A program made the position numbers and the translations under genes. This document shows positions 1-64,000 of a stretch of 64,000 nucleotides of DNA, in pieces. How positions within the stretch are numbered: position 1 is the stretch's first letter; each line of letters begins with the position of its first letter. The notes beneath the pieces were generated by a model. The model was not told where the DNA came from, searched no databases, and saw nothing but the letters and a program-made list of their open reading frames with translations. This stretch comes from an uncultured Candidatus Saccharibacteria bacterium (GTDB lineage Bacteria > Patescibacteriota > Minisyncoccia > Phycocordibacterales > UBA1006): assembly GCA_964415895.1 (NCBI GenBank), contig CAYQCC010000004.1, forward strand, positions 243-64,242, in the 5' to 3' direction.

Positions 1-68
1 ATACTTAATTTAGTTAGATATGGAGACCCGCCCTTTATGGCCACTTACTCGACGTAAGGGCCTTTCTT

Positions 69-677
69 TTACCTATTTTCTATTGAATGGACATGCATTT
101 GAGTATCAACTAAAATGCGTTCGATCAGTTTTTCAACAGATTTCTGGTTTTGAACCACATATTCAAAGGTTTTTCCACCAATCGAAAGTACATCATCTGT
201 CCAATCCGAGTTCCAGTACCCCAAAATCCCAAGTATTCGCAATTGTACTACTAGTGTGAGAATTCGAGCGTTTTCATCACTTGTTTCCCTATTAAGAATG
301 TGGGTCACGTAGGTTTCATAGGCAGAAAAGACTTCTGGGATAGAAATTCCACTTGGAACAAGCTTCTGGATCATCGAAAAGCTTTGTCGGATCAACATTT
401 TACGGTGTTTCGGAAATCCAGATAATAATCCGTAAACAGGTTTCCATTCTGAAATTCCTGTACATCGGTAATAGTGTTTTCCTTCCACGCAATCTATCAT
501 TACAAAACCGAACATTGTAACCATCATGCGGTGCTTATTCTGAATTTTCTTGGCACCTTGAATATGAACATAGATTCGTCCCAAGTCGCGTGTCAAACAT
601 TCCGCGATTACTGACTCCTCGCCTTCGGGAAAGATATTCATAATGATTCCAAGGGTGGAATGGATTTGGTGAGACAT
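69..677 (-). CDS. RecO-like DNA repair/recombination protein (tentative)
   Basis: 202 aa. N-terminal OB-like segment GIIMNIFPEGEESVIAECLTRDLGRIYVHIQGAKK and a helical C-terminus resemble RecO. No clear Zn-finger. Confidence 0.4.
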   Translation of the reverse strand: MSHQIHSTLGIIMNIFPEGEESVIAECLTRDLGRIYVHIQGAKKIQNKHRMMVTMFGFVMIDCVEGKHYYRCTGISEWKPVYGLLSGFPKHRKMLIRQSFSMIQKLVPSGISIPEVFSAYETYVTHILNRETSDENARILTLVVQLRILGILGYWNSDWTDDVLSIGGKTFEYVVQNQKSVEKLIERILVDTQMHVHSIENR

Positions 678-734
678 ACTATAATCAGTATACCATCCGT
701 ATAGGAAATCAAAAAAGCCATGATAGCTTTTTAC

Positions 735-1532
735 TTATAGTAAATTCCTGAATAGCATAACAACCGTAATCGGACCAACGCCGCCTGGAACAGGCGTTAT
801 ATAGGACGCAATTTCGGCACATGAAGGATCGATGTCTCCCGAAAGTTTTCCAGATTGTTCACTGGTTCCTGCGTCGATTAATATAACACCTTGTTTTATC
901 ATGTCTGATTTTATTAAATGAGGAATACCTACTCCTGAAATAATCACGTCTGCATCCTTAATTAATGCGTTTCGCACGTGTTCGTCTGTGCCCTTATTAA
1001 CAACATCAAATGAAATAGCGTCATGGGAAAGCATCATGCCGACAGGTTCACCAACAAGTTTTCCGTTTCCGATCAGTAATACCTTTTTATTATTTAGATC
1101 AATAGACTTGAAAATTTCATCAACAGCAGCGGCAACTGGCGGAGCCTTGTGCGAACTTGAATTCTTGTAATTTAATTTTGCTTGGTCACCCAAAACATCG
1201 ATATCTAATTCTGCAGGAATACTGTTTAAGATAAGTTCAGTATTTATACCAACCGGCAATGGCAATTGAATGATGATTCCGTCATATGATTCGGAAATAA
1301 TCTCTGCAATCTTTTCAAGAGCTATTTCAGTGGAGGTAACATCCTCGTACTGAAATGTTTCTGTATCGATTCCAATACGAGCCGCAACACGTGACTTGAT
1401 TCCAATGAATTGAATACTTGACGCGTCATTTCCAAATAATACAAAAGCAACCCGCTTTTTTGGAAAACTCGATAATTCCTGCGCGAGATCTTGCTCCAAC
1501 ATCTTTGCAATTTGACGTCCGTCAATAATCAT
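735..1532 (-). CDS. folD: Bifunctional 5,10-methylene-tetrahydrofolate dehydrogenase/cyclohydrolase
   Basis: 265 aa. N-terminal ILDGK-like MIIDGRQIA, NAD(P) fold, and C-terminal PGGVGPITVVML motif typical of FolD. Confidence 0.9.
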   Translation of the reverse strand: MIIDGRQIAKMLEQDLAQELSSFPKKRVAFVLFGNDASSIQFIGIKSRVAARIGIDTETFQYEDVTSTEIALEKIAEIISESYDGIIIQLPLPVGINTELILNSIPAELDIDVLGDQAKLNYKNSSSHKAPPVAAAVDEIFKSIDLNNKKVLLIGNGKLVGEPVGMMLSHDAISFDVVNKGTDEHVRNALIKDADVIISGVGIPHLIKSDMIKQGVILIDAGTSEQSGKLSGDIDPSCAEIASYITPVPGGVGPITVVMLFRNLL

Positions 1533-1600
1533 AAGAAGCTGACTATATCAGAAAAACATTTTTTGGGGAACAATCCCTGTTAATTTGATATACTATTGAC

Positions 1601-1918
1601 ATGAAGACATTCAGTGAAAAAATCGTCGAGCTGGCGCTTTCCATTCCAAAGGGCAAAGTCAGTACCTATGGTCATCTGGCGCGTCGTGCTGGCGGCGGTG
1701 GGCAAGCTGCGCGTGCAGTAACAGCAATACTTGGCAAAGCGTACGAACGCGGCGAAAAAGGAATTCCCTTTCATAGAATCGTATACGCGGGCGGGCGTGT
1801 TTGGGCGAATGAAACGTATCGCGGACAACGCATGAAATTATATAAAGAAGAAGGAATTGAAACCGACAACAAAGGATTCATTATTGATTTTGAAGATAAG
1901 TTGTGGAATTTTAAGTAA
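1601..1918 (+). CDS. MGMT-family DNA-binding domain protein lacking the active-site Cys (alkyltransferase-like, ATL)
   Basis: 105 aa. GKVSTYGHLA...GQAARAVTAIL...IPFHRIV matches the O6-methylguanine methyltransferase C-terminal domain, but the PCHR Cys is replaced by Phe. Confidence 0.6.
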   Translation: MKTFSEKIVELALSIPKGKVSTYGHLARRAGGGGQAARAVTAILGKAYERGEKGIPFHRIVYAGGRVWANETYRGQRMKLYKEEGIETDNKGFIIDFEDKLWNFK

Positions 1919-1940
1919 CATAAAAAGCCGTAATGGCTTT

Positions 1941-4900
1941 TTATTGTTTCTCTACTTTATTTTCTGCACTTGCCCAAACAATATTTTCCGCACCAACTGT
2001 TGAAAGTAGTTCGTCTTTCAATTCACTATTAGAAAACCATTGTGGCTCTGGAATTTCAAGGTGAGCAACAACTCGGTCAGATGGCATAAGATCTGCATCT
2101 TTTCGCATATCCTGGATCTGGCGAACCAAATCTCGCATGTCGCCTTCATCACGCAATGTGTCTGTGATTTCTGTGTCAAGTTCTACTGTTCCCTTTTCGA
2201 GTGTTTCCTTTACAACAACTTCTTTTACGTTCAATTCGTCTTTCACAATATCCAAGTAATCACTTGGAAGATCTGATTGTGAAATGAATAATGTTGCCAG
2301 TGGCTGTCGAACTTTTACATTTGATTTTTGTCGCGTTTCAAGTCCGAGCGTTACGATGTCGCGTACTGACTGCATTGGTACAAGCGTATCAGCAACCAAT
2401 GAAAAATCTCTCTTGTTATCAATCCAGTATTCCAAATGAACTGAAATTTCATCACGATCTTCATATCTCACCTTTGCAAATATTTCCTCTGCAATAAACG
2501 GCGTAAATGGCGCCATAGTAATCGCAATATTGCGCAAAATTAACCGCGTCACAACCAGCGCATCAATTCGATCCTGATCATTATCAGACTTGAAACGATC
2601 ACGACTGCGACGGATATACCATGTTGAAAGTTCGTTTATAAATTCACGGATTGCGCGCGCAGGCGTTAAAATATCATATGATTCCAGTCCTGTAGTGACG
2701 ATCTCTGCTAGTTCCTCATATTTTGCCAAGATCCACTTATCGAGAACATTTGTACTGTCATATGCATTGCGCTCGTTAGGACTAGGAAGTTGTGCTGGTT
2801 TATACATTTCATAAAAGCTCACAACATTCATCAGCGGATTAAATACTTTCTTCTTTACTTCATCGAGCGACTTCTCATCAAAGTTCTTTGTTTCACCTGG
2901 TTGGTTCACGCTATAGAACCAGAATCGTGCAACATCCGCTCCGTATTTCTCGAATACTTCCCATGGAGATACAATATTCCCTTTTGACTTTGACATCTTC
3001 GTTCCATCTGCTGCCATCAACAACCCCAAACAAATTACATTTTTATAATTGTTTGTCGGATTGTCATTTAGCAAGTTTGCAATTGCGTGCATGGTATAAA
3101 ACCATCCGCGCGTTTGGTCAACTCCTTCAGAAATGTAATCTGCTGGCAAAGGTTTAAAATCAATTGGCTCACCTAACATATGATTCTGCGCATATGCCAT
3201 TGCACCTGAATCAAACCATACATCCATAATTGCAGACGTACGTGTTAATTTTTCTCCATCAAGCTCGAGTTGAACTTGATCAATATATGGCTTGTGAAAA
3301 TCAAGTTCGTACTGTTCGTTTCTTGGAAGCAATGTGTAATTAATTTCTCGTATTTCTGCATTTTTAAAATTATTGTAGCTTCCTGGAACTTTTATCAAAT
3401 CAGCAAATGTAAATCCTTCCACAATCATTTCGATTGAACGAAGTGAGCTTCCATGTCCAACGATTAAAATATTTTTTCCTTGGTATGTCTTTTCAAATTC
3501 TTCCAACATATGACCAACGCGCGCAATCACCTCTTGGAATGATTCTGCGCCTTCGGATTTGAACGTGTATCGATTTTCCGCAGCATTACGAGCCTGGAAA
3601 AACAATTCTAAATCCTTCCATTGAAATTCTGGTCCGACATTCCATTCCAACATTCGATCGTCAGTTATAATTGCATTTTCATCCATTCCAAGAGTACTGG
3701 CAACGATTTTTGCAGTTTCCTGTGCACGAACGATTGGTGACGCAATGATTAGATCAATCTTTTTACCCTTAAGTGACTCTGCAGATTCAACAACCTGTGT
3801 TTGTCCCAGTTCTGTCAGATGATTATCAGGATTATTTGCAAAATCCCATACACCATATTTAAATCCACCCTCGATATTGCTTTGAGCTTGTCCATGACGC
3901 ATTAGTAAATATTTGTTTCCAGACTTCTTGGAATATTTTTTGATATCTTCAAGTGAGCCGATAACAACGCGCTTTGAAGCATCTGCGGTTTCCCATACAG
4001 GAATCGGAGTTCCCCAGTAACGTTCGCGGGAAATTGCCCAGTCTTTTATTCCATCAAGCCATTCGCCAAAGCGTCCCTCTTTGATATGGTCCGGCTCCCA
4101 GTTGACGTTCTCGTTTGCTGCGAGAAGCTTCTCTCGCAATGAAGACATGCGGAAATACCATGACCCGCGTGCGTAATACAACAAAGGCGTATTACATCGC
4201 CAGCAGTGCGGATAGCTGTGCAAGTAGTTTTCTTTCTTAAACAGTAAATTTCTGTCTGTTAGGTCATTGATGATATCGATCGCAAGTGTCGGCTTTCCAG
4301 ATTCATCACTTTGTTTTACATAGCGACCTGACAATTTTAGTGTATCTGTATCGCATCCGCTGAGATACTTTCCTTCCTCATTAACGACATGGAACTTTGG
4401 CAAATTATATTTCGTTCCGAGTTCAAAATCGTCCGCTCCGTACATGGGCGCAATATGAACGATTCCGGTTCCGTCAGTCGTCGTCACGAAATCTGCAGCA
4501 TACACCTGGAATGCGTTTTCAAGTTTTGATTTTTGATCTGCTGGAAGTAAGTTTGAAAGAAATGGAAAAAGTGGTTCGTATTTCAGACCAACTAAATCTT
4601 TTCCTTTAAAATTAGCTACGCATATTGATTTAAAAATATAATCATCTTCGTTCGAAGTTCCTTTTCTCTGTTCAATTCTCAAACCTATTGGATAATCAGC
4701 ACGTTCTGGAACATTTGGAAAACCGAATACTTTATGTACTAAATTAGAAGCTAAAATATAACGACCTGTTGGGATTGAGTCACTTTTAATAACGTCCCAA
4801 GCAGAATATTCAATCTCGCCCCCAACAGCAAGCGCAACATTTCCTGGAAGCGTCCATGGAGTGGTTGTCCAAGCTAGAATATGAGTACTATCGTCAATTT

Positions 4901-5609
4901 CAAATTCTCCAATTTTCCGTCCTTGTTCTACTTTAAATTTCACATATGCCGTCACATCTTTCACGTCTTGATATGCACCTGGCTGATTCAATTCATGACT
5001 AGATAAAGCTGTTCCGCATCGTGGACACCATGGAAGAATTTTAAAATCTTTAAATATCAAGTCGTTTCCTGCAGTATCTTTTCGTTCAGAAACTTTCTTA
5101 ACAATTCCCCACAAAGCCTCGATATATCCATTTTCATAAGTAATATACGGACGCTCCATATCCAACCAATAACCCATACGGTCAGTTAACGTTTCCCATT
5201 CATGTTTATATTCCCAAACACTTTCTTTACATTTTTTATTATATGCAGCCACACCGTATACTTCAATTTCCTTTTTTGATTTCAATCCCAGTTGTTTTTC
5301 AACTTGAAGTTCCACTGGAAGTCCGTGCGTATCCCAACCGGCTTTTCGTTGCACATTAAATCCACGCATTGTTTTAAAACGCGGAATAATATCTTTGAAC
5401 GAACGAGCGCCGACATGGTGAATTCCTGGTCGACCATTTGCTGTCGGCGGTCCTTCAAAGAACACGAAGTCACCTTGTGTAGATTCCTTTGCAAGAGTCT
5501 TATTGAAAATCTGATTGTCTTTCCAGTACTGCAAAATTGCCTCTTCGCGAAGTGCGGTTTCTGATTTTTCCAGATTTTCTGGAATGAAATTGTTTGGGTT
5601 TGAGTTCAT
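1941..5609 (-). CDS. ileS: Isoleucyl-tRNA synthetase with an in-frame histidine-phosphatase (PGAM-like) insertion
   Basis: HIGH-type motif PGIHHVGARS, KMSKS motif KMSKSKGN, editing-domain motifs. Likely start is at MNSNPNN (5609), not the ORF-track start 5717. About 190 aa (nt ~3342-3917) carry LLMRHGQAQSN and LIVGHGSSLRS histidine-phosphatase motifs, inserted between the WISRERYWGTPIP and DVWFDSG blocks. Confidence 0.95.
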   Translation of the reverse strand: MNSNPNNFIPENLEKSETALREEAILQYWKDNQIFNKTLAKESTQGDFVFFEGPPTANGRPGIHHVGARSFKDIIPRFKTMRGFNVQRKAGWDTHGLPVELQVEKQLGLKSKKEIEVYGVAAYNKKCKESVWEYKHEWETLTDRMGYWLDMERPYITYENGYIEALWGIVKKVSERKDTAGNDLIFKDFKILPWCPRCGTALSSHELNQPGAYQDVKDVTAYVKFKVEQGRKIGEFEIDDSTHILAWTTTPWTLPGNVALAVGGEIEYSAWDVIKSDSIPTGRYILASNLVHKVFGFPNVPERADYPIGLRIEQRKGTSNEDDYIFKSICVANFKGKDLVGLKYEPLFPFLSNLLPADQKSKLENAFQVYAADFVTTTDGTGIVHIAPMYGADDFELGTKYNLPKFHVVNEEGKYLSGCDTDTLKLSGRYVKQSDESGKPTLAIDIINDLTDRNLLFKKENYLHSYPHCWRCNTPLLYYARGSWYFRMSSLREKLLAANENVNWEPDHIKEGRFGEWLDGIKDWAISRERYWGTPIPVWETADASKRVVIGSLEDIKKYSKKSGNKYLLMRHGQAQSNIEGGFKYGVWDFANNPDNHLTELGQTQVVESAESLKGKKIDLIIASPIVRAQETAKIVASTLGMDENAIITDDRMLEWNVGPEFQWKDLELFFQARNAAENRYTFKSEGAESFQEVIARVGHMLEEFEKTYQGKNILIVGHGSSLRSIEMIVEGFTFADLIKVPGSYNNFKNAEIREINYTLLPRNEQYELDFHKPYIDQVQLELDGEKLTRTSAIMDVWFDSGAMAYAQNHMLGEPIDFKPLPADYISEGVDQTRGWFYTMHAIANLLNDNPTNNYKNVICLGLLMAADGTKMSKSKGNIVSPWEVFEKYGADVARFWFYSVNQPGETKNFDEKSLDEVKKKVFNPLMNVVSFYEMYKPAQLPSPNERNAYDSTNVLDKWILAKYEELAEIVTTGLESYDILTPARAIREFINELSTWYIRRSRDRFKSDNDQDRIDALVVTRLILRNIAITMAPFTPFIAEEIFAKVRYEDRDEISVHLEYWIDNKRDFSLVADTLVPMQSVRDIVTLGLETRQKSNVKVRQPLATLFISQSDLPSDYLDIVKDELNVKEVVVKETLEKGTVELDTEITDTLRDEGDMRDLVRQIQDMRKDADLMPSDRVVAHLEIPEPQWFSNSELKDELLSTVGAENIVWASAENKVEKQ

Positions 5610-5611
5610 AA

Positions 5612-5900
5612 TAATAAATTGAAGCTTATAAATTGGGTAACGAAAAAAACTCGTCTCTGCGCGCGGCAAAAGTGCCGTGAGCAAGGACGAGTTTTCTGTA
5701 AGAAATCGTGGTACCACCTTGGTTTGAAGCGGGAAAATTGCGAAGCAATTTTCCCGCTTCCTTATTGCAGCTGTGACAGGCTTACCTGTTGGATTCTACG
5801 TCCGTTCAAAGCGGATTTCTTTCCAAAGCTCCAGAGTGATTAGCTCTTTCATAGCGTCGTGGAATGAGTATAGCACAGATTGGCAAGGATTCAAGACAGT
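5612..5900 (-). promoter_or_regulatory. T-box riboswitch leader (terminator/antiterminator) and promoter upstream of ileS
   Basis: Minus strand contains a T-box-like aaccaaGGTGGTACCacg sequence, then a terminator hairpin ctcgtc...gacgag plus U-run just upstream of the ileS ATG. There is a perfect stem gaagcgggaaaattgc/gcaattttcccgcttc. Candidate sigma70 promoter TTGAAT-16nt-TATACT near 5865-5895. Confidence 0.55.
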
Positions 5901-5919
5901 ATGATATACTTATACCATT

Positions 5920-6105
5920 ATGAATATCATCACAGCCGTATTATTTATATTTATCGTGTGTGTCGTCTTGATTTCTATTGCCTTGATTTGGCACTGGAAA
6001 AAGTTTATGCCAGAATCTGGAAAAGGAGCAGGAATCTTTACGATCTACATGCTTGGACTTGCCGTACTTATTATGGCGCTCTTTACTACTATTAGCGCTT
6101 TGTAA
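5920..6105 (+). CDS. Small two-TM membrane protein, hypothetical
   Basis: 61 aa, two hydrophobic helices. Confidence 0.3.
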   Translation: MNIITAVLFIFIVCVVLISIALIWHWKKFMPESGKGAGIFTIYMLGLAVLIMALFTTISAL

Positions 6106-6120
6106 TTAATAATATATATT

Positions 6121-6648
6121 ATGAAAACTTTTGAACTTGGACAAGACGAACATATCGTCGCAATATTCCGCAAACACCCATTTTATATTTGGATTTCAAT
6201 TGCAAAATATATTTTAATTGCAGTACTACCTGCACTTGCAAGTGCGTTTATTGGAAACATTCTTGGTGATTATTCTGAATATGCATTTGCAGCATATCTG
6301 ATATTTCTAATCATTCTTTGGATCTCCTTTTTTATCGAGTACACAGACTTTATGTTAGACACATGGGTTCTGACTAACGAGCGATTAGTAGATGTCGATC
6401 AGCTTTCGCTATTTTCTCGACGTATTTCAACATTATCTCTTGATCGAATTCAGGATATTACTATTCAGCAAATTGGATTTGTGGATACCATGCTTGGTAT
6501 TGGAACTGTCTTTATCCAAACCGCTGGAGCCGAGGACGAATTTAAAATCCTCGGCATGCGAGATCCAGGCCACGTGAAAGACATTATTATGCAGACGTAT
6601 CAGGCAAGTAAGGATCGTGTATTTGAAAAGATTGCAGAATTGCGCTAG
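6121..6648 (+). CDS. Membrane protein with bacterial PH-like (YdbT/DUF304-type) domain
   Basis: 175 aa. Two N-terminal TM helices followed by a beta-rich domain typical of membrane-anchored bPH proteins. Confidence 0.45.
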   Translation: MKTFELGQDEHIVAIFRKHPFYIWISIAKYILIAVLPALASAFIGNILGDYSEYAFAAYLIFLIILWISFFIEYTDFMLDTWVLTNERLVDVDQLSLFSRRISTLSLDRIQDITIQQIGFVDTMLGIGTVFIQTAGAEDEFKILGMRDPGHVKDIIMQTYQASKDRVFEKIAELR

Positions 6649-6778
6649 GAGTACTACTTTACTTGCATAAAGCACCATTGTGTGCGATACTACGCGTATG
6701 TATTTCTTGTGCCCGGCCGTGTAAACGTCAGTGCTGATTAATACGGTCGAGTTTTTTATATGGATATCTCTCCAAACT

Positions 6779-7123
6779 ATGTCAAATAATTTGTATGTAA
6801 GTTCCCTAGCTTGGGCAACTACTGATGAATCTTTGCGTGATTACTTTGCCACTATCGGTGAAGTAAAAAGCGCTAGTGTAATCAAGGACAAAATGTCAGG
6901 ACGTTCACGTGGATTCGGATTCGTAGAAATGGCAACAGAAGAAGACGCTGCTAAAGCTGTCGAAATGTTGAATGATACAGATCTAGAAGGCCGCACAATT
7001 CGAGTTGCAATCGCGCAACCTCGAGAAGAACGACCTCGACGTGAGTTCAATAACGGTCCTCGAGAAGGTGGATACAATGGTGGAAATCGTGACGAACGAT
7101 CAAACCATTCATCTTCTTACTAA
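6779..7123 (+). CDS. RRM-type RNA-binding protein with Gly/Arg-rich tail
   Basis: RNP2 LYVSSL, RNP1 RGFGFVEM, and a C-terminal RGG/NGG-rich tail. Start taken at MSNNLYV. Confidence 0.8.
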   Translation: MSNNLYVSSLAWATTDESLRDYFATIGEVKSASVIKDKMSGRSRGFGFVEMATEEDAAKAVEMLNDTDLEGRTIRVAIAQPREERPRREFNNGPREGGYNGGNRDERSNHSSSY

Positions 7124-7136
7124 GGCTGAAAACAAT

Positions 7137-7160
7137 TAACTGCTGAAAGGCAGTTTTTTG
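7137..7160 (+). terminator. Putative intrinsic terminator
   Basis: aactgctgaaaggcagtttttt: short GC stem plus T-run after the RRM gene. Confidence 0.4.
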
Positions 7161-7229
7161 TTATCTCCATTTTTGTATATGAAAACAGCTACCGAGATTG
7201 GTAACTGTTTATAAATCTTTTTTAAAACA

Positions 7230-8345
7230 TTAAATTGTAATTTTAATTGCTTCAAGGAGCTTATTGCTCAGACTTTCGGCTGATGACAAGCTAATAGTAG
7301 CACCTGCTGCATTCCCATGCCCGCTTCCACCAAAGCGCTCCGCAAGTCTTAATGCAAATCCGTCAGCAGACCGGTAGGACCTGATGCTTAGCCGATATGT
7401 ACCCTTTGGTTCTGTTAGAAGATGAACACCTATTATAAGTACGTTAATTCCACCATATTCTGATAATGCCTCAATTCCCGTATGCGTATCAACGGATTGT
7501 GGAGCCGACGCTTCATGCCTCATTTCTTTGTCCAATACGAATCTAAGTTCGCCTGCAGCAATCACGTCATCCTGGTTCAATATGCTGATTCCGAAACCAG
7601 TTTGAGCAATATGATAAACGTGCAGATTTTCTAAAATCTTCTTTCTGGTCGACAATTCGTAAAAACTGCCGGACACATTCATCTCATCGATAATGCTCGT
7701 CGATTTGCTGATTTCGTACAGCATGGCAAACAGAGCAAGCGCTTCCGGATTCTTTGACGAATTAGCGAACTTGTCAGTATCGGTCCAGATACCGACCTGT
7801 AGCAACTCGCACACTTGGTGCGTTAGAAGTGCTTGGTTATGCAGGTACAGCATTTTTGCCAAGATGTGGCATGTTGAGGATGCGTCAGTCTCAATGAACT
7901 TATTAGAATCATCAATAAAGAACATATTATTCCTATCATGATGATCAATAGCAATGACTTTCTTTCCCTTTCCAACAAATGACACTATCTCTGCATCCTT
8001 AACACCGATTCGGTCATAACTTGAACAATCAAGGATAACCAAGGTATCAGGCTTGGAATACCGATCGTACATGTATTCGTATATGCTTTTGTCCGTAACA
8101 TTGTGCTTTTGAATGTATTCAGACAAATAGGTAAATTTGCTCTGAGCTCCTGACGGACCCCACAGCATGGTTACCTTTTTCCCAAGCGAAGTTAATACTT
8201 CAGCCAAGGCAAGATTGCTCGCAAGACTATCCGCATCGGGATACTGGTGACATGAAAGCAAGAAATGTGTACCCGAGTCGATCATTCTTTGAAAGAAAGA
8301 TTTGTACTTAGATGTTTCTGCGACTGTGAATGTTAGTTCTACCAT
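7230..8345 (-). CDS. DHH/DHHA1 phosphoesterase (NrnA-like oligoribonuclease/pAp phosphatase)
   Basis: Motifs HQYPDADSLAS, IAIDHHD, and GGGH in the DHHA1 region. Confidence 0.75.
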   Translation of the reverse strand: MVELTFTVAETSKYKSFFQRMIDSGTHFLLSCHQYPDADSLASNLALAEVLTSLGKKVTMLWGPSGAQSKFTYLSEYIQKHNVTDKSIYEYMYDRYSKPDTLVILDCSSYDRIGVKDAEIVSFVGKGKKVIAIDHHDRNNMFFIDDSNKFIETDASSTCHILAKMLYLHNQALLTHQVCELLQVGIWTDTDKFANSSKNPEALALFAMLYEISKSTSIIDEMNVSGSFYELSTRKKILENLHVYHIAQTGFGISILNQDDVIAAGELRFVLDKEMRHEASAPQSVDTHTGIEALSEYGGINVLIIGVHLLTEPKGTYRLSIRSYRSADGFALRLAERFGGSGHGNAAGATISLSSAESLSNKLLEAIKITI

Positions 8346-8435
8346 TGTTGTTGTTTATTTTTAGATTATTTCTGTGCGCACATTACCATATCAATCCATG
8401 AAGTCAAATTAAAAAACCTTCGCAGGCTTTTTAAT

Positions 8436-10265
8436 TTACATTCTGTCTGGTGCCTCAATTGCAAGTAATTGAAGACCATTTTTAATCACAATCTGGGTTG
8501 CTCGAGCTATCGCTAAACGATGTGATGACATTTCTGGATTCTCTGTATCAATAATTTTGTTCGCTCCGTAAAACGAATTGAACGATCGAGCAACTTCCAA
8601 TAAATACGTGACAATATAATTGGGCGCATATTCGGTAATTGCAGATTCGACGACTTCTGGAAATCGGTAGAGTATTTTCTCGATATCAGATATTTCGTTG
8701 CCGTCTTTTATTTCTGCTGCAATATTTTGTTCTAACCCTTTATCAAGCAACGTTTGAATTCGTGCGTGTGTATACTGCAGGTATGGTCCGGAATCACCTT
8801 CAAATGACAAACTTGTTTCTGGGTCAAAATTAATATTCATTCCAGGTTTTGCACGTAAGATTGCAAACTTGATTGCACCAATTGCGATTCTTTCACAGAC
8901 ATAATCAATATTTGCATAATTTGAATCTCGGTGCAGCATTTTTGTTTTAACCTCTAATGCAACATCTTCAATCATTTCTGCTGCTGGTGGTACACCACCC
9001 AGTCGTGACGACATCTTTTGTCCCTTGAATAACATACGCCCATGTGGAACATGCTCGCTTTTTTCTACTGCGCCATAGATTACATCTCCGTGATTCTTTT
9101 TTTCTTTCTCTATATCAGCATACGCTGCTAAAACGATGTTAAAATGAGGAATCTGTTCATGATCTGTTACAAAAATAGAAAGATCGGGACTGAATCGTTC
9201 AAACTTAAGATCTATAAGTCCAAGATCTTTTGCTTCGTATGTTGGATTGCTCTGACTGTTTATAAAAACAGAAGTATTAATATCTTTTCGCAATTCATCA
9301 GGAATATAAACAATCGCTCCTTCGCTTTTTACAAAAACAGAAGGCGTATAATCTTCTACGATTCTTTTTCCCTGAATCCCCGATTCGCTTTCAAAAATAA
9401 AGTGATCGATTTCTGTTTCGAGTTTGTCTTTAAGGAATGAAAATAGATACGTTCTAGACGCATTACTAAATTTCAAATACAAATCTGTCCACAAATATTT
9501 TTCCAGCTCATCTTTCGGATAATCTTTTGAAGTACCTAAATAATTAGAAGTATAGTCATAAAGAACGTCAGCAATTTCTTTCACTTTAGTCTTAACGTCG
9601 TCGGAATCGTCATATAAACGAGTACCTACTACATATGCATCGCCAGCAATTATTGCGTTATCAAAACCTGATTCTTCTGACATACGGCTAATAGTGAGCG
9701 AATCATAATAAAGAGCGTATACCGCCTTTGCAACACCTAAAGAAATGTCTGACGGAAATGACATGGTGGTCACCCTTGCACCACTTGCTCGCATTAAACG
9801 CACTAATGATTCGCCAATTGCATTGTTCATCATGTGCCCAATGTGAAACGGCTTGAACAGGTTTGGACTTGAATGTTCAATTAATATATTTTTACCGGCA
9901 TGTATTTCAAGATTTCCAAAACTATCTTCTGCGGTAATAATTTCTTTCATTGATTGCGTAAAGAATTCTGGAACAAGTTTAAAATTAATGAAACCAGGAC
10001 CTGCAATTTCGATAGATTCAATTTCTGGAACGTTTTGATTGTTTATCTCTGCGACAATCATTTCGGCAACTTCGCGTGGATTTTTACCCAAAGTTTTAGA
10101 TGCAGCCATGGCAACGTTGGTTGCATAATCACCGCGAGATAGATCGGTTGGATGTTCAACAACAAAAGAAACCCCTGAAATATCAAGGTTTTGTAATGCT
10201 TTTTCTATTGCTGCGCGAATACCTGTCGAAATCATAATATCCAGAGTGTAACATAAAAGCCTCAA
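8436..10265 (-). CDS. argS: Arginyl-tRNA synthetase
   Basis: Class I HIGH variant FKPFHIGHMMN and ArgRS-like anticodon-binding C-terminus. Alternative start at 10235 (MISTGIRAA). Confidence 0.9.
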   Translation of the reverse strand: MRLLCYTLDIMISTGIRAAIEKALQNLDISGVSFVVEHPTDLSRGDYATNVAMAASKTLGKNPREVAEMIVAEINNQNVPEIESIEIAGPGFINFKLVPEFFTQSMKEIITAEDSFGNLEIHAGKNILIEHSSPNLFKPFHIGHMMNNAIGESLVRLMRASGARVTTMSFPSDISLGVAKAVYALYYDSLTISRMSEESGFDNAIIAGDAYVVGTRLYDDSDDVKTKVKEIADVLYDYTSNYLGTSKDYPKDELEKYLWTDLYLKFSNASRTYLFSFLKDKLETEIDHFIFESESGIQGKRIVEDYTPSVFVKSEGAIVYIPDELRKDINTSVFINSQSNPTYEAKDLGLIDLKFERFSPDLSIFVTDHEQIPHFNIVLAAYADIEKEKKNHGDVIYGAVEKSEHVPHGRMLFKGQKMSSRLGGVPPAAEMIEDVALEVKTKMLHRDSNYANIDYVCERIAIGAIKFAILRAKPGMNINFDPETSLSFEGDSGPYLQYTHARIQTLLDKGLEQNIAAEIKDGNEISDIEKILYRFPEVVESAITEYAPNYIVTYLLEVARSFNSFYGANKIIDTENPEMSSHRLAIARATQIVIKNGLQLLAIEAPDRM

Positions 10266-10283
10266 AAATGAAGCTTTTATTGA

Positions 10284-11459
10284 TTATTTCACTCGCAGCA
10301 ACTTGTTCATAGTCTGCGCAATTTTTATGAAATCTTTTTCCTTTTTTCCGCGCGTGGTTTCTGCACATGTTCCTAATCGAATTCCTGATGGATCCATAGG
10401 TGACCTAGTTTCCCCTGGTATTGTATTTTTATTTACAATAATTCCAGCGCGCTCTAATATATCACTTGCGTCTGATCCGGAAATTCCTTTTCCACCCATC
10501 CATGTATCTACAAGAACCATATGACTATCGGTTCCGCCAGAAACAATTCGCCAGCCAAGCTTTTTTAGTTCACCCATGAGCGCCTTTGCATTAATGATTA
10601 CCTGTTGTGCATACGTTTTGAATCTCGGACTTGCAGCTTCCTCCATAGCAACCGCGATCGCTGCAATTTGGTTCATATGCGGACCGCCCTGCATTCCAGG
10701 AAATACTGCTTTATCGATCTTTGTCGGTAATTTTCGCTCGTCTATCCTCGAGAAGATCATAGCAGATCGTGGACCGCGTAAACTTTTATGGGTCGTTGTT
10801 GTCACAACATCTGCATAAGGAAACGGCGATGGATATGCCTTTCCTGCAATTAGTCCTGCGATATGTGACATATCTACCATAAGGTACGCGCCGCATGCAT
10901 TTGCGATTTCGCGGAACTTCTTCCAGTCTACACGTCTAGGATATGCAGTGAATCCTGCAACAATAATATTTGGTTGCTCGTTCATTGCTTGTGCCTTCAA
11001 CTTTTTATAATCGATCATTTCAGTCTTTGGATCTACTACGAAGGGAATTTGTGTCCACGCCTTCCCTGTAATTGAAACCTTGTGACCATGTGTCAAATGT
11101 CCACCATTGGTCAAATCCATTCCCATAATTTTTCCACCAATCGGAAGAAGCGCGAGATATACAGCAACGTTTGCAGGCGACCCTGAAAGCGGCTGAACAT
11201 TCACTGACCATTTTTTACTAGATAGACCAAATAATTTCAATGCGCGTGTTTTTGCAAGATCTTCAACTTGGTCCACGATTTCATTTCCACCATAATAACG
11301 CGCGCCAGAATATCCTTCTGCGTATTTATTAGTGAGCTCTGTTCCTAGTGCTTCCAAGACATCGGCCGATACATAATTTTCTGACGCAATTAAATTAATC
11401 ACCGATTTCTGGCGCTTCTGTTCTGCTGCTATTAATTTTTTAACTTGAATATCTTTCAT
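10284..11459 (-). CDS. glyA: Serine hydroxymethyltransferase
   Basis: LIASENYVS, YAEGYSGARYYGG, and PLP-lysine motif TTTTHKSLRGPRS. Start taken at MKDIQVKK (11459). Confidence 0.95.
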   Translation of the reverse strand: MKDIQVKKLIAAEQKRQKSVINLIASENYVSADVLEALGTELTNKYAEGYSGARYYGGNEIVDQVEDLAKTRALKLFGLSSKKWSVNVQPLSGSPANVAVYLALLPIGGKIMGMDLTNGGHLTHGHKVSITGKAWTQIPFVVDPKTEMIDYKKLKAQAMNEQPNIIVAGFTAYPRRVDWKKFREIANACGAYLMVDMSHIAGLIAGKAYPSPFPYADVVTTTTHKSLRGPRSAMIFSRIDERKLPTKIDKAVFPGMQGGPHMNQIAAIAVAMEEAASPRFKTYAQQVIINAKALMGELKKLGWRIVSGGTDSHMVLVDTWMGGKGISGSDASDILERAGIIVNKNTIPGETRSPMDPSGIRLGTCAETTRGKKEKDFIKIAQTMNKLLRVK

Positions 11460-11469
11460 TTTGAAAAAA

Positions 11470-12435
11470 TTATTTACGATCTTTCTCATCAAAACCACCC
11501 GCAACGGTCATTTCGCCCTTCAAGGCAGGATGAGGATCATAACCTTCTAACGTTACATGCTCTGGTCTGAACGCTTCCAAACTTGTTGCATCGTCACTTA
11601 TGGTAAGTATTGGAAACGGTTTTGGTTCTCGAGACAATTGCTCCTTAACTTGCTCAATATGGTTGCTATAAATATGAGCGTCCCCAAATGTATGAACAAA
11701 TTCTCCTGGTTCATACCCGCAAATTTTAGCAATAATACATGTTAGTGCTGCATAACTGGCGATGTTGAACGGCACGCCAAGAAACATATCTGCACTTCGC
11801 TGATACAGCTGGCAAGAAAGTTTATTTCCGGAAACGTTAAAATGAAGCAAGATGTGGCACAATGGAAAACTCAGTGCTTCGCCAGGTAATGCCATTGCAT
11901 ACAAAAATTGCGGATTCCATACGGACATTACAGCGTGCTTTCGTTCAGGGAAATTCTTTAACGTATCAACAACCCATGCAAGCTGGTCGATCTTTCTTCC
12001 ATCAGCCGCAGGCCAAGCACGCCATTGTTCACCGTAGATACGAGGTAATTCACCATATTTTTTTGCGAACTCATCATCACTTGCAATATTAGTGATAAAC
12101 TCTTCTTTTGTAAGCTCGGGCACTTCCCCTTTTTTCACCAACTTCTGATAATCCTTGAAAGGATAGTCATCCCAGATGTGAACATTGTTGTCTACAAGAT
12201 ATTTGATATTTGTATCATCTTTCATAAACCAATTGAGTTCATGTAGAATACCTTTCCAGAATACTTTTTTTGTAGTCAGGAGTGGAAAGCCTTTTGAGAG
12301 GTCGTATCGAGCCTGGCGACCAAATACACTAATAAGACTATTTCCAGTATTATGATCTTTTTTTTCAATTCCGTGGTCAAGAATATCCTGAAGCATATCA
12401 AGATATTGATATTCTGGATGTCGATTTTTTTCCAT
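11470..12435 (-). CDS. thyA: Thymidylate synthase
   Basis: 321 aa. ThyA-like N-terminal YLDMLQDILDHG and other core motifs. Confidence 0.9.
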   Translation of the reverse strand: MEKNRHPEYQYLDMLQDILDHGIEKKDHNTGNSLISVFGRQARYDLSKGFPLLTTKKVFWKGILHELNWFMKDDTNIKYLVDNNVHIWDDYPFKDYQKLVKKGEVPELTKEEFITNIASDDEFAKKYGELPRIYGEQWRAWPAADGRKIDQLAWVVDTLKNFPERKHAVMSVWNPQFLYAMALPGEALSFPLCHILLHFNVSGNKLSCQLYQRSADMFLGVPFNIASYAALTCIIAKICGYEPGEFVHTFGDAHIYSNHIEQVKEQLSREPKPFPILTISDDATSLEAFRPEHVTLEGYDPHPALKGEMTVAGGFDEKDRK

Positions 12436-12463
12436 AGTAGTTTTGAATTAAGCTTGTAAAAAA

Positions 12464-13012
12464 TTAGTCTTCTTTTTTAGGAACAAAGTGTGTTGAATTT
12501 TCCGAATCGTAACGACCAACATCCTCATAATGCTTACTGGTTTCACTTGTTAGTTTTGCAAAGATAAGCTGTGCAACTTCCATACCAGGACGCAAGATAA
12601 TAGGAACGTTATTAGTATTCACCAACTCGAATGTTGGAAAGAATTTATGACCCGGATTAAACAACATGGCTGTGTTATGAACAACAAGACCTGCCCGAGC
12701 TAAACTTGATTTTCCAGACAATAAAATCAAATGCTTGTGGTCGACGCCGATAAATTCACGCTGCTTGCCTAGTACGCTTTCACCAGGATGAAGGATAAAT
12801 TCCCCACCATCTGCAACTGTGACTGTCTGCATATGTGGATAGATTTTGTTTACAGGATCAACAGCTACCGTACTATGACGTTCTGTAACCTCGAACTCAT
12901 TACCAAGCGTGACGTCATAGCTTGCAAGCTGTAATTGTGATTCGTTGAACGGCTCGATGATGATCGATCCATCTGCAATCCCTTTTTTGATATCAATATC
13001 TGAGAGAAACAT
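12464..13012 (-). CDS. dcd: dCTP deaminase
   Basis: 182 aa. MFLSDIDIKKGIADGSIIIEP, the dUTPase-like fold, and the SYDVTLG motif. Confidence 0.8.
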   Translation of the reverse strand: MFLSDIDIKKGIADGSIIIEPFNESQLQLASYDVTLGNEFEVTERHSTVAVDPVNKIYPHMQTVTVADGGEFILHPGESVLGKQREFIGVDHKHLILLSGKSSLARAGLVVHNTAMLFNPGHKFFPTFELVNTNNVPIILRPGMEVAQLIFAKLTSETSKHYEDVGRYDSENSTHFVPKKED

Positions 13013-13017
13013 ATGAT

Positions 13018-13689
13018 TTATTCGATATTAAAGACGTTGTCCGTCCCATAATAATCTTTCCAGTTCTCATTATAATACGAGAACATTCGCTCTAATTTGT
13101 CCTGTGGAAGTTCGCTGACACCACACTTTTGCATATAGTCCTCAAGTATTTTCTTTTTTGATTCGACTTCTGTCTGATCCGTAATAACACTTTCGAATTC
13201 TGCTAAATATCCGTATCCGCCGTTGTTATCAATGCATATATGCATGTCATCAAGCACATACTCCTGGCGTTCTCGCGACCATTTTGATTGGTATTCCAAT
13301 CCTGCATCAATAAGTCTTTTATCAAGCTCGTCTAGTGACATTGGGATTTCAGATTCAAATTCGATTCTTGAGATTCCGTTTGCACTGGAATCAGTTCCTA
13401 GTGAAGCTTTAATAACAAGAATTGCTTTCCCGTCAACACCGCGCGTTCGCACTGATAATTTATTTCCTTCTGTAATAATTTTATCAAATACCTCTTTCTT
13501 GTTAGATGGAATAATTTCAGCAAGTCCAGACGATAAATCATTTTTATGATGCAAAACAAAATAATGATTGAGCTGACTATTTGTATCAACAAGTTTTGCT
13601 CCGTCTGCAATAATCACTTGTTTTAATTTTTCTGCATTTTCTAATGTGCCAAGCAAGCTCTTGATCTCAATTTCATAAGTAGATGACAT
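13018..13689 (-). CDS. CYTH-domain protein (CyaB/thiamine-triphosphatase-like)
   Basis: N-terminal YEIEIK ExExK signature of the CYTH domain. 223 aa. Confidence 0.5.
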   Translation of the reverse strand: MSSTYEIEIKSLLGTLENAEKLKQVIIADGAKLVDTNSQLNHYFVLHHKNDLSSGLAEIIPSNKKEVFDKIITEGNKLSVRTRGVDGKAILVIKASLGTDSSANGISRIEFESEIPMSLDELDKRLIDAGLEYQSKWSRERQEYVLDDMHICIDNNGGYGYLAEFESVITDQTEVESKKKILEDYMQKCGVSELPQDKLERMFSYYNENWKDYYGTDNVFNIE

Positions 13690-13829
13690 ATATATTTGGA
13701 GAGATTATCTAATACCTTCTCATTATACCATTTGCAAATATTGCAAAACCCTAGACACCGTACCGGAAGATTGTCGTAGTGCAGATAAAAAGCCTTTATA
13801 AAATACATTTCCTACCAATTGGAATAAAT

Positions 13830-14393
13830 ATGCAACATGTTATAAACTATGCTTGTATGGAAACGCACTATGGAACAATACAAGCATTGATGTGTCTCCA
13901 ATATCCTGATGGTGGAATTGGATATTTGAACGATCTTATTTGGAAAGGACTGAAAGGTGACATGAAAATTTTCAAGGAGAAAACTGTCGAACACGTCGTT
14001 ATCATGGGACATGGAACATTTAGCAGTCTCGGATTTAAACCACTTCCTAATCGACAAAATATTGTAATAACCAGAGAGCCAAACGAACTCAAGGAATACG
14101 AACATATTCATATCGCAACTAATCCAATCGAGGCACTGCACTTGGCACGCAAGCAGTGGCCAAAAAAAGATATTTGCATTATTGGAGGTGCACAAATCTG
14201 TCGTGAATTACTTCCTTATTGCCAGAAACTATTTATCACAGAAGTGCATGGCAATAAAACTGCCGATACACTCATGCATTTGCCTGAAGGATTAATCGAA
14301 ATATCTCGAGAAAAAGGACCAGACGAGACATATGAATATTTCTTTGTCGAGTACAAAAATCCAAATGCATTAGAAATTCCAGAAGATAAATAA
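13830..14393 (+). CDS. folA: Dihydrofolate reductase
   Basis: GIGYLNDLIWKGLKGDMKIFKEKT...VIMGHGTFSSLG...LPNRQNIVITR...IGGAQI matches the DHFR core. Start uncertain (13779, 13830 or 13854). Confidence 0.7.
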   Translation: MQHVINYACMETHYGTIQALMCLQYPDGGIGYLNDLIWKGLKGDMKIFKEKTVEHVVIMGHGTFSSLGFKPLPNRQNIVITREPNELKEYEHIHIATNPIEALHLARKQWPKKDICIIGGAQICRELLPYCQKLFITEVHGNKTADTLMHLPEGLIEISREKGPDETYEYFFVEYKNPNALEIPEDK

Positions 14394-14422
14394 AAAACAC
14401 CAATTGGTGTTTTTTATTTGAT
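14394..14422. terminator. Bidirectional intrinsic terminator between folA and rplK
   Basis: aaaaaacaccaattggtgtttttta: palindrome flanked by A- and T-runs between convergent genes. Confidence 0.6.
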
Positions 14423-14836
14423 ATCAATACCCATTGATCGAGCTGATCCTGCAACAGTTTTCATTGCAGCCTCAACATCAGAAGTATTTAAATCAGGAAG
14501 CTTTTTCTCTGCAATTTCTCGCAGTTGAGCTTGTGTGATTGAACCAGCTTTTTTCTTTGCGTTTGACCCAGAACCACTTGTGATTCCTGCAGCTTTTTTA
14601 AGCATTGCAGACATCGGAGGTGTCTTGATAACAAACTCGAAAGTTCGATCATCAAAGATAGTCATCGCAACGGAAGTCATTTCTCCCATCTGTTCCTTTG
14701 TAGCAGTGTTGAACTGGTTTACAAAGTCACCGATATTAATACCAGTTTGTCCCAATACTGGTCCAAGTGGTGGAGCTGGTGTAGCTTTTCCTCCAACAAT
14801 CTGGAGCTTAAGCTGTTTCATTATCTTTTTTGCCAT
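14414..14836 (-). CDS. rplK: 50S ribosomal protein L11
   Basis: MAKKIMKQLKLQIVGGKATPAPPLGPVLGQTGINI is the canonical L11 N-terminus. Confidence 0.9.
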   Translation of the reverse strand: MAKKIMKQLKLQIVGGKATPAPPLGPVLGQTGINIGDFVNQFNTATKEQMGEMTSVAMTIFDDRTFEFVIKTPPMSAMLKKAAGITSGSGSNAKKKAGSITQAQLREIAEKKLPDLNTSDVEAAMKTVAGSARSMGIDIK

Positions 14837-14976
14837 AGTAAGTTTAGTTAGTTGCAAACAAGGTTTGAAGCTCCCTGTCTGCGGTTATCAGATTAATCTG
14901 AAAGCGTAACAAAACCTATATTACCGATTTTTTTGGAAATGTAAAGTAAATAAAAACTCCCTTTAAAAGGCAGTTT

Positions 14977-15525
14977 TTAAATCTTCTTCACTTGCACGAA
15001 ATCAAGTTCTACTGATGTTTCTCGTCCGAACATAGAAACCATCACTTTTACTTTTCCTCGGTCGTGGTCAACTTCTGAAACGCGACCTTCAAAATCTTTG
15101 AAAGGTCCGTCATTAATGTTAACAATTTCTCCTGGTGCAACTAATATTGTGTGTTTTGCTTTTTCAGCACCTTCCATTCGTGAGAACAAGAAATTAATCT
15201 CCTCTTCTGAAACGGCAACAGGCGTTGTTCCTGAACCAACGAATCCGGTAACACGTGGAGTGTTTCGAACCACATACCAACTGTCATCGTCTACAATCAT
15301 ATCTACTAATACGTAACCTGGGTAAATACGATCTTCAACTTCGATTTTTTTATTTCCTTTAATCTTTACAACTTTTTCAGTTGGTACAACAACATTGAAA
15401 ATCTTTTCAGTCATTCCTAAAGATTCTGCACGTTGCTTTAAATTACGCATTACTGCGTTTTCATATCCTGCATAAGTATGGATCGCGTACCAATTGCGAC
15501 CCTGTTGCATTTCTTGTCGTGACAT
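14977..15525 (-). CDS. nusG: Transcription termination/antitermination factor NusG
   Basis: WYAIHTYAGYENAV NGN domain and C-terminal KOW. Confidence 0.9.
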   Translation of the reverse strand: MSRQEMQQGRNWYAIHTYAGYENAVMRNLKQRAESLGMTEKIFNVVVPTEKVVKIKGNKKIEVEDRIYPGYVLVDMIVDDDSWYVVRNTPRVTGFVGSGTTPVAVSEEEINFLFSRMEGAEKAKHTILVAPGEIVNINDGPFKDFEGRVSEVDHDRGKVKVMVSMFGRETSVELDFVQVKKI

Positions 15526-15557
15526 ATCAAGGAAAAGATTAAAACGTTAATAAAAGG

Positions 15558-15743
15558 CTATTTAGCAATCAACACTTGGAGTATCTTGTTGAAAATTCCA
15601 TCGAATAATCCCAAGTAAAATCCAACTGCCACTGAAAGAACAATCACAATTGCTGTGTGTCCTAATGCCTCGGTTGGTGACAACCAAGTTGTTTTTTTAG
15701 CTTCGCTACCGACGCCTTTAAAAAAAGTAATCACTGAATTCAT
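15558..15743 (-). CDS. secE: Preprotein translocase subunit SecE
   Basis: About 61 aa from MNSVITFFKGVGSEAKKTTWLSPTEA plus a single TM helix. Sits directly upstream of nusG. Confidence 0.7.
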   Translation of the reverse strand: MNSVITFFKGVGSEAKKTTWLSPTEALGHTAIVIVLSVAVGFYLGLFDGIFNKILQVLIAK

Positions 15744-15824
15744 AATGGTGTGAATATAGCAGAAAATCCAGTAAAAGTCTAGTTTTAGTGATTTATGAGT
15801 GAGTTCAACTAAAAAACTCAAAGC

Positions 15825-15942
15825 AAATATCGAGATTCGAGGACCGAACCCGCAGCACCATAGGTGCGTGAGGGCGCTTGCGTTCCGCAGAATCGAGAGA
15901 TTGCTTTGAGTTTTTTAGTTGAGTGACCTTATTTTGTCTCTG
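15825..15942. repeat. 22-bp perfect inverted repeat flanking a 74-nt core (long hairpin / possible structured RNA or MITE-like element)
   Basis: tcaactaaaaaactcaaagcaa (15825-15846) is the exact reverse complement of 15921-15942. The loop contains an internal hairpin GCACCataGGTGC. Confidence 0.6.
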
Positions 15943-16333
15943 GATTGCAATTCTTACATTTACACCCTTTTGGTTTGATATGTTCGTCAAAAAATTCTTC
16001 GCCGTAATTGTAGGTCAATTCTTCGCCTTCCTTGATATTAGTGAACGCATAAATAAAGATATGGTCACGCACATTCAGCGCATCGCAATTCCCTTGTCCA
16101 CATTGATGATTGATATAACGTGCCTTGTTATAGCGAGGCGATCCGTCGATCGTCCACTTTGAATTAATCTCGAACAAATACTGGCCACCGCGTTTTTGAG
16201 CTTCAGCATCAGTAATTTTCTCACCAATATATTCAATAATTTTTGTATCTTTTGCAATATCCTGTCCTGCGAACAATCCCATTCCTGCATAAGATCTTTT
16301 TACGTGTACCAGTGGTTTTTTCATACGAAACAA
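15929..16333 (-). CDS. SET-domain protein (putative protein-lysine methyltransferase)
   Basis: GMGLFAGQDI, RYINHQCGQGNCDA (NHxC), ELTYNYG and post-SET CKCKNC. Confidence 0.75.
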   Translation of the reverse strand: MFRMKKPLVHVKRSYAGMGLFAGQDIAKDTKIIEYIGEKITDAEAQKRGGQYLFEINSKWTIDGSPRYNKARYINHQCGQGNCDALNVRDHIFIYAFTNIKEGEELTYNYGEEFFDEHIKPKGCKCKNCNPETK

Positions 16334-16416
16334 TCATACCAGATGCACAAAAAAAGTCACCTTATAACAAAATGACTTTTTCTTATGAAATAAAGAATGT
16401 ATATTTATTGATGTAA

Positions 16417-17052
16417 TTAGCGTGTCACAGGAAATTTAACTATTTCCCAGTGCGTCATACCTTTATCATCAATAAAATTGATCTCGCAACGATCGCTGTA
16501 ATAAGCGATTGGAAAATAACTAACATACGTGTAACCAGCATTTAATGGTGCAGAAAAACTTGTAGTTTGCTGCACTCCATTGATCACTAATGTCACACTA
16601 AGCCCTTTTGTCTGAGCAGTAGGCGTTGTTGTGGAAGTAGTTGAGACAATGGTCGTTGCAGGTATCATTACCGAAGTCGTCAGGTACGAGATTGGTTGAT
16701 AGGTAACCGGAGGCGCCGGGTATAGATATGAATACGTATACGTTGGCATTGCCCAACTATTATTCATGGAAAGCCAAGGCTGAAAGCCGTAGCTCACAGG
16801 GCAATAGGGTGCAACCTGATTGTTGCTCCACTTATAATCATTCCATGCGTAATTGTTTCCATACCCGTAATTTGAACTGTTCCACAAATTTGAATTCCGT
16901 GATTGATAGCTTTTTTGAGAACCAAAGCCAAGGTTGAATGACAATCCGTTACGAGGATAAAACGTTTGGTTACACCCATTCCATTTCCAGGATTGAGCGC
17001 TGACACAATGAACAGATACGATCACTGAAAGCCAGAGGACTAAAGTTTTCAT
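16417..17052 (-). CDS. Secreted low-complexity (Asn/Ser/Tyr/Trp-rich, Thr-linker) protein
   Basis: Signal peptide MKTLVLWLSVIVSVHCVSAQ. N/S/Y/W-rich repeats and a TTSTTTPT linker. Confidence 0.5.
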   Translation of the reverse strand: MKTLVLWLSVIVSVHCVSAQSWKWNGCNQTFYPRNGLSFNLGFGSQKSYQSRNSNLWNSSNYGYGNNYAWNDYKWSNNQVAPYCPVSYGFQPWLSMNNSWAMPTYTYSYLYPAPPVTYQPISYLTTSVMIPATTIVSTTSTTTPTAQTKGLSVTLVINGVQQTTSFSAPLNAGYTYVSYFPIAYYSDRCEINFIDDKGMTHWEIVKFPVTR

Positions 17053-17106
17053 TTTTTCTTTTCATTATACCATTTTTCCAACTGGACTAACTACGTTAAG
17101 TGTTTT

Positions 17107-17760
17107 CTAATTTTTCTGTATTTTCTTGGCTTTTTTGCGTCTTTTAAGCCACCAGAAGAATGTTATCAGGAATAATCCGATGACAACTAAGCCAATATTC
17201 TCCAATCGTCCAATATCTGATGAAACAGTATCAATCGTATTTCCAAATAACCATCCAACTATTCCAAGTCCTGTTGCGCGAATAAACACACCGATAAATG
17301 ACAGTATAATATAACGCCACCATGACATCTCAACCATTCCTCCATAAATCGCAAGTGCAACAGATGGAATAACAGGAAACGCACGCATGGCAACAAACGC
17401 AACATCATCCCATGATGTCTTTGCAAGTTTTTCTTCGAGTTCTTTAATATCAGAAACGGATACACCTACCCATTTTCCCCATCGATCAACCATCTTAATT
17501 CCAAATTTACGAGCGAGCCACACATACGGCAATGATCCGATTGTCACACCAAGCGCTGCCGGAATTGAAATTTGAAAAATTAATTTCAAGATTGAAAAAA
17601 TATTCACCGGATCGCCGTTCATAATAAAAATACCAGCACCCATTTGAACCAACGATGATGGAATCAGTGAAATAAGCTCCTCTACAATCGACGCTGCAAA
17701 TACGCCTAATCCGCCAGCAGCCGCAATCCATTGTTGTAATGAGTGAATGAAAAAATCCAT
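17107..17760 (-). CDS. DedA/VTT-domain membrane protein
   Basis: Multiple TM helices with DedA-like conserved Gly/Pro/Arg positions (ARKFG, RAFPVIPS). Confidence 0.7.
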   Translation of the reverse strand: MDFFIHSLQQWIAAAGGLGVFAASIVEELISLIPSSLVQMGAGIFIMNGDPVNIFSILKLIFQISIPAALGVTIGSLPYVWLARKFGIKMVDRWGKWVGVSVSDIKELEEKLAKTSWDDVAFVAMRAFPVIPSVALAIYGGMVEMSWWRYIILSFIGVFIRATGLGIVGWLFGNTIDTVSSDIGRLENIGLVVIGLFLITFFWWLKRRKKAKKIQKN

Positions 17761-17853
17761 AAGATGAAATCAGTATAGCACGGACTTATCATGGAATGAA
17801 AAAACTGCAGGATATCCTGCAGCAATCTAAATCATAACTTGATTCTGTAACCG

Positions 17854-18321
17854 TTAAGTGTTGGCAAGTTTGCCCGAATCTTTGGATTGGAAATAAATCT
17901 TGTATCCAAAACCAAGCAATGCTGGTCCAAATACTGAACCCAGAACTGTCATCGTAGTGAGTAATTCGCTCCAAGATGATACTGTTTTGTTTTCATACAA
18001 AATCCAAAAGTTTCCAAGCCACATAAGCACCAAAAGCCCTATTGCAAATATAAATGGAGCATAGGATTTCATGTTGGAATTTTTGTCATGATCTTCCCAA
18101 AAAGGAATCACGCGCGCAGGATCAATCCCGCAGAAAAACATAAGAAATTGAATACTCATCAAAAAGATCCAGGATGCCCTCTGATCAATAAGAGTAACAA
18201 GTGCACACAGCACTGTGGTCCAAAAAATACTTGTAATTTTTTTCACTTTAATTTGGTTGAGGTTATTAACAAATGTACATGTCGGGAAATAGATTACATT
18301 AATATCGGTATATGTCAACAT
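17854..18321 (-). CDS. Hypothetical membrane protein
   Basis: 155 aa, 4 predicted TM helices. Confidence 0.3.
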   Translation of the reverse strand: MLTYTDINVIYFPTCTFVNNLNQIKVKKITSIFWTTVLCALVTLIDQRASWIFLMSIQFLMFFCGIDPARVIPFWEDHDKNSNMKSYAPFIFAIGLLVLMWLGNFWILYENKTVSSWSELLTTMTVLGSVFGPALLGFGYKIYFQSKDSGKLANT

Positions 18322-18387
18322 GCTTCATTTAAAAAACCATACAGTACTGTAAAGCATTGCATGGTTTTTCGAGGATTTTTTGTTTTA

Positions 18388-18795
18388 CTAACTCGCGCTT
18401 GAAAATGAAATTGTTCTTGTTTTTGCAAAAAACTTTCCAAAATAGTACCCGATTACAAATGGTGCAATCAAGATACATATTGTCATCAGTGCATAAATTA
18501 TTTTTTCATAACTACCTTTTGAAAGGAATTCCCAGATAAAGAAAAAAGCTTTAATGCCGGACACAGCAAAAAGTATCGAGCAGGCAACAAGACACATGAA
18601 CATGAATGGACCCAACGCTCTTTCTGAAGGAGTACTTACAGATCCATCTAATTCTTTTGGTTTGGAAAGCGATTGTGCAAAATGAAACGTGCTTAGCATG
18701 ACACCCGCTGTCATGATGAAATTAAATTCCATCTTGAAAAAAGAAGCAATCCCAGATATGACCGTGATTACTAAAAAAATGATCTGTTTTTTCAT
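18388..18795 (-). CDS. Hypothetical membrane protein
   Basis: 135 aa, 4 predicted TM helices. Confidence 0.3.
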   Translation of the reverse strand: MKKQIIFLVITVISGIASFFKMEFNFIMTAGVMLSTFHFAQSLSKPKELDGSVSTPSERALGPFMFMCLVACSILFAVSGIKAFFFIWEFLSKGSYEKIIYALMTICILIAPFVIGYYFGKFFAKTRTISFSSAS

Positions 18796-18853
18796 CGTTT
18801 TTAAATATTTAGAGTTATTGAATTTGTTTTAGAATTAAAATCATTCTACATAT

Positions 18854-20026
18854 CTATACTATTGTGTCAATGTTTTCCTCTGGATTCCAATACTTCTTCC
18901 CTTTCAGCTTCTCTGGTAACAAATCCTCGTCAGTATATTTCTCATAGCCTTCGCCATAACCAAGATTCTTCATCAATTTTGTTGGTGCGTTGCGAATGTT
19001 TAGTGGGATCGGCAGATTTCCATTTTTCTTTGCATCATCCATCGCGGCAAGATACGCGTAATACACGACCTTTGTTTTTGGAGCAAGAGATAAATAAACA
19101 ACGCCATGCGCTAAATTGATTCCTGCTTCCGGATAGCCAATCGTTTCCACTGCCCGAAACACTGCGTTTGCCAGAACCAGCGCATGCGGATCGAGCATTC
19201 CAATATCTTCACTTGCAAAAATCACCATGCGCCGCGCAATAAACTTTGGATCTTCGCCGGACTCGATCATACGCGCCATGTAATACAGTGCTGCATCAGG
19301 CTGCGATGCGCGCATAGATTTTATAAATGCAGAAATCGTATTGTAATGCTCGTCACCTTTTTTATCATAACGCAGATGTTTTGATTGAAGTGTCTGTTTT
19401 AAATTTTCAATCGTTACATCACCATATAATTGCGCCGTGTTTTCAATCATCGCGATCGCTTGGCGCGCATCGCCACCTGCCATCTCTACTAACCAGTCAG
19501 TTGCCTTAGTGTCCAGTTGTTGATTCGTACGCTTGATAATTTCTCGCATGTCGTCGTCGGTAAGTTCGTTCAGTACGAACACTCGACAACGTGACAGAAG
19601 CGCTGGAATAACTTCGAAGCTTGGATTTTCTGTCGTTGCGCCAATCAACACAAGCGAACCACTTTCAACATATGGTAGTAGGAAATCTTGCTGTGCTTTA
19701 TTAAATCGATGAATCTCGTCAAGAAACAAAATCTTTGGTCCGAACAATGCTCCGCCTTCTACAATTTGGCGGATGTCATCTTTTCCAGCAGAAACAGCCG
19801 ACAATTCGTGATAGTCGGCCTTCAATGCTTTTGCGTAAATCCTTGCTAGTGTGGTTTTTCCAACACCAGGCGGTCCCCATAAAATGAACGAGAACACATG
19901 TTGAGCTTCAATAGCAACACGAAGCGGGCCCGCAGTTTTTTTATCTGTGGCATTTCCTACTAAATGCTGCTGTCCAACATATTCATCCAGATTTTTAGGC
20001 CTTATTTGTGCTGCAAGCGGTTCCAT
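18854..20026 (-). CDS. rarA: Replication-associated recombination protein A (AAA ATPase)
   Basis: Walker [10 protein letters not shown], Walker [10 protein letters not shown], and MgsA/RarA C-terminal helical/tetramerisation regions. Confidence 0.9.
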
Positions 20027-20089
20027 AACCCTATTATACCATCAAACTGACAATGCTTACTTGCGGCAAATAAGTGGTATAATAGAGAT

Positions 20090-21214
20090 ATGAAATATTT
20101 CCTTTCATTTCTAGCTATCACATTACTGATTCCAACGTTAGCCCTTGCGAACGAACTTTCGCCTGCACAAAAATATCAAGCAAAAAAGAAAGTGAGCATA
20201 TTAATCGTTCCTGGTCACGACAACGAATTCTCTGGAACTGTGTTCAATGGAACAAAAGAGGCCGACATTAATCTGAAACTTGCCGAGAAACTTATAAAAG
20301 AACTGAAAGCAGATCCACTCCTTTCTGTAACCATGTCACGAGCAAAGGATGGATATATTCCAGAGCTTTCAAATTATTTTATCAATAACGAACAAGCAGT
20401 AAAAGATTTCATCGCGGAAGGAAAAGCGCAGACACAAGGGTTGGCGTCAAGTGGCATAGTGCAGACTACAGAACAGGTTCCCCATGGCGACGCGCCGTCA
20501 AAGGCGGCATACCAATTGTATGCGACAAACAAATGGGCGGAAGAGAAAGGTTTTGATCTGATCATCCATATCCACTTCAATGATTATGGATCACGTGGAT
20601 CAGTTGCGGGTGAATTCACTGGTTATTCAATCTATGTTCCCGACAATAGCCTGCTAAATAATGAACGATCGTTAACTATCGGAACTGCTATCGGAAAGCG
20701 ATTGCATAGCGTATGGAATACCAGTAATGCACTCTCGGAGCTGAAGAAAATCGACGAGAACGGAGTTATTGAGGATGCAAAACTGATCGCGCTTGGCTCC
20801 AACCGAACACTCAATACTCCAAGTATCTTGATTGAGTATTCTTATATTTATGAACCAACCGTAACGGAACCATTTTTTACAACAACATCAACTGCGTTTG
20901 CACGTGCAACCTTTGTTGGACTACGTGAATATCTTTCTGGAAAGAAATCAACACTTAAACCATTTAAGTATGATTTCGTTTCGAATCTTACCATTTCAAA
21001 TAAATCACAACCTGAAGTTTTAATGTTGCAATATGCACTTTCGAATTTAAAATTGTTTCCATCTACTGGAAAGACACGAAACGATTGTCCATTCAACGGA
21101 GTCTATGACGAATGTACAAAATCTGCCGTGAAAAGTTATCAAAAACTTAACAAGATGACCGCTGATGGAGTTGTTGGAAAGCAGACTAGAGCATTGTTAA
21201 ATAAGACATTCTAA
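20090..21214 (+). CDS. N-acetylmuramoyl-L-alanine amidase (Amidase_3) with C-terminal peptidoglycan-binding domain
   Basis: Signal peptide. VPGHDNEF...LIIHIHFNDYG amidase motifs. C-terminal VYDECTKSAVKSYQ...DGVVG PG_binding_1-like region. Confidence 0.7.
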   Translation: MKYFLSFLAITLLIPTLALANELSPAQKYQAKKKVSILIVPGHDNEFSGTVFNGTKEADINLKLAEKLIKELKADPLLSVTMSRAKDGYIPELSNYFINNEQAVKDFIAEGKAQTQGLASSGIVQTTEQVPHGDAPSKAAYQLYATNKWAEEKGFDLIIHIHFNDYGSRGSVAGEFTGYSIYVPDNSLLNNERSLTIGTAIGKRLHSVWNTSNALSELKKIDENGVIEDAKLIALGSNRTLNTPSILIEYSYIYEPTVTEPFFTTTSTAFARATFVGLREYLSGKKSTLKPFKYDFVSNLTISNKSQPEVLMLQYALSNLKLFPSTGKTRNDCPFNGVYDECTKSAVKSYQKLNKMTADGVVGKQTRALLNKTF

Positions 21215-21289
21215 AGGCTTGCAATATGACTCGAAAAAGGCGTATACTATAGTTGGCCGAGATTATCAGAAATTAATTCAATTAATTAT

Positions 21290-21478
21290 ATGTTACGTTG
21301 GAGCCTTATATTCTTTATTATTGCAATTATTGCAGCAGTATTCGGATTCGGTGGAATCGCAGCAGGAGCTGCATCAATTGCAAAAATATTATTCTTTATC
21401 TTTGTAGTACTATTTATTGTCAGCCTTGTTATGGGATTATCTGTAGCAAAAGCAGTTGGCGATGTAGTCAAGAAATAA
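21290..21478 (+). CDS. UPF0391/DUF1328 small membrane protein
   Basis: [42 protein letters not shown] is the hallmark of the family. Confidence 0.8.
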
Positions 21479-21492
21479 TTCAGAAATAAAAC

Positions 21493-21520
21493 AAAAAAAG
21501 CACCTAGGTGCTTTTTTTGT
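21493..21520 (+). terminator. Intrinsic terminator
   Basis: aaaaaaagcacctaggtgcttttttt. Confidence 0.65.
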
Positions 21521-21792
21521 TTTATTTTTTCTTGTCTTTTTTAGGTTTTTTCACCTCTTTTCGAGAATCTTTTCCTTTTGCCATACGCGGTTTGAAATGA
21601 TTAGGCTTGTAATAGACTTATTATATCATAATTCAAATTATGCAAAAAATTCATAACTAATTTATTAGGCCATGAGACGATTATTGTATCCATTATTAAT
21701 GAATCGCTTAATTTAAATTAATTATGTACATGAGAACAACTCATCCAGCAGGAACCATTATTCACATCGCGTTAATGTCCAAAAGATAGCTT

Positions 21793-22095
21793 ATGTTTCG
21801 CATTATTGCAATTGCTCGAGGGTTCGAGAATGATAACCCTTATACAGCAATGAGCCACCTGCGGTGGCGCGATCCTGAAACAGGACAGACAGGAATTATT
21901 TCTCGTATAGAAGCGTACCAGTACCTGAAAGGGCAACCATGGTCGCTGTATGTCGAGGACACAACGGGTATGAGACATTATCTCATGCCGATAGAAAGCG
22001 ATTGGGGTGTATGCCATGTGCGAACCGTATCGGAGGATTTGGATGCCGACGAGCAGGACATGGATCCACTACTTTCCCTTCCCGAGTTTCTTTAA
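21793..22095 (+). CDS. DUF3892-like protein
   Basis: 100 aa. The central RWRDPETGQTGIISRIEAYQYLKG segment and C-terminal acidic tail resemble DUF3892. Confidence 0.5.
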   Translation: MFRIIAIARGFENDNPYTAMSHLRWRDPETGQTGIISRIEAYQYLKGQPWSLYVEDTTGMRHYLMPIESDWGVCHVRTVSEDLDADEQDMDPLLSLPEFL

Positions 22096-22097
22096 AA

Positions 22098-22124
22098 CAA
22101 AAACTGCTCAAAGGCAGTTTTTGT
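22098..22124. terminator. Bidirectional intrinsic terminator
   Basis: aaactgctcaaaggcagttttt between convergent genes. Confidence 0.55.
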
Positions 22125-22125
22125 T

Positions 22126-23370
22126 TTAAGCAGATTTTCCTGCTACAAATCCAGTCGTCCAGCACAATTGCAATCCGTATCCACCAGATGGTCGGTTAAT
22201 ATCCAAAAGATCGCCTGTAATGTACAGATTCGCAATCTTTTTTGATCGCATTGTTTTTGTATCAACTTCTGACAAATGAATTCCGCCATCAGCAACGACT
22301 GCGCGATCAAATCCCATCAGCCCTGTAATCGTCACAGGAAGTGCTTTCAGTAATCGCGTGATCTGCTTACGTTCATCTTTTGTCACACTGTGGACCTTTT
22401 TTGTGAAATCAATATCTGTAAAATGTGACTCAAGAACGCTTGCGGTTCCAGTCGGAACCAGATCCTTGAACACAGTTCGCAAGTTTTTATTTTTGTTCGC
22501 ATCAAACAACTCAATTGCGCGCGCCTCGAACGCGCTGATATCATTCCACGGACAGATATCAATCAATGCCGTTACGGTTCCTGCATGCAATAAATCCGAT
22601 ACTTTACTCGCGCTGTTTAAAATAGTCGGACCTGACAATCCAAAATGAGTAAACATAATTCTTCCCGTTTTCGAAAATGACTTTTTTCCATCAAGCATGA
22701 ATGTAACCTTTGCATCGTTAATAGAAATGCCAGCAAGCTTATGTATCCATTCGTCGCTTACCGCAAGCGGAACGATCGACGGTGTTGGATCTTTTACCGT
22801 GTGGCCGAGATCTTTTAAAAGTGCAAAGCCATCGCCTGTTGCACCTGTTTCAGGATGTGATAATCCACCTGTTGCCAGTATATATGAATTACCTACCACA
22901 ATTCCTTTTGTTGTTTCAACGCCAGTGATTGAATTCCCATCGCGAAGCAGTTTTTTCACGCTCGTTTGAGTTTGTATAGCAACTCCTAATTTCTCAAGTT
23001 CATTTTTTAACAAATTCGTTACGTCTACTGCTTTTTCAGATTTGGGAAATGCTCGTTTCAATGCCTGCACTACTAATGACATTCCGCGTGACTCGAAGAA
23101 ATCAAACGTATCCTGGACAGAGAATTGCGAAAATGGAGAATATAAAAACGGAGCTGCTTCATTATAGATTGCAAGAAACTTTTTTACATCAGATTCTGCA
23201 TTCGTGATATTACAGCGACCACCACCAGTGATATCCAATTTCCGCCCAAGCGTTTTGTTTTTCTCAAGGATGACAACACGTTTTCCTAATTGCGCCGCAG
23301 AAATAGCAGTCATCATTCCTGATGCCCCCCCGCCTATTACTACTACGTCGAATTGTTCGGATTGAGTCAT
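22126..23370 (-). CDS. HI0933-family NAD(P)/FAD-dependent flavoprotein (aminoacetone-oxidase-like)
   Basis: FDVVVIGGGASGMMTA FAD-binding site, then LDITGGGRCNITN. Confidence 0.8.
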   Translation of the reverse strand: MTQSEQFDVVVIGGGASGMMTAISAAQLGKRVVILEKNKTLGRKLDITGGGRCNITNAESDVKKFLAIYNEAAPFLYSPFSQFSVQDTFDFFESRGMSLVVQALKRAFPKSEKAVDVTNLLKNELEKLGVAIQTQTSVKKLLRDGNSITGVETTKGIVVGNSYILATGGLSHPETGATGDGFALLKDLGHTVKDPTPSIVPLAVSDEWIHKLAGISINDAKVTFMLDGKKSFSKTGRIMFTHFGLSGPTILNSASKVSDLLHAGTVTALIDICPWNDISAFEARAIELFDANKNKNLRTVFKDLVPTGTASVLESHFTDIDFTKKVHSVTKDERKQITRLLKALPVTITGLMGFDRAVVADGGIHLSEVDTKTMRSKKIANLYITGDLLDINRPSGGYGLQLCWTTGFVAGKSA

Positions 23371-23412
23371 AATCGGAGCATAGCACGAAACCAAAAAAGC
23401 CCGAAGGCTTTT

Positions 23413-24123
23413 TTATTTTCCATTGAGAAAATCATCCATTTCCGCACAAGTCTTTTGTGTTAATTGCAATGAGAGACTATTGTTCGTTACAGCCAACTCT
23501 TTTAAGGGATCCCAAGTCCACGCCGTTACATTACAATAGCTTTTTGAATCCTCAGTCTTTTCCTGAAATACCAAATTAACAATTGCGTTATTCTTGGCGT
23601 CTAATTCAAAATTAGCTCCATTGATTCCGTTACCTATAATACAACCTCCAATAGGTGTTTCTACCAACCGATGATCCATTTGACTTATTTGATTTATATA
23701 TTCAGGCTTACTATTCTTTAATGTAATTACCGTATAGCATTCTCCGCCGACAGGCCTATCTAATGTCATTAGAAGTATTTCTGGAATGCCGTCTCCTGTA
23801 ATATCAAGTTGCGAACTTTTTACATTCATTGATTCTATAACTTCGTTCACGCGTTCATCTCGGTTATCTCCATACCCATAATCACCCGCTATCATAGTCT
23901 TGATATAAGGTATATACCTTTTCCAAATTTCTGGAATATTCCCTATGTAAGGATCTTTTCTCGGTTGCACTTCCTTTTCAGGAAGCTTCTGCACTACTTC
24001 CTGGGTCGAAGGAACTACTTCTTGCTTATGGCTTTCAATCTTTGATTTATGAAAAACAATAGCTATTGCTATCCCTAATCCCAGAAGAATTATTATTATC
24101 GGCAGTAAATATTTCTTAGTCAT
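23413..24123 (-). CDS. Hypothetical membrane-anchored protein
   Basis: N-terminal TM LLPIIIILLGLGIAIAIVF followed by a soluble domain. No motif recognised. Confidence 0.35.
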   Translation of the reverse strand: MTKKYLLPIIIILLGLGIAIAIVFHKSKIESHKQEVVPSTQEVVQKLPEKEVQPRKDPYIGNIPEIWKRYIPYIKTMIAGDYGYGDNRDERVNEVIESMNVKSSQLDITGDGIPEILLMTLDRPVGGECYTVITLKNSKPEYINQISQMDHRLVETPIGGCIIGNGINGANFELDAKNNAIVNLVFQEKTEDSKSYCNVTAWTWDPLKELAVTNNSLSLQLTQKTCAEMDDFLNGK

Positions 24124-24197
24124 ATTTTAATAATAGACCAAGCGGAGTAATAGTCAAATAAAAAGCCCGAAGGCTTTTTATTTACCCGCACACCCAG

Positions 24198-25682
24198 CTA
24201 TGGGTGTGCGGGTTTATCCAAATCCAATGTCTCGTCAATACGAATTTGTTCTACAAATTCCGGAACATGGGAAACCAGAATTATCGCTCCCTGATAGTTC
24301 GACAACGCTTTCGCAATAATCGGCAGGTGGCGGAAGTTAATATGGTTTGTTGGCTCATCCAAAATCAGAAGTCCTGGTCGCTGTAATACCAATCGCGCAA
24401 ATGCAACCAATCCTTTCTGACCTTCTGACAGTGCACCAATTCGTGTACGCACGATTTCACCATTAATCAGAAATCCTGATGCAACACTTCGCATGAATTC
24501 CTCATCCAATTTTGCGCCAGTCGAAGTAAGTGCTTCTGCAAGAGATTCATATACGGTATGATCAAAATTAAGTGTCGAAAAATCTTGTCGATAATATCCA
24601 ACGCGAACACCTTCATGAATTGTTACACCTTCCGTTTCACCTTTTGCAAGTGTTTCAAGTAATGTTGATTTTCCAATTCCGTTTGGACCTTTCAACTGCA
24701 AGTGATTGTTTCGTTTTAATACAACGCTCGCTTTTTTAGAAACAATCTTATGATTTTTCATAATCGTAAAATTATTGATCGTAATCACAGGGCCAATCAA
24801 ATCATCCTGAACAGGAATAACAAACGGTCGAATGGTTTTATCTTCTCGGCGCACGTCTACAATTTCTTCTTCCAATTCCTCTGCCTTTTCACGCATCTGT
24901 TTTGCAACCAATCGCATTTGCCCTCCTTTAAATGCAAATTTATTCGCCTTTTCTTTTTTTGCAAGAATTTCTTTTTGGAGCAATGCATTCTTTCGATTTT
25001 CAGCTTCTACTCGTGCTGTAATTTGTTTTACTACGTCATAATAGTTCCCAACATACTGCTCTACTTTTTTTGAAAATACATCCAGATACAGTACGCCGTC
25101 TGTGAACGAGTTCAAAAATTCCGCATCATGAGAAATAACCATCACTGTGTTTTGATACGCTCGAATAAAATCCTTCAAGTGTTCGATTCCTGCATGATCA
25201 AGATTGTTTGTCGGCTCGTCCAGAAGTAGTAGATCTGGATCTTGAATAAGGGCTGAAGCTAAAAGCAATCGCGCCTGCTGACCACCGGAAAATGTTTTCA
25301 TAACTCGATCATGAACTTTCTCGTGTCCAATCAAATGAACCACTTCCAATACCTCATCAATCTTGGGGTCAATATCATATACTGGCTTATCGAAGCATTT
25401 TTGAAAAAACTCCCGGACAGTCAAATCCAACTGATCACGAGGAATAACCTGGCGACTGATAGCCACGCGAACGCCGCGGACGATATTGATCTTTCCGTCT
25501 TCTGGTTGAAGTGTTCCTGTGAGCAATCCAAAGAGCGTTGATTTACCAGCGCCATTCTGGCCCATCAGCGTAATCTTGAGTCCGCGACGAATCGCAAAAC
25601 TCACCTCTTTAAGGATTGGTTTGTTTGCACCAAATTCAAATGATACATCTTCAAAGCGTGCGATAATCTCGTCTTTTGCCAT
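24198..25682 (-). CDS. ABC-F family ATPase (tandem ABC domains, no TMD)
   Basis: Two Walker A sites (GQNGAGKST, GPNGIGKST), two signature/Walker B regions, and an inter-domain charged linker. Confidence 0.85.
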   Translation of the reverse strand: MAKDEIIARFEDVSFEFGANKPILKEVSFAIRRGLKITLMGQNGAGKSTLFGLLTGTLQPEDGKINIVRGVRVAISRQVIPRDQLDLTVREFFQKCFDKPVYDIDPKIDEVLEVVHLIGHEKVHDRVMKTFSGGQQARLLLASALIQDPDLLLLDEPTNNLDHAGIEHLKDFIRAYQNTVMVISHDAEFLNSFTDGVLYLDVFSKKVEQYVGNYYDVVKQITARVEAENRKNALLQKEILAKKEKANKFAFKGGQMRLVAKQMREKAEELEEEIVDVRREDKTIRPFVIPVQDDLIGPVITINNFTIMKNHKIVSKKASVVLKRNNHLQLKGPNGIGKSTLLETLAKGETEGVTIHEGVRVGYYRQDFSTLNFDHTVYESLAEALTSTGAKLDEEFMRSVASGFLINGEIVRTRIGALSEGQKGLVAFARLVLQRPGLLILDEPTNHINFRHLPIIAKALSNYQGAIILVSHVPEFVEQIRIDETLDLDKPAHP

Positions 25683-25723
25683 AATGCGTTGACTGTACCT
25701 TATTTTTGCAGAAAACGAAAGCT

Positions 25724-26179
25724 TTATTTTCCAAGTTCCTCTATGATCTTGAAATGCTTCTCACTTACTGGCTGAATGGAAAGCCTGCTTCCTCGAGCTC
25801 GAACCATCATTCCTGACAGTGAGTCTTGAAACTTTATTTCATCAAGTGTTACAGGTTCTTTGAACTTTCTCACGAATCCAACATCTACACACTGCCATCT
25901 GGCATTCTCACGTGTTGATTTTGGATCATAATACTCACCACCTTTTTCAAACTGTGTTTCATCCGCATACGCATTGGCGGCAACTTTCGCAATTCCATAT
26001 ACACCAATCGGTCTTGAGCTTGAATGATAAAACAACACCATATCACCTTTTCTCATATTGTCGCGCATAAAATTCCGCGCCTGATAATTACGCACGCCGG
26101 ACCATGCTGTAGTTTTATCTCGCCTTAAATCATCAACCGAATAGCAGTCGCCTTCGGATTTCATAAGCCAGTAGTTCAT
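25724..26179 (-). CDS. EVE (PUA-like) domain protein
   Basis: YWLMKSEGDCYSVDDL...WSGVRNYQARNFMRDNMRKGDMVLFYHS. Confidence 0.75.
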   Translation of the reverse strand: MNYWLMKSEGDCYSVDDLRRDKTTAWSGVRNYQARNFMRDNMRKGDMVLFYHSSSRPIGVYGIAKVAANAYADETQFEKGGEYYDPKSTRENARWQCVDVGFVRKFKEPVTLDEIKFQDSLSGMMVRARGSRLSIQPVSEKHFKIIEELGK

Positions 26180-26234
26180 ATAATAATAGTATATCAAAAA
26201 ACCACTCTTTCGAGTGATTTCAAATTACAACCAT

Positions 26235-26482
26235 TTTGCAACTCCACCATGACGCGAACATGTTCCGCGACGATGAGCACTGAAACTGTATGTTTTATCA
26301 CGACATTGCGCAGTGGCGCCTTTTGGTGCAGTCGACCTTACTACTGGTAGATGAATTTTATTGCCTGATGAATTGATATAGTAATCTGTTTTGCAAATGC
26401 GGTAGTTGATACTCCGAAAGTAATAATAAGTCCGAGTAATCCAATTGCAAGCTTTTTCATGAATGTTTTCATAGATAACGAA
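26235..26482 (-). pseudogene. Frameshifted DUF3761-like small secreted protein
   Basis: A signal peptide MKTFMKKLAIGLLGLIITFGVSTTAFA is in one frame. The DUF3761 core TAQCRDKTYSFSAHRRGTCSRHGGVAKWL is in another frame of the same strand. The frames switch near an A-rich tract. Confidence 0.5.
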
Positions 26483-26593
26483 ACTGTAGCTTAAAACAAG
26501 TATAAACGCAATAAGAGATAAAATATTTATGATAATTGGAAATTGATAAAATCTATTGCAGATTTTATTTCATACTTTTATACTATTTTACAT

Positions 26594-27280
26594 ATGCACC
26601 TATTGTTGATTGAAGATGATTCAACAGTTCGAGAAAATCTGTTGTCCTATTTTAAAAAAGAATCAATTTCAATCGACTCAACAACATGTGGTGAACATGG
26701 ATCATTTTTGGGGACAGCAAAAGATTATGATTTAATTATTCTAGAACAAGAATTACCCAAAAAGAAAGGTTCGGATATTTGCAAACATTTACGTGCACAC
26801 GGAAAAACCATCCCTATTGTGATGATAACTGCCCTGTCTTCATTAAACGAAAAGTTAATTGCGTTTAATGCTGGTGTTGATGATTATCTAATAAAACCTT
26901 TCGCTATCGAAGAATTGCATGCAAGAGTCAGAGCATTACTACGTAGACCTCGTGAATTACGCCCTACAATTATTAGTATTGGCGGAGTTAGTATCGATAT
27001 TGATCGACATACAATTACCTGTAAAAGAAAAAGGGTTTATCTTACAAAAAAAGAATTCTGTTTATTAGAATTTATGGCTTTAAACCAAGGATTGGTCGTA
27101 TCTCGAGAGAAACTCCTTGATCATGTTTGGGACGGAGGTAGTCACGTATCCTCAAACACAATCGAGATGCATATTTTAAGCCTAAGGAAAAAGCTTGGAG
27201 CGGAGGGCAGAAAGATAATACAAACTATCCCTGCGTGTGGATATAAACTCGAGTCACCTAGACATCCTGTCATGTATTAG
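26594..27280 (+). CDS. OmpR-family response regulator (orphan; no adjacent histidine kinase)
   Basis: Receiver domain MHLLLIEDD...DYDLIILEQELP...DDYLIKPF and a winged-helix output domain. Confidence 0.85.
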   Translation: MHLLLIEDDSTVRENLLSYFKKESISIDSTTCGEHGSFLGTAKDYDLIILEQELPKKKGSDICKHLRAHGKTIPIVMITALSSLNEKLIAFNAGVDDYLIKPFAIEELHARVRALLRRPRELRPTIISIGGVSIDIDRHTITCKRKRVYLTKKEFCLLEFMALNQGLVVSREKLLDHVWDGGSHVSSNTIEMHILSLRKKLGAEGRKIIQTIPACGYKLESPRHPVMY

Positions 27281-27285
27281 CATGC

Positions 27286-27325
27286 AGATTATAAAACCCA
27301 TCTTTTAAAGATGGGTTTTATAATC
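27286..27325. terminator. Bidirectional intrinsic terminator
   Basis: attataaaacccatcttttaaagatgggttttataat is a perfect 16-bp stem between convergent genes. Confidence 0.75.
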
Positions 27326-28481
27326 TAGGATACAATGTCTTTAATTGAGAATAATGCTGATTAAAATAATTCATATGAAGCGAGGCTAGTCCTTCATAAA
27401 AAGTGTTCTGATCGGTGTTTTTTGGCATTTTGTTGTCTTCCAAATAATTATGTAATATAAAGCTGATAGCGGCTTTCATGTCAGTATTATTATTATTCGC
27501 ATATTGAACTGCTTCGTGCAATCTTGCCTGGATTTCAGTAGGGTGTGTCGCATGATCTTCAAAAATGTACGTTGCCCTGAATGCATCTTTCCACACTTCT
27601 GGCATAACTACAATCTGATGCGCATGCGTATGCTCATGAACCATAATACGCTCCAACTCTTCTAGAGCGCTTTTATAATTAAGAATATTTCCTTTCACTG
27701 TTGCATAAGACGTTCCAGCATCGCCTCCGCCTCCGCCATTCCTGACTACTTTGTCAGCATTATTATCTAAAACAATTTCAAAATTCACCCTTCTTAATGC
27801 CTGCCAGAGCGTATTGGCTTCAATAGGAAACGTGGAATCTTCAAGAATTGTATTATTACTGTAAACAGTTTTTTGTAATGTTTTATAATCAATTTTATTT
27901 ACTGATATTCGTATAATTTCTCCCTTGTTCTCGTTCTGTTGTAAGACAGTTTCTAATGAGCTTTTAATTGTATTAAAAACTGGCTGCACCTCATACCACA
28001 CATCCAAGTAATCATGTGAATAATCATCTCTAGCCTCTATTCGATTCTCATTTACTACATCAAGGGGCTTAGTAAAAGGTTCCTTTCCTCGCAAAGATCT
28101 TACTTTTTCTTTTATAGATGTTATAAGCGAATATCTACCTTCCAAATGTGCTGTAGGATCTACAACTGCTTCGCGTGTTCTTCGCTTTTTGTAAAAATCC
28201 CTCATTACCTCGATTTGACCAGGAAGGAAATCTTCGTGAGACATCCCTTCAAAGATAGCCAATGACTCAGATTCTTCAATGCCAAGTTCTTGTCTTAGCT
28301 CCTTAATCTTTTGTTCGCTTTTCTGTTGATTTGTCTCTTTCAAGGTCACAGGATATTTTTCTTCTTGCTTCGCACCATCTTGATCATAAAAAATCTTACT
28401 TTCTTTGAAATCTATGGCGGCTTTGTTTTTCTCGATAAAGGGTGGCTTTTCCATGAATACAGTATACCAAGTTGCATGCAT
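27318..28481 (-). CDS. Hypothetical protein with HExxH motif (possible Zn-metallopeptidase)
   Basis: MVHEHTHAHQ contains HEHTH. GGGGGDAG linker. No other recognisable domain. Confidence 0.35.
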   Translation of the reverse strand: MHATWYTVFMEKPPFIEKNKAAIDFKESKIFYDQDGAKQEEKYPVTLKETNQQKSEQKIKELRQELGIEESESLAIFEGMSHEDFLPGQIEVMRDFYKKRRTREAVVDPTAHLEGRYSLITSIKEKVRSLRGKEPFTKPLDVVNENRIEARDDYSHDYLDVWYEVQPVFNTIKSSLETVLQQNENKGEIIRISVNKIDYKTLQKTVYSNNTILEDSTFPIEANTLWQALRRVNFEIVLDNNADKVVRNGGGGGDAGTSYATVKGNILNYKSALEELERIMVHEHTHAHQIVVMPEVWKDAFRATYIFEDHATHPTEIQARLHEAVQYANNNNTDMKAAISFILHNYLEDNKMPKNTDQNTFYEGLASLHMNYFNQHYSQLKTLYPRL

Positions 28482-28542
28482 TATACAAAAAAAACGTCGA
28501 GTGGCGCTTTTGTTATATTAAAACCGAGCTTTATGCAGGTTT

Positions 28543-29007
28543 TCATTTATTTTCGTTCCAAGAAATAATTTTTGCGTCGTACCAATTATGAAGCTGCTCT
28601 TCTGTATATTTTAGAGAAAGAGGGCGATTTTCAAATAATCGTTCATGCAAACGAGAATCTCTTTTTCCTCGTGCATCCGAAATACACGTCTCTTTCGAAC
28701 ACCACTCAAGATCATCTGGAAGTTGGGCGTCTATCGAATTATCAATCACAACTCGTTGCAGATTGACATGCAGATCAACCGTTTCTTCTGGTTTAATAAT
28801 GGTATTTAAAATCGTACCAAAATCTGTTATGGCGTTAACATGCTTAGCTCCAAACAATTCAGAAACTAATGATTCAACTCCTTCCCTTGAAGGACCTCCG
28901 GGTAGCTGAAGAATATCTCTCCCTTCATGGAAACTTTTCTTGAGCAAGAGACAACCTCCTTTCATTGCTATAAGCAGCCAAACAGATCTTTCTTTATGCG
29001 TATTCAT
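28543..29007 (-). CDS. Nudix-like hydrolase (degenerate Nudix box)
   Basis: LPGGPSREGVESLVSELFGAK approximates GX5EX7REUXEEXGU. Confidence 0.3.
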   Translation of the reverse strand: MNTHKERSVWLLIAMKGGCLLLKKSFHEGRDILQLPGGPSREGVESLVSELFGAKHVNAITDFGTILNTIIKPEETVDLHVNLQRVVIDNSIDAQLPDDLEWCSKETCISDARGKRDSRLHERLFENRPLSLKYTEEQLHNWYDAKIISWNENK

Positions 29008-29070
29008 GCAATTACTATAACATGCTTCAAAAAGAAAAACCCGACCAGCTTGCGCATATTCGGATTAATC

Positions 29071-29095
29071 TTTTATGGGGGACTATCGGGAATCG
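29071..29095. repeat. Direct repeat of the tRNA-His 3' end (att-like scar)
   Basis: ttttatgggggactatcgggaatcg is identical to 29252-29276, which is the 3' 19 nt of tRNA-His plus 6 nt of flank. Confidence 0.6.
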
Positions 29096-29257
29096 GTCAC
29101 GATCGCATAGTCGCTATTGCTCCTTGCGTCTCGACCCCGACTCGCTGACAAAATTCTCGTACCTCGAATTTCGTAAACCAGCTCCGTCTTTCGATTCCTC
29201 TATTCCATCTCAAAAAATATACTGCAAAAATATTGCATATTTTTTCGTTATTTTTAT

Positions 29258-29331
29258 GGGGGACTATCGGGAATCGAACCCGAATTGCGGGATCCACAAA
29301 CCCGAGTGTTAACCGTTACACCATAGTCCCC
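29258..29331 (-). tRNA. tRNA-His (GTG)
   Basis: Cloverleaf with extra 5' G(-1), D-arm GTGTAACGGTTAACAC, anticodon loop TTGTGGA, T-arm TCGGGTTCGATTCCCGA. Confidence 0.85.
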
Positions 29332-29745
29332 ATATCGTAAACAAAAGCCCCGAAATAATTGAAAATCGAGACTTCAGTTCATGTGTTGATACACAACTTG
29401 TCGATATATCGGATTTTTCTTGGAAACAATCTCCTAAAAATAAATGCAATTGGCATACATTTTTAGAGGATCATTGGGAGGAAATCCTTAACGACATTAA
29501 AAGAATTGCTTCTTTGGACGAAATCTCAATACAAAAGTTATCATACAATAAGGCAGCATAAATTGCAAATATCCCACTTAATATTATTCAAATATTAGTC
29601 TTTGTTAAAATCATCAACTATGGATTGATAGTTTCTAATAATTTCATCTAAATCTTCTTTGAAATCTTTTAAAGCACTTAAAGGTGAAGTAGGATTATAT
29701 TGATGAGGTAATGGAACGAATGATTTTTCATTTAACGTATTCTTA

Positions 29746-30327
29746 TTAAGACCTTGCAAAGTATGTGCTATTCAAGTGAATAAAAGCATCTTCAAAACTT
29801 CTTGCATGGTAAGCATTTTCTTCTTGTTGGTAGCATAAACATAAAGTTGAATCCCCAATTTTAATTGTTCTTTGTTCTACTGTCAAAATCTTAACATCTT
29901 CCCAAGAAATACCTGGCAAAAAATGTAGTAAAGCTGAGTTACTTGTTGCTGTACCATTATTTACAGGACAAGCCTCAATAACAACATTTCCTTTTTTATC
30001 CTTATTACCTATATCGCCTTTAGAATCTATATCTGTAATTACCAAAGATTTAATTCCTAAAAACTCGATAAATTTTTCAAAAATCTGTGAATAAGCTCCG
30101 ACCTCTATAATTGAAATATTTTGTGAAAGTAGCGGTAAAAATGGGTCTTCTGTTCCTACTGCAACATGGATTTTTTCTTCCTCTATATCAATCTTTTTCA
30201 TCACAGTTGGAATGAGAATTCTTTCAGTATCGCCCTCTATCAAAACAGCTTTATCGGCAAAGAAAATTTCGGCTCTACTAATTGTCAAATATTGTGTTAA
30301 GAACTGATACTGTGTTGTGCCTAACAA
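29746..30327 (-). CDS. Toprim-domain protein resembling the C-terminal nuclease module of OLD/Gabija GajA (N-terminally truncated)
   Basis: VLIEGDTERILIP and VITDIDSKGD (DxD) Toprim motifs. No ATPase upstream. Confidence 0.5.
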   Translation of the reverse strand: MLGTTQYQFLTQYLTISRAEIFFADKAVLIEGDTERILIPTVMKKIDIEEEKIHVAVGTEDPFLPLLSQNISIIEVGAYSQIFEKFIEFLGIKSLVITDIDSKGDIGNKDKKGNVVIEACPVNNGTATSNSALLHFLPGISWEDVKILTVEQRTIKIGDSTLCLCYQQEENAYHARSFEDAFIHLNSTYFARS

Positions 30328-30789
30328 AACATATTATTATGTTCGTTAATATGTTATATGGAACAGATAGATACAACCATCACAAATACACATTTATAGG
30401 TATTTGAAATGTAATAATACTTTTATACATTTAATCTTTACAACAAACGAACAAACTAAATTTAAGAAATACAGTTGCACCAAACTATTGGATGTAGAGT
30501 TCTTTAACATATTTAGTTGTTCAGATTTCCAAACTACTTTTTTGAGAATACATTTTTACTACGTCATGTTTTGGCGTTCATCTAATGCATATTTGTATCA
30601 AATAAATAATGTATGAATCTCTACGCAAAAAAACACATTCGGTTAAAAAACAAAAATGACTTCTTAGTTTTTTAACTATTATAAAATTAACGTGGTCTTA
30701 TAAAGTGTTAAGATATTAGTTTTCACACAATATAATAAAACGCGTATCGTTATTAGAAATAAATTGCATCATAAAATAAAAATACATCC

Positions 30790-31170
30790 ATGAAAAATCA
30801 GAAAGCATATTCCGTCATTGTCAGTTTAATTCCTGCGGTGCAAGCAATACTCGACACCTTTAATGCAGCACAGGTAAGTGATGCACTGCGCATGTACATT
30901 GGTGCGCTACTAATCTTGCTTATCATCGTAATGCAAGGCATACAGATATACCTCAATCCAAGCATCAAAAATAATGCTCTTTGGGTAAGTGTGGTAGCAC
31001 TCATTGGATACATTGCAGGTGGCATAATGGACAACCTTAATGTGATACCTATGAGCGAAGAAGTAGCCAGTGTTATTCGGTTAGTATTTTCTTTGTTCGT
31101 AGTCATTGCCAATGCCATTGTGAGAGAATACAACACTGTGGAAGACAAATTAAAAATAAATATAAAGTAA
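30790..31170 (+). CDS. Hypothetical membrane protein (3 TM)
   Basis: 126 aa, hydrophobic helices. Could be holin-like. Confidence 0.3.
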   Translation: MKNQKAYSVIVSLIPAVQAILDTFNAAQVSDALRMYIGALLILLIIVMQGIQIYLNPSIKNNALWVSVVALIGYIAGGIMDNLNVIPMSEEVASVIRLVFSLFVVIANAIVREYNTVEDKLKINIK

Positions 31171-32248
31171 AAATTCCCTTTAAAGTATTCTGTCATTTTG
31201 TTTGTCTTGCTAAATATATAGGAAGATTGTTTCGGTGCTAAATCTTTTGCTACATTCAAATTTTAAATTATTGAAGACTTGAGTTTTTATAAACATTATA
31301 ATTATGTAAGCGTGAATCTTGAAATTTCTCTTGCGAACTAATAAAAATAATTGTAAATTACAAGTACAACCAAGTGAAAAATAAAAATTATTCTTATGAA
31401 ATATTATAACAACAAAACAGCATTAACATCAATAAGTCCACTAAGAAAAATTTATACTAATACGCCAATTATATATGTACAGAAGATTTGATTTAATAAC
31501 AATATTAGTTAGCTATACTTTGTATAGAAAAGTCGTATGCACTCTGTGTACGGCTTTTTTTTATTCTAAAAATTTAAACCAATATAATTTATGGTGAAAT
31601 AAAAGACAAAAAAAACCAGGGTAAACGATAGAGAGTTTAAAACCTGGCTTTATATGATTAATTTTTGCTGCAACATTAAATTAATCTCAACTATAAAGCT
31701 ACCACACTTAAAGATATAACACAAGTCTTATTTATCGACACTGTTTATTTAGTTTATATCTAAAGTTGCCAATCTCTAATATTTACCTTATAATTTGTCT
31801 AATTGATATTGATAGAACTATCGGTTCAACAAACATTTATCAAAATTAAAACTGCAAAAATGGTAAGATTTTACAATTCTTATAATCCAATACTGACTAA
31901 AAAACAGATAGCATCTTGTGTAAATAAACATTGTGTTATTTGTAAAGGAATTATTAATGAATTTTATTGTTGTAATTGTTTTGAAGGACCGAGCATATTG
32001 CAGCTACAAATTAAAAAAAGCCATCAAGATTACTTCTTTATGGATGGTTCAGTTAAGCCAGTAATTATAAAAATCAGAAACTTAGGTTTTGGAATGATAA
32101 ATTTTAATTAAAATTCAATTAATATGGGGCTAAAGATACAGTTGGTATGATTATTTATGTAAATTTGTAATAATAGAAATTAAGTGTTAGGCTTAGTTGT
32201 TTAATGTTTTAATTAGCCTAATTATTTTTTGCTGAATAAAACCACACT

Positions 32249-33205
32249 ATGAAAATATTTAGAATTAAAGTCGAAAATTACAGACTACTTAAAGACTTTT
32301 CTATTGACTTAGAAGAAGATTTATCGTTAGTTATTGGTAAAAACAATACAGGCAAGACATCACTTCTTACCATTTTAGAAAAGTTTTTAAATCATTCTGA
32401 AAAAACTAAATTTTCCATTGATGATTTTAATATTGAATTTAAAAAGAGTCTTGCAGATCTTGTAGTTGATAATATCCAAATTGTTGAAACTGATTTTGTA
32501 CAAATAGGTATAAAACTTAAAATTTTCATTCAATACAGTGATAAGGATGATTTGTCCAACATTAGTAGGGTTATGATGGATCTTGATCCTGATAATAATG
32601 TTGTTGTGTTAGGATTTGAATACATCTTAGATTATGACAACTATTTAAAGATAAGAAGCGAATACTTAGTGTTTGATGACAAAGAATCAGTAAAGGAGCG
32701 TGAGGACACAACTGGCATGTATAAAAAATTAGACGTATATAGTTTTTTAAAACAAGAACATAATAAGTTTTTTATAACAATCAAAAAGTCCATTGCATAT
32801 GATATTGGCGCAGATGACACCCTTGATAAAATATTTATCAATTTAGATAAAGAAAATGTCGGTATCAAAGATATTATAAATTTCAAATACATAAGTGCAA
32901 GACGTGATGTAACCAACAAGGATTTTGATAAGACTTTATCAAAACAAACGTCAATAATTTATAAAAGAACAGAGGAAAATGAAGAAACAAAGGAAGCTAC
33001 GGAAAAATTTAAAGACCAGTTAACCGAAACAGATAGACAGTTAAGTACTATTTATGTTGATTTATTCGAAGAAGTTATTAAAAAGGTTAGAATTTTTGGT
33101 GGAATAAAGCTTAATGAATCTGAAATTGAGATAATCTCAACATTACAACATAGAGAACTTTTATCGAATGCTGTTTTTAATGGTTGCATAGCACTTAATA
33201 TTTAA
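32249..33205 (+). CDS. AAA_15/OLD-type ATPase N-terminal fragment (truncated before Walker B)
   Basis: KIFRIKVENYRLLKDFSIDL...LVIGKNNTGKTSLL Walker A and Lys-rich helical insert. Ends without a DEPE/Walker B region. Confidence 0.55.
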   Translation: MKIFRIKVENYRLLKDFSIDLEEDLSLVIGKNNTGKTSLLTILEKFLNHSEKTKFSIDDFNIEFKKSLADLVVDNIQIVETDFVQIGIKLKIFIQYSDKDDLSNISRVMMDLDPDNNVVVLGFEYILDYDNYLKIRSEYLVFDDKESVKEREDTTGMYKKLDVYSFLKQEHNKFFITIKKSIAYDIGADDTLDKIFINLDKENVGIKDIINFKYISARRDVTNKDFDKTLSKQTSIIYKRTEENEETKEATEKFKDQLTETDRQLSTIYVDLFEEVIKKVRIFGGIKLNESEIEIISTLQHRELLSNAVFNGCIALNI

Positions 33206-33316
33206 GTCTTGACTATGCCAGTGGCCAATGGTATGAGGTACCACCCAATTTGGCAAATAATTTATTTTAGTATATGATACTCTACAAAGGTTGCCACTGG
33301 CTGAAAATTGGTTGGC

Positions 33317-33355
33317 AATCTTGGCCATACAACGGTGAGACGTTGTATGGCTTTT
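33317..33355 (+). terminator. Intrinsic terminator
   Basis: ccatacaacggtgagacgttgtatgg plus ctttttttg. Confidence 0.55.
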
Positions 33356-34013
33356 TTTGTATATGGAAAATACCTTTAAAAACAAGGGTTTTGAGCTAAC
33401 CGCTATGTGTGCGACTGCATAAGCATTGAGTATGCTAAAGGTTTGTTTTGATGATATTTGAGCCATAACTATCATAATCATGGTCAAAAATACAGGCGTA
33501 AAATGACGCATTTAAAATCTATGAGTCATTAAATGACTCATTTTAAATAGCTACTTAGAAGATAGTGCTAAAAGAAACTGCATAAAAAAAATATGAACCT
33601 ATTGCGGAATTAATAAATAAGGTTTACATTGAATTATAAATTCAAGATTATGTCAAGCTTAATGATTAATTCTCCACCATAATAATATAACCATAACTAG
33701 GTAATATTAAAAACAGTTTGCAAAAACTTGACATTTCAAAACACAACTATCATGACATAAACACAAAAATACAAGCATAGAAAATAGATTCAACTACTGT
33801 TAGGATTTCTATGTCCAAATTTTTGCATGATTTATTTTTTGAAATAGCAAGTTTAGCTACTGAACTTGTTATGGTTAAATTAATACATATAAAAAATGCT
33901 TTCTTACAATATTCTTGTGAGAAAGCATTTTTTATATATTCTTTAGAGTATACACAACCTGCATTTAGTACAATTCCGTTTCAAGGTATTCTTAATGCTA
34001 AAATTCAATACTT

Positions 34014-34634
34014 ATGGTAAGTAGAGAATTTAGCATATTAGATTTTGAGCAACAACCATTAAATGTTGCTATAAAGAATGAATTTCACTCTCTGGTTGAA
34101 ACATGCTTTAAAGATGATAGTCTACTTTTTGCCTATTTAGACTTAAAAGAAATCTACCATACAAGCGGATTATCGGAATTGTATTTGTTCACTGACAATA
34201 AAAATATATTACAAGGATTCGATAAAGAATACGCTGTTATGCTTGAGCAAATAGATAAAGAAAATGAACGACTTTACACATATCAAGGATGGTTTAAAAA
34301 ACTAAAAATTCGGAAAGCTAAAGGAACTCAACATCTTTTAGAAAATAAAGAGCAAATAGAATTTACATGGATTGAAACTCGAAAATCAAGAATACAAAGT
34401 GATTTTGCTACTGATATCCATTTCCAAGATGCTAGTTTAGCAAATTATGCAAATGACTATTTTTCTAATATGCAAGACTTAATTCTTAATAAGTTTCCGT
34501 ACTCATTAACTGTAATTCTTCCTATATACATAATTAGAAATTCACACCTAATTCCTTGTGCTGATTTGAGAATAAATTTAGGTACAAATATAGACATCAC
34601 CGTTTTCATAAAAATCTGCTATTTTAAAAATTAA
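34014..34634 (+). CDS. Hypothetical protein
   Basis: 206 aa ORF in the AT-rich island. No motif recognised. Confidence 0.3.
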   Translation: MVSREFSILDFEQQPLNVAIKNEFHSLVETCFKDDSLLFAYLDLKEIYHTSGLSELYLFTDNKNILQGFDKEYAVMLEQIDKENERLYTYQGWFKKLKIRKAKGTQHLLENKEQIEFTWIETRKSRIQSDFATDIHFQDASLANYANDYFSNMQDLILNKFPYSLTVILPIYIIRNSHLIPCADLRINLGTNIDITVFIKICYFKN

Positions 34635-35207
34635 GTCGTTTACTCTAGCGATATCTCTAACTAGGTCTACAGTAAATTTATTTGTGACAGACAACACATC
34701 TGAACGATACAATATATTCTGATTTTGAGTTTCTTCATCGCCAATCCAATCAATTAATAATTCAAGTCCATAAAATTGCGCAAGTCTGCCATTTAAATCT
34801 GCTAACATGGAGATTGTTTTTTCGCTTTTATCACTTGGTTCTTCAAGATTAACGATAGGTCTAGAGGTAATAATAGTAGCCTGACTTGCAGAAATTATTT
34901 TATATATTGACATAAGAGTGTCGGAAAACTTGACACTCACAACAAAATTTCTGTATAATTCTAAATAATATGCATAATAAACTGCAAATCTTTTTGCTTC
35001 AAATTCGATAGGGTGTAAAAAACCATATGATGGATAATTCGCTAATATTTTATTTTGAAATTGCGTAAAATAATTTGTAGAACTTTCTATTCTTACGTTC
35101 AGTAGTTCTTTATCTCTAATGGTTTTTTCAGAATTTTCTGTTTCTAAGAGTTTAAGTAGTTCTTGATAGATTTGTTCTATCGAATCAGATGTAATGTTAT
35201 CATTCAT
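34578..35207 (-). CDS. Hypothetical protein
   Basis: 209 aa ORF, convergent with and overlapping the previous ORF. Confidence 0.3.
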   Translation of the reverse strand: MNDNITSDSIEQIYQELLKLLETENSEKTIRDKELLNVRIESSTNYFTQFQNKILANYPSYGFLHPIEFEAKRFAVYYAYYLELYRNFVVSVKFSDTLMSIYKIISASQATIITSRPIVNLEEPSDKSEKTISMLADLNGRLAQFYGLELLIDWIGDEETQNQNILYRSDVLSVTNKFTVDLVRDIARVNDLIFKIADFYENGDVYICT

Positions 35208-35289
35208 ATTTTATGGTTTCAAATAAAAAAGGAAATAAAGATATTAAAATAATCTTTATTTCCTATAATTTTTTAAATAGTTTATTAAA

Positions 35290-35511
35290 CTATTTGGCGT
35301 TTAGTAAAGTTAAAGGTGCAACAATGTCTGGATGACTGCACAAGCCTATTGATTTAACTTTTAATGAATCAACCTCTTTATTTTTGAATTTAAGCCAATC
35401 CGGTCGGGTGACCGTATGGTTAAACTCAATGGTTACTGGTGATTCGGAGCCGTTTAGAATCCTTAATCTAGTAGGATTAAAAAAATCTAAAATTTTTTGT
35501 GAAGCTGCCAT
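35290..35511 (-). CDS. Hypothetical small protein
   Basis: 73 aa ORF. Confidence 0.2.
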   Translation of the reverse strand: MAASQKILDFFNPTRLRILNGSESPVTIEFNHTVTRPDWLKFKNKEVDSLKVKSIGLCSHPDIVAPLTLLNAK

Positions 35512-36189
35512 TTTTTAATTGTTTTAGTTTTTATAATTTGGTTCTTTTATAGTTTTAATTTTGGTTCAATGGTAACCTACCCCCCCCTTTTTTTTATTAA
35601 ATTTTTATAATTTTGGACTGCAAAGATACGATAAACAATTTTATTTACATAATGTAATTTTTTTTGCACAAATTGTTTATTACTTGCTCTAAATTGGATT
35701 GTAATATAATTATTAATTTAAAGCAAGTCCTTAAATACGCGATTCCATTTCTCTACATTTTCTTCGAATCTTTTGCACATTTTTCGATGCAATTTTACAC
35801 ATCAATTTAAACACTTTTAAACTTTGATTTAAACACCTGTGGACAAGCATTTGATATTCACCAACCTATAACGCCTAAATATCTAAAAAAGTATTTAAAA
35901 TCTGTTAAATTATAAGAACAATATTAAAATTAGCTAGGATTTAAGGGTTTATGTTACACAATTTAATAAATATTTTGCAAAAATAAGACCTGTTTTTCTC
36001 AAAGTCAAAATTTAAAGATGAATATTTAGTGTCCTTGAGATGTAATTATACTCTCTTATTGCTAAAATAATGTCCTATTCTTTTCTTTTTTTGGCACAAA
36101 TTAAACTAAATAACACTACTCACATATATATGCGCCTTATACAGAACAATACATTTTTTAATAAAAACTTGCCCTCTCGGGCAAGTAAA

Positions 36190-37452
36190 CTATTTCTTAG
36201 TTCTCTTTTTAGTTTTGGTATTTGGTTGTTTTGTTTTCTGCATAGCACTCATTACCAAATCCGTAGCATCATCAATCATTTTATTTGGCAATGTGTCAAG
36301 ATAGATTTGCGTGGTCTTAATAGATTCATGCCCTAACATATCGCTAATATCAGCAATGGGAATTTGGATGTGTTTTGCAATAGTAGCGAATGAATGTCTG
36401 GAAACATACGATGTTAAATTCTCTTGTATTCCACACAAGGTTGCAATCTTTTTTAGCTTCTTGTTGTACCTGCTACGTGCCCACTTAACTTGTCGATACT
36501 GTTCCTCTGGAGTTGCTTTGGTAATAATTGGAAAGATGTAGTCATCTTTTTCTTCTGATGGGTACTTGTCTAGTATCTGTTGCACATTTGCGGTTATTCT
36601 AATTGTGTAAGGTTTATCTGTTTTTTGACGCTCATAAATGATACGACCATCAATAAGGTTCGACCATTGTAAATGTGCCATATCTGCAAAAGGCATACCA
36701 CGAGTATAAAAGCAAAACATAAAATAGTTATGCGAGTTGTAGAGCGGATGATTGGTTTCGAACTTCAATTCCTCAATGGCTTTAATCGCTGTTGTACTGA
36801 TAGCGCGTTTGCGTGTTTTTTTTGTCTTAATCTTGTAGTTGGTAAATGGATACAGATCTCGCTCAACAAGCTTCGCTTTGATAGCGTTATTGAATACGGC
36901 TCGGATGGTGCGCATATACACAGCAAGTCCATTTAAGCTGTTGCCTTTGATGATGTGGTGCTGTTCAAGTTTTACAAGAAATGAGTGAGTAATGTCGGTA
37001 AATGTAAGCTCTCTATTATTAGAAAAGGTACGCAGAACACTAATGACGCCTTCGTAAGAACGAGCACTGCTAAATCTTTGTGTCTTTTTCATATCAGCAA
37101 TCATGTTTTCTGTATATTTGAAAAAGGAAAGATTATTTGACTTTTCTATGAGTTCTTTGAGTTGCGTGATGGTGAGCGTTTGAAGTGTTTTCTTTTCGTC
37201 TAATTTAGAAATGATGTCGAGTGCTTCGGCAACTTTCTTGCGATGCTGGTTGTTAAGCCTAGTTACGGATTCTGTACCATTATAAGAAGATTTTATAAGA
37301 TGTTTGGTGTCGTCCCAGTCTTTTAGATGCAGCGATAAGCCGAGCGGAATTTGTGAAGATTTCCTATTATGGACAATGCGCATAATGAGTGGAAATGTGC
37401 CATCGGCTTTTTTTACTCGTGTATCGAGGACAATAAGTGCGTTTGTTTTCAT
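36190..37452 (-). CDS. Tyrosine-type site-specific integrase (phage/CTn integrase family)
   Basis: C-terminal catalytic motifs RHSFATIAK, LGHESIKTTQIYLD. N-terminal arm-binding and SAM-like domains. 420 aa. Confidence 0.85.
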   Translation of the reverse strand: MKTNALIVLDTRVKKADGTFPLIMRIVHNRKSSQIPLGLSLHLKDWDDTKHLIKSSYNGTESVTRLNNQHRKKVAEALDIISKLDEKKTLQTLTITQLKELIEKSNNLSFFKYTENMIADMKKTQRFSSARSYEGVISVLRTFSNNRELTFTDITHSFLVKLEQHHIIKGNSLNGLAVYMRTIRAVFNNAIKAKLVERDLYPFTNYKIKTKKTRKRAISTTAIKAIEELKFETNHPLYNSHNYFMFCFYTRGMPFADMAHLQWSNLIDGRIIYERQKTDKPYTIRITANVQQILDKYPSEEKDDYIFPIITKATPEEQYRQVKWARSRYNKKLKKIATLCGIQENLTSYVSRHSFATIAKHIQIPIADISDMLGHESIKTTQIYLDTLPNKMIDDATDLVMSAMQKTKQPNTKTKKRTKK

Positions 37453-37463
37453 TTGGTTCTGTT

Positions 37464-37868
37464 TTAAAAATGAGGAAATCTATTCACAAGCAGCTCACAA
37501 GCAAAAGTACATTTCAAACAATATCGAATCATATCAAATAACACCAAAGTTAATACTTGCTGTAAACACCCAATTTTCTTATTCACAATATCATTGGCAT
37601 TTAAACATTTCAATTCATCGATGATGTTTGGAATGCGCATCTGCAGGCGTTTGATAAGTAATTTTTTCTGTTCAGGGAAAAAGGAATCGAAAGGGGTTTT
37701 GTAAATAATGTGATAAAGCAACATCAATTCTATTTGCGGATGCATATCGCTTGTTTCGTTGCGTGAAACTTGAATTACATCTTGTGTGCCAAGTAATTCA
37801 GAAATATCTTGTTGGTTAAAAATGGAATGTTTACGATGATTTCGTAAATGATGATTAATAGGTTTCAT
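37464..37868 (-). CDS. Hypothetical protein (upstream of integrase)
   Basis: 134 aa. No motif recognised. Confidence 0.25.
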   Translation of the reverse strand: MKPINHHLRNHRKHSIFNQQDISELLGTQDVIQVSRNETSDMHPQIELMLLYHIIYKTPFDSFFPEQKKLLIKRLQMRIPNIIDELKCLNANDIVNKKIGCLQQVLTLVLFDMIRYCLKCTFACELLVNRFPHF

Positions 37869-38016
37869 AAAATATTTTCATTAGTTGATAATATTCCTAT
37901 GATATTAAAAATGGATAAATACAATATGAGGGCGAAATTGCATATGGCTGTCTTTAAAGTAATAACCGCACGTTGGTTGCGTGGATATTAAAATCCACGC
38001 TTCACAAAACTTGCGG

Positions 38017-38523
38017 TTATTCAAATTGTATTTTCATCTTATCTATCAACGACTGTTGCAAAACTTGCAAGCGTTCAATGTTTTCATCAGATTTCTTTTG
38101 TATTGTTTTTCTTTTTAAAGTATTTCTTTTGTTATGTTCGCAATCACGAACAAGTCTTATTCGTGATTGCGAACAAGTCATGTCGCAAATGCGAACAAGT
38201 CGAGATTCATAAAAAAGAAGTGGATGTCCTCTTCGTTCATGTGCTTGATGCAGTTCAGTCTCCTTTCCATCTGTTACGACAAGTAAACTCTTGTCTATTA
38301 AACTTTGAATTGTTTTTGAGAGTACTGTCCTATACAATCCTGTCTTTTTGAGAATGAAGCTGTAACTTAGTCTGTCCTTTATTTTCCGCTTTCCTGTTTT
38401 GCTGTCTATCCACCCAACAGTTTGGCGAAGCACAATTAATAGCACACGAAGTTCTGCGTGTGTAAGTATTGGAATATGTTCAAAAAGTTCATTAGGTACT
38501 GGCGTAGTGTTCTCAAGTGACAT
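38017..38523 (-). CDS. Putative replication initiator / DnaD-like winged-helix protein
   Basis: LTHAELRVLLIVLRQTVGWIDSKTGKRKIKDRLSYSFILKKTGLYRTVLSKTIQSLIDKSLL is typical of phage/plasmid Rep wHTH. Contains internal iteron-like DNA repeats. Confidence 0.45.
   Translation of the reverse strand: MSLENTTPVPNELFEHIPILTHAELRVLLIVLRQTVGWIDSKTGKRKIKDRLSYSFILKKTGLYRTVLSKTIQSLIDKSLLVVTDGKETELHQAHERRGHPLLFYESRLVRICDMTCSQSRIRLVRDCEHNKRNTLKRKTIQKKSDENIERLQVLQQSLIDKMKIQFE
38140..38212. repeat. Iteron-like direct repeats plus 11-bp inverted repeat inside the Rep-like gene
   Basis: Three copies of cgaacaagtc and the palindrome gcaatcacgaa...ttcgtgattgc. Confidence 0.55.
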
Positions 38524-38592
38524 GAAAACTACAGTACACGAGGAAATTTGAATACAATATGAATGCTTTTTTGCTGATGCAAAAATTGCCTT

Positions 38593-38820
38593 ATGTTGTG
38601 TAACAAAAAATGGAGATATGGTGCAAACATGGAAGAAATTCTCGCAATGGAAAAAGATGTAAAAAAGCTGATTTTAGAAGAAGAAAAAAATCTTCTAAAT
38701 TCAGGCTTTACACAAGAGGATATAACGATACTTTATGAGGCATTGGAATATATAGCATACCCTGTCATTGCAGAGTATTGTGAGCATGGAACGATTACAG
38801 ACATTGACGAAATCGAGTAA
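38593..38820 (+). CDS. Hypothetical small acidic protein
   Basis: 75 aa. Confidence 0.25.
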   Translation: MLCNKKWRYGANMEEILAMEKDVKKLILEEEKNLLNSGFTQEDITILYEALEYIAYPVIAEYCEHGTITDIDEIE

Positions 38821-38873
38821 ATTTTAGACTATGATATACTTTCTTTATTATCAGCGAATAACTCTATTGATCT

Positions 38874-40424
38874 ATGAATATTACTAAACTAGCACTTATT
38901 TATTGTCGTGTCAGTTCCAAGCAACAATTGGATGGTGGCGGTCTTGGTAGCCAAGAACAAAGATGCCAAGAATATGCAAAATTTAACGGATATGAAGTTG
39001 TGGAAATATTCCACGATTCTTTTTCTGGTGGTGGTGACTTTATGAAACGACCTGCTATGCGTCAATTATTGGCGTATGTTGATGAACACTCACAAAATCA
39101 GTATGTAGTTATTTTTGATGACTTAAAACGCTTTGCACGAGATGTAAAATTTCATTGGGAATTGAGGAGTGAATTTGAATCACGAAACCTTATACCTGAA
39201 TGTTTAAACTTTAAATTTGAAGAAACACCAGAGGGAGCTTTTATTGAAACAATCATAGCTGCACAAGGTGAGCTCGAACGTAAACAACAAAAAAGACAGG
39301 TGTTGCAAAAAATGAAAGCACGAATGCAGAGGGGTTTGTCTTGCTTTCCTACTGCACCATACGGATATACCTATGTTGCAAGTTCCTTGCATGGCGGAAA
39401 GATCTTACAGATTGATAAAGAAGCATCAAAGGTTGTAAGGATGGCATTTTCCGAATTTGCAAATGGTAAATTATTTCATCTAAGAGATGTGACTAAGTTT
39501 CTTACAACAAATAGTGTAAGAAAAAAGAAAGTTGCATTTAAAGACGAAACTGTAAAAAGCATGTTGAGTAATGTTATCTACATTGGTTTCTTAGAATATC
39601 CGACATGGAATGTAGAACTTACTAAAGGTGTTCATGATGCAATTATTCCACTCGAATTATTTGAAAGAGTACAAATAAGATTAAAAGGTAAAATACCGCA
39701 AAGAACTCGTGTTGATATGAGAGAGGACTTTCCACTTCGTGGATATGTAAACTGTATTCATTGCAAACGTCAATTAACAGCATCTTGGAGTACAGGCAGA
39801 ATAGGGTCGAAACATCCTTATTATCGTTGCCATACCAAAGGATGTGTCATGGCAGGAAAAAGCATACAGAAAAAAGAACTGCATGATTTTTTTGAAGAGT
39901 ACATAAAACCACTCTCATTTAAGCCACAAATTAAAACAATAGCAAAACTTAAAATTCTTGAAGAGGCATTGAGAAGAAATAAGATAAAATATTTAGAATT
40001 AGAAAAAAAGAAACAGGAAATTATTTTAATAGATCAACAAATAGAAACTTTAGTTGAAAGGCTTTCTGCGCCACTAGATAGAAGTATTGCTGAGATATAC
40101 GAAAGCCAAATTGCTAATCTGAATAAAAAAAGAATTTTATTAAATGAGATCTCTATAAAAGATGATACTAACCCTAAATTGTTGGAACCTATAGTAGATA
40201 TTGCCTTTAAAAAGAGTGAAAACCCTTATGCTACATGGAAAAAAGACAAATACGAACTACAAAAACAGGTGTTGAATATGCTGTTTTATACCAATTTAGA
40301 ATATGGTAAAAAAGAGAAGTTTGGAAACACGAACGAGGCTTATTTATTAAGGCTTTTTAAGAGAATTGAGATTGAAAACAACCAAAATTTACAGCATGTC
40401 GAGATGCAGGGATTCGAACCCTGA
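38874..40424 (+). CDS. Large serine recombinase
   Basis: Resolvase domain with catalytic Ser in YCRVSSKQQ. Recombinase domain and Zn-ribbon CIHCKRQL...YYRCHTKGC. The 3' end overlaps tRNA-Pro by 26 nt. Confidence 0.85.
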   Translation: MNITKLALIYCRVSSKQQLDGGGLGSQEQRCQEYAKFNGYEVVEIFHDSFSGGGDFMKRPAMRQLLAYVDEHSQNQYVVIFDDLKRFARDVKFHWELRSEFESRNLIPECLNFKFEETPEGAFIETIIAAQGELERKQQKRQVLQKMKARMQRGLSCFPTAPYGYTYVASSLHGGKILQIDKEASKVVRMAFSEFANGKLFHLRDVTKFLTTNSVRKKKVAFKDETVKSMLSNVIYIGFLEYPTWNVELTKGVHDAIIPLELFERVQIRLKGKIPQRTRVDMREDFPLRGYVNCIHCKRQLTASWSTGRIGSKHPYYRCHTKGCVMAGKSIQKKELHDFFEEYIKPLSFKPQIKTIAKLKILEEALRRNKIKYLELEKKKQEIILIDQQIETLVERLSAPLDRSIAEIYESQIANLNKKRILLNEISIKDDTNPKLLEPIVDIAFKKSENPYATWKKDKYELQKQVLNMLFYTNLEYGKKEKFGNTNEAYLLRLFKRIEIENNQNLQHVEMQGFEP

Positions 40425-40471
40425 GTCACCTGCTCCCAAAGCAGGCATGTTAGCCGTTACACCACATCTCG
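40399..40471 (-). tRNA. tRNA-Pro (TGG)
   Basis: Acceptor CGAGATG/CATCTCG, anticodon arm CCTGC-TTTGGGA-GCAGG, T-arm CAGGGTTCGAATCCCTG. Confidence 0.8.
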
Positions 40472-40539
40472 AAAACAAAAAGACTTTACCACAGTCTGGG
40501 AAAATAATCCAGGGTACGAGTCAAAGTCTTTTTTAAAAA

Positions 40540-41529
40540 TTATATTTTGTGTCGTCCAAGTTTATGCTCGAATATTTGACTGCCTACAACTGCGCACAGA
40601 ACAAGGAAGAGATATATTCCTAGAATTCCCATAACCGATATCGGCAACGATCGCAACGAGCCAAGTATGAATGTACAAATCCATGACACCATCGATACAG
40701 CACCAAATGCGAATGCAAATTTACGTAAATGATGTAATTCGTGCGGATAATCCTGAGGTTCTTCGCCGAATGAAATCTTTACTAACTTTGGTGCAATCAA
40801 TAAGTTCAACAATACTCCGTTTACAAGAACAACGCCAAGAATCACAATCTTTGCCACAAACTTTGTTTTTATAAGATATTCGGCCGACGTTGGAAGGAAG
40901 AGTCCGACACCTGTCAGAATCAACATTCCAAGCGCAAACCACACAACTTGTGAAAGCGTATCCAAAATATCAGCTTCGCTTGCAGAAATCTTGTAATCTT
41001 TCAAAAACTTCATGAAAAACACGTCTGTCACAATCACTGTTCCGACACCAAGTGACGCAGCCAGCGCATGCATCACCACGATAACTGTTTTATATTCAAG
41101 CAAAAACGCGTGCAGGTTCGGACCCAAAGCTGCTCCCGAGAAAACTAATAGCACAATTGATGTGACTGCTGATAGTACACACCAGAAACACCATTCTCGA
41201 ATAACTAACGATTGCACAATCATCAAATAAACTGAAAAGACAACCGCCCCGACTGATAACAAGAATCCAATAACGTACAAATAGTCTGGCAGACTTCCTG
41301 CAAAGATCAAAAAGAATCCGTACAATGCTGCGATAAATCCGTAATATGCCATTCCTAGATTAGTAACATCTATTCCAAAAAACTTACTGTAGGTAGAATA
41401 AACAACAGATTCGCAATCAAATCCGATCGGACATACCAATGGCTGACCTACGTTTTTCTTGTGTCGGATCATCGACGCAATGACAAAGCCGATTAAGGCC
41501 ATAATTAACGTTAAAATATAAAAAATCAT
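40540..41529 (-). CDS. Vitamin K epoxide reductase (VKOR) family membrane protein
   Basis: Loop Cys pair CPIGFDC and active-site CFWC within a multi-TM core. Extra C-terminal TM domain. Confidence 0.65.
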   Translation of the reverse strand: MIFYILTLIMALIGFVIASMIRHKKNVGQPLVCPIGFDCESVVYSTYSKFFGIDVTNLGMAYYGFIAALYGFFLIFAGSLPDYLYVIGFLLSVGAVVFSVYLMIVQSLVIREWCFWCVLSAVTSIVLLVFSGAALGPNLHAFLLEYKTVIVVMHALAASLGVGTVIVTDVFFMKFLKDYKISASEADILDTLSQVVWFALGMLILTGVGLFLPTSAEYLIKTKFVAKIVILGVVLVNGVLLNLLIAPKLVKISFGEEPQDYPHELHHLRKFAFAFGAVSMVSWICTFILGSLRSLPISVMGILGIYLFLVLCAVVGSQIFEHKLGRHKI

Positions 41530-41594
41530 ATGGTTTGATTATATCATCAAGTTACAGGTTTTGCGAAATCAAAAAACCGCCTATTAAAAGCGAC

Positions 41595-41936
41595 TTATTG
41601 AATCTCGTTTATTTTTGCCGCGACAATAAAGTCGTTTTCAGATAACCCGCCAATGGAATGCGTCCACATATCCAAACCGATTCGGTTATACCAAATACTA
41701 ATATCTGGATGATGTCCTGCTTCTTCTGCAATATCCGCAACCTGATTCACCCATTTCATAGCAGTTACAAAGTCTGGGAATAACTTTTCCATCGTAATAT
41801 GCGTACATGCATCGTTTACATTCCATCCAACAAGACTTTCTGCATATTCGCTAAATAATTCTGCAGATTGTTCGCATGACAATGGTTCGATCGAACTGTC
41901 TTCACAGGGTACGCACTTTTTTTCAGAGAGTTTCAT
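41595..41936 (-). CDS. Pterin-4a-carbinolamine dehydratase
   Basis: EEAGHHPDISIWYNRIGLDMWTHSIGGLSENDFIVAAKI. Confidence 0.8.
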   Translation of the reverse strand: MKLSEKKCVPCEDSSIEPLSCEQSAELFSEYAESLVGWNVNDACTHITMEKLFPDFVTAMKWVNQVADIAEEAGHHPDISIWYNRIGLDMWTHSIGGLSENDFIVAAKINEIQ

Positions 41937-42133
41937 GGATTGATTATATCATATGAAAACGAAAAGCGGCCATTACAGCCGCTTAAATTTTGCATTATGT
42001 TTCAGGTAATCCCTATGATTATTTGCCTTATTATTACTTCCTTGCCTGCATGATCGTATAGATAGCCAGACCTTTTAGTGCGCGCAGATAATCATAGACT
42101 TCTAACCTAGATCTATTCCTTTTCAGAAAAATG

Positions 42134-42676
42134 TCAATCTTTCCATTGGATCTTCTTCTGTTCTCGAACATCACATGTTTGAGCAACAAACGATACACGA
42201 CCAGAACCTGCTGCATAGGCACCATAACGAACTGGATTTTTATCTGCATAATCTTGATGATAATCTTCTGCATTATAAAATGTTGGAAGTGGCAATACAT
42301 CAACCGCGATTTTTGAATCAAACAATCCGCTTTCATCAAGTTCTTGTATCAAAGATGCTGCAATTGCCTGCTCTGTTTCATCTGCATAGTACATCGCAGT
42401 TTTATATGCTTCGCCTCGATCATGAAACTGTCCGCCTGCATCGGTTGGATCAATATGATCAAGAAAAAATTGGCAGAGTTTTTTATAGGATGTCTGCTCA
42501 GTGTCATATGTTACAAGTACTGCTTCACGGTAACCTTTGTGATTTTCATAACTTGGTGGAGTTTCCGATTCAGGACCACAATATCCAGATACAGCAGAAA
42601 TAACGCCAGGAATAGCTTTTAAATCATGCTCTACGCACCAGAAACATCCGCCTGCAAATACTGCTGTTTTGTTCAT
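42134..42676 (-). CDS. msrA: Peptide methionine sulfoxide reductase A
   Basis: N-terminal AVFAGGCFWCVE active site. Confidence 0.9.
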   Translation of the reverse strand: MNKTAVFAGGCFWCVEHDLKAIPGVISAVSGYCGPESETPPSYENHKGYREAVLVTYDTEQTSYKKLCQFFLDHIDPTDAGGQFHDRGEAYKTAMYYADETEQAIAASLIQELDESGLFDSKIAVDVLPLPTFYNAEDYHQDYADKNPVRYGAYAAGSGRVSFVAQTCDVREQKKIQWKD

Positions 42677-42765
42677 ATATCCAGTATACCAGAACAGAAT
42701 TGATTGCGATAATAACCAATTAACCCTATACTTATCATATTATTTAATAACTTTCATTTATCTCT

Positions 42766-43863
42766 ATGGAACAACGTGAGCAGAAAACAATCACTTTCTC
42801 AATTAAAACATTATTGAAATGGATTCTTGGTTTAATCATACTTATCGTAGTAGTACTTTTTATTATCCGATCACTTAGTCATTCTCGGATGTTAGGTGTA
42901 TCAGTTGGAGATTCTGTTTCAAGCAATGAAATTACATCTGTTGATTTTCAAGGCAGTGAAACAAGACTCGCAAACCCTATGAGCAGTGGCGCTTTTTACG
43001 GAGGAATGCAGATTCCGCCGATCTTCGGCCGCGATAACAATTCTGTTTCAGATACACGTGAATTCATGAAAGTTAATTATTCAGGAAGCATTAAAACACG
43101 TGATGTAAAAAATACAGCACGCGATGTGCGAGGAATTGTTCGTGATATGGATGGACGTATTGATAGTGAGACTGTAAACGAGAAATATGGATATGTGAGT
43201 TTTGTAATTCCAAAATCAAAATTGGACGATTTCCGAGACGAGATCGAAGCAATAACTCACAAGAAACTTTACACAGAAAATACATCATCACAGAACTTGT
43301 TAAATCAGAAGCAGAATATCGAGCAGAACATGGATCTGACAAACAAATCATTGTCAGACCTGCAGTCGGAAAAAACAAAAGCTGAAGCTGCTCACAACAA
43401 ATCTCTTGCTTCATTACAGGCTCAACTGAAAAGTCTGACAACATCAGCAGAAACCATGCGCGCCAAGCTCGACGCCATGCCTGCAGCAGAAGAAGGCTCA
43501 CCAGAACAAGCGCAGGCAAGAATGACACAAGAAAGCTACATTAATTTTTCAAACCAAGTAGTCGAGCTAAAGAATAAGATCGCTCAAGAAAATAGAGCGT
43601 TTACTGAAAACAAGAAAAGTTTTGATTCTGCGATTGGACAGTTCAATAATCAACTTGGCGAAATTAAAAAAGATGACAAAGCATTTGCTGAAAATATTGA
43701 AACAGTAAACGGATCAGTTTCAATGCAATGGGTCAACCTATGGCAATTAGCAAAAGTATTTTCACCAATTCATCCGATCATTATTATCCTATTACTCGCA
43801 ATCATCCTTTGGTACATCTTAAAAAGATTAAGAATTGTTCCGTTGGTAGTTGTTAAGTGGTAA
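42766..43863 (+). CDS. DUF4349-like membrane-anchored coiled-coil protein
   Basis: N-terminal TM, GSIKTRDV...GIVRDMDGRI core, long coiled coil, C-terminal TM. Confidence 0.45.
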   Translation: MEQREQKTITFSIKTLLKWILGLIILIVVVLFIIRSLSHSRMLGVSVGDSVSSNEITSVDFQGSETRLANPMSSGAFYGGMQIPPIFGRDNNSVSDTREFMKVNYSGSIKTRDVKNTARDVRGIVRDMDGRIDSETVNEKYGYVSFVIPKSKLDDFRDEIEAITHKKLYTENTSSQNLLNQKQNIEQNMDLTNKSLSDLQSEKTKAEAAHNKSLASLQAQLKSLTTSAETMRAKLDAMPAAEEGSPEQAQARMTQESYINFSNQVVELKNKIAQENRAFTENKKSFDSAIGQFNNQLGEIKKDDKAFAENIETVNGSVSMQWVNLWQLAKVFSPIHPIIIILLLAIILWYILKRLRIVPLVVVKW

Positions 43864-43870
43864 ACAAAAA

Positions 43871-43896
43871 ACCAGACTATGTGTCTGGTTTTTTCT
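43871..43896 (+). terminator. Intrinsic terminator
   Basis: aaaaaaccagactatgtgtctggtttttt. Confidence 0.65.
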
Positions 43897-43900
43897 ATAG

Positions 43901-43984
43901 TGCGCGAGGGGAGACTTGAACTCCCACGGCCGTGAAGCCACTACCACCTCAAGGTAGCTTGTCTACCAGTTTCAACACCCGCGC
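43901..43984 (-). tRNA. tRNA-Leu (GAG), type II
   Basis: Anticodon arm CTACC-TTGAGGT-GGTAG, long variable arm, T-arm GGGAGTTCAAGTCTCCC. Confidence 0.8.
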
Positions 43985-44184
43985 AATAGTTTCGAGTATA
44001 CGGATTTACGAGTTTTATTCAAGGTGTGTATTTTCTTACAAATACTCCTCACCGCTTCGCGGAGCTCTTCTAAAAGAGGAGCCATAGTGCCGACGCTTGT
44101 AACATGCTCCTCCTTTAGAGGAGCTGTCCGAAGGACTGAGGAGTACTTGAAATACAAAATAAAAAAACACCTTTCGGCGATTGA

Positions 44185-44685
44185 TTATTCTGCGTCTTTT
44201 GACTCAGTTGTTTCTGATGTCTCGACAGCTTCTGGAGCTGCTTCAACGATCTCAGTTGGAACCTCTACGATTTCCTCTTCCATCATTTCTTCTGGCTGTG
44301 CCAAGTTAGATGATGATACGAAGAAGTCTGTAAAGTTTCGCATTTTACGCCTGATTGCTTTGGTTACCTTGTCTCGGATAAAGTAAAGTTTTGATCGGCG
44401 AACTTTTGCTCGTCGGATCACTTCAATCTTATCGATACTTGGAGAGTAGAGTGGAAAGATTCGCTCTACACCTACACCGTGAGAAATTTTGCGAACGGTG
44501 AATGTCGCACCTGCTTCTGTTCCGTGTTTGCGAGCAATCACGAGACCTTCGAACATCTGGATTCGGGTTTTACCCTTTTCCTCGATCTTCACATGGATAC
44601 GAACGGTATCACCGGTCCGTAGGTCCATCTCCTTGCGTACTGCAAGGGCTGCAGGAATGAATTGTGTATTGGTTATTTGTGCCAT
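44185..44685 (-). CDS. rplS: 50S ribosomal protein L19 with acidic C-terminal extension
   Basis: [31 protein letters not shown]...RRAKLYFIRD core, then about 50 Glu-rich residues. Confidence 0.85.
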
Positions 44686-44738
44686 ACGTTTGTAATTAAA
44701 TAGTAACCCAAGGACATTAGCACGAAACTCCGGATTAA

Positions 44739-45491
44739 TCAAGAGACGGAAACTAAACTGAATTCTTTTGGCATAGGTGCTTCGAAAGAATATTCCTTTC
44801 CATCAAGATCAGAAAACGTGAGCTTTTTTGCATGAAGCGCTACTCGATTAAAGCCAAGTAAACCAACGCTTTTTGGCGCATACAGACCATCACCAATAAT
44901 AGGATGTTGAATTGATTTCATATGAACGCGCAATTGGTGTGTTCGTCCCGTTTCTGGAAACATTGATACTAATGAATAACGATTCCCTTTTGTATCTGCA
45001 AACTTCTTTTGTGTGACATAGCGAGTTACTGCAGGACGTAGCATTCCACGGGCACCACGACTGGTCGTCCATACACGAATATCGGTCGGATGACGTCCGA
45101 TCGCTGTACTGACGGTTCCACGATCATCTGCCCAGTCCAGTACGATTGCTGTGTATTCCTTTTGAATAGTGTGATCTTGGAATTGTTTTTTTAGTGATTC
45201 ATACGACTCTTTGGTTTTTGCAATAACCATGACACCGGATGTTTCGCGATCCAATCGATGAACGATTCCTGGTCGATCCAACGTCAGCTTCTCGCCTTTA
45301 TGGTCAATAACAAGAGGTTCACCTACTCCTTTAATATCAGGATGTGTTTCTAAAATCCAGTCGATCAACGTTTTACCTTCCCGACGTCCATCAGGATGTA
45401 CAACAAGACCAGATGGTTTGTTTATAACCAACACGTTTTCATTTTCAAATAATATTGTTGGTGTTAATGAGTTCATAACCACAGTATGCAC
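44739..45491 (-). CDS. RluA-family pseudouridine synthase
   Basis: Catalytic [12 protein letters not shown] motif. No S4 domain. Confidence 0.8.
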
Positions 45492-45539
45492 AAACCAGCC
45501 CCAATGTAAAAGAAAAACCTATAAGACCTTAATCGAAGA

Positions 45540-46052
45540 TCAAGTACTTATAGGTTCAAACTTAGTAATTTGTTTTGTTGCAATTCCAAGAGTTATCAGT
45601 CTCTTTGCAGTAATTCGCTGACCGTCCAGTGCATGTACTTGTGGTTTTGTCAGACTTGTCTTGCTAGAAATAAAACCAGCCATTTGATCACGTAAGTCCG
45701 ATAATCTTTTGTGGTCTATAGCAGGAATTATAATATAATTCGAGACAAAGACTGGCAAATGGATAATTCCAACGGACTCTAGAACAATAATACGCTCGTC
45801 ACCTAATAAAAATATTTTCAGGAAAGAAGAGACAAAGAGTTTTCCTATAGTTGAAACTTTTGTTCCGGATTTTTGAAGTTCCAGAATGCATGATTCAATT
45901 TCCTTATAGAATCCTATCTTTCCTCCGCTCTGAGCATTTATATAAATGATGATTTCGGCCGCAGATCGATTGTTAGTGCAAAAAGCCTTGAACTGTGCAA
46001 CATTTCCTTCTGAAAGTTCTTCAGAAAAGAAAAATGATGGTGTGTCCTTCAT
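45540..46052 (-). CDS. ClpP/S14-like protease-fold protein
   Basis: IIIYINAQSGGKIGF...IIHLP resembles the ClpP core. Only 170 aa, with atypical Ser context. Confidence 0.45.
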   Translation of the reverse strand: MKDTPSFFFSEELSEGNVAQFKAFCTNNRSAAEIIIYINAQSGGKIGFYKEIESCILELQKSGTKVSTIGKLFVSSFLKIFLLGDERIIVLESVGIIHLPVFVSNYIIIPAIDHKRLSDLRDQMAGFISSKTSLTKPQVHALDGQRITAKRLITLGIATKQITKFEPIST

Positions 46053-46320
46053 TTGACTTTTGTTTTTGTTTGATATATAATAGCATTGTTTATTAATTTA
46101 GTCAAGTACCCTCTGGGTACCACAATATATGTCAATGGAATCATTCTCTCAAAATGTGAAATCTGAACCAATCGAAGAAGTTACCGAAGCCGACATTAAT
46201 GTCGACGAAAGCGGAAACATGCGACGCCGACAAGAATTGCAAGATGGATCTGTAGGATTTTGGAGTGACGAAGAGGTTACTGAAGCAAATCGAAACTATC
46301 GAGAAAATCTTCACTAATCA

Positions 46321-46346
46321 TAAAAAACAGGTACTGCCTGTTTTTT
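46321..46346 (+). terminator. Intrinsic terminator
   Basis: aaaaaacaggtactgcctgttttttg. Confidence 0.6.
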
Positions 46347-46382
46347 GTTAAATTTTCAATTTTCTGGTAAGGTGATTTTACT

Positions 46383-46454
46383 GCCCTTGTAGTTCAATGG
46401 ATAGAACAGGAGACTTCTAAGCTCTTAATCGAGGTTCGATTCCTCGCGAGGGCA
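46383..46454 (+). tRNA. tRNA-Arg (TCT)
   Basis: Anticodon loop CTTCTAA, D-arm GTTC-AATGGATA-GAAC, T-arm CGAGGTTCGATTCCTCG. Confidence 0.8.
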
Positions 46455-46560
46455 CATTCAAGGCCGACGCGGAGGCCTCAAAAACCTTAGCAAATCTTTA
46501 TCTTTTCATTATGTATATTTCGTAATTATTTTATGGTAAGGTTCCATAATATATCCGTAT

Positions 46561-48492
46561 ATGCCTGATGAAAACAAAGAGACAACTCAAGAAAAACCAA
46601 AGAATCCCCTCGAAGGGTTTTTTGGCATCAAGGATACGACTAATCTCTATAACTATGTTTTAGTATTGCTTCGGCCAAAAGGAGTGGCCTACGAAATTGA
46701 TCCACTTTGGACAGCATATCAAAACATTATATCTGGCCAAGATGTAGAGATTACAGAAAATTTGATCATGGAATCATTAGAATTGATATTCAACCTAATT
46801 GAGCATGCACAAGGTAATTCCTGCAATCCTTCACCCTTTGTTACATACTGTGACGATATGGGTTTTTGGTTAAAGCCACGTTTGAAAGAAATTGTTGCAT
46901 ATGTGTCCAAAGTCGCACAAAAATATGATTATATAGAATTATCTGATCAGATAAAAAATATACTCACAGATACGGTTATTGACTCGGTCACTAACGGTAA
47001 TGACCAGGACTTATCTCTTGTTAAGGAGTTCATAAAAGAATTCGTTGTTTTGTATTTTCAAGCTCGATTGGAATTTAACAAAGTACCAGGTCGACTTTTA
47101 TATAAATTTCCAAGGTTCGAGGTTTTTGAAATTCTGAAAAATGAAGAGTATGGTCTTTATGGTCTTAATATGCACTTTTCAAATGGATCAAGCGCAAATT
47201 ATGAGCGTGTTGGCGAAAAAAGAACAGGGATGAATATTATGTGTGATCATCCAATAGGTTTTTTTGTTGGGATGAATGATGATTTAAAAAGGGAGTGGCG
47301 TATCGGCGATAAGCATCTTTACGAAATAGGACTTCCTGGAAGATATAATAATTGGGGCGAGTGGAGACCTCTCGTTCATCCGGGCGATTACACACAATTT
47401 GAGACGGAAAGTGTACGCATTGCTGAAGGCGATCTTGAAATAGCGAGCATCTTATTTTTTGTCATGTGTACTGGGCATAGAATAATTGAATTCGTAGCGA
47501 AAACACCAATAGAAATGCCGCATAGTGACTTTTCTCTGGGTGGCCACCTGTATTTGCATAAATGCGACAAGCCTGAGGAAAGTTCCCATCGGGCAAACGA
47601 TTTTGTTTTATATGATGGTCATTTTACTCTTGATGAACTCACCCCACTTGCGATAAGGTCAGCTATTGCTTCTATAAGTGTAGGCTTGAATCGCATGGCA
47701 TTTGCCTATGGATCAAACATTGAATGGGTGCCTAAATATTCAATGGTTCAGCACAACCCCCACGGCAAACCAACTCCTACTGAGGAGGATTTAAAAGTAC
47801 TTGAATCAATGCTGGTTGATTTTCCAAATAATGAAGACGCTATCGTTCTTGATATCTGCATAGACTGGTTTCACCGTGGGGAACTTGCGAGAAAGAAAAA
47901 TGTATTCCTTGCATTCCTTTGTTACTATATTGCACTAGAGAGTGTCGTTATCGCTATCACGGAAGGAGATGCTGATCTTGGATTTAATTATGAAAAAGAA
48001 ACCCGTACGGAAAGAAAAGATCGAGTGAATCAAGGAATCCGCAGTCTACACGAAGAACTATACGAGACCGATCCTGAAAAATTTATCAAGGAAGCCTATT
48101 TCAATCATGTTATTGGACTTAAACAAAGGACGAAACAAATCTGTGAACGAGTATTTGGAGAGGGTCACGAATATATGAAATCTTTGTTTGAAAAAAATGA
48201 GGACGGGTTTTCCCTTTCTGACTTGAGAAGCGAATTAGCACATGGAGGGGCAACCCTTCTAAGCACAGAACATAGAAAAATGATTCGCGAACGATTACCA
48301 GAACTAGCTGAAATTGTCACCAGTTTTGTTAAAAAAATTATTCTTAAACCAGAGCAGGAGTTTCCTAAATGGTCCCGTTCTCATAGTTTTTCTGTGTATC
48401 CAAGCGATCCAAGAGATACTATGATTATGACCGATGAAAGGGTGACGGGCAATGTGGGTGGCTGGAAAATAAAACCAGAGTGGATGGACTAG
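46561..48492 (+). CDS. Large hypothetical protein with C-terminal HEPN-like Rx4H motif (candidate abortive-infection/RNase)
   Basis: 643 aa. C-terminal LSDLRSELAHGG (R-x4-H) in a helical domain. No other recognised domain. Adjacent to a serine recombinase. Confidence 0.35.
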   Translation: MPDENKETTQEKPKNPLEGFFGIKDTTNLYNYVLVLLRPKGVAYEIDPLWTAYQNIISGQDVEITENLIMESLELIFNLIEHAQGNSCNPSPFVTYCDDMGFWLKPRLKEIVAYVSKVAQKYDYIELSDQIKNILTDTVIDSVTNGNDQDLSLVKEFIKEFVVLYFQARLEFNKVPGRLLYKFPRFEVFEILKNEEYGLYGLNMHFSNGSSANYERVGEKRTGMNIMCDHPIGFFVGMNDDLKREWRIGDKHLYEIGLPGRYNNWGEWRPLVHPGDYTQFETESVRIAEGDLEIASILFFVMCTGHRIIEFVAKTPIEMPHSDFSLGGHLYLHKCDKPEESSHRANDFVLYDGHFTLDELTPLAIRSAIASISVGLNRMAFAYGSNIEWVPKYSMVQHNPHGKPTPTEEDLKVLESMLVDFPNNEDAIVLDICIDWFHRGELARKKNVFLAFLCYYIALESVVIAITEGDADLGFNYEKETRTERKDRVNQGIRSLHEELYETDPEKFIKEAYFNHVIGLKQRTKQICERVFGEGHEYMKSLFEKNEDGFSLSDLRSELAHGGATLLSTEHRKMIRERLPELAEIVTSFVKKIILKPEQEFPKWSRSHSFSVYPSDPRDTMIMTDERVTGNVGGWKIKPEWMD

Positions 48493-48494
48493 AC

Positions 48495-49799
48495 CTACTC
48501 CATCATCAATTTCTTATCTTTCAATAAGATCTTACTCTTAATACAACTCAGCACCTCTCGTTTCTCGAGCATCGTGCCGTGCTGTAACATGTACTTTGCG
48601 AAGGTTTTAATGTTTATATCATTACGTTTTTTGGATTGTTGCAAATCCTGTTTCAATACCCCTGTCTGGAATAGTGCGTACCGTGCGACTTCTTTTTCAA
48701 GCTTTTGCTTCAATTCAGTCCTGTCGAGGTTCATCTTTTCAATAATCAACAGCATCTCATCGATGAGCAGTGCTTCTTTTACCGATTCATTTGGACAGTC
48801 CCTGTCTTTCACTTTGGTGCATCGGTAGTACACATGCGCATTGGATCCTCCGTCTTTGAGTACCTTGATCTTTTCCTCGGCAGTAATCCCTGAAGCACAA
48901 TAGGCGCAGTGAAGCATGCTCGTGAATGCAAACTCGCGACCGTACGTTTTCTTTTTTTCAACTTTTATTTTCTCTTGCGCGGCTTCAAATAATTCTCGGG
49001 TAATGATGGGTGTATGCTTGCCCGTATACCATTCCCCACTCTTTTCTGGATATTCAAATACTCCATAAAAGAATGTCATGCGAAGCAACCTGTAAATATT
49101 TCCAAGTGTCAACAATTTTCCGCTCTTGGTTTTGAATCCAGTTTCTTTGAGCCATTTGTATATCTTCCTGCCTGAGTAATTTTCATTGGCGACTTTTTCA
49201 AACATTTCTTTGATAATCGGTGCCCTTTTCGGATCCACGAATACCTGGCATTTCTCGTCCTTGTTCTTGCTATTCAGATATCCAGTCGGTGCCATGGATG
49301 GCCTCAATCCCATCGATGCGCGCGTTCGCAATCCTCGCTTCACATTGATCACCTTGTTGTCGTTCTCGAGCTTTGCCTGCGAACCAAGAATCATGAGAAG
49401 GAATTTTTCATTCGGATTGTTCGTGAACCTCTGCCCACCGAACGTTCGTATCTCAGTCAAAAGTCCCTGATCCATCAGATCCACAATTCTTCCGAGATCG
49501 CCTGCATTACGGCTGATACGGTCGGGTGCCCATGTCAGGATTCCATCGAATTTCTTTTGCTTTATTTCCTCGACAATCTCGTTGAATACTGGCCGTTGCC
49601 CTGCCTCCTTTGCGGAATGAGACTCCTGTTTTATGAGCACGATTTCCAAGTTCTCAGCTTCTGCCATTTTCTGCATTTCCTTGATCTGACTGTCTATGGA
49701 AAGTATCTGCTTGTCCTCCTGTTCCGTACTTTTTCGAGCATACAGGCAGTATTTCACCCTTACAGGTATTGACGGTTTCGCCATTACCCCTGTCGCCAT
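48495..49799 (-). CDS. Large serine recombinase
   Basis: YARKSTEQED catalytic Ser region plus recombinase and Zn-ribbon domains. Start taken at MATGVMAKP (49799). The longer ORF to 49955 reads into the IS. Confidence 0.8.
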   Translation of the reverse strand: MATGVMAKPSIPVRVKYCLYARKSTEQEDKQILSIDSQIKEMQKMAEAENLEIVLIKQESHSAKEAGQRPVFNEIVEEIKQKKFDGILTWAPDRISRNAGDLGRIVDLMDQGLLTEIRTFGGQRFTNNPNEKFLLMILGSQAKLENDNKVINVKRGLRTRASMGLRPSMAPTGYLNSKNKDEKCQVFVDPKRAPIIKEMFEKVANENYSGRKIYKWLKETGFKTKSGKLLTLGNIYRLLRMTFFYGVFEYPEKSGEWYTGKHTPIITRELFEAAQEKIKVEKKKTYGREFAFTSMLHCAYCASGITAEEKIKVLKDGGSNAHVYYRCTKVKDRDCPNESVKEALLIDEMLLIIEKMNLDRTELKQKLEKEVARYALFQTGVLKQDLQQSKKRNDINIKTFAKYMLQHGTMLEKREVLSCIKSKILLKDKKLMME

Positions 49800-49928
49800 T
49801 TGTTGCGTTATATTCATACACACCATCAATGACGCAATCCCTCCGAGGAGTCCAGGACGGGTCTGTTGATAACTAATTCCTCTGAAAGTCCCAGATTTCG
49901 TTTTTCCAATGAAGGAATATAATCCGCA

Positions 49929-51197
49929 ATATGCGGTGTTTTTGTTTGGTCGCAAAATTCTAAAAAATATATGAATAAAATATTATCGTACGATGAATAC
50001 CAGAAGAAAATTAAGAGTCTTACTACTCCTGAAGAAATAGCCGCATTCGCTCAGGAACTTATCACCCCCATGCTGAACAATGTCGCAAAGGATGAGCCGA
50101 ATATTGTCGAGGAAAAAATAGAGAAGAAACTGCCTGCTGATGAAAAGCCAGCAAGCCTACCTACTATCAAGCCTAAGTATAACCGCAGGAATCCTTATCA
50201 GCTGGAAACGATGAGTCCTTGGTATGACGTGGTTGGAAACGACACCGAAGCCATGGTTATCGATCTCTATGCTAAAGGCCTGACTACTCGAGACATCGTA
50301 AACCATCTGAAGCGAAGCCATAACATCGACATTTCCCAGCCCAACGTATCCACGATCACCGACAAGGTATTTCCGCTGGTTAAAGAATGGCAATCCCGCG
50401 CATTGTCATCATGTTATCCGATTCTGTATCTCGACGGCATGCACTTCAAGGTTCGGGATGCTGGGAAGATTTCCTCAAAGGTCGCGTATATCGCTCTTGG
50501 TATCAATCAGTATGGACACAAGGAAATTCTCGGCATCTGGATCAGTGAAACTGAAGGGGCGAAATTCTGGATGCATGTCTTGAACGATCTGAAGAATCGT
50601 GGAGTCGATGACATTCTCATCGCGTGCGTTGACGGATTGAAAGGTTTTCCCGAAGCCATCAAGGCCATGTATCCGCATACCGATGTTCAAGTCTGCGTAG
50701 TTCATCAGATCAGACACACTGTTATGTTCATTGCATCGAAAGATAAGGAAAAGTTTTCCGATGAGTTAAAAACTATCTACACTGCACCATCTGAAGATGC
50801 AGGGTTGGAGGCTCTGAAGAACATGCAGGAACGATGGCCGATTTACCAAGCGTATCTGAAAGGTTGGGAGACGCGCTGGGCAGATCTCGCGCCATTCTTC
50901 AGCTATCCGCAAGCCGTGCGAAAGACCGTTTACACGACAAATGCGATTGAAAATCTCAATCGCCAATTCAGAAAGGTAACCAAGACGACACAACTATTCC
51001 CCCATGACGATGCGCTCTTGAAATTGCTCTGGCTTGCGCAAGCAGACATCACGCAAAATTGGCAAATGGCCATCCGCAATTGGGGCGAGGTCATGGCACA
51101 GCTTAGCATCATGTTTCCTGATCGGGTGCAGTTCTAATAACCAAACTATTAACACTTACTAATTAGCGCGACGCAAACAGATGTTTACACCGCATAT
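49929..51197 (+). mobile_element. IS256-family insertion sequence
   Basis: Transposase gene flanked by imperfect inverted ends atatgcggtgt... (left) and ...acaccgcatat (right). Confidence 0.6.
49971..51137 (+). CDS. IS256-family (Mutator-type) transposase
   Basis: 388 aa. ALGINQYGHKEILGIWI...CVDGLKGFPEAI...VQVCVVHQIRH conserved DDE region. Confidence 0.85.
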   Translation: MNKILSYDEYQKKIKSLTTPEEIAAFAQELITPMLNNVAKDEPNIVEEKIEKKLPADEKPASLPTIKPKYNRRNPYQLETMSPWYDVVGNDTEAMVIDLYAKGLTTRDIVNHLKRSHNIDISQPNVSTITDKVFPLVKEWQSRALSSCYPILYLDGMHFKVRDAGKISSKVAYIALGINQYGHKEILGIWISETEGAKFWMHVLNDLKNRGVDDILIACVDGLKGFPEAIKAMYPHTDVQVCVVHQIRHTVMFIASKDKEKFSDELKTIYTAPSEDAGLEALKNMQERWPIYQAYLKGWETRWADLAPFFSYPQAVRKTVYTTNAIENLNRQFRKVTKTTQLFPHDDALLKLLWLAQADITQNWQMAIRNWGEVMAQLSIMFPDRVQF

Positions 51198-51202
51198 AAA
51201 AA

Positions 51203-51228
51203 ACCAAGATCATATCCTGGTTTTTTAT
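51203..51228 (-). terminator. Intrinsic terminator downstream of tRNA-Arg
   Basis: aaaaaaccaggatatgatcttggtttttt on the minus strand. Confidence 0.55.
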
Positions 51229-51233
51229 CTAAG

Positions 51234-51306
51234 TGCCCTCGGCAGGACTCGAACCCGCATCTTCCTCAGTAGAACAGAGGCACCCTATCCATTGGACCAC
51301 GAGGGC
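51234..51306 (-). tRNA. tRNA-Arg (probable TCT anticodon), second divergent copy
   Basis: Acceptor GCCCTCG/CGAGGGC, T-arm GCGGGTTCGAGTCCTGC, anticodon arm CCTCT-GTTCTAC-TGAGG with a T-T closing mismatch. Only about 70% identical to the tRNA-Arg at 46383 (aligned by eye) and higher GC. Confidence 0.6.
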
Positions 51307-51422
51307 AAAAGACTTCTACTATGAATACTCGCCGTAAATGCGATTATATAGTAGTTATTCTCTTGCTCTCAGTTTTTTCATTGCTAATATGGACAGTATC
51401 ATCGTATGGCGACAAGTGCAAC

Positions 51423-52421
51423 TTACTTTTTTATTTGCATCGATTCTACTCTCTGTATCAGTTTCCATCCGTTTCCATGCGACAGCAGTCCGCGGTACGA
51501 ATTAACCACTGCCTCATCCCCTGCATAGATCCCTGGATTGCTGAGCATTCTACGCTTCGTTGCAGTACGCAGTGTCCGATGATGTGGAAAATGAACCCAC
51601 CCGAGAAAATCTATCCCCGAGGCAAGCGTCTTGATAAATAATTTATTCGGATGCAACGATAATTTTAATTTGGTTTCGAGAAACTCGGAAATCTGCGGAA
51701 CGAGGTTTTCTAAGTAATCCTTGTCCTCATGCAGAATGGCGAAATCGTCCGCATAACGAATATAGTGTTTTATTTTGAGCGTTCGCTTCATGAAGTGGTC
51801 AAATTCATTCATATATACGTTCACCAGAAGTTGTGATGTTAGGTTTCCCAACGGCAAGCCGACATCGACTCTGCCTTCGGTCGAAAAACTATCGATGAGC
51901 CGATCGAATAACTGAAGAAGCTTCTTGTCCTGAATATGCTCCGACAGAATCCTTTTTAGGATTACATGGTCAATGTTCGCAAAGAATTTCCTGATGTCGC
52001 ATTTCAAAATCCAGCACGCCCGCGTATTGTTTTTGGAAACGATGCGCGAGAAATCTGTGAAGCGATTCATCGCCTTATGAGTCCCCTTGTTGATGCGACA
52101 GGAATACGAATCATAGATAAATTTTTTATCAAAATATGGGTACAGTTCATCATGCAAGAGATGGTGCAGTAATCGATCTCGCACCGTCGCCTTATGGATA
52201 TTCCTCGGCTTCGGGTCACTAATTTTAAATGCATCATATCCGCTATGGTGATACTTTTTATATTTCAAATCGTGATGCACATTTAATATGTGTTCCATTA
52301 AATTTCTTTCGAACTCTAGCACGTCGCGTTTTTGTTTTTTGCCGCGGCGAAACTCACGCCATGCGTGTAATAAATTTTCAACCGATATGATATCATCATA
52401 GTTATGATCAAAAAACTTCAT
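51423..52421 (-). CDS. Diversity-generating retroelement reverse transcriptase
   Basis: RT motifs: ISDPKPRNIHKATVRDRLLHH (motif 1/2), LGNLTSQ (the DGR-specific IGxxxSQ replacing QGxxxSP), YADDFAIL (YxDD). Start taken at MKFFDHNYDDIISVENLLHAW. The ORF-track start 52607 reads through a poly-C tract. Confidence 0.85.
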   Translation of the reverse strand: MKFFDHNYDDIISVENLLHAWREFRRGKKQKRDVLEFERNLMEHILNVHHDLKYKKYHHSGYDAFKISDPKPRNIHKATVRDRLLHHLLHDELYPYFDKKFIYDSYSCRINKGTHKAMNRFTDFSRIVSKNNTRACWILKCDIRKFFANIDHVILKRILSEHIQDKKLLQLFDRLIDSFSTEGRVDVGLPLGNLTSQLLVNVYMNEFDHFMKRTLKIKHYIRYADDFAILHEDKDYLENLVPQISEFLETKLKLSLHPNKLFIKTLASGIDFLGWVHFPHHRTLRTATKRRMLSNPGIYAGDEAVVNSYRGLLSHGNGWKLIQRVESMQIKK

Positions 52422-52839
52422 TCCAATAATATTACCCCCCCCCCCGACGATTTTACCAGTGCTGAGTAAGGTAAAAACTGTGTACATCTCATGGTTCGAT
52501 GTGTATAAAAAATTAGAAAAAGTACATAAATACACGCTCGGACAAAAGATTGATAATTTGTTTGTTGAGATTATAGAATCGATATCGCTCGCGACGTTTT
52601 TGGACAAAACAGAAAAACAGCCGTGGATCAGATTTGCGATCAGGAAATTGGATACGGTGAAAATACTGCTATTGATATTATGGGAAACACGCTCGATTGA
52701 TGATACGGTCTACATTACCCTGTCAGAACCAATCCACGAGATTGGTAAAATGCTGGGTGGTTGGAACGGGCAGCTGACAAAACTGTCCGAGAATGCAAAA
52801 TAAAACTCATCCAGATTTTGGATGAGAAACGAAATAATA

Positions 52840-52968
52840 TGCTGGAACGGAACACGAAACGGTTGTTCCCATTCCACCTGTTGTCCATGTGGCCATTGTT
52901 GTTGTTCAACCACGGTTCGGAATCGTTCCGATTCACGTTGAACAGTTTCGGGTCACCGTCTGCGTCAG
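52840..52968 (-). repeat. DGR template repeat (TR)
   Basis: About 129 nt, near-identical to 53317-53448. Every mismatch corresponds to an adenine in this copy on the minus strand. AAC-rich when translated (NNNNGHMDNRWNGNN). Confidence 0.85.
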
Positions 52969-53221
52969 TATTATATGTGATGCCATCCGTGCCACCATCC
53001 ATCGATTCACCCTGTGAGAATTTCTGAATTGAATTTGATTTGATATCTAAAATACCCTAGCACCACATACCAAGTAACTTCATTTTTTGAAGTGTCTACA
53101 TGAATTGCGCTCTACAAGACCGTGATGTTGCAGACTCTGAATTCATGGATACTGATTTCGGTCGTGGCCATCGTAATGAGCCACAGATTAACCTACTCTC
53201 ATCTTAAATATACCATATGAA

Positions 53222-53252
53222 AAAAAATCCTGCCGATGGTGGCAGGATTTTT
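53222..53252. terminator. Intrinsic terminator after the DGR target gene
   Basis: aaaaaaaatcctgccgatggtggcaggatttttt. Confidence 0.65.
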
Positions 53253-53308
53253 TAAGTTCTAAATGCATAGTTTCAAAGTGCCAGTGCACAATATCACAGT
53301 TCACAGGA

Positions 53309-55237
53309 CTAAGACTTGCTGGAACGGAACACGAAACGGTAGAGCCCATGCCACCCGCTGTCCACGCGGCCATAGCAGTAGTAGTCCAACCACGGTACGG
53401 AAGCGTACCGAGACACGCGGAACAGTACCGGGCCACCGCCTGCGCCAGCAATCGGTTCCATTGCAATTCGTAGATATTCGTCATTTGGCTGATCGGTGTA
53501 CGACAATCGCAATTCTGGTCCCACCTGTGGCGGACACAGTTCCAATCCCATGGATCGTGCCTTGTCATAAATTTCCTGCAACGTCGCGCCGTTTGGAAAC
53601 CCAAGCTGTTCAACGGAAAATGAAACGAGCTTGATCTGCTCAGGAGATTTCAATGGCTCAATCTTGTTTAAGATTTGCTGCGCGTAGGTATATACCTGAT
53701 TACCCTTATCAATGAGCTCTTTTGTGTACTGTTCTGGCGTCTTGGTAGACAATTCCAAAGATTGCTTGAAGATTTTTGTCTCTGGGAATGATTCGTACAG
53801 ATACTGTACTGTGTCAGGCATTTTTTGATATATGTCGACATTCCACGGTCCGATATAAGCGACGGTATGTTCATTTACCTGATCAACATTATTTGCAATT
53901 TGGTCTGGCGTGCAGTCAAAAATTACAGGCGCGTCATCCATTGCATTTCTGGTTGAGAGAATTTCTGCAATACGCGGATCTTTCTGGTAACCGAACCCTT
54001 CAATGGAACCATCCATTTCGTACAAGAACCGAAGGTCGGCCGATGACAGCGCTAACCCTGCGCGATTCTTTTCAGTAATCGCAGTGAGATGTTTCATGTC
54101 GGCGGATCGTTTAAGATATTTCTCCCCCTCTGCGCCAAACTCTGACAATTTTTCATCGATCACTGGCTGGATGAACTGGTCGACATTCTGGTCTTTTTCG
54201 ATTCCGCGAATTTCGGAAATACTATCCCCAGTCATTCGGATCGCGATGCGAGGAATCACGGAAATTCCCTGCTCGTCCTGGGAATAGTACACATGGAAAT
54301 CGCCACCTTGTAATTGTGTTCGTGCCGTTTCAATGTTCGTGGCAGTGCACCATTCCAGCGGATATCCCTGAAGCGATTCGTAGAGCTCGTTCGGTTCTGA
54401 ATTTTCTGGATATGTCTTCCATTTTCCTGCAATATTCTCGAGATGTTTCCATGACATTCCTGAGAATTGCTCCAATGCGTGGGTGTACAGTTTTGAAAAG
54501 TTTTCGGTAGACACCAGTTCGCGATACGTGCCGTCATGATTCAGCGAATACATCAACTCCTTTTCTTTCTTTTGGCGATCCAGCATGTTGACCTCGTCTT
54601 TCGGAATTCCCGAAAGGGCGACCTGCTTTTGGATCACGTCAATGGTCTTTGCGAGGCAGGCAATGTTGAGCGTCGGGAACGGCTGCGATGTCGTTTTGGT
54701 TCTCCTGCCGTATCGGGCTTCCTTTTTGTTGTATCCACCCATTTCTGTCATGCTGCGGAATGCCCAGTATTTTGCCCAGTCCGGGTACAGCGCATCTGGT
54801 GATGAAAGGTAGTCAATCCATGCATCGAGTGACCGTCGCTGTCCGTCTTGAATTTCCTTGATCTTTTTCTCTTCCCAATCTGGTGTTGGTTCGGGTCTCC
54901 CGTGTCCCTGCTGTTCTGCGATTCGCTGTTCCTGGTCAAGGAAGTAATCCAACGGGATGTTTTCTGGGCTGATGATCAGTTGTTTGTGAAGCACTCGCTT
55001 CATTGCCTCGATCCCCATGGCGCGCTTTTCTGGATCTTGGCGATCTAAAATTTCCTTGAACCTATTCAGGTAGTTTTCAATGCGATCTTCTGGCTTCTCG
55101 GAAACCTTTTCACCCTTGCGATATTCGGTCCGTTCGGCAGATTTCACCACTTCTGGTGAGGTATGCAGGTTTGCGTATTTCTTCTTGAGAAAATTAATCG
55201 GGTTTTCCATATGCATAACTTTACCACATATTGTCAA
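53309..55237 (-). CDS. DGR target protein with C-terminal variable region
   Basis: 642 aa, no signal peptide. The last ~45 aa (…GGGPVLFRVSRYASVPWLDYYCYGRVDSGWHGLYRFVFRSS) are encoded by the VR. The N-terminal 600 aa are uncharacterised. Confidence 0.75.
   Translation of the reverse strand: MTICGKVMHMENPINFLKKKYANLHTSPEVVKSAERTEYRKGEKVSEKPEDRIENYLNRFKEILDRQDPEKRAMGIEAMKRVLHKQLIISPENIPLDYFLDQEQRIAEQQGHGRPEPTPDWEEKKIKEIQDGQRRSLDAWIDYLSSPDALYPDWAKYWAFRSMTEMGGYNKKEARYGRRTKTTSQPFPTLNIACLAKTIDVIQKQVALSGIPKDEVNMLDRQKKEKELMYSLNHDGTYRELVSTENFSKLYTHALEQFSGMSWKHLENIAGKWKTYPENSEPNELYESLQGYPLEWCTATNIETARTQLQGGDFHVYYSQDEQGISVIPRIAIRMTGDSISEIRGIEKDQNVDQFIQPVIDEKLSEFGAEGEKYLKRSADMKHLTAITEKNRAGLALSSADLRFLYEMDGSIEGFGYQKDPRIAEILSTRNAMDDAPVIFDCTPDQIANNVDQVNEHTVAYIGPWNVDIYQKMPDTVQYLYESFPETKIFKQSLELSTKTPEQYTKELIDKGNQVYTYAQQILNKIEPLKSPEQIKLVSFSVEQLGFPNGATLQEIYDKARSMGLELCPPQVGPELRLSYTDQPNDEYLRIAMEPIAGAGGGPVLFRVSRYASVPWLDYYCYGRVDSGWHGLYRFVFRSSKS
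53317..53448 (-). repeat. DGR variable repeat (VR)
   Basis: Matches TR except at TR-adenine positions (about 25 substitutions) and one 3-nt indel in a triplet run. The identical 3' segment gctggaacggaacacgaaacgg is IMH-like. Confidence 0.85.
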
Positions 55238-55348
55238 AATGTCTTTAATTTAAGGGCTTATTGAATCGTTTTAATACCGTTTGAAACATTTTATTTAAGG
55301 AGTCAAGATATAATCCACCTGTTGGTAACTTTCTTAAAAAAGGCTTTA

Positions 55349-55520
55349 TTTAAAGGGGTTTTATGCTATAATCAGTTCGTTGCCACAATCATATATGCTA
55401 TGAGCTTTTTTGGCTTTGCCGTTACTCGTGCCCAGCAGGGGGTCCACCTCGATGCACATGAGTAACGGCTTAGGCTTATACGATTGTGGCAACCATCGCA
55501 GGTGGCCCCTCTTTTGAGTT
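55349..55520 (+). promoter_or_regulatory. Promoter plus structured leader with nested inverted repeats and terminator-like hairpin upstream of mod
   Basis: TTTATT-16nt-TGcTATAAT promoter (55349-55372). Nested IRs gttgccacaatc/gattgtggcaac and gccgttactc/gagtaacggc. cagggggtccacctcgatg can pair with catcgcaggtggcccct, which is followed by cttttg. Confidence 0.5.
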
Positions 55521-55541
55521 GTAATACCACGCTACGACATA

Positions 55542-57260
55542 GTGTTGCCTATGTCTTATACAGAAAAAGAGCTTATTGCTCAAATTTCAGAATTACAATC
55601 TGAAATCAAAAAATTAAAGGCTCGAAAAAAATACGGACTCGTCTGGGAAGACAAACCAGAAGATGTGGTTTTGCAGTGCGAAACTAACGTCCCTATTCTA
55701 AAAGAAGTTAAGGCCAGAAAGCTGGTATCCGATAATTCGCTCCCAACGAATCTTTTGATCGAGGGAGACAATTATCACTCACTTTCTGTTTTGAACTACA
55801 CACATAAAGGAAAAATAGATCTGATTTATGCAGATCCTCCTTACAACACTGGCAATAAAAGCTGGAGATACAACAATGACTACGTAGAAAAAGAAGATTC
55901 ATTCCGTCACAGTAAATGGATTTCGTTTTTTGAAAAAAGACTGCGCTTAAGTCGTAACCTTTTAAACGACAAGGGTATTATTGTTGTAACGATTGACGAT
56001 TATGAGATCGGTACTGTGCGATTACTAATGGATGAAGTTTTTGGAGAAGAAAACCGTCTGGGGCTGGTGACGATAATGCACAACCCACGAGGAAGAAGTG
56101 ATGATAAATTTTTTGCCACCTCACATGAATACGCACTTTTTTATTCAAAAAATATAGACAGTGCTATTACCCATAAAATCGACCTGACCCAAGAGCAAGC
56201 AGATCTATTTAATCTTTTTGATTCGATCTCTAACTATAGACTTCTTCCCCTTAAAAGAACGGGATCGAATTCAACCCCAAAAGAACGACCCAAATTATTT
56301 TTTCCAATTTTTGTAAACAAAAAAACACTTGAAATTTCAACAAAAAAACAAGGTACTGGGTGGATAGAAGTACTACCTAAAGACGGAACAGGATCTGATC
56401 GTGTATGGCGTTGGGGTAAGGAAAAAATTGAGAAAGAATGGAAGACAGAACTTGTTGCAAAAATAAAGAACGATAAATGCTCACTATTCACAAAAGATAG
56501 AATAAAATCTGGTCGCAAACCAAAAACAATTTGGATCGAACCAAGCTACGATGCCTCATCGCATGGAACCGTACTGTTGGAAAACATTCTTAATAAGAGA
56601 AAGGTTTTTGACTACCCAAAATCACTCTATGCCGTCATCGATACCCTTAAAATAGTTTCAAAAGAAAATAAAGATGCTATCATTCTCGACTTCTTTGCAG
56701 GCTCTGGTACGACGGGCCACGCTGTTCTCGAGCTCAATAAACAAGACGGCGGGAATCGAAAGTTCATACTCTGCACTAACAATGAGAACAAGATTGCCGA
56801 GGAAGTAACCCACGAGCGCCTCAAGCGAATAATAAAAGGATACAAAAACAAAAAAGGAGAGAATGTTGAAGGTCTCGGCGGTAATTTGTCGTACTTCAAA
56901 ACTGATCTCGTTAGTATTGATAAGCTCCGCCGTATTTCAGATGATGCAAAAATAAAAGTTACCTATCGAGCAGGTGAAATGATCGCCCTGCGTGAAAACA
57001 CGTTGAACGAAATTGAGAAAAACGATTGGTGGCAGATATTCGAAGGCAATGGAAAATTAACAGCAATATATTTCACAGAGAGCAAATCAAAACTCATAGA
57101 CCTTCTGGATTTGCTTGAGAAGAAAAATATGCCGACCAATTTGTATATTTTTGGCTGGGGAAAAAATGAGTACAAAAACGATTATTCCACGAAGATTATC
57201 CGAGTCGAGGATATTCCAGAACCGATCCTTGAGGTCTACAAGGAAATTAACCGCATCTAA
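55542..57260 (+). CDS. mod: Type III restriction-modification methyltransferase (Mod, N6-adenine)
   Basis: IYADPPYNTGN (DPPY) followed later by FFAGSGTTGHAV (FxGxG). 572 aa. Confidence 0.85.
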   Translation: MLPMSYTEKELIAQISELQSEIKKLKARKKYGLVWEDKPEDVVLQCETNVPILKEVKARKLVSDNSLPTNLLIEGDNYHSLSVLNYTHKGKIDLIYADPPYNTGNKSWRYNNDYVEKEDSFRHSKWISFFEKRLRLSRNLLNDKGIIVVTIDDYEIGTVRLLMDEVFGEENRLGLVTIMHNPRGRSDDKFFATSHEYALFYSKNIDSAITHKIDLTQEQADLFNLFDSISNYRLLPLKRTGSNSTPKERPKLFFPIFVNKKTLEISTKKQGTGWIEVLPKDGTGSDRVWRWGKEKIEKEWKTELVAKIKNDKCSLFTKDRIKSGRKPKTIWIEPSYDASSHGTVLLENILNKRKVFDYPKSLYAVIDTLKIVSKENKDAIILDFFAGSGTTGHAVLELNKQDGGNRKFILCTNNENKIAEEVTHERLKRIIKGYKNKKGENVEGLGGNLSYFKTDLVSIDKLRRISDDAKIKVTYRAGEMIALRENTLNEIEKNDWWQIFEGNGKLTAIYFTESKSKLIDLLDLLEKKNMPTNLYIFGWGKNEYKNDYSTKIIRVEDIPEPILEVYKEINRI

Positions 57261-57264
57261 TTAT

Positions 57265-59556
57265 ATGTTTGCACTCAAACCATTCCAAGAAAATGCCATC
57301 GGTCACCTCAAGGAGAAGTTTCTGACGCTGTGGAAACTCGGCGATCGCAATTTGAGCCTCACACTCAAATCCCCAACAGGATCTGGGAAGACGGTCATGA
57401 TGGCGCAATTCCTGCGAGACATCGTATCGGATCCGCGATTCCAAAATGCCGATGTCGGATTCTTGTGGATCACTAATTCGGATTCATTGGCTATGCAGTC
57501 AAAAGAAAAGCTGTTTTCGTATTATGGAGGAGCAAGTGAGAACACGTTGCTCGATCTGAATGATCTACGTGACGGCTATATTCCCAAGAACGGAGTATTC
57601 TTCATCAACTGGCAGAAATTGGTATCGCGAGCGCAGACCAACAGAAAACTTCGTGCGGAAGGCGAACTCAATACCACTTTTGACGAATATTTGGATGCCA
57701 CCCATGCACAAGGACGAGAGGTCGTCCTGATTATAGACGAGGAGCATATCGCCTCATCTACCGTTCTTGCAAATGACCTGATTCAAAACGTTATCAAGCC
57801 ACGAATCATCATCGGAGTTTCCGCTACCCCACAAACGGTCGGAGTCACCGTCGATGTTGATCGTGCCGATGTCGTTCGCGAAGGTCTCATCAAAGAGAAA
57901 ACTATCTTCCAAACCGAGGAAGATTTGGCACATCCCGAATTCAAGGGAATGGATCAGGACGATATTCTGCTTACCCTTGCATACAACAAGCGAGCCGAGC
58001 TTGCCAGTTACTATGCTGATCTTGGTATCGATATAAATCCCTTAGTGCTTATCCAGCTTCCAAATGACGACAAGTCTTCAGAGGGATCGAAGCAGGATCT
58101 GATTATCAACTTCCTCAAGTCAAAGGGAGTATTCGAGCACGAAATCGCAGTCTGGCTCTCAGAAGATAAAATAAATCTCGATGCAATCGAGAAAAATAAT
58201 TCGCCTGTTTCATTTTTGCTTTTCAAGCAAGCGGCGGCTACTGGTTGGGATTGTCCTCGCGCAAGTGTCCTGGTTATGTTCCGCGAAATTAAGAATCCGA
58301 CATTTGCAATCCAAACGGTAGGACGCATTCTGCGCATGCCACTTGGAACACATTTTCCAAAACCTGAATTGAATCTCGGTTATCTCTACACCAATTACAA
58401 GCGAAATGAAGTGATTATGGGATACTCAAAATCTACCGACCAGAACCGCCCTGCCATCTACGGGAGTTACCGCAAGCAGTCCATCGAACCGATCATGCTT
58501 GAATCCGTATTCATGAGCCGAACCGATTACAACGACCTTGGTGACAGTTTTCAAGACGAGTTCAAAAAGATTGCCGATGAGTATTTCTTGCTCAAGGGAA
58601 ACATTACCGCAAAAACCGTACGCAAGAATTTCTCTGACAAAGGACTTGATCCTGATACTGTCGTTACGAACGGACTCATCATAGGAGTGGAAATTGACGA
58701 TTACGACAACTTCAAACAGGAACTCCTTTCAGAAGGCAGTAGCCATGAGCAGGAAATGTCCCAGCACGATCTCGAGCGACTCTATAACCTCTTTTGCTTC
58801 AATCTGCTCGCAAAACAAACCGACGAGAATAAGAAGTTTGCGCCAGAGCGTTCATGGGGTAAACTCAAGACAGCCTTGAACGTTTGGCTACTGGGACATT
58901 TCGAAGAACCTCGACAAAAAATCTATTCGATTATTGTCGGAGACCTCTTAAAAACAAATAGCGTCCTCGCACCTCTTATCGGAAAATCTCTTGAATCATA
59001 TCGATCTATACGCGAACATGAGGTCAATCGAAAATCGGAACGCGCGAAGCGGACTGAAAAAATCGAAATCCCTCGGCAAAGCATTTTCTATACTGATCAA
59101 TATGAAGAGATGGATGTTAGGAAATCAGCTATGACTCCGTTTTATATTGAAAAGGATTACAAGGGTGACGATAACGAAAAGGAATTTATAAAGTTCCTTG
59201 AAGAAAGCAAGAACGTCACATGGTGGTACAAGAACGGCGATGCTGGTAGTGAATTCTTTTCGATATCCTATTTCAACCCAGACGAGAACAAGGAGAAGCT
59301 TTTCTATCCCGACTGGATATTCAAGGTAAAGGATACAGTTTGGATCGTTGATACAAAGAAAGGCTTTACGGCTGAATCTGCTGACACTAAATACAAATCC
59401 GAGGCACTCCAACAATGGCTCAAAGGTAAGAAAGAATTCACGGGCGGAATAGCAGTGCAAGATGGTCCGAACGGATGGAAGTTTAACCGCAATACTATCT
59501 ATTCTTACACGCCATCATTTACCAAATGGGATGATTTGAAGGATTTATTCGCATAA
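57265..59556 (+). CDS. res: Type III restriction enzyme Res subunit (SF2 helicase-nuclease)
   Basis: Walker A KSPTGSGKTV, DEEH box LIIDEEHIAS, helicase motif VI QTVGRILRMP. Starts 5 nt after mod. Confidence 0.85.
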   Translation: MFALKPFQENAIGHLKEKFLTLWKLGDRNLSLTLKSPTGSGKTVMMAQFLRDIVSDPRFQNADVGFLWITNSDSLAMQSKEKLFSYYGGASENTLLDLNDLRDGYIPKNGVFFINWQKLVSRAQTNRKLRAEGELNTTFDEYLDATHAQGREVVLIIDEEHIASSTVLANDLIQNVIKPRIIIGVSATPQTVGVTVDVDRADVVREGLIKEKTIFQTEEDLAHPEFKGMDQDDILLTLAYNKRAELASYYADLGIDINPLVLIQLPNDDKSSEGSKQDLIINFLKSKGVFEHEIAVWLSEDKINLDAIEKNNSPVSFLLFKQAAATGWDCPRASVLVMFREIKNPTFAIQTVGRILRMPLGTHFPKPELNLGYLYTNYKRNEVIMGYSKSTDQNRPAIYGSYRKQSIEPIMLESVFMSRTDYNDLGDSFQDEFKKIADEYFLLKGNITAKTVRKNFSDKGLDPDTVVTNGLIIGVEIDDYDNFKQELLSEGSSHEQEMSQHDLERLYNLFCFNLLAKQTDENKKFAPERSWGKLKTALNVWLLGHFEEPRQKIYSIIVGDLLKTNSVLAPLIGKSLESYRSIREHEVNRKSERAKRTEKIEIPRQSIFYTDQYEEMDVRKSAMTPFYIEKDYKGDDNEKEFIKFLEESKNVTWWYKNGDAGSEFFSISYFNPDENKEKLFYPDWIFKVKDTVWIVDTKKGFTAESADTKYKSEALQQWLKGKKEFTGGIAVQDGPNGWKFNRNTIYSYTPSFTKWDDLKDLFA

Positions 59557-59562
59557 AAAAAT

Positions 59563-61101
59563 ATGAGCACATTGATATCAAAAACAACTTTTATAGATTC
59601 ACGCAATTGTATTAAAAATACATGGCTCAAGCTCCACAAGGCAGAACTTTTGGTGAATTTTGAGCTATCTGAATTTGAAAAGCAGCTTATCGAGCAAGGA
59701 AACGAGGTGGAAGAATGCGCTCGCAAGCTTTTCCCTCTCGGCGTTGAGGTTACGAGCACGGGAGAGAATGCCTGCATTGAAACAATGCGATACATGGAGT
59801 CCAAAGTTCCTGCCATTTTTCAGGCAACATTTATTGCTGACGGATTCATTGCTCGAAACGACGTGCTGGTATATGACAAGAATAATGATTGCTGGGATTT
59901 GTACGAGATCAAGGGAACGAACTCTCTCAAGGAAGGGTCGGGCGACAGAAGCCATGTCGAGGATGTCGCTTTTCAAGCCGTTGTGCTCCGTCGCGCCAAC
60001 ATGAATCTCGGACGCTCGTTCTTGGTTCACCTGAATAAAGACTATGTGAGAGTTGGTGATCTCGATATCGAACAGTTGTTCATTATTGAAGATCTCACTG
60101 AAACAGTCGCGGAGAGGTTCGACGAGATAAGTATCCTGATGGACGGAGCAAGGGAGTTTCTTTCGCAGGAGAACGAACCTCCGTCTGGTTGCGATTGCCA
60201 CTATCTCGGCAGAAGCAGGCACTGCGCAACCTTCCCATATTCCCATCCTAAAATTCCTGAATATTCCGTTCATGACCTTTCGCGAATCGGCAGCAGCAAG
60301 AAAAAGCTTGAATTCTTTGCCGAAAATGAAATCTATCGTCTGGAGGATATTCCATATGATTTTGAATTATCGCCAATCCAGACAAACCAGCTTGAAGCTT
60401 ATCTCACGCAAAAGATAACGATCGATTACGAAGAGATTCATCAGCAGTTGAAAAACCTCAGGTTCCCTCTCTACTTTTTCGACTATGAAACATATGCGCC
60501 CGCCATACCGTCTTTCGCAAATTACAGCCCGTACAAGCGCATTCCGTTTCAATTCTCGCTTCACATTTTGAGAGATCCTATGGGAGAACTCGACCATGTC
60601 GAATTTCTCCATCCTACGCGCACCGATCCGTCTGAACTGGTTGCTAAATTACTCAACGAATACATCAAGCCCGAGGGAACGATCATCGCGTGGAACAAGT
60701 CGTTTGAAATCGGAGTCAACAATGAGATTGCACAACGGCTTCCAGAATATCGGGAGCTGCTCGAGAGAGTCAACGGTCAATTTTACGATCTCATGGAAGT
60801 TTTCTCAAAACAGCACTACATCCATCCCGATTTCCGCGGAAGCGCATCGATCAAGAAAGTGCTTCCTGTATTGGTGCCAGAACTTCAGTATAAGGATCTT
60901 GCCATTCACGAGGGAGGTCAGGCATCCGAGCAGTGGTGGTTCATGGTATCGCCGACGACTTCGGAGGAAAATTACGCCGAAGTTTCAAGAAACTTGAAGG
61001 AATACTGCAAGCTGGATACCTACGCCATGTATGCGATTTGGAAGCACTTGTATCAGATAACGGAATACTTATCTAAAATCAGCGAGGGAAATATTGGATG
61101 A
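59563..61101 (+). CDS. Dual-nuclease protein: Cas4-like PD-(D/E)xK domain (with Cys cluster) fused to a DEDD/RNase-H-like exonuclease domain (DUF2779-like)
   Basis: N-terminal ARNDVLVY...WDLYEIKG...QAVVL (D, ExK, Q motifs) with Cys16 and CDCHYLGRSRHC. C-terminal FFDYETYAP (DxE), IIAWNKSFEIG, and HxxxxD/Y motif DTYAMYAIWKH. Starts 7 nt after res. Confidence 0.5.
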   Translation: MSTLISKTTFIDSRNCIKNTWLKLHKAELLVNFELSEFEKQLIEQGNEVEECARKLFPLGVEVTSTGENACIETMRYMESKVPAIFQATFIADGFIARNDVLVYDKNNDCWDLYEIKGTNSLKEGSGDRSHVEDVAFQAVVLRRANMNLGRSFLVHLNKDYVRVGDLDIEQLFIIEDLTETVAERFDEISILMDGAREFLSQENEPPSGCDCHYLGRSRHCATFPYSHPKIPEYSVHDLSRIGSSKKKLEFFAENEIYRLEDIPYDFELSPIQTNQLEAYLTQKITIDYEEIHQQLKNLRFPLYFFDYETYAPAIPSFANYSPYKRIPFQFSLHILRDPMGELDHVEFLHPTRTDPSELVAKLLNEYIKPEGTIIAWNKSFEIGVNNEIAQRLPEYRELLERVNGQFYDLMEVFSKQHYIHPDFRGSASIKKVLPVLVPELQYKDLAIHEGGQASEQWWFMVSPTTSEENYAEVSRNLKEYCKLDTYAMYAIWKHLYQITEYLSKISEGNIG

Positions 61102-61127
61102 AATGCCTCTATGTAAACCAGATTCAC

Positions 61128-62975
61128 TTAGTTAAAATCTTTCTTTAACACCTCCTCGAACTTTTCTACATATTTTTCTATTGCTTCCCTGTCTGGCTCA
61201 ATGCTTTCCTTGTCGATAAAATATTTCTGGTCGATTTTCAGGTCGGATTTACGCTTGCGCAACATGCCAGTGTTATTGTCTGGCACCTGACCCGTTAGTT
61301 TTCCTAGATGGTCATTATGCTCGTCAATATACGAAGCTATTACCCACAGCCATTTGTGCACCTTGTAGGAAAGATCTATCTCGTACACCGTGGACAGTTT
61401 TATGAACAATTCTTCAAATGCCTTTAGCTCCGCATATCCTTTTGCCAGACCAGCGCATTCTCTCAAAAAGATCTGCTCCATGAATTTGCTTTTGAAGATT
61501 AGGACCCTCTCGCCATTCTCCTCAGCTTCAGTGAAAAATACGGAGCTCTCCACGAGACGGCCCAACATTCGGGTGGCCATTCCAAACATGCTGAAGATAT
61601 TAAAATCACCAGCAGTGTTTTTGTCCGCAATAATTAACTCCTGATCCAAATGATCGCCTGCATGATCTGGATCGTCATCGGCGTATACGAGTCCAAGATT
61701 TGCATGATAGGTCTCTACGTTAGTCTTGAAATCGTCTATGAATTTCCAATCGCTCTTAAGAAGGTACAGGCTCTCGCCAGTAATCACCTTATCGCTGAAC
61801 GTTGCAAAAACAACTTTTTCTTCGGATTCGATTTTCTCTAATGATTGCGGATTAAATTCCATTCCCATAGTTTCAAGCGCAAGCTGTCCCTTTTTGAACT
61901 CGCTATCATACAGACGTTTGCTGTAAAGCAGGTCGTCCCTTGATTCGTCTGATGATCGGCCCCGTAGTTTCAATTCACCCTTATCTATCAAATCTTTAAG
62001 CATGGCCATTGCCGTGCTTTTTGAATTAATCCATCGTTCAAAGAGCTCCTTGCTTGTGCTGAAAACAAGAGGTGTATATTGCTCGAACAGATCCTCGTCA
62101 ATCCATTGTAGGCAAGATCCTTTCAATAATTCGCGTATCTCGGCATTGTGTTCCTTTGCGTAACCTTCCATCGCTTTCTGAATCTCATCGTGAGTAGTCT
62201 CATCTTCATTATCAGAGTCCTGATTCTGCGCCAATGATTTCCCTTCAATTGATATGCCGTGGCGAACCAGAAAACGGCGCGCCACTTCTGCCACGGGAAT
62301 GCAGGCAAAATAATGATAGAGCTGATACGATTTCGCAAATTCGTTATAGCTTCGGTCGGCAACCATCTCAGCCAGTGCTTCCTTTGCCTTCTGACTCAGT
62401 TCCCCTTTGCTATCGAGCAGATTTGCGATGACTTCTTCCTGATCCAAATACTGATGATCTAAATCTACTTCGCAATATAGTTCGCGAAGCTGTTCCTTGT
62501 CCTTCTCGCTTAAAAGTTCAAACGCCAACTGGTACACGGCATAATCGAAATCCAGTCCGTTTTTCAATTTAACGGCTTTTTGTTTTTCCGTGATCTGCAC
62601 AGCAGTTCCTATGTCCACCGATTTCGTTTCTTTCAGTCGCTTGATCAGCGTCCGCATTTCATTAAATTCTGGATATGAAAACAAATTGCACATGATGGGA
62701 TGTTTCCTGAGATGCGCGTTTTGCGTATTCAGAAATAGGGTTTGCATGTCGAGTGCTGCATACCCAACTATGTTCCATCCCTCCAAGAAGCGGTTATACT
62801 CCTTAACCTCATGATTATCTTTTGGTCTCCACTTCTCATGGATCGCGTTACGATCTGCATCGGTCAAGATGCCTTCACCCTTTTGTTCCTTTGCCACATC
62901 ATCATGCACCATAAACAAGACCCGTTCCTTGGGCGTTAGTTCATTGGTATTAAAAACTGAATTAAGATGTTTCAT
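61128..62975 (-). CDS. Large hypothetical protein (615 aa)
   Basis: Acidic, helical. No recognised motif. Last gene of a four-gene minus-strand operon. Confidence 0.35.
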   Translation of the reverse strand: MKHLNSVFNTNELTPKERVLFMVHDDVAKEQKGEGILTDADRNAIHEKWRPKDNHEVKEYNRFLEGWNIVGYAALDMQTLFLNTQNAHLRKHPIMCNLFSYPEFNEMRTLIKRLKETKSVDIGTAVQITEKQKAVKLKNGLDFDYAVYQLAFELLSEKDKEQLRELYCEVDLDHQYLDQEEVIANLLDSKGELSQKAKEALAEMVADRSYNEFAKSYQLYHYFACIPVAEVARRFLVRHGISIEGKSLAQNQDSDNEDETTHDEIQKAMEGYAKEHNAEIRELLKGSCLQWIDEDLFEQYTPLVFSTSKELFERWINSKSTAMAMLKDLIDKGELKLRGRSSDESRDDLLYSKRLYDSEFKKGQLALETMGMEFNPQSLEKIESEEKVVFATFSDKVITGESLYLLKSDWKFIDDFKTNVETYHANLGLVYADDDPDHAGDHLDQELIIADKNTAGDFNIFSMFGMATRMLGRLVESSVFFTEAEENGERVLIFKSKFMEQIFLRECAGLAKGYAELKAFEELFIKLSTVYEIDLSYKVHKWLWVIASYIDEHNDHLGKLTGQVPDNNTGMLRKRKSDLKIDQKYFIDKESIEPDREAIEKYVEKFEEVLKKDFN

Positions 62976-63205
62976 TTTATTTTTCTTTGCTTCAATACTT
63001 GTTCGATAAATTCGACCCGTTTCTTAAGCTCGACCGTTTCGATCGTTCTGGACATGGCCACTGCGAGACGAGAGACGACAAGTGCGTATCGGAGCGTAAC
63101 TCTCTTTGCTTCAACATCTCTGAATGTCTGGGAAAGAATGAGCGCAACTTCCTCGGGGCTCATATGGCTCTGTATAGGCAAGTTTTTTGAATCTAGGTAT
63201 TCCAT
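62972..63205 (-). CDS. Hypothetical small protein (77 aa)
   Basis: Overlaps the downstream gene by 4 nt. Confidence 0.3.
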   Translation of the reverse strand: MEYLDSKNLPIQSHMSPEEVALILSQTFRDVEAKRVTLRYALVVSRLAVAMSRTIETVELKKRVEFIEQVLKQRKIK

Positions 63206-63216
63206 ACGATTATTGG

Positions 63217-63591
63217 TTACATGCCTTCCACTAATTCAAGCCATGCTTTCACTTCTGCCGCCTTTCCATTTTTGCTTGCGGTGCGATACAGGGCAAAGAT
63301 AACATTCGGGGTAAGCTTGCGCGCCCATTCATGAATGCGAGAAAGTGTTCCCTCCTTTTCCAGTCGCTTGTTCCAGTCCGTGAGAGTGGCAGGGTCCTTG
63401 ATATCGAACCGTTCCGCAAATTGACGCTGGGTCTTTATCTCAAGCAGGCTGAGCGCTATGTCCTCGTCGACGCCGAATTTCTCGAGAACCTGCCGTGGCT
63501 GTCCGCGCAGAAAAGACGGCAATGCTTTCCACATCGCGTATGATTCGAATTCTTGAGTCTTGTAGACGCTTTGTTTTTTAGAGTCGTTCAT
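63217..63591 (-). CDS. Hypothetical HTH-containing protein (124 aa)
   Basis: IKTQRQFAERFDIKDPATLTDWNKR resembles an HTH. Could be terminase-small-subunit-like or a regulator. Confidence 0.3.
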   Translation of the reverse strand: MNDSKKQSVYKTQEFESYAMWKALPSFLRGQPRQVLEKFGVDEDIALSLLEIKTQRQFAERFDIKDPATLTDWNKRLEKEGTLSRIHEWARKLTPNVIFALYRTASKNGKAAEVKAWLELVEGM

Positions 63592-64000
63592 AATATTTTT
63601 TCAGCTTTCTTTCTGGTAAGTTTTTCGAGACGCGCGATCGCAGTTGCGACGTATTCCGGATCAAGCTCAATACCTATACACCGTCGACCGAGGTGCTCAC
63701 AGGCGATTGCCGTGCTTCCACTTCCAAGGAACGGGTCATAGACATATTCGTTGACCTTGGTTGAATTGGGAATTATTTTTCTCAGCAGTCCGACTGGCTT
63801 TTGGGTCGGATGGAGTTTCGATGACGAAGGCTTCGGGTGGATGATCACGCTTTTTGCCTTGGATCGTTCCATCTTGTGTTTTCCGAACCAACCGTAAGCT
63901 ATGAGCTCAAACATCATCAAGTAATCCTTCCGATTCATCACCACCTGGTTCTTGAACCAGATGATCATCTGGCTGTAATAGAAGCCTGCCTCTTTCATGC
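63588..64000 (-). CDS. DNA methyltransferase (N6/N4 family), C-terminal part; gene continues beyond window
   Basis: SSSKLHPTQKPVGLLRKII...VYDPFLGSGSTAIACEHLGRRCIGIELDPEY. The N-terminus lies outside the window. Confidence 0.75.
   Translation of the reverse strand, partial: MKEAGFYYSQMIIWFKNQVVMNRKDYLMMFELIAYGWFGKHKMERSKAKSVIIHPKPSSSKLHPTQKPVGLLRKIIPNSTKVNEYVYDPFLGSGSTAIACEHLGRRCIGIELDPEYVATAIARLEKLTRKKAEKIL

What the first reader, a model, noticed from the sequence alone, without database searches (positions are those of the whole stretch)
3342..3917. Isoleucyl-tRNA synthetase carries a ~190-aa histidine-phosphatase (phosphoglycerate-mutase-like) domain inserted in the catalytic core
IleS residues about 601-792 interrupt the WISRERYWGTPIP … DVWFDSG block. 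The insert contains both hallmark motifs of branch-1 histidine phosphatases: LLMRHGQAQSN (RHG) and LIVGHGSSLRS (second catalytic His). The reading frame is continuous for 1258 codons and there is no intein signature. I am not aware of a described aaRS with an embedded PGAM/SixA-like phosphatase. It could act on a phosphorylated substrate or regulator linked to translation, or be a domesticated selfish insertion.
Basis: partly seen in the sequence, partly recalled or inferred. Interest (0 to 1): 0.75.

Follow-up and report, generated by a model that had tools for sequence, protein, structure and literature searches.

The report
IleRS with an embedded histidine phosphatase
The isoleucyl-tRNA synthetase of this candidate-phyla-radiation bacterium, like that of many of its relatives, carries a complete and apparently active phosphatase domain spliced into one of its surface loops, a two-enzymes-in-one design that I could not find described and whose substrate is unknown.

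Summary
The ORF at 1941-5717 (-), with a likely start at ATG 5609, is one uninterrupted type-2 IleRS. A block of about 208 aa (ORF residues 597-804) replaces about 7 residues of Priestia megaterium IleRS2. It lies between WAISRERYWGTPIP and HKPYID...DVWFDSG.

The block is a branch-1 histidine phosphatase:
- Pfam His_Phos_1, E 1.6e-26.
- AF2 model with pLDDT 95.6.
- Foldseek TM 0.71-0.75 to the small phosphatases GpgP, PspA, HFP and PhoE.

It is not an artefact. All but one of the 120 listed full-length homologues carry it (listed identities 50-80%). So do at least 133 cluster representatives at the 50% level, from MAGs labelled Saccharibacteria, Paceibacteria, Nomurabacteria and other Patescibacteria.

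The insert evolves faster than the host (39% vs 64% mean identity), yet the catalytic set R-H...R...E...H is kept in essentially all 156 domain copies. The IleRS synthetic and editing motifs are intact.

More distant IleRSs carry His_Phos_1 in two other loops, in tandem copies, or alongside GNAT and P-loop kinase-like inserts.

Best reading: a bifunctional IleRS with an active phosphomonoesterase, probably coupled to IleRS or tRNA function. The substrate is undetermined. No paper describing it was found. I rate it a new variant of a known kind, interest about 0.65.

The parts
1941..5609 (-). ileS gene: type-2 (G/AXHH-type) isoleucyl-tRNA synthetase, 1222 aa from ATG 5609. The open frame extends to GTG 5717.
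   Evidence: ORF. TIGR00392 837 bits. PDB phmmer best hits are IleRS2 8c8w and 1ile. Full-length AF2 model has pLDDT 90.1 and pTM 0.84 and matches IleRS structures with TMt 0.72-0.84. Homologues begin at M37.
3306..3929 (-). In-frame insertion relative to solved IleRS2 (ORF residues 597-804), comprising the histidine phosphatase domain and its two short linkers.
   Evidence: Gap in the alignment to 8c8w: chain 478 to 486. The same insertion point is seen in 18 partial and 119 full-length homologues.
3381..3908 (-). His_Phos_1 (branch-1 histidine phosphatase) domain, ORF residues 604-779.
   Evidence: Pfam E 1.6e-26. Insert-only AF2 model has pLDDT 95.6 and pTM 0.92. Foldseek finds GpgP 4pz9, HFP 9mmh, PspA 4ij5 and PhoE 1h2e with TM 0.70-0.75.
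3894..3899 (-). R607-H608 of the RHG motif. By family homology, H608 is the phospho-accepting nucleophile.
   Evidence: Coordinates. R and H are each present in 152 of 152 ungapped domain copies. Invariant in A3.
3726..3728 (-). R664 (SPIVR), the second phosphate-binding Arg.
   Evidence: Present in 156 of 156 copies. Invariant in A3.
3645..3647 (-). E691 (MLEWN), the predicted general acid/base.
   Evidence: E in 146 copies and D in 10, out of 156. Invariant in A3.
3453..3455 (-). H755 (VGHGSS), the second catalytic His.
   Evidence: Present in 153 of 154 copies. Invariant in A3.
4011..4040 (-). Host motif WAISRERYWG, N-terminal flank of insertion site A.
   Evidence: Conserved in all homologues.
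3204..3296 (-). Host segment HKPYID ... DVWFDSG, C-terminal flank of the insertion, leading into the second half of the Rossmann fold.
   Evidence: Aligns to 8c8w from residue 486.
5415..5426 (-). Class I signature motif in its non-canonical form, GIHH (residues 98-101).
   Evidence: G/AxHH is present in 102 of 117 A4 members; 2 have MLHH and 13 were not read by the pattern. The meaning of the motif comes from PMC10485003.
2985..2999 (-). KMSKS loop.
   Evidence: K, M, K and S are invariant and the first S nearly invariant in 117 sequences. All five residues are invariant in the 36-sequence A2.
4455..4868 (-). Editing (CP1) domain core, bounded by the motifs TTTPWT (4851-4868) and GTGIVH (4455-4472).
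   Evidence: T238-T243 and G370, G372, V374, H375 are invariant and T371 nearly invariant in A4. The same motif residues are all invariant in A2.

Best explanation
What is shown:
- The gene encodes a complete, apparently functional type-2 IleRS.
- A branch-1 histidine phosphatase of about 200 aa has been inserted in frame into a surface loop of the small connective-peptide minidomain that precedes the second half of the Rossmann fold.
- This is the ordinary IleRS of a broad set of Patescibacteria (CPR).
- The insert is predicted to fold as its own alpha/beta lobe, joined by short, conserved linkers.

What follows from family knowledge. The insert keeps the full catalytic set of its superfamily, so it most likely is an active phosphomonoesterase working by the family mechanism. 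R607, R664 and H755 would hold the phosphate. H608 would attack it to form a phospho-histidine intermediate. E691 would protonate the leaving group and then activate water.

What is inferred:
- The phosphatase activity is selected because it is tethered to IleRS. It is not a random passenger. The same kind of domain has been fixed in at least three different loops of IleRS, and as tandem copies, always with its catalytic residues.
- My preferred concrete mechanism, which is weakly supported, is by analogy with the CP1 editing domain, another hydrolase inserted in the same connective region. The insert would act on a phosphate ester on the ribose of an adenosine that visits the enzyme. An example is a 2'- or 3'-phosphorylated tRNA CCA end, which cannot be aminoacylated. 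That would make it a second repair or quality-control site.

The substrate has not been identified.

My probabilities:
- The architecture is real: about 0.98.
- The phosphatase is catalytically active: about 0.85.
- It is functionally coupled to IleRS or tRNA: about 0.4.
- It acts specifically on the tRNA 3' end: about 0.2.
For: - **Architecture.**
- **Conservation of the architecture.** 119 of the 120 best full-length hits carry PF00133 plus PF00300 (listed identities 50-80%). In the exhaustive search, 133 representatives at the 50% level score E<1e-30, and nearly all match the whole 281-aa junction region in one stretch. GTDB MAGs labelled Saccharibacteria, Patescibacteria and Paceibacteria have continuous ORFs of about 1190 aa.
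- **Fold.** pLDDT is 95.6 for the insert alone and 81-97 for the insert within the full-length model, which has pTM 0.84. Foldseek gives TM 0.70-0.75 to GpgP, HFP, PspA and PhoE.
- **Purifying selection on catalysis despite fast divergence.** Mean pairwise identity is 0.39 for the insert and 0.64 for the host. R, H, R, E/D and H are kept in 152/152, 152/152, 156/156, 156/156 and 153/154 copies.
- **The host is intact.** GXHH, KMSKS, TTTPWT and GTGxVH are conserved, each invariant or nearly so.
- **Recurrent association with IleRS.** His_Phos_1 also occurs between DxWFxSG and DQTRGWF, and again after KMSKS, in P0327. It occurs after KMSKS in P0257, P0242 and P0284. It occurs in tandem in P0280 and P0266, and in three or four copies in P0248. 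Every copy has the catalytic set. P0327 is a single gene on a 28.6-kb contig.
- **Rigid attachment.** Linker residues are nearly invariant: N6 of KKSGN and P203, N205, E209, L210, D211 of PLPHNENYELD.
Against: - No activity was measured.
- No subfamily with a known substrate is matched. All NCBIfam equivalog cut-offs are missed, and the best PDB sequence hit has E 3.5e-7.
- The insert is acidic in this protein (pI 5.15). It is not consistently basic across the family (median pI 6.3). This gives no support for an extended RNA-binding surface.
- The tools return no coordinates, so I could not test whether the phosphatase pocket faces the path of the tRNA acceptor end.
- A repair activity tied to only one of twenty synthetases is not obviously useful.
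- The neighbouring genes are unrelated housekeeping genes and give no hint.
- The copies at different sites are only about 33-36% identical to each other. Independent capture and old intragenic duplication therefore cannot be told apart.
Confidence: 0.5

Rival explanations
1. Passenger metabolic enzyme. The insert is a housekeeping small-molecule phosphatase, for example of phosphoserine, a sugar phosphate, or a riboflavin or cobamide intermediate. It ended up inside an essential, constitutively expressed gene of a tiny genome. It works in trans, with no mechanistic link to aminoacylation.
For: The closest structures and sequences are all metabolite phosphatases: GpgP, HFP, PspA, CobC and PhoE. 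The surface is acidic. No close free-standing homologue was found: only 3 weak hits of about 180 aa on contigs of about 1-3 kb, and the best 150 representatives all appear to be IleRS or IleRS fragments. The embedded copy could therefore be the cell's only copy. CPR proteins are known for unusual fusions (PMC5370408).
Against: This does not explain why the same domain type recurs at three different IleRS loops, and in two to four copies, always in IleRS. It also does not explain why the linkers are so conserved. No subfamily cut-off is reached.
Confidence: 0.3
2. Built-in protein phosphatase. The domain removes inhibitory phosphates from IleRS itself or from a neighbouring translation factor. 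This would counter Ser/Thr/His kinases such as the HipA-type toxins, which are known to phosphorylate GluRS and TrpRS (my own knowledge).
For: The superfamily includes protein phosphatases: SixA, PGAM5 and Sts/UBASH3 (my own knowledge). UBASH3A appears among the weak sequence hits (5wdi, E 1.9e-4). Tethering and multiple copies make sense for action in cis.
Against: The nearest relatives are small-molecule enzymes. The SixA model is missed (33.9 bits against 74.5). There is no PADLOC hit. No kinase is encoded among the ten neighbouring genes that were scanned.
Confidence: 0.08
3. Self-immunity module. The phosphatase here, together with the GNAT and P-loop kinase-like inserts seen in related IleRSs, inactivates natural inhibitors aimed at IleRS (aminoacyl-adenylate mimics). 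This would parallel the way the MccE and RimL acetyltransferases detoxify processed microcin C (my own knowledge).
For: Related IleRSs carry GNAT domains (P0262, P0235; NCBIfam has a curated model ileS_w_GNAT) and an AAA_18-like domain (P0292) at neighbouring loops. Almost the whole clade has the G/AXHH signature motif that confers mupirocin hyper-resistance in IleRS2. That suggests a history of inhibitor pressure.
Against: I know of no IleRS inhibitor that is inactivated by removal of a phosphomonoester. G/AXHH is common in IleRS2 in general: 86 of 163 IleRS2 in PMC10485003. The AAA_18 hit is just below its cut-off (28.9 against 29.4).
Confidence: 0.07
4. Non-catalytic role. The domain is a structural brace, a dimerisation module, or a sensor that binds a phosphorylated metabolite and tunes IleRS allosterically.
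For: The linkers are rigid and conserved, and the full-length model is confident. Several His_Phos_1 enzymes are dimers (my own knowledge).
Against: The nucleophile His, both Arg residues, the Glu and the second His are kept in about 99-100% of 156 copies, while the rest of the domain drifts to about 39% identity. That is the signature of retained catalysis, not of a pseudo-enzyme.
Confidence: 0.04
5. Artefact or selfish element. The region is a frameshift, a chimeric assembly, two genes read as one, an intein, or the cell's glycolytic dPGM mis-joined to ileS.
For: None found. L001 shows a broken ORF.
Against: The break in L001 is a masked run of N. The ORF is continuous here and in more than 119 homologues on long contigs. 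There is no Hint domain. The dPGM equivalogs are missed: 65.8 against 225, 42.9 against 316 and 28.2 against 81.7 bits.
Confidence: 0.01

Closest known systems
Type-2 isoleucyl-tRNA synthetase (IleRS2): Priestia megaterium 8C8U/8C8W and Thermus thermophilus 1ILE
   Same: The domain order matches: HUP core, CP1 editing domain, anticodon-binding domain, and a type-2 C-terminal domain (DUF5915). phmmer gives E 7.7e-205 to 8c8w, and Foldseek gives TMt 0.72-0.83 to these entries. The signature motif is of the G/AXHH type, as in the hyper-resistant IleRS2 of PMC10485003.
   Different: 208 residues replace about 7 residues between chain positions 478 and 486. The editing domain is about 33 aa longer at ORF residues 315-367. 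The zinc-knuckle cysteines that flank the insertion site in T. thermophilus (my own knowledge) are missing in this clade.
Small branch-1 histidine phosphatases: PspA phosphoserine phosphatase (4IJ5), CobC alpha-ribazole phosphatase (6E4B), GpgP Rv2419c (4PZ9), HFP of riboflavin synthesis (9MMH) and PhoE (1H2E)
   Same: The fold matches (TM 0.70-0.75), the size is about 200 aa, and the catalytic set RHG / R / E / H is the same.
   Different: Identity is only 21-24%, and sequence E-values are no better than 3.5e-7. The domain is not free-standing. No NCBIfam subfamily cut-off is reached, so no substrate can be transferred by homology.
CP1 editing domain of class Ia synthetases (IleRS, ValRS, LeuRS)
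   Same: It is a hydrolase domain inserted into the connective-peptide region of the same enzyme. It works on the mobile tRNA 3' end at a second active site. This is the closest analogy for how the insert might work.
   Different: The fold and the chemistry are unrelated: ester hydrolysis of a mischarged amino acid, against phosphomonoester hydrolysis through a phospho-His intermediate. Whether the new domain touches tRNA at all is not known.
NCBIfam NF040702 'isoleucine--tRNA ligase, N-acetyltransferase domain-containing' (ileS_w_GNAT)
   Same: It is a precedent for an extra enzyme domain built into IleRS. GNAT inserts co-occur with the phosphatase in P0262 and P0235.
   Different: The window protein has no GNAT domain and scores 307 bits against a cut-off of 1999. 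I found no published function for that family either.
Bifunctional RNase H / acid phosphatase (PRK07238, Rv2228c type)
   Same: A CobC-like His_Phos_1 domain is fused to an enzyme that handles nucleic acid. It is the best-scoring NCBIfam model for the insert (69.5 bits).
   Different: That fusion is end to end, not a nested insertion. The score is far below the cut-off of 326. The role of the phosphatase there is also unsettled (my own knowledge).

Membership tests
Isoleucyl-tRNA synthetase, type 2 (class Ia) | Whole-protein match to the curated ileS equivalog above its cut-off | tested here: met
   TIGR00392: 837 bits against a cut-off of 621.4, in two stretches split by the insert.
Isoleucyl-tRNA synthetase, type 2 (class Ia) | Class I signature motifs: HXGH, or its IleRS2 variant G/AXHH, and KMSKS | tested here: met
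   GIHH at residues 98-101 and KMSKS at 907-911. Both are conserved in 117 homologues. The variant is defined in PMC10485003.
Isoleucyl-tRNA synthetase, type 2 (class Ia) | CP1 editing domain with the Thr-rich peptide and the GTGxVH motif | tested here: met
   TTTPWT at 284-289 and GTGIVH at 416-421, invariant or nearly invariant across homologues.
Isoleucyl-tRNA synthetase, type 2 (class Ia) | Type-2 C-terminal organisation, with no C-terminal zinc-binding domain | tested here: met
   PF19302 DUF5915 at 1176-1251. The best structural matches are IleRS2 and eukaryotic IleRS.
Isoleucyl-tRNA synthetase, type 2 (class Ia) | Aminoacylation of tRNA-Ile | not testable with these tools
   This needs an enzyme assay.
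Histidine phosphatase superfamily, branch 1 (His_Phos_1, PF00300) | Profile match above the gathering threshold | tested here: met
   93.7 bits against 21.7, E 1.6e-26, profile positions 2-171 of 194.
Histidine phosphatase superfamily, branch 1 (His_Phos_1, PF00300) | RHG motif with the nucleophilic His, a second Arg, an acid/base Glu and a second His | tested here: met
   R607, H608, R664, E691 and H755, kept in 152/152, 152/152, 156/156, 156/156 (E or D) and 153/154 domain copies.
Histidine phosphatase superfamily, branch 1 (His_Phos_1, PF00300) | The alpha/beta fold of the family | tested here: met
   The AF2 model has pLDDT 95.6. Foldseek probability is 1.00 and TM is 0.70-0.75 to several solved members.
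Histidine phosphatase superfamily, branch 1 (His_Phos_1, PF00300) | Phosphatase or mutase activity through a phospho-His intermediate | not testable with these tools
   This needs biochemistry.
Cofactor-dependent phosphoglycerate mutase (dPGM) | Match to the dPGM equivalog models above their cut-offs | tested here: not met
   NF038349: 65.8 against 225. NF002339: 42.9 against 316. TIGR01258: 28.2 against 81.7. dPGM structures rank below the small phosphatases.
SixA phosphohistidine phosphatase | Match to TIGR00249 above its cut-off | tested here: not met
   33.9 bits against 74.5, and only residues 605-679 are matched.
Intein / mobile protein-splicing element | Hint domain and splice-junction residues | tested here: not met
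   No Hint or LAGLIDADG family in Pfam at E<=0.01. The junctions read KKYSKKSGN and PLPRNEQYELD.
IleRS with GNAT domain (NF040702) | Score above the curated cut-off, with a GNAT domain present | tested here: not met
   307.5 bits against 1999. No acetyltransferase family in Pfam.

The most novel reading that the evidence does not exclude
The embedded phosphatase is a third active site of the synthetase and works on the tRNA acceptor end. It would remove a 2'/3'-phosphate, or the remnant of a 3'-pyrophosphate such as toxic RelA/SpoT-homologue enzymes add, so that damaged or toxin-blocked tRNA-Ile can be charged again. On this reading, the GNAT, kinase-like and extra phosphatase inserts found in related IleRSs would be further members of an unrecognised set of in-cis tRNA repair or counter-defence modules built into a synthetase.
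Probability: 0.15. Interest if true: 0.9.

Novelty: new variant of a known kind. Interest (0 to 1): 0.65.

Why it matters
Aminoacyl-tRNA synthetases are among the best-studied enzymes. To my knowledge, the only catalytic domains known to be nested in their cores are the editing domains.

Here a second, unrelated hydrolase with every catalytic residue preserved is a fixed part of IleRS across a large slice of the Patescibacteria. That group makes up a sizeable fraction of bacterial diversity, and most of its biology is unknown.

The same domain has been fixed at several loops of IleRS and in multiple copies. This argues that a phosphatase activity placed next to IleRS is useful.

- If the substrate is tRNA or a nucleotide linked to aminoacylation, this would be a new kind of translational quality control, repair or counter-defence.
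- If the substrate is a metabolite, this is a striking case of gene economy in minimal genomes. It would also be a caveat for metabolic reconstructions, which may score this domain as a phosphoglycerate mutase.

Either way, the question is directly testable with a recombinant protein and two point mutants.

Tried and rejected
1. **Split ileS genes.** Many database fragments start exactly at conserved Mets (RMSxLR, LMRHG, VMYGxDDF). I take this as gene calling on short contigs, not real splitting. Full-length genes are continuous on long contigs.
2. **Pseudogene in L001.** The break is a masked run of N.
3. **Free-standing ancestor of the insert.** The word-indexed search found only 3 weak hits of about 180 aa. 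The exhaustive search returned only sequences that look like IleRS or IleRS fragments in its best 150. The origin is unresolved.
4. **Recent intragenic duplication behind the multi-copy variants.** Copies are only 33-36% identical to one another, with no clear pairing within a protein except between the orthologous copies of P0280 and P0266.
5. **RNA-binding charge signature.** Not found.
6. **Defence-system and phage libraries.** PADLOC gave no hit. PHROGs gave one family of unknown function.
7. **Operon context.** The neighbours are RecO, FolD, an MGMT-like DNA-binding protein, a PH-domain membrane protein, an RRM protein, a DHH phosphoesterase, ArgRS, SHMT, ThyA and Dcd. There is no partner. 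No second His_Phos_1 is present in the window.
8. **Literature.** Seven full-text searches and reads of five papers found no mention. Only open-access PMC and bioRxiv were searchable.
9. **AFDB fold search for named UniProt examples.** The library was not available.
10. **Geometry of the phosphatase pocket relative to the synthetic and editing sites.** Not possible, because the tools return no model coordinates.
11. **Taxon names from cluster members.** Little was added.
Full report

Yes. The minus strand carries one uninterrupted ORF from 5717 to 1941, 1258 codons. Homologues begin at the Met at codon 37 (ATG at 5609), so the protein is probably 1222 aa.

Pfam places these domains:
- tRNA-synt_1 at 61-598.
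- His_Phos_1 at 604-779 (E 1.6e-26; 93.7 bits against a gathering score of 21.7).
- Anticodon_1 at 993-1140.
- The IleRS2-type C-terminal DUF5915.

The NCBIfam ileS equivalog scores 837 bits against a cut-off of 621, in two pieces.

Against the solved Priestia megaterium IleRS2 (8c8w), query 367-596 aligns with chain 271-478 and query 805-1172 aligns with chain 486-852. About 208 residues therefore replace about 7.

- R607-H608-G609.
- H755 in VGHGSS.

Base composition across the insert is like that of the rest of the gene. No intein-type family is detected.

**2. Where exactly is the insertion?**

It sits between WAISRERYWGTPIP (560-573) and HKPYID...DVWFDSG (808-838). In PmIleRS2 the catalytic HUP core is given as residues 40-168 and 513-632 (PMC10485003).

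The insertion point, chain 478-486, therefore lies in the last connective-peptide segment, just before the second half of the Rossmann fold. It is not in a core strand. Brkic et al. name two connective peptides, CP1 and CP2. Chen et al. list a CP core, CP1, CP2 and CP3 (PMC11685878). By its position in the sequence I take the segment to be the last of these, but neither text gives its boundaries.

In the full-length model the host minidomain reads strand-strand-helix, then the phosphatase, then a short helix and a hairpin.

In the window's clade the zinc-knuckle cysteines that flank this site in some IleRSs are gone: 116 of 117 sequences lack them. More distant insert-bearing fragments still have CxxC...CxxC.

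**3. Is it an artefact or a one-off?**

Neither.

- A search with the full protein returned 120 listed hits with listed identities of 50-80%. Of these, 119 carry both PF00133 and PF00300. Most are 1130-1230 aa long, on contigs of up to 442 kb.
- An exhaustive HMMER scan of 1.84 billion representatives at the 50% level, using the 281-aa junction region, gave 133 proteins with E<1e-30. Nearly all match query 1-281 in one stretch, at protein positions of about 450-750.
- GTDB species genomes labelled Candidatus Saccharibacteria (L001, L002), Patescibacteria (L003) and Paceibacteria (L005) have the same junction. L003 and L005 have continuous ORFs of about 1190 aa.
- Source names on other hits include Nomurabacteria, Pacebacteria, Minisyncoccia, Colwellbacteria and Paceibacterota.
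- The broken ORF in L001 is a masked run of N.

This is therefore the normal IleRS of a wide set of CPR bacteria.

**4. What is the insert?**

Modelled alone with a 124-sequence alignment, it gives pLDDT 95.6 and pTM 0.92.

Its best structural matches are small metabolite phosphatases of the family:
- Mycobacterial glucosyl-3-phosphoglycerate phosphatase (4pz9, E 2e-12, TM 0.71).
- HFP of riboflavin synthesis (9mmh, TM 0.74).
- PspA phosphoserine phosphatase (4ij5, TM 0.75).
- PhoE (1h2e).
- CobC (6e4b).

The true mutases rank lower. At the sequence level the best solved relative has E 3.5e-7. No NCBIfam subfamily reaches its cut-off; the dPGM, SixA, CobC, PspA and RNase H/acid phosphatase models all fall far below. 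The superfamily is certain, and the substrate cannot be read off by homology.

In the full-length model (pLDDT 90.1, pTM 0.84) the insert blocks score 81-97 and the junctions are confident. The rest of the model superposes on IleRS structures with TMt 0.72-0.84.

**5. Is the phosphatase likely to be active?**

- Across 36 full-length homologues the insert is the fastest-evolving part. Mean pairwise identity is 0.39, against 0.64 for the host and 0.71 for the catalytic core.
- Yet in 124 aligned sequences the only invariant insert positions are R12, H13, S65, R69, E96, H160 and D211.
- In 156 domain copies taken mostly from the 50%-level representatives, the catalytic set is kept as follows:

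| Residue | Copies keeping it |
|---|---|
| First Arg (R607) | 152 of 152 |
| Nucleophile His (H608) | 152 of 152 |
| Second Arg (R664) | 156 of 156 |
| Glu (E691) | 146 Glu plus 10 Asp, of 156 |
| Second His (H755) | 153 of 154 |

This pattern is expected for a working enzyme, not for a degenerate scaffold.

The host is also intact. The class I signature motif, KMSKS and the editing motifs TTTPWT and GTGxVH are invariant or nearly so.

**6. A wider pattern**

Unusually long relatives from the exhaustive search show that IleRS in these lineages collects enzyme domains.

The four insertion sites:
- **Site A:** between WxISRxRYWG and DxWFxSG, the site used in the window. It holds 235 of the copies that could be placed.
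- **Site B:** between DxWFxSG and DQTRGWF.
- **Site C:** after KMSKS and before the anticodon-binding domain.
- **Site D:** inside the editing domain.

| Protein | Inserted domains and sites |
|---|---|
| P0327 | No domain at site A; one His_Phos_1 at site B and one at site C |
| P0257, P0242, P0284 | His_Phos_1 at site A plus a copy at site C |
| P0280, P0266 | Two tandem His_Phos_1 copies at site A |
| P0248 | Pfam reports four stretches; my HMM resolves three copies |
| P0262 | GNAT inside the editing domain (site D), His_Phos_1 at site A, a second GNAT at site B |
| P0292 | His_Phos_1 at site A plus an AAA_18-like P-loop domain at site B (28.9 bits, just under the cut-off of 29.4) |
| P0235 | In-frame IS200-like Y1 transposase domain inside the editing domain, His_Phos_1, and a GNAT |

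Every phosphatase copy keeps the catalytic set.

P0327, P0292, P0262 and P0235 are each single called genes. The first three are complete genes on contigs of 28.6, 11.6 and 236 kb. P0235, on an 11.3-kb contig, looks C-terminally truncated.

NCBIfam already has a curated model for IleRS with a GNAT domain (NF040702). I found no equivalent model for the phosphatase form.

**7. How does it most likely work?**

Shown: a bifunctional polypeptide with an intact IleRS and an intact histidine-phosphatase lobe.

From family knowledge: H608 attacks a phosphomonoester held by R607, R664 and H755. E691 acts as the acid/base, and a phospho-histidine intermediate is then hydrolysed.

Inferred: the activity is selected because it is attached to IleRS. 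The same domain type has been fixed at three different loops and in multiple copies, only in IleRS among the best 150 representatives. The linkers are also strongly conserved (KKSGN before the domain, PLPHNENYELD after it).

My preferred mechanism is by analogy with CP1, the other hydrolase nested in this connective region. The phosphatase would act on a phosphorylated ribose of an adenosine that visits the enzyme, such as a tRNA CCA end carrying a 2'- or 3'-phosphate. It would thereby restore a chargeable end. I give this only about 0.2.

Evidence against this reading:
- The insert is acidic here (pI 5.15) and not consistently basic across the family.
- The nearest relatives are metabolite phosphatases.
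- I could not measure where the pocket points.

**8. Rival explanations**

- **A passenger metabolic phosphatase (about 0.3).** This fits the structural neighbours and the lack of free-standing close homologues. It does not explain the recurrence at several sites of IleRS.
- **A protein phosphatase acting in cis (about 0.08) and an inhibitor-detoxifying module (about 0.07).** These are conceivable. The second is suggested by the co-occurring GNAT and kinase-like inserts, and by the clade-wide G/AXHH motif linked to mupirocin hyper-resistance. No phosphomonoester-bearing IleRS inhibitor is known to me.
- **A non-catalytic role.** Unlikely, given the residue conservation.
- **An artefact, an intein or dPGM.** Excluded.

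**9. Comparison with what is known, and novelty**

The parts are textbook families, and membership of each was tested and met. The combination is not in any paper I could search. The search covered open-access PMC and bioRxiv only.

Database pipelines simply label these proteins 'isoleucyl-tRNA synthetase' or 'class I tRNA ligase family protein'. One fragment is labelled 'broad specificity phosphatase PhoE'.

I rate it a new variant of a known kind: a synthetase with a nested second catalytic domain of a type not previously linked to aaRSs. Interest is 0.65. The finding is real, widespread, unexpected for the field and directly testable, but its biological meaning is still open.

Noticed in passing
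Related proteins P0257, P0280, P0327, P0248, P0266, P0242, P0284 (loci L007 for P0327): Some IleRSs carry two to four His_Phos_1 domains. Besides the window's site, the domain occurs between DxWFxSG and DQTRGWF, and after KMSKS before the anticodon-binding domain. All copies keep the catalytic residues.
   Followed up: partly
P0262 (L009: 4001-8686), P0292 (L008: 4001-8188), P0235 (L010: 4001-7201): Other enzyme domains are nested in IleRS alongside the phosphatase. P0262 has a GNAT acetyltransferase in the editing domain and another after DxWFxSG. P0292 has an AAA_18-like P-loop kinase-like domain. P0235 has an in-frame IS200-type Y1 transposase domain. NCBIfam has a curated 'ileS_w_GNAT' model (NF040702), but I found no literature on it.
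   Followed up: partly
window 5415-5426 (-), ORF residues 98-101: The class I signature motif is GIHH, not HXGH. This is the non-canonical G/AXHH form shown to give mupirocin hyper-resistance in IleRS2 (PMC10485003). 102 of the 104 A4 members that the pattern could read share G/AxHH.
   Followed up: partly
window about 4617-4775 (-), ORF residues 315-367: There is a second, smaller expansion of about 33 aa in the editing domain relative to PmIleRS2 (query 315-367 against chain 252-271). Model confidence is lower there (pLDDT 67-76). No domain was assigned.
   Followed up: no
window 3225-3278 and 3960-4000 (-), flanks of the insertion: The zinc-knuckle cysteines (CxxC...CxxC) that flank this site in some IleRSs are absent in the window protein and in 116 of 117 close homologues. 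They are retained in the more distant insert-bearing fragments P0004, P0007, P0011 and P0013.
   Followed up: partly
window 5610-5717 (-): The mechanical ORF starts at GTG 5717, but homologues begin at the ATG at 5609 (MNSNPNN). The 36 upstream codons are probably not translated. The upstream region is AT-rich, with no clear Shine-Dalgarno sequence.
   Followed up: partly
P0120: A protein labelled as coming from the ostracod Darwinula stevensoni is 64% identical to this IleRS over 44% of its length. It combines IleRS domains with an ArgRS DALR_1 domain and lacks the phosphatase. It is probably a eukaryotic gene model built on a contaminating CPR contig.
   Followed up: no
Database fragments P0184, P0204, P0234, P0238, P0275, P0296 and others: Many partial IleRS entries begin exactly at conserved internal Mets (RMSxLR, LMRHG, VMYGxDDF). 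This looks like split genes but is best explained by gene calling on short contigs.
   Followed up: partly
window 6731-7123 (+), 7230-8345 (-) and 8436-10265 (-): The genes next to ileS encode an RRM-type RNA-binding protein, a DHH-family phosphoesterase and ArgRS. Further along are SHMT, ThyA and dCTP deaminase. All are housekeeping genes, with no evident functional link to the insert.
   Followed up: partly
L001: about 6370-6420: The Saccharibacteria MAG locus has a masked run of N inside the phosphatase domain. This makes the gene look broken into two ORFs.
   Followed up: yes
window 29259-29330 (-), 40399-40471 (-), 46383-46454 (+) and 51234-51306 (-): There are four tRNA genes in the window and no rRNA. 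Their anticodons were not examined.
   Followed up: no

Follow-up and report, generated by a model that had tools for sequence, protein, structure and literature searches.

What is the long inverted repeat that separates a SET-domain gene from secE in the window (the whole 64,000-nt stretch of DNA analysed here), and what is the tRNA-sized segment that it encloses? From the sequence alone, the first-pass annotation had proposed a small stable RNA within an RNase III processing stem, a degenerate tRNA or a MITE. Our analysis places the repeat in a family of copies with a conserved centre, and leads us to prefer the explanation of a copied, structured module in a terminator-like palindrome.

The inverted repeat and its surroundings

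The perfect 22-bp inverted repeat with its 74-nt spacer was confirmed, both by direct reading of the window and with a repeat finder (22 of 22 positions complementary), as was its placement between the SET-domain gene and secE. The arm coordinates originally given (15825-15846 and 15921-15942) are wrong by 20; the true arms lie at 15805-15826 and 15901-15922 (TCAACTAAAAAACTCAAAGCAA / TTGCTTTGAGTTTTTTAGTTGA, 100% complementary). The right arm does not overlap the stop codon of the SET gene, as had been claimed, since the stop occupies 15929-15931, 6 nt from the arm. The inner hairpin of the spacer, GCACC-ATA-GGTGC, is present as described, on the plus strand at 15855-15867. The repeat is far beyond chance: the number of arm matches expected was 0.00 (100 shuffles of the window), and the arm sequence is unique within the window. 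The 128-nt segment folds with an energy of -54.7 kcal/mol on the minus strand, compared to -26.0 +/- 3.1 for shuffled sequences (z = -9.2), and of -57.9 kcal/mol on the plus strand (z = -8.3), with shuffled values of about -26 to -29 over both strands. The G+C content of the 74-nt spacer is 0.49-0.54, versus about 0.3-0.4 in its surroundings.

The local genes are all on the minus strand: the SET-domain gene upstream of the element (15929-16333; Pfam SET, E = 1.5e-22), secE downstream (15558-15746; the orthologous ORF in relatives encodes a 61-aa PF00584 SecE protein), followed by nusG (14977-15525) and then rplK. The element of the window is within the 3' untranslated region of the SET gene, and no promoter-like site was found in the window between the SET stop and the element. 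Downstream of the element, secE has a promoter-like site of its own (15753-15781, minus strand; -35 TAGACT, 17-nt spacer, extended -10 TG-n-TATATT; ATG at 15746), a motif that is kept in the relatives L002-L009. The extended -10 of secE (TGCTATATT) ends at 15753 and the -10 of the SET gene (TATGAT) at 16333, both on the minus strand. Because these promoter-like sites (15746-15781 and 16324-16360) stand only about 6-9 nt before the start codons, their sequence suggests that the secE and SET mRNAs are leaderless or near-leaderless.

Read on the minus strand, the element opens with the outer 5' arm at 15901-15922 (UCAACUAAAAAACUCAAAGCAA, with an A6 run), followed by the inner 5' arm (15893-15900; UCUCUCGA), the conserved 5' block of the core (15868-15892; UUCUGCGGAACGCAAGCGCCCUCAC, including a possible mini-hairpin CGC-AA-GCG), a variable apical hairpin, P5 (15855-15867; GCACC-UAU-GGUGC), the conserved 3' block of the core (15836-15854; UGCGGGUUCGGUCCUCGAA), the inner 3' arm (15827-15835; UCUCGAUAU) and the outer arm that is the 3' arm in the sense of the genes (15805-15826; UUGCUUUGAGUUUUUUAGUUGA, with a U6 run, 22 of 22 positions complementary to 15901-15922). 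The core is thus 57 nt long (15836-15892, minus strand reading). The inner 3' arm is degraded in the window copy, with three uncompensated changes; in the near-identical strain L208 its counterpart (UCUCGAGAGAU) pairs fully with the inner 5' arm, and the stem is unbroken up to the core, for a total of 34 pairs. The 15805-15826 arm sequence is specific to this locus, being found elsewhere only in contigs of the same species (L208 and L243).

The arms resemble the ordinary terminators of the window genome, which are perfect 13-23-nt palindromes with an A-run/stem/T-run layout, and exceed the length of their stems. Perfect 16-22-nt palindromes of this layout, with loops of 0-6 nt, are seen at gene ends in the window genome, for example at 21484-21527, 27286-27326, 14388-14419 and 22092-22129; they are probably bidirectional intrinsic terminators, and their perfection suggests a DNA-level homogenising process. 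At the element itself, where the 'loop' is 74 nt, a scan for consensus terminators called none. A U-rich tract is nevertheless found within or 3' of the 3' arm in most copies of the family described below.

A family with a conserved core and locus-specific arms

We scanned metagenome contigs with a 19-base pattern of the 5' block (TTCTGCGNNNNGCAAGCNNCCTCAC), built from the core of the window and that of a syntenic copy in the relative L003. The scan returned 18 loci, 10 of them true members, and a covariance model yielded one extra copy, on contig L202. The element is a member of a family of 13 copies, which stand for about 10 independent loci behind unrelated genes of Patescibacteria-like bacteria; the GC content of the host contigs is 35-59%. 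Its conserved blocks are near-invariant, TTCTGCGGAACGCAAGCGCCCTCAC and TGCGGGTTCGGTCCTCGAA being separated by the variable hairpin, and the consensus order on the minus strand is a locus-specific stem, UUCUGCGGAACGCAAGCGCCCUCAC, P5, UGCGGGUUCGGUCCUCGAA and the other strand of the stem, the conserved unit ending in TTCTGCG ... CTCGAA. The 3' block, which was absent from the search pattern, is present in every pattern-found member that reaches that far, and is invariant in all of the type-A copies that reach it except for one U>C in L204. Type-A cores are 0-1 substitutions apart, with the sole exception of a CAAG-to-CTTCG loop change in one of the L202 copies (L202b), where the mini-hairpin reads CGC-UUC-GCG. 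A second subtype, type B (L003 and L216), differs at about a dozen positions, some of them compensatory, and has the mini-hairpin AGC-AA-GCU. P5 varies from 9 to 84 nt across copies and differs in sequence, but always folds.

This family was previously uncatalogued and is absent from Rfam 15: at gathering thresholds, only the tRNAs of the window were matched and nothing at the element. At E<=10, a 400-nt slice (15650-16050) gave no meaningful match, and none to RF00005, while two other family members gave only spurious or generic-hairpin matches far below gathering scores. There was no match to hammerhead, twister, twister-sister, pistol, hatchet, HDV-like, SRP, 6S or Y RNA. In the literature that could be searched in full text, exact sequence strings included, there was no description of the element or its core, and the element is absent from a 2026 preprint on intergenic features. 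A viral origin was rejected, since neither scans of viral contigs (with a covariance-model search of the matches) nor blastn against phage and plasmid collections gave a member of the family. A coding role was likewise rejected: the lengths of the hairpins are not divisible by three and the reading frames of the two blocks are not constant, which marks the element as non-coding. Six-frame peptides of the conserved blocks, used to look for further copies through a protein index, gave 18 word candidates, none of them scoring.

Several resemblances of the core were pursued and dropped. Within the reverse complement of the 3' block, GAGGACCGAACC is identical to part of E. coli 23S rRNA, which raised the idea of an rRNA mimic or antisense RNA, together with a likeness of the type-B 5' block to helix h41 of 16S rRNA. 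The rRNA scores (24 and 23) fall within the null distribution of shuffled cores (mean 20.7; 6% at least 24), and the 23S match is lost in type B. LexA/Cheo-box-like CGAAC...GTTC halves and an outward promoter, considered in the core by eye, are not kept in type B. An integron attC site was also rejected, as the unit has the ends given above and not the R''/R' signature (RYYYAAC ... GTTRRRY), and its neighbours are housekeeping genes and not an integron integrase with a cassette array.

The extent of the copied unit can be read from comparisons between copies. The two copies on L202 are 2.4 kb apart and in opposite orientations; they have in common the core, differing only by the loop change mentioned above, and an 84-nt P5 insert that differs by 1 nt, whereas there is no relationship between their outer arms, which measure 23 bp in the complete copy. 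In L203, L204 and L210, whose hosts differ greatly, the arms have just their innermost 8-10 nt in common, with GTTTTT(T/G)CG on the 5' side in all three and, on the 3' side, CGAAAAA in L203 and L204 and CAAAAA in L210. It follows from these two comparisons that what is copied is the core with its own short stem, and that the outer arms are local and not part of the copied unit. A conserved centre with locus-specific arms is an unusual layout for such a family, for which function and mobility are what we infer. The 64-kb window has one copy, related loci totalling about 600 kb contain one, and a single 2.9-kb contig carries two.

At 10 of 11 loci the element is located just downstream of a co-oriented gene, the genes in question being those for SET, 6PGD-like, RsmI-like, ATP-grasp and TraG-like proteins and for the ribosomal proteins S2, L20 and L21, and an unnamed ORF (L206). 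The exception is L212, where its orientation is opposite to that of the neighbouring gene; at L216 a small terminator hairpin, distinct from the element, precedes it. Housekeeping genes surround the copies, none of them conserved across loci, and no transposase or mobilising gene was seen beside any copy. Copy L202a lies downstream of an ATP-grasp ORF (L202 1-1099, minus strand) that lacks a stop codon ahead of the element and stays open across core and insert as far as the end of the contig, so that the element may here have taken the place of a coding-region end.

The window belongs to a genome of Patescibacteria (Paceibacteria). The same locus was compared among relatives, the NusG matches being to MAGs of Patescibacteria (Paceibacteria/Parcubacteria), the best of them 99-89% identical. 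Besides the window's own species (L208 and L243), the only close relative with a homologous element in the SET|secE spacer is L003, whose copy was recovered by nusG-based locus retrieval. Its 20-nt perfect arms are wholly different from those of the window, but the core is recognisably the same, and its inner hairpin covaries with that of the window (GCCC/GGGC in place of GCACC/GGUGC). The same locus thus carries type B in L003 and type A in the window. In L002, L009 and L244, the spacer contains a plain palindrome, perfectly paired around a loop of 4-7 nt and flanked by an A-run and a T-run; L006 has a plain palindrome upstream of secE behind a different upstream gene, and the spacer is almost empty in L004, L005, L007, L008, L246, L247 and L250. 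The element is therefore present or absent among close relatives. No 'empty site' with the arms of the window, and no further syntenic copy, was found among SET homologues, eight contigs and the related loci, so that insertion of the module into a pre-existing palindrome is presumed rather than seen. The spacer of L248 (1669-1811) is occupied by an unrelated insert, palindromic and about 140 nt long, in which CCGGAAT repeats abound, and insertions of the hairpin type seem to have a hotspot in the SET|secE spacer.

Breaks in public assemblies coincide with these palindromes or fall close to them. In the closest genome (L001), an N-run spans the element (about 3166-3266), a Logan contig identical to the window (L243) has its position 1 inside the apical hairpin, and contig L249 ends in Illumina adapter sequence (AGATCGGAAGAGCACACGTCT, 735-756) right after a terminator hairpin.

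Pairing is conserved throughout the family. Each of the 10 complete copies has an outer stem, of 19-34 pairs, whose outer sequence is peculiar to its locus; in most copies the stem is at least 20 bp long. In the model alignment 92.9% of cells are paired, compared to 80.4% after shuffling, double-change cells number 28 versus 8.3 in shuffles, and all slid controls collapse. The stems thus covary; this covariation is in the outer stem and in one core pair, the other core pairs being uninformative as they never vary. Between types A and B, compensatory changes are seen from GGA/UCC to GUA/UAC and from CGC..GCG to AGC..GCU. The core could fold either as a rod with internal loops or as a three-way junction that includes the mini-hairpin. 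When sequences are folded singly, neither strand is favoured overall, type B folding better in antisense; alignment folding gives equal energies for the two strands, and the mismatches in the arms would be G.U on either strand. We infer the sense strand only from the orientation of the genes and from one G.U pair (GCCC/GGGU). The inner stem diverges between subgroups and the 57 nt do not, which argues that the core itself, whose sequence is constrained, is under selection and not merely young. The near-perfect arms, their mismatches that would be G.U on either strand and the equal energies of the strands point the same way, and suggest that the perfection of the arms is maintained at the DNA level, for example by templated repair within palindromes, rather than by compensation at the RNA level.

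Explanations for the element

Taken as a whole, the best explanation, to which we give a probability of about 0.45, is that the element is a structured module at the apex of a terminator-like palindrome, copied from elsewhere and transcribed with the upstream gene. The module would be a hairpin of about 60-80 nt, consisting of the 57-nt core, its own short stem and an apical hairpin of free length and sequence. It would be lodged at the apex of a long, near-perfect A/U-rich palindrome, locus-specific outside and just past a stop codon, this host palindrome resembling the putative bidirectional intrinsic terminators of the same genome. Copying would occur between terminator palindromes, both from site to site and from genome to genome, catalysed by an enzyme or resulting from template switching or gene conversion between A-run/T-run hairpins. 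The element would be transcribed as the 3' end of the SET mRNA, with its 26-34-bp stem serving as a terminator and as a hairpin protecting the 3' end; the stem would also be long enough to be a substrate for RNase III. The invariant core would be a binding or catalytic module. A bolder form of this proposal, which we regard as unlikely, is that of a mobile hairpin, about 75 nt in size, which across Patescibacteria would home into the loop at the apex of intrinsic-terminator palindromes. It would constitute a 'hairpin-in-hairpin' class of mobile element, with the layout of MITEs and REPINs reversed, and its core would be a new small ribozyme or a recognition structure for a recombination activity acting on single-stranded DNA or RNA.

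A stand-alone small stable RNA, in which an RNase III stem would release a trans-acting RNA of 60-80 nt, is a somewhat unlikely alternative. Such an RNA could be part of a ribonucleoprotein, for example, or a regulator that base-pairs via an exposed CCUCAC segment. The RNase III reading is compatible with everything seen: 19-34 near-perfect pairs in all complete copies amount to the double-stranded stem of about two helical turns that it calls for, the hairpins covary, and the conserved core has some 45 near-invariant nucleotides across hosts of 35-59% GC, around a variable apical hairpin of the kind typical of functional RNAs with a dispensable stem. The copy at L216, behind a separate terminator hairpin, and that at L212, which is not behind a co-oriented gene and would need its own promoter, also fit an independent RNA. 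In the window, however, the SET stop is only 6 nt away with no promoter-like site in between, the element is absent from the same locus in sister species and has no conserved neighbouring gene, and the two copies on L202 lie only 2.4 kb apart. The near-perfect arms, with hardly any G.U pairs, also point to a process at the DNA level rather than to RNA-level compensation. A new small self-cleaving or otherwise catalytic ribozyme in mRNA 3' ends, with the invariant junction as its active site and the outer stem (P1) and P5 as structural elements, is improbable: the combination of invariant internal loops or junctions with variable but always paired stems is reminiscent of small ribozymes, and the copies occur in varied genomic contexts in sense orientation within transcripts, but none of hammerhead, twister, twister-sister, pistol, hatchet or HDV-like ribozymes shows any likeness at E<=10, no pseudoknot is supported by covariation, and a P1 of 20-34 bp is atypical for such ribozymes.

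The suggestion of a MITE, that is, a non-autonomous transposon whose arms are terminal inverted repeats for a transposase encoded elsewhere, proved right only in a loose sense, and in its classical form is quite improbable. What stands is the dispersal: other genomes carry the core at unrelated positions, and one contig carries it twice, so that it must be copied by some means, and relatives show presence/absence polymorphism; there is also a possible imperfect 9-10-bp duplication (TTATTACAA / TTATCTACAA) at the L003 copy when compared to L009. What does not stand is the anatomy: the arms differ from locus to locus, wholly so even within one contig, and only their inner 2-10 nt are common within subgroups, so that a conserved centre is found where a MITE or REPIN would have conserved ends. 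No consistent target duplication is seen (no adjacent direct repeat of more than 4 nt in 9 copies), the element is single-copy in 64 kb, and no transposase is nearby, the integrase and serine recombinase at 36-40 kb belonging to a tRNA-flanked island. At the other extreme, a plain large intrinsic terminator or chance palindrome, whose core has no specific function, would fit the position at a gene 3' end and the similarity of the arms to the A-run/T-run palindromic terminators of the genome. It is contradicted by the family data, since a 57-nt core has stayed nearly unchanged at about 10 independent loci of diverse hosts, a conservation for which the loop of a terminator offers no reason, and we consider it highly improbable. 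The idea of a decayed tRNA, specifically tRNA-Trp, or of another tRNA-like remnant is wrong and effectively refuted. The spacer is indeed tRNA-sized (74 nt) and the 3' block (GCGGGTTCGGTCC) looks like a T-arm (compare tRNA-Asp, GCGGGTTCGAGTCC), with a score, however, that is within the range of shuffled sequences. ARAGORN detected 5 tRNAs in the window, none of them at 15800-15930, it and the Rfam tRNA models were negative on both strands of the element, and the same core is found behind many unrelated genes. The absence of the 'usual' tRNA-Trp upstream of secE, on which the first-pass annotation had remarked, carries no weight, as among 77 related loci of Patescibacteria there is not one where a tRNA-Trp lies within 700 nt upstream of nusG.

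The preferred reading, a copied module in a terminator-like palindrome, has partial parallels in known systems, the nearest in mode of action being the intergenic repeats that form hairpins (Correia, ERIC, REPIN), together with rRNA intervening sequences or insertion sequences that target loops. Correia elements (CREE) of Neisseria and the ERIC/IRU elements of enterobacteria are, like the element described here, short non-coding sequences between genes, often located at gene ends; they are co-transcribed, their long hairpins are possible substrates for RNase III or terminators, and they are present or absent between relatives. MITEs have conserved terminal repeats, target duplications and tens to hundreds of copies, whereas our element has a conserved centre, locus-specific outer arms, no duplications seen and an apparently low copy number. 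REP/REPIN sequences, mobilised by RAYT, are similarly intergenic hairpins at gene 3' ends and possible terminators or mRNA stabilisers, but have the reverse layout, with conserved REP arms and a variable loop where ours has a conserved centre and variable arms; neither a RAYT gene nor a GTAG-type head motif was seen with our element. The intervening sequences (IVS) of 23S rRNA helices 25 and 45 are also structured inserts that take the place of the apical loop of an existing helix; their long stem is removed by RNase III, they are sporadic among operons and strains, and their origin is unknown. They differ in being found within rRNA genes, in their larger size and in lacking a core that is conserved across taxa, whereas our element occupies terminator-like hairpins after protein-coding genes. 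IS1397 and ISKpn1, which insert into the loop of palindromic units, are likewise foreign segments at the apex of a local palindrome, so that in both cases the flanking sequences necessarily form inverted repeats, different at every site; these are full-size insertion sequences with a transposase, however, and our element is non-coding and only 60-170 nt long. Lastly, orphan structured RNA motifs and Y-RNA-like RNAs share the arrangement of a variable closing stem, a conserved region of internal loops and helices and a variable apical module. In both, the conserved sequence is probably a protein-binding site. The element has no Rfam match and no Ro/Rsr-type gene or other conserved neighbour.

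Patescibacteria (CPR) make up a large share of bacterial diversity and have minimal genomes, and we know of almost no characterised non-coding RNAs or mobile elements from them. A near-invariant core of 57 nt in this group would be either a functional RNA module that catalogues have missed, which may bind a protein, act as a ribozyme or signal the processing of 3' ends, or a new route of spread via terminator loops. Either outcome would provide a handle on the biology of transcript 3' ends and on horizontal exchange in Patescibacteria. On the practical side, the element breaks assemblies.

Further features of the window

The region 29258-40471 is a probable integrated island, bounded by tRNA-His (29258-29330) and tRNA-Pro (40398-40471). 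Its genes include an OLD-like TOPRIM gene (29746-30327), an AAA_15 ATPase (32249-33205), a tyrosine integrase (36190-37452) and a large serine recombinase (38874-40424), the ORF of the latter overlapping the tRNA-Pro gene on the opposite strand.

A second inverted repeat, of a geometry similar to that described above, is found at 55364-55540. Its 20-nt arms (55379-55398 and 55474-55493) are 90% complementary and enclose a G+C-rich spacer of 75 nt, right after an extended -10 (TGCTATAAT, 55364-55372) and upstream of an ORF at 55542. It has no Rfam match at E<=1 and could be an unannotated small RNA or a leader. The window also carries two tRNA-Arg(UCU) genes, at 46383-46455 on the plus strand and 51233-51306 on the minus strand, which are inverted, about 4.8 kb apart and have clearly different bodies, an unusual redundancy for a minimal genome.

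Follow-up and report, generated by a model that had tools for sequence, protein, structure and literature searches.

The AT-rich island at 29405–40402 of the window (the whole 64,000-nucleotide stretch analysed here) is very probably what decay has left of an integrative element of Bacteroidota (Chitinophagales) type, which entered the 3′ end of a tRNA-Pro(UGG) gene of a CPR genome through an attP site situated inside its own large serine recombinase (LSR) gene. The host phylum, Patescibacteria, is taken from the labels of related metagenome-assembled genomes. A reciprocal site-specific exchange at TGTCGA between this attP and the tRNA-Pro 3′ end parted the LSR gene, leaving codons 1–509 at tRNA-Pro and the last 51 codons at the tRNA-His side. 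The cargo was shredded after, or alongside, integration, with gajA/gajB and the coupling-protein gene removed or broken, and excision would be expected to rebuild the full-length LSR gene.

The island comprises 10,998 bp between tRNA-His and tRNA-Pro (Table 1). As is characteristic of tRNA islands, it is bounded by terminal direct repeats (a 6-bp core), carries its own recombinases and deviates in GC content (0.31 versus 0.39 in the flanks), a drop after tRNA-His that an earlier note on this DNA had rightly described. The GC content is 0.308 over 29405–40396 (0.283 in the cargo half and 0.347 in the mobility half), compared with 0.391 and 0.392 in the two flanks and a minimum of 0.382 in 63 other 11-kb windows. 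In six related Patescibacteria genomes, whose flanking VKOR protein is 50–85% identical and which thus differ in divergence, tRNA-Pro and tRNA-His are only 37–71 bp apart, so that a precise empty site and a presence/absence polymorphism are documented at six loci. This is the comparison with related genomes that the earlier note had proposed, and it bears out a foreign element integrated at tRNA-Pro. Both tRNA genes flank the island as that note stated, but the island starts at 29405 and not at 29340, the 68 bp before it being native spacer. tRNA-His is only the next host gene and no target of the island element.

Table 1. Features of the island and its borders (window coordinates)
Feature	Position	Strand	Remarks
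Small relic outside the island	29071–29283	-	181-bp insert directly after the tRNA-His 3′ end
tRNA-His(gtg)	29258–29330	-	Host gene, left neighbour of the island; next to tRNA-Pro in six relatives
Native tRNA-Pro/tRNA-His spacer, 68 bp	29331–29398		Host half of attL; aligns base for base with L003 and L004 spacers
attL core TGTCGA, 6 bp	29399–29404	+	Four-way att comparison
LSR orphan 3′ end	29405–29561	+	Rest of codon 510, codons 511–561, stop; in frame with the core
Remnant of 214-aa gene	29595–29770	-	Last ~58 codons; the full gene follows LSR in the progenitor
gajA fragment C, Toprim region	29768–30323	-	~aa 444–629 of 701; 100% identical to L058 10451–11006
Unmatched block	30324–31180		126-aa hydrophobic ORF inside (30790–31170, +)
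Inverted block	31181–32132	-	L058 14653–13702, 100%; downstream region of TrwB-like coupling-protein gene
gajA fragment N, ATPase part	32131–33163	+	118 bp upstream plus aa 1–305; L058 12457–11425, 100%
L072-shared block	33161–37552	-	Tyrosine integrase plus truncated genes 33811–35511
Tyrosine integrase	36190–37452	-	Arm-DNA-bind_5, SAM_5 and Phage_integrase domains
134-aa ORF	37464–37868	-	5′ part is a conserved 115-aa backbone gene; 3′ end replaced at joint 37549–37552
Lambda-O-like winged-helix protein	38017–38523	-	Candidate replication initiator (PHROG, Pfam)
75-aa protein	38593–38820	+	Directly upstream of LSR, always so in the close clade
LSR gene, 5′ part	38874–40402	+	Codons 1–509 plus 2 nt; 99.97% identical to L058
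attR core TGTCGA, 6 bp	40397–40402	+	Overlaps the final bases of tRNA-Pro
tRNA-Pro(tgg)	40398–40471	-	Integration target, still intact
Host-encoded end of truncated LSR ORF	40403–40424	+	Ends EMQGFEP-stop, from the antisense strand of tRNA-Pro

The att sites were resolved by a four-way comparison. attP, as found in the intact progenitor-like element L058, reads ACAGCA-TGTCGA-TATATCGG, and attB, as found in the relative L003, reads ACAACT-TGTCGA-GATGCAGGG. attR consists of the left half of attP and the right half of attB, attL of the left half of attB and the right half of attP, and the exchange is exactly reciprocal, with zero bases gained or lost. A pattern scan of the window gives two perfect copies of the core and no more. 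A stretch that is contiguous in L012 and L058 is divided over both island ends with a 15-bp overlap, and window 29393–29770 agrees with L058 in every base from the core on, its only two mismatches belonging to the part of attL that stems from the host. Assemblies from two other sequencing runs contain one host junction each, attL in L001 and attR in L002. Dyad symmetry at the att sites does not rise above shuffled controls.

The LSR gene is split because attP lies within it, at codons 508–510. The orphan 3′ end translates as ISDFSWKQSPKNKCNWHTFLEDHWEEILNDIKRIASLDEISIQKLSYNKAA followed by the stop and is homologous to the C-terminus of P0121; joined across TGTCGA, the two parts encode 561 aa and match exactly the unsplit database protein P0241, which is found on 13 contigs. 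The ORF as it stands (38874–40424, +; 516 aa, including seven extra codons from the antisense tRNA) is, as read from the DNA, a truncated gene, with its last 51 codons at a distance of 11 kb, and it runs into tRNA-Pro only because integration removed its true 3′ end. The earlier note had measured this overlap as 26 nt and regarded it as an element reconstituting a tRNA. The overlap exists and amounts to 27 nt (40398–40424), but the crossover falls within the last 6 bp of the tRNA-Pro 3′ end; the overlapped 22–27 nt are therefore host tRNA, and the reconstitution reading fails.

Reconstruction revealed the same gene split in three distant relatives of 40–45% identity, giving, with the present one, an attP inside the integrase ORF and a gene partitioned on integration in the manner of suicidal integrases. 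Their targets are tRNA-Ala (twice) and tmRNA, their cores are GTGGAC, CTACTGTGGAC and GTGGA, and their islands at tRNA-Ala and tmRNA measure 4.8–6.1 kb. The orphan tails are in frame, with joined lengths (527–532 aa) equal to those of unsplit relatives. Among the 120 nearest homologues, 74 carry a peptide end encoded antisense to a tRNA right after a conserved V-[DE], an ending shared by roughly half of the 133 representatives obtained by clustering at 50% identity, and at 15 metagenome loci a tRNA is antisense to the LSR ORF end.

Domain searches recovered the tyrosine integrase, the Rep-like winged-helix protein and the large serine recombinase, all three as the earlier note had named them. 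The LSR has Pfam Resolvase (E = 1e-22), Recombinase and Zn_ribbon_recom domains. Its resolvase-type catalytic domain has the serine nucleophile in an R-x-S motif, with Ser14 intact and Y10, R12, V13 and S14 invariant in 72 sequences, and the zinc ribbon embeds a coiled coil, seen as long helices at 351–425 in the AlphaFold2 model of P0121 (mean pLDDT 87). The only internal low-confidence stretch of that model is residues 508–515, encoded by the att core, and the tail beyond it is helical (pLDDT up to 93). All recognised domains are kept in the 516-aa product, and the C-terminal tail alone is lost. Foldseek gives a probability of 1.0 to the full-length SPbeta, Bxb1, phiC31 and LI integrases; none of the characterised phage or plasmid LSRs exceeds 28% identity, and in the PDB the nearest match by sequence extends over the catalytic domain alone. 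The 75-aa protein encoded upstream is 58% identical to its L017 counterpart and has no match in family profile searches; the same position is filled in L012, L058 and L066, and the protein is a candidate accessory factor of LSR.

The hybrid attL and attR are exactly the DNA products expected of an LSR acting on attP and attB. The catalyst was probably the LSR and not the co-resident tyrosine integrase, since it is the LSR gene that contains the site and since L079, the one distant island checked, has this architecture too but no tyrosine integrase. To our knowledge, LSRs need no host factors, which would fit action in a foreign phylum. It is quite improbable that the tyrosine integrase inserted the element in the manner of NBU1 or Tn6031, the crossover in the LSR gene being incidental. 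That integrase is of Bacteroidota type with intact domains, and an Arm-DNA-bind_5/SAM_5 tyrosine integrase and a tRNA 3′-end target are shared with NBU1, Tn6031 and CTnDOT-type elements; such 3′ ends are classic targets of tyrosine integrases, with which a common core of 6–9 bp is compatible, and Tn6031, a Bacteroidota element with a tyrosine integrase, is listed at the tRNA-Pro 3′ end (PMC5704250). Unlike in those elements, however, the insertion is not at an integrase-adjacent site, and no transfer genes are left in the window. The crossover lies inside the LSR gene about 3 kb from the tyrosine integrase gene, on the codon pair conserved across the LSR family; the architecture recurs at tRNA-Ala and tmRNA in the islands of 4.8–6.1 kb, and where the tyrosine-integrase block meets the backbone there is a 4-bp overlap (37549–37552) and no att-like site.

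The chance is likewise slight that the junction arose by illegitimate, one-off or pseudo-site recombination that happened to land in the LSR gene, with no dedicated intragenic attP. Microhomology-type joints are abundant in the rest of the island, further split members of the close clade (>49% identity) were not found, and in Bacteroidota elements the close-clade LSR is mostly unsplit, as within the chromosomal contig or elements of L066 (Chitinophagales) and L017/L019; these elements are held by another recombinase, so that the LSR route is not the only or main one. Yet the exchange was reciprocal to the base, the same codon position is broken in the three distant relatives and at least 74 database proteins, and the modelled recombinase has its single disordered linker where the site is encoded, all of which speaks for a dedicated site. 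That the island is ancestral and was lost by the relatives, or is a chimera of Bacteroidota DNA and a CPR contig made in assembly or binning, is extremely improbable: the source is a metagenome assembly, and contigs of other samples match island segments at 100% identity, but the tRNA pair is compact in all six relatives of varied divergence, each host junction recurs in an independent assembly, and attL and attR combine the halves of a known attP and a known attB exactly and reciprocally, an outcome expected of neither a chimera nor a deletion.

The attP inside the LSR gene invites comparison with suicidal (type I) integrases such as those of SSV1, pTN3 and pT26-2, in which attP lies in the ORF and integration into a tRNA gene partitions the gene (PMC8371274, PMC7253208). 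Those enzymes belong to the tyrosine recombinases (Pfam Phage_integr_3) and are described as occurring in archaea alone. Both designs leave two gene pieces at the element ends and make gene and site one compact module. The SSV-type split, however, leaves the catalytic domain and the N-terminal part in different pieces and abolishes activity, so that excision depends on an intact copy supplied in trans, whereas the window LSR is a serine enzyme between bacterial flanks, cut after its catalytic, recombinase, zinc-ribbon and coiled-coil parts so that only a C-terminal tail of ~51–52 residues is removed. It works like the suicidal-integrase family without being a member. In the open literature that could be searched, such a design appears to be described for no enzymes other than the tyrosine integrases of archaeal viruses and plasmids, and a serine recombinase with an intragenic attP would be new.

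The window LSR shares its domain set, fold and short core with phiC31, Bxb1, A118/LI, SPbeta SprA, TnpX and CcrAB. In large serine integrases the recombinase gene lies at the element edge. In the characterised ones attP is external to the gene and the targets are mostly protein-coding genes, whereas the present family targets the last bases of tRNA and tmRNA genes and has attP in the 3′ part of its own coding sequence. In the integration-dependent immunity of mycobacteriophages and in lambda sib, an attP in or beside a gene makes its product or mRNA differ between the free and the integrated state; there the repressor (mycobacteriophages) or the int mRNA 3′ end (lambda) is affected, and the recombinases are tyrosine integrases. 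By analogy, attP placement may likewise tie the LSR gene to the integration state.

The cargo is extensively broken. Gabija consists of GajA, an OLD-family ATPase–Toprim nuclease, and GajB, a UvrD-like helicase, and L058 has the complete pair (932 and 791 bits). The window, in contrast, has two GajA pieces on opposite strands and no gajB, either among the eight island ORFs scanned or in the block map to L058. The ATPase ORF (32249–33205, +) matches positions 1–297 of the PADLOC GajA model PDLC00079 (349 bits), and the Toprim ORF (29746–30327, -) matches positions 440–627 and Pfam OLD-like_TOPRIM. Each fragment matches, at 100% identity, its own stretch of the single 701-aa gajA of L058, confirming the earlier suggestion of one GajA broken by rearrangement. 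Fragment N is inverted relative to fragment C, and its ORF continues into unrelated sequence; residues ~305–444 and ~630–701 are absent from the window. With neither an intact GajA nor an adjacent GajB, the remnant is, to judge from its sequence, a non-functional system.

Relative to L058, three deletions and one inversion are seen, and the L072-type part has two more deletions: it consists of three collinear blocks of 99.9–100% identity, between which 337 bp and 1.7 kb have been lost. Joint 1, at 29768–29770, connects window 29393–29770 (L058 6987–7364) to the block starting at L058 10451 and cost about 3.1 kb, namely the rest of the 214-aa gene, a 149-aa gene, gajB and the end of gajA. The TrwB-like coupling-protein gene of L058 is deleted, and block 30324–31180 has no match in L058 or L072 and no family match. 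Six block boundaries, the assessable joints once the two flanking 30324–31180 are excluded, have overlaps of 2–6 bp, and identity to L058 and L072 in the mapped blocks is 99.5–100%. The ORFs at 34014–35511, described earlier as lacking homology, are truncated forms of longer genes intact in L072-type contigs; as that description implied, family searches give them no annotatable function.

L058 is 92% identical at the nucleotide level over 9 kb to L066, a 1.46-Mb Chitinophagales contig, and window segments are 86–99% identical to the Chitinophagales unsplit element. So close an unsplit element in a Chitinophagales chromosome implies that the element was probably transferred recently across phyla. 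The progenitor carries coupling-protein, ArdC and RadC genes; the island itself lacks transfer functions, and a domain search for a relaxase found none on it. The winged-helix protein matches the PHROG 'replication initiation O-like' family (E = 3e-9) and, below the curated cut-off, Pfam Phage_rep_O (E = 1e-4), and its gene contains three iteron-like repeats of ~20 bp (38137–38201; 22–23 bp spacing).

Outside the island, the small relic next to tRNA-His is a separate insertion. The relative L003 is without it, and it lies between two ~30-bp copies of the tRNA-His 3′ end (29071–29102 and 29252–29283, 91% identity).

The fall in GC content between tRNA-His and tRNA-Pro, which an earlier note had described as marking an integrated element, is confirmed: GC is 0.308 between the two genes (0.283 in 29405–36189 and 0.347 in 36190–40396), against 0.391 and 0.392 in the flanks and at least 0.382 in every other 11-kb stretch of the window. 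Three of the genes named there, a tyrosine integrase, a large serine recombinase (LSR) and a Rep-like protein, are borne out by Pfam; the match of the last is weak, and PHROGs agrees with it. Three 20-bp iteron-like repeats with a spacing of 22–23 bp lie inside the O-like gene (38137–38201) and are visible in its product as the repeated peptide LVRICD/LVRDCE; the origin of phage lambda lies inside gene O, and the repeats occupy the corresponding position. Related loci were fetched using the VKOR-family membrane protein encoded to the right of tRNA-Pro as the query, and the matches (50–85% identity) are metagenome-assembled genomes labelled Candidatus Paceibacterota, Paceibacteria or Saccharibacteria. 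Judged from these relatives, the host of the island is a CPR bacterium. The inserted state is upheld by six genomes without the insertion, in which tRNA-Pro and tRNA-His are adjacent, 37–71 bp apart, with order and orientation kept. In alignment with the closest empty-site relative (L003), the window follows the latter through tRNA-Pro to ...CATCTCGACA, diverges there and picks up again on the tRNA-His side exactly at the native spacer sequence TCGACA-AGTTGTGTATC.... A pattern based on the junction matches the window perfectly at two places and no more, the two ends of the island; as a third, internal att copy was not found, a tandem array is ruled out in favour of a single element.

Features of the island, its attachment sites, its progenitor-like contig L058 and distant relatives with a split LSR; positions refer to the window unless a contig is named
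Feature	Position	Strand	Assignment or correspondence
tRNA-His(gtg)	29258–29330	-	ARAGORN
tRNA-Pro(tgg)	40398–40471	-	ARAGORN
GajA Toprim fragment (ORF)	29746–30327	-	PADLOC PDLC00079 positions 440–627
GajA ATPase fragment (ORF)	32249–33205	+	PADLOC PDLC00079 positions 1–297
Tyrosine integrase	36190–37452	-	Pfam Arm-DNA-bind_5, Phage_int_SAM_5, Phage_integrase
O-like protein	38017–38523	-	weak Pfam Phage_rep_O; PHROGs 'replication initiation O-like', E = 3e-9
LSR	38874–40424	+	Pfam Resolvase, Recombinase, Zn_ribbon_recom
Right island end	37549–40405		L058 4145–7001, 99.97% identity
Left island end	29393–29770		L058 6987–7364 (kept block)
Kept block	L058 10451–11006		GajA residues ~444–629
Kept block	L058 14653–13702		inverted
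Kept block	L058 12457–11425		inverted; GajA residues 1–305 and upstream DNA
Overlap joints	29768–29770, 32131–32132, 33161–33163, 34589–34594, 34658–34660, 37549–37552		
attP	L058		..TTTACAGCA-TGTCGA-TATATCGGATTTTTC..
attB	L003		..ACACAACT-TGTCGA-GATGCAGGGATTCGAACC..
attR	Pro side		attP-left + attB-right
attL	His side		attB-left + attP-right
Split LSR, L079			target tRNA-Ala; core GTGGAC; island 5.6 kb; orphan tail DMVLKSWNQIESWIF..; joined ORF 532 aa
Split LSR, L080			target tRNA-Ala; core CTACTGTGGAC; island 4.8 kb; orphan tail DIVTKSWNQIESYIF..; joined ORF 527 aa
Split LSR, L082			target tmRNA; core GTGGA; island 6.1 kb; orphan tail DMVIESWNSLHLWVL..; joined ORF 531 aa
Unrelated LSR	48495–49955		25% identity to island LSR
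IS256/Mutator-family transposase	49971–51137		
Reverse transcriptase	51423–52607		

The LSR of the window comprises 516 residues, compared with 561 in its nearest homologue (P0121; 93% identity) and 532–567 in the next relatives. Continuing the frame over the circular junction (40402 to 29405) adds 51 codons, with a stop at 29559–29561, and the peptide so gained has clear homology to the C-terminal end of P0121. By exact-match look-up the joined 561-residue LSR is protein P0241, present in 13 contigs that stem from a series of sequencing runs. The DNA of both island ends runs contiguously in the unsplit, progenitor-like contigs L058 and L059, and the two L058 stretches that match the ends share 15 bp at the core. 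Comparison of the four sites shows attP, attB, attL and attR to be exact reciprocal products, which places the crossover inside TGTCGA. In tRNA-Pro this core runs from the last part of the acceptor stem over the discriminator base into the trailer, of which it takes two bases; since it lies at the extreme end of the gene, the tRNA stays intact without an element-borne copy. The overlap between the LSR ORF and tRNA-Pro noted earlier is present, with a length of 27 nt instead of 26; its interpretation as an element reconstituting a tRNA gives way to a split LSR gene with an intragenic attP, as shown by the joined ORF and the reciprocal att sites. An assembly chimera is excluded because each host junction recurs in one independent assembly of another run (attL in L001 and attR in L002). 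The dyad symmetry of attP and of attB scores no higher than that of shuffles. P0248, a 526-residue member of the LSR cluster considered as a second split event, was rejected because it breaks elsewhere, at residue ~443.

The same split at the core codons recurs across the LSR family, which makes the LSR the likely catalyst of the insertion in the window; the tyrosine integrase is ~3 kb from the att site, and a 4-bp block overlap connects its block with the backbone. When the 120 nearest LSR homologues are aligned at their C-termini, a conserved V-[DE] position appears at the core codons. In 74 of them it is followed by an antisense-tRNA peptide, for example VEMAGIEPACK, VDPTGLEPATPSLQMRCSTR or MVLRERIELSTSPLPRECSTTEL, a translation of tRNA T-arms and acceptor stems whose equivalent in the window is VEMQGFEP*; approximately 33 keep a native tail, V-D-x4-S-W-N and then an amphipathic helix. 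At the less redundant level of 50%-identity clusters, about half of 133 representatives end in an antisense-tRNA peptide, and the whole recombinase family amounts to 620 such clusters at E <= 1e-30. An opposite-strand tRNA (Thr, Leu or Arg) overlaps the end of the LSR ORF in 15 metagenome loci with 30–40% relatives. Three further loci (L079, L080 and L082) retain the orphan tail on the same strand as the LSR, in frame and immediately past the second core copy, and their joined lengths match those of unsplit relatives (526–535 residues); the L079 island contains no tyrosine integrase. Searches by tblastn with known tails gave no convincing orphan tail in loci with 6-kb flanks, and tails were recovered only once the flanks were extended to 10 kb. 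A scan of metagenome contigs with the joined LSR returned 30–40% relatives only and no further close-clade insertions, and the plasmid and phage collections held no LSR relative above 28% identity. Self-splitting is a widespread and apparently undescribed family trait of tRNA/tmRNA-targeting serine integrases. The chimeric C-termini are a systematic annotation artefact masking the true end of the LSR gene.

Chimeric antisense-tRNA C-termini (G[FLIV]EP, RIELSTSPLPRE.. and similar) occur in about half of the entries P0141–P0240 and P0275–P0415. L080 has two orphan LSR tails upstream of one tRNA-Ala (463–540 and 6738–6821): the inner tail is intact, the outer one is older and decayed, with an in-frame stop, and restriction-modification-like cargo lies between them, an arrangement that points to successive insertions at one site. 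Some members reside at tmRNA (ssrA; L082 11501–11914 and L078 2376–2751), and since L078 comes from a genome of Candidatus Nomurabacteria, a CPR lineage, CPR genomes carry this LSR family more than once.

In an AlphaFold2 model of P0121 (72 aligned sequences; mean pLDDT 87), residues 508–515, whose codons make up the att core and its right flank, are the sole internal stretch of low confidence, and residues 516–550 are helical with pLDDT up to 93. The fold matches the full-length SPbeta, Bxb1, phiC31 and LI serine integrases with a probability of 1.0. As modelled, the att site falls in a disordered linker that connects the last helix of the zinc domain to a structured C-terminal tail, the position at which a DNA-level constraint is predicted to burden the protein least. 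Somewhat doubtfully, we propose that the intragenic attP acts as a built-in state switch in a large family of bacterial serine integrases directed at tRNA and tmRNA genes. While free, the element would express the full-length LSR, whose conserved helical tail would be needed for, or would license, integration; the integrated element would express a tail-less LSR with a chimeric end. This shortened enzyme might be dead, locking the island in place until enzyme comes in trans from a related element, or it might be altered in directionality and competent for excision without a separate directionality factor. Serine integrases need no host factors; given this and the conserved ends of tRNA genes, such a module may move elements between phyla, in this case out of Chitinophagales and into a CPR bacterium.

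[quoted passage not shown] The LSR of the window shares the genetic layout of these 'suicidal' integrases but differs from them in fold, in domain of life and in losing just a tail. In a review of integrative mobilizable elements, serine-recombinase elements go into dispensable protein genes and disrupt them, and the tables give tRNA 3' ends for tyrosine integrases only (PMC5704250). A bacterial or serine-type self-splitting integrase was not found in the open literature searched; a prior description is possible. That a large family of bacterial serine recombinases has this design runs against the archaeal, tyrosine-only statement (PMC8371274) and, beside the archaeal case, implies that it arose twice. 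Its proposed gains, a compact gene-plus-site module and self-limiting integration, become testable with a far simpler enzyme. Integrated elements are a source from which serine integrases are taken as genome-engineering tools; about half of the entries in this family are truncated and end in antisense-tRNA sequence, so that a clone made from them would have an incorrect form and the search for their attP would be misdirected. The family targets the terminal bases of tRNA and tmRNA genes, natural landing sites that almost any bacterium offers.

An unsplit LSR from the 90%-identity cluster of the window LSR occurs in a 1.46-Mb Chitinophagales contig with the gene order of L058 (O-like gene, small gene, LSR, 214, 149, gajB, gajA, trwB). 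This contig shows 92% nucleotide identity to L058 over 9 kb and 86–99% to the window segments, which are themselves 99.5–100% identical to the matching blocks of L058 and of L072, a second contig type, both from other samples. Other close-clade LSRs are found in Bacteroidota-type elements bordered by a different LSR, and these elements together with the unsplit Chitinophagales copy indicate that the element family is at home in Bacteroidota. There, other recombinases usually hold the element in the chromosome; the CPR copy likely entered via the LSR, a route that could work in a foreign phylum because no host factor is required. The window gives evidence of a very recent flow of DNA from Bacteroidota to CPR. 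The second, different serine recombinase at the border of related Bacteroidota elements lies at L017 1–307 and L019 6499–8106, and in L019 it adjoins a fragment of a Mg-chelatase (comM-like) gene; such genes are a known kind of serine-integrase target.

The window also shows the rapid dismantling of cargo, namely a complete Gabija system and transfer genes. Past the LSR, L058 encodes proteins of 214 and 149 residues, GajB (641 residues; PADLOC GajB, 791 bits), GajA (701 residues; full-length PDLC00079, 932 bits), a TrwB-like coupling protein and a NACHT-type gene; ArdC, RadC and a cytosine methylase lie upstream of the LSR module. The suggestion that the OLD/Gabija fragments derive from one broken gene proved correct: both fall in the GajA model PDLC00079, and their blocks are 100% identical to gajA of L058. 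A six-frame profile search found the middle segment of GajA absent from the window. Window 33161–37552, including the tyrosine integrase, corresponds to L072-type contigs of the same sample series except for two internal deletions. Progenitor blocks overlap by 2–6 bp at all six joints mappable on both sides, a count that leaves out two joints beside the unmatched block 30324–31180. These overlaps are consistent with microhomology-mediated deletion and inversion, and the lack of point differences in the retained blocks suggests that decay took place shortly after arrival. It would have been stepwise, since the variant in L002 retains the C-terminal end of GajA. This end (L002 1–210, the region left of window 29777) comes from a diverged allele: a 757-bp alignment that includes it is 93% identical to L058, with the differences within the first ~210 bp, which indicates recombination among element variants. 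The ORFs in 34014–35511 belong, as first thought, to no recognisable family, and can now be described as truncated copies of genes of 232 and 416 residues. The unknown ORFs, including their intact L072 and L058 versions, have no Pfam, PADLOC or PHROGs match, with the sole exception of a 374-residue gene matching a PHROG of unknown function.

Two other mobile traces were observed in the window. Directly 3' of tRNA-His is a 181-bp insert flanked by repeated copies (~30 bp) of the end of that gene (29071–29283) and missing in L003; its layout suggests the final remnant of a further integration event, one that left a long direct repeat and was probably due to a tyrosine-type integrase. The second is a mobile-looking region (46383–52607; GC 0.43–0.46) that contains, besides the unrelated LSR, transposase and reverse transcriptase listed in the table, two non-identical tRNA-Arg(tct) genes with 78% identity on opposite strands.

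Follow-up and report, generated by a model that had tools for sequence, protein, structure and literature searches.

Two tRNA-Arg(UCU) genes, A (46383–46455, +) and B (51233–51306, −), stand in inverted orientation in the 64,000-nucleotide stretch of a Patescibacteria (candidate phyla radiation, CPR; Paceibacteria-like) genome analyzed here (the window), and enclose the genes for a 643-aa protein and a serine recombinase as well as an IS256-family element. The original prediction held that the two tRNA genes bracket a mobile element and that the 643-aa protein is a candidate toxin or abortive-infection RNase carried as cargo. Do the tRNA genes mark the ends of the inserted DNA, and what might the 643-aa protein do?

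Mobile and defence DNA lies directly 3' of the native tRNA-Arg gene

ARAGORN called the anticodon tct in both genes, and Rfam scored A at 63.7 bits (E = 3e-12) and B at 52.0 bits (E = 6e-9), against a gathering score of 29, in agreement with the predicted inverted pair of tRNA-Arg(TCT) genes. Their D-loops are identical and their acceptor stems nearly so, but the overall identity is 47 of 74 columns (~64%) rather than the predicted 70% or so. B is the GC-richer of the two, as had been noted (0.61 versus 0.49). A and the L060 tRNA-Arg have the same sequence (100% identity), and genes of this type are found in L007, L008, L009 and L011; A fits the syntenic tRNA-Arg of every relative, whereas B does not, and relatives with an empty site lack B altogether. 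Judged by sequence and synteny, A is the native gene and B is a foreign-type outlier, which bears out the proposal that B was imported.

In close relatives, the empty site consists of tRNA-Arg, a 53-nt spacer, tRNA-Val(TAC) and, later, tRNA-Ser. L060, L053 and L075 have tRNA-Val at +126/127 after tRNA-Arg, and their RluA-like protein is 91–93% identical to that of the window. Comparison with this site placed the left junction at 46456..46457 (no strand), at the 3' end of A, which is the attB-like insertion point: homology stops after ...GAGGGCA-CA, exactly 2 nt past the discriminator base, while the three relatives run on into the spacer. The right junction lies beyond the window, which ends at base 64000, and no tRNA-Val, tRNA-Ser or other downstream sequence of L060 was found between 46457 and 64000. 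Since tRNA-Val is absent up to base 64000, the variable region measures no less than 17.5 kb, and the insertion encloses tRNA-Arg B, which is a passenger and not a boundary. The two tRNA-Arg genes thus do not bracket the element; instead, mobile and defence DNA begins directly 3' of the native tRNA-Arg gene and covers 17.5 kb or more.

We propose that an ancestral order of tRNA-Arg(UCU), 53 nt and tRNA-Val(UAC) has been split by the accretion of mobile and defence DNA. The module nearest to A comprises the 643-aa gene and the convergent recombinase gene; beyond the IS256-family element come an orphan foreign tRNA-Arg(UCU), the cassette of a diversity-generating retroelement (DGR), genes for type III restriction-modification (R-M) and other genes. 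The best overall explanation, which we regard as rather probable, is an accreted tRNA-adjacent island in which the 643-aa gene is serine-recombinase cargo and a putative HEPN-type defence effector. The island is otherwise fairly ordinary, in that its paired tRNA genes, IS256 element and DGR all belong to routine genome-island biology, and the 643-aa gene is its one interesting uncharacterized member.

A large serine recombinase and its likely cargo

The 643-aa gene (46561–48492, +) and the recombinase gene (48495–49817, −; ORF to 49955) are convergent, as predicted, with stop codons 2 nt apart. The probable recombinase start is M47 at 49817, from comparison with the homologue in L001. The protein carries Resolvase (PF00239, E = 1e-20) and Recombinase (PF07508, E = 4e-16) domains, both above cutoffs, together with Zn_ribbon_recom (PF13408) at 22.9 bits, just below the 25.3-bit cutoff. 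It also has a catalytic-serine motif (YARKSTEQE) and matches a PHROG integrase (E = 3e-61).

L001 has the same arrangement next to another tRNA gene: tRNA-Trp (+) is followed by a 641-aa homologue (+, 63% identical) and a convergent serine recombinase (−, 54% identical), the 3' ends of the two protein genes overlapping. Because the same gene pair adjoins tRNA-Trp in L001, the 643-aa gene is likely to be carried as cargo by a serine-recombinase element with tRNA 3' ends as its integration sites. The recombinase would be an integrase aimed at such ends, and the 643-aa gene would have the attachment site on one side and the integrase gene on the other. We detected no attachment-site similarity between the window and L001.

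A parallel 11-kb island in the window (29408–40390), missing from L007 and L008, is inserted immediately behind tRNA-Pro, at its 3' end. It has a TCGACA repeat at its flanks and a second large serine recombinase gene that reads into tRNA-Pro, and the junctions of both islands follow a discriminator A plus CA. Serine recombinases also converge on tRNA 3' ends in L073, L078 and L086, and in L119 one converges on the 3' end of tRNA-Asn, with a member of the 643-aa family 1.3 kb away. Across the family, however, a serine recombinase gene was present within 5 kb in only four of the ten homologue contexts inspected.

The closest parallels are SCC elements with Ccr recombinases and phage serine integrases, which share the Resolvase, Recombinase and Zn-ribbon domains, a precise insertion site, a recombinase gene at the edge and defence-type cargo. 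CcrB is the best NCBIfam match of the window recombinase, although at 118 bits it falls far below the cutoff of 900, and insertion here, unlike in those elements, is at a tRNA gene's 3' end. Use of that target is classically a habit of tyrosine integrases. Precise tRNA-3'-end insertion with a large serine recombinase occurs twice in the window and in several relatives, and in these genomes it seems to be driven by large serine recombinases, not tyrosine integrases.

The 643-aa protein is a candidate HEPN-type RNase

We found 70 full-length homologues of the 643-aa protein, whose family comprises 692 clusters at 50% identity and carries no annotation. An AlphaFold2 model (pLDDT 90) shows helices at residues 29–174, a strand-rich part at 179–391 and helices again at 410–594. 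The C-terminal HEPN-like domain (residues ~405–594), modeled separately, is all-helical (pLDDT 86).

A conserved Rx4-6H catalytic motif marks the HEPN superfamily (Anantharaman et al., 2013, PMC3710099). Its RNases work without metal, through a composite active site formed by a dimer. The C-terminal motif that had been predicted, LRSELAHGG, is R556-x4-H561. An Rx4H string alone occurs about once by chance in a protein of this size, so that only its invariance weighs, and R556, H561 and the upstream E460 are indeed invariant in 61 aligned homologues and again when the C-terminal domains of 18 sequences are aligned. In a sister subfamily there is no C-terminal helical domain, and RNAFYHSDY is found in the N-terminal helical domain instead; the catalytic motif may have moved during the evolution of the family.

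Profile searches gave weaker signals. The window protein itself has no match in Pfam, NCBIfam, PADLOC or PHROGs. Among its homologues, HEPN_RiboL-PSP (Pfam) matched 4 of 61 (best E = 2e-3, below the curated cutoff), HEPN_Apea matched two proteins only (P0001, E = 0.15; P0203, E = 0.025; below cutoff), PADLOC gave Csx1 (E = 3e-3) and three CARF_HEPN models (E of about 8e-3), all below cutoffs, and NCBIfam gave Csm6 (E = 0.06, below cutoff). HEPN-bearing families are thus recurrent weak matches across four libraries, while the commonest Pfam match, in 47 of 61 members, is MauJ, a family of unknown function. When the C-terminal domain was compared with the PDB by Foldseek, the natural proteins of highest probability were Csm6 (probability 0.69, E = 0.66) and the HEPN toxin 7bxo (7bxo_D, TM-score 0.57 on the target, E = 2.5); all E-values exceeded 0.1, none reaching 1e-3, and all-helical folds match promiscuously. 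No HEPN model reached threshold and the structural matches are non-significant, but the sub-threshold signals converge on HEPN-bearing families; together with the invariant Rx4H motif they point weakly to a HEPN domain.

The protein resembles HEPN RNases (RiboL-PSP-HEPN, the HEPN domains of Csm6/Csx1, and HepT) in its invariant Rx4H motif, upstream acidic residue and all-helical domain. It differs from them in that this domain is ~190 aa with long insertions and matches below the family thresholds, and in that it has no antitoxin (MNT) or CARF partner. Neighbours of its homologues include a STAND ATPase, PIN/MazE and SIR2 (L043), TIR and Mrr (L118), PIN (L004), NERD, HD and Bro-N (L002), and a prophage-like element with a serine recombinase (L005). 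No conserved partner gene was found in the neighbourhoods examined, and the family was absent from the phage genomes and viral contigs searched. Given these defence or mobile contexts, cargo of the toxin or abortive-infection RNase type is a reasonable reading, and the 643-aa protein is probably an RNA-cutting defence enzyme.

We infer that it is best read as a stand-alone, ApeA-like HEPN RNase. ApeA, reportedly described by Gao et al. in 2020, is a single-protein HEPN anti-phage system. It is a protein of ~600 aa with N-terminal, Mid and split-HEPN domains, and upon infection it cuts the anticodon loops of tRNAs (bioRxiv 10.64898/2026.01.26.701840). Like ApeA, the 643-aa protein falls in the ~600-aa class, stands alone without a partner gene and occurs in defence-island and mobile contexts. 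By AlphaFold2 secondary structure, not by superposition, its three-part layout looks analogous to that of ApeA, with an N-terminal helical part, a middle part and an enlarged C-terminal HEPN-like domain with insertions; a further likeness is that the HEPN part has minimal toxins of HepT type as its nearest structural neighbours. Unlike ApeA, the 643-aa protein has a beta-rich middle domain of ~210 aa, and neither this domain nor the protein matched the fold of any solved structure. We also considered whether the protein is an ApeA by sequence, and rejected this: the PADLOC ApeA models matched neither the window protein (E up to 1) nor the 61 homologues (E up to 10), and HEPN_Apea gave only the two matches above.

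In a plausible mechanism, some cue of infection would be sensed by the helical N-terminal domain and the beta-rich middle one, which would switch on the C-terminal HEPN-type RNase (E460...R556-x4-H561), which would act as a dimer and probably cut tRNA or other RNA, as ApeA does. More tentatively, and with the odds against it, the protein may be the first of a new family, borne largely by CPR, of ApeA-like HEPN RNases that stand alone in defence and have an undescribed sensor module (helical plus beta-rich). The genomes of Patescibacteria are tiny, and for a long time these bacteria were considered poor in defence systems. As a widespread family unnamed in Pfam, NCBIfam, PADLOC and PHROGs, it offers a concrete candidate for a new single-protein RNase immunity gene in CPR.

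The IS256-family element and tRNA-Arg B

The IS256-family element (49929–51197, +) encodes a transposase (49971–51137) that matches PF00872 (E = 5e-85) and NF033543 (325 bits, cutoff 150), and has imperfect terminal inverted repeats at 49929–49953 and 51168–51197. As predicted, its left end abuts the 5' region of the recombinase gene, ~110 nt upstream of the probable start; the element may have landed there later. It has no further copy in the window. Nor did we find an 8–9 bp target-site duplication, as the outer 8 bp differ (AATCCGCA versus AAAAAACC), and either the IS ends are placed a few bases off or a rearrangement took place. Lacking this duplication, the join between the recombinase region and tRNA-Arg B may stem from a rearrangement.

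tRNA-Arg B sits on an orphan segment of ~190 bp between the IS and the DGR, next to a hairpin and T-run at ~51200–51228. U31 and U39 are mismatched, positions 32 and 38 are G and C, and the variable loop is 5 nt long; the searches made returned no relative. It recalls the extra tRNA-Arg(UCU) genes of argU type in phages and islands, which are likewise second, divergent, GC-richer copies within horizontally acquired DNA (those of actinophages are ~75% identical to B), but no phage genes adjoin it.

Alternative readings of the locus

The 643-aa protein might not be a nuclease toxin at all: it could be an accessory of the recombinase element (in directionality, maintenance or exclusion), or an unrelated, CPR-specific, MauJ-like protein. 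The tight abutment of its gene to the recombinase gene in the window and L001 would suit an accessory, as would the recombinase-bearing minority of homologue contexts; MauJ is the strongest Pfam signal, and no HEPN match is significant. Nevertheless, the other 6 of 10 contexts have defence or toxin genes and no recombinase, known directionality factors are small while this protein has 643 residues, and an accessory role leaves unexplained the invariant E...Rx4H triad and the sub-threshold HEPN matches in four libraries and Foldseek. We consider it unlikely. A far more improbable proposal makes the 4.8-kb segment between the tRNA-Arg genes an invertible or self-contained cassette with the tRNAs as functional boundaries, its serine recombinase acting on 23-nt inverted repeats from the tRNA 3' (and 5') ends. 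The recombinase gene does lie inside the inverted pair, A and B have the same 3' acceptor strand, and the inverted repeats I4 and I5 at the tRNA ends (23 nt) are 87% complementary, but comparable similarity is expected for any two tRNAs that share an anticodon. Moreover, the enzyme is of the large-serine integrase type (PHROG integrase, CcrB-like) rather than a small invertase, its homologues in L001 and L119 adjoin single tRNAs without an inverted partner, the IS256 element and a terminator part the recombinase region from B, and the ancestral neighbour tRNA-Val does not reappear beyond B.

There is also a slim chance that tRNA-Arg B serves the island, either by adding AGA/AGG decoding for AGR-rich foreign genes or as a spare that withstands an anticodon nuclease. 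AGA and AGG make up 45% of the Arg codons of the 643-aa gene and 37% of those of the recombinase gene, compared with 18% in 14 core genes, although the first two shares come from small counts of Arg codons (31 and 24). The D-loop of B is retained with A20, and C35 is present as well; A20 and C35 are ArgRS identity elements. Its G32/C38 anticodon loop is unusual, and it is in anticodon loops that ApeA and other HEPN defence proteins cut; at its boldest, this reading makes B a cleavage-resistant spare, possibly against the 643-aa protein itself. Against such a tie, none of nine other homologue loci has an extra tRNA-Arg, and the IS stands between B and the 643-aa gene. Nor does B belong to the DGR cassette: the sequence shared with L114 and L115 ends at the stop codon of the reverse transcriptase, and neither locus has a tRNA. 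We therefore retain the accreted island, with B as a passenger, as the preferred reading.

The remainder of the variable region

Beyond the DGR lies a type III-like R-M pair (55542–59556, +), in which an N6_N4 methylase is joined by a ResIII helicase-nuclease. The rest, at 59563–64000, encodes a DUF2779 protein and an uncharacterized product of 615 aa (ORF on the − strand), as well as a DNA methyltransferase of phage type whose gene is truncated where the window ends. The DGR itself (51423–55237, −), directly beyond tRNA-Arg B, was absent from the earlier description of the locus. It consists of a reverse transcriptase gene (51423 to ~52485, −; RVT_1, E = 2e-22), a bAvd gene (52459–52803, +; bAvd-like match, E = 3e-9, 37.7 bits versus a 40-bit cutoff), a template repeat (TR, 52840–52968, −) and a variable repeat (VR, 53317–53448, −) within a 642-aa target gene (53309–55237). 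TR and VR show 27 A-to-N differences and no other base change within the repeat. The cassette is 91.5% identical in nucleotide sequence to that of L114, and in L115, too, the Avd gene is on the opposite strand.

An insertion of at least 17.5 kb begins at the 3' end of a tRNA-Arg gene

In this CPR genome, mobile and defence DNA has accreted at a tRNA hot spot to form a genomic island of a well-known kind. The novelty lies in an unannotated, stand-alone defence candidate, probably of HEPN type, and in the repeated placement of serine recombinase genes at tRNA 3' ends. Five tRNA genes were found in the window by ARAGORN, and two of these are tRNA-Arg(tct): tRNA A at 46383–46455 on the plus strand and tRNA B at 51233–51306 on the minus strand. 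The original prediction was that this inverted pair brackets an element made up of a gene for a 643-aa protein, a serine recombinase, and an IS256. All three genes are where they had been placed. The 643-aa ORF (46561–48492, plus strand) contains LRSELAHGG and is convergent with a large serine recombinase ORF (48495–49955, minus strand) that has Resolvase, Recombinase, and Zn-ribbon domains, and the IS256-family transposase at 49971–51137 (plus strand) scores above the NCBIfam cutoff. The observation itself was thus confirmed, and its interpretation is partly supported.

Relatives in Patescibacteria genomes were recovered with the RluA-like gene (44739–45491) that lies immediately to the left of tRNA A. 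In these genomes, the tRNA-Arg(TCT) gene at the syntenic position matches tRNA A in its D-arm and anticodon arm, and tRNA B is the outlier, as expected if it had been imported. A metagenome scan for the empty site, using 38 nt of tRNA A as the query, returned 70 loci, among which L060, L053, and L075 are close relatives (RluA 91–93% identical). All three carry an empty site, in which tRNA-Arg is followed by a 53-nt spacer and tRNA-Val(TAC); on the longer-reaching contigs, L060 and L075, tRNA-Ser(TGA) lies 3.4–3.8 kb further on. tRNA A and the L060 tRNA-Arg are 100% identical, and homology between the window and L060 ends at 46456/46457, 2 nt past the discriminator base. Neither tRNA-Val nor any other L060 sequence 3' of the tRNA was found in the window up to base 64000, at the DNA or translated level. 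Hence, the inserted or variable region starts at 46457, extends past 64000, and is at least 17.5 kb long. tRNA B lies inside this insertion and is therefore not its boundary, so the predicted bracketing does not hold. The right junction would lie past base 64000 and read CA, then ACATACGACTTGC, then tRNA-Val.

Three further loci were considered. L007 and L008, the nearest genome relatives, were rejected as empty sites since both contigs stop inside tRNA-Arg A (L007 1–89 and L008 1–96, breaking at window positions ~46438–46444); these breaks fit strain-variable insertions at the tRNA-Arg site in those populations. L009 was rejected as an instance of the same insertion because its recombinase homologue is apart from tRNA-Arg, with housekeeping genes intervening. 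We also noted that an 828 bp stretch on the other side of tRNA A (45516–46342), with a 170-aa ORF (minus strand) and a 62-aa ORF (plus strand) that match no family, is missing from L060, where the RluA-like gene is 66 nt from tRNA-Arg. L053, L075, and L007 have a stretch of similar length at this position, too diverged for alignment by blastn.

Serine recombinase genes recur at tRNA 3' ends

The nearest homologue of the 643-aa protein (63% identical) is encoded at L001, whose layout is the same as that of the window: a tRNA-Trp gene (plus strand), ~150 nt, a 641-aa gene (plus strand), and a convergent serine recombinase gene whose product is 54% identical to that in the window and whose 3' end overlaps the 641-aa gene. 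Two segments, the spacer from tRNA to gene and the sequence upstream of the recombinase, were aligned between the window and L001 and showed no attachment-site similarity. We infer that the 643-aa gene and the recombinase gene form a mobile module, in which the recombinase would integrate the element at the 3' end of a tRNA gene, with the 643-aa gene carried as cargo at the element edge.

A second island in the window (29408–40390, ~11 kb), not present in L007 and L008, directly abuts the tRNA-Pro 3' end, where it splits a tRNA-Pro/tRNA-His tandem. It encodes a large serine recombinase, distinct from the first, at 38874–40424, whose gene reads into that tRNA-Pro and overlaps it with its own 3' end; a tyrosine integrase (36190–37452) is also present. 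A TCGACA repeat is found at both junctions of this island, and in both window islands the junction follows the discriminator A plus CA. Serine recombinase genes converge on tRNA 3' ends in L073, L078, L086, and L119 as well as in the window, some overlapping the tRNA, and in L119 a member of the 643-aa family lies 1.3 kb from the serine recombinase. Targeting of tRNA genes is usually a habit of tyrosine integrases; the presence of serine recombinase genes at tRNA 3' ends is a recurring and new arrangement, and these recombinases, too, would integrate their elements at such sites.

The 643-aa protein likely contains a HEPN-type domain

The 643-aa protein has no match in Pfam, NCBIfam, PADLOC, or PHROGs. 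We found 70 full-length homologues, the named ones all from Patescibacteria, and an exhaustive profile search of the family yielded 692 clusters. Residues invariant across the homologues include E460, R556, and H561. The AlphaFold2 model (pLDDT 90) has a helical N-terminal, a beta-rich middle, and a helical C-terminal domain. No whole-chain Foldseek match at E ≤ 0.1 was found in the PDB or among viral predicted structures, and sequence-profile searches of the PDB with full-length and C-terminal profiles gave chance matches only. The C-terminal domain likewise had no significant Foldseek match; its highest-probability natural proteins were Thermus thermophilus Csm6 and a HEPN toxin. Below threshold, the homologues matched MauJ (47/61), RiboL-PSP-HEPN, and HEPN_Apea in Pfam, and Csx1 and three CARF_HEPN models in PADLOC, where AbiTi, DzbB, a 2TM effector, and CRISPR-Lon gave single or double matches. 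In NCBIfam, Csm6 was the sole model that more than one member matched, again below threshold. A literature search for a link between MauJ and HEPN returned nothing useful. Because four libraries and the fold search agree, and given the invariant E...Rx4H, a HEPN-type domain in the 643-aa protein is likely. Of the HEPN-like motif noted in the original prediction, the Rx4H is thus real and invariant in homologues, but no HEPN model or fold match reaches threshold.

A sister subfamily of ~480–527 aa (P0161, P0162, P0164, P0169, and P0170) retains the N-terminal domain, the middle domain, and the tail at the C-terminus. In this subfamily the C-terminal helical domain is missing; RNAFYHSDY, itself an Rx4H motif, is found instead in the helical domain at the N-terminus, at a position where the 643-aa family has no Rx4H. 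The candidate catalytic motif is therefore in different domains across the subfamilies, which hints that some Rx4H-bearing helical domain may always be required. hhalign gave no support for a shared ancestry of these helical domains: between the C-terminal domain and the sister N-terminal domain, it aligned the motif alone (18 columns, probability below 1%).

ApeA offers the nearest functional parallel: this stand-alone protein, built of N-terminal, Mid, and split-HEPN domains, cuts tRNA anticodon loops once its ligand pocket fills during infection (bioRxiv 10.64898/2026.01.26.701840). Although the 643-aa protein does not qualify as an ApeA by sequence, it plausibly works in a similar way. We examined ten genomic contexts of the family. 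A serine recombinase lies within 5 kb in four (the window, L001, L005, and L119), and in four others the neighbours include defence or toxin genes: NERD and HD in L002, PIN in L004, a STAND ATPase, PIN/MazE, and SIR2 in L043, and TIR and Mrr in L118. No partner gene is conserved across the ten contexts, and the family is absent from the INPHARED phage genomes and IMG/VR viral contigs searched.

tRNA B is an orphan segment between an insertion sequence and a retroelement

Rfam supported both ARAGORN calls (63.7 bits for tRNA A and 52.0 bits for tRNA B, gathering score 29), each with a TCT anticodon. The two genes have an identical D-loop and nearly identical acceptor stems, as first reported, and differ in the D-stem, anticodon stem, variable loop, and T-stem; overall, 47 of 74 aligned columns are common, compared with the ~70% originally estimated. 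The GC content is 0.61 for tRNA B and 0.49 for tRNA A, in line with the prediction that the second gene is GC-richer. Since tRNA B retains the A20-containing D-loop and C35 and has a good Rfam score, it is probably functional.

Its origin was sought in several collections. An exact match to its anticodon arm is absent from viral contigs and from all 116 fetched loci, and the phage collection gave just generic ~75% matches to actinophage tRNA-Arg genes. The 643-aa gene and the recombinase gene (46561–49817) are enriched in AGA and AGG, which account for 45% and 37% of their Arg codons, respectively; across 14 core genes of the window, the share is 18%. The counts are small, and the enrichment argues weakly for an additional tRNA-Arg(UCU). 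None of the nine other loci examined for the 643-aa family has an additional tRNA-Arg gene.

tRNA B and a terminator hairpin form an orphan segment of ~190 bp with the IS on one side and a diversity-generating retroelement (DGR) on the other. Imperfect IS256-family inverted repeats were placed at 49929–49953 and 51168–51197. From comparison with the L001 homologue, the likely recombinase start is M47 at 49817, and the left end of the IS is ~110 nt upstream of it, by the recombinase 5' region as predicted. With the ends as placed, no matching 8–9 bp target-site duplication is seen (49921–49928 versus 51198–51205), and for this reason the recombinase region may have been joined to tRNA B by an IS-mediated rearrangement.

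The DGR (51423–55237), which was overlooked in the original prediction, is complete and lies directly beyond tRNA B. It consists of a reverse transcriptase (RT) gene (51423–~52485, minus strand), a bAvd-like gene on the opposite strand that overlaps the RT 5' end (52459–52803), a template repeat (52840–52968), and a variable repeat (53317–53448) in the 3' end of the target gene, whose 642-aa product is without a Pfam match. The repeats differ by 27 A-to-N changes, with other bases unchanged. The occurrence of DGRs in CPR genomes is well established (PMC8144416). The cassette is 91.5% identical in nucleotide sequence to L114 and ~81% to L115. Because this homology stops at the RT stop codon, and L114, L115, and L116 have no tRNA adjoining RT and are flanked there by unrelated housekeeping genes, tRNA B is, judging from these alignments, outside the DGR cassette.

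Further right, a type III-like restriction-modification system (N6_N4 methylase, 55542–57260; ResIII, 57115–59556) and a DUF2779 protein after ResIII occupy 55542–61101 and add to the defence-island character; beyond these is a 615-aa ORF with no assigned family. A phage-type DNA methyltransferase gene (63588–63998) is cut by the window end. We noted that its product is ~50% identical over 71 aa to a homologue in the L001 island (L001 15063–16337). Since that island is the one with the 641-aa gene and recombinase pair, the two islands may have more in common than this pair.
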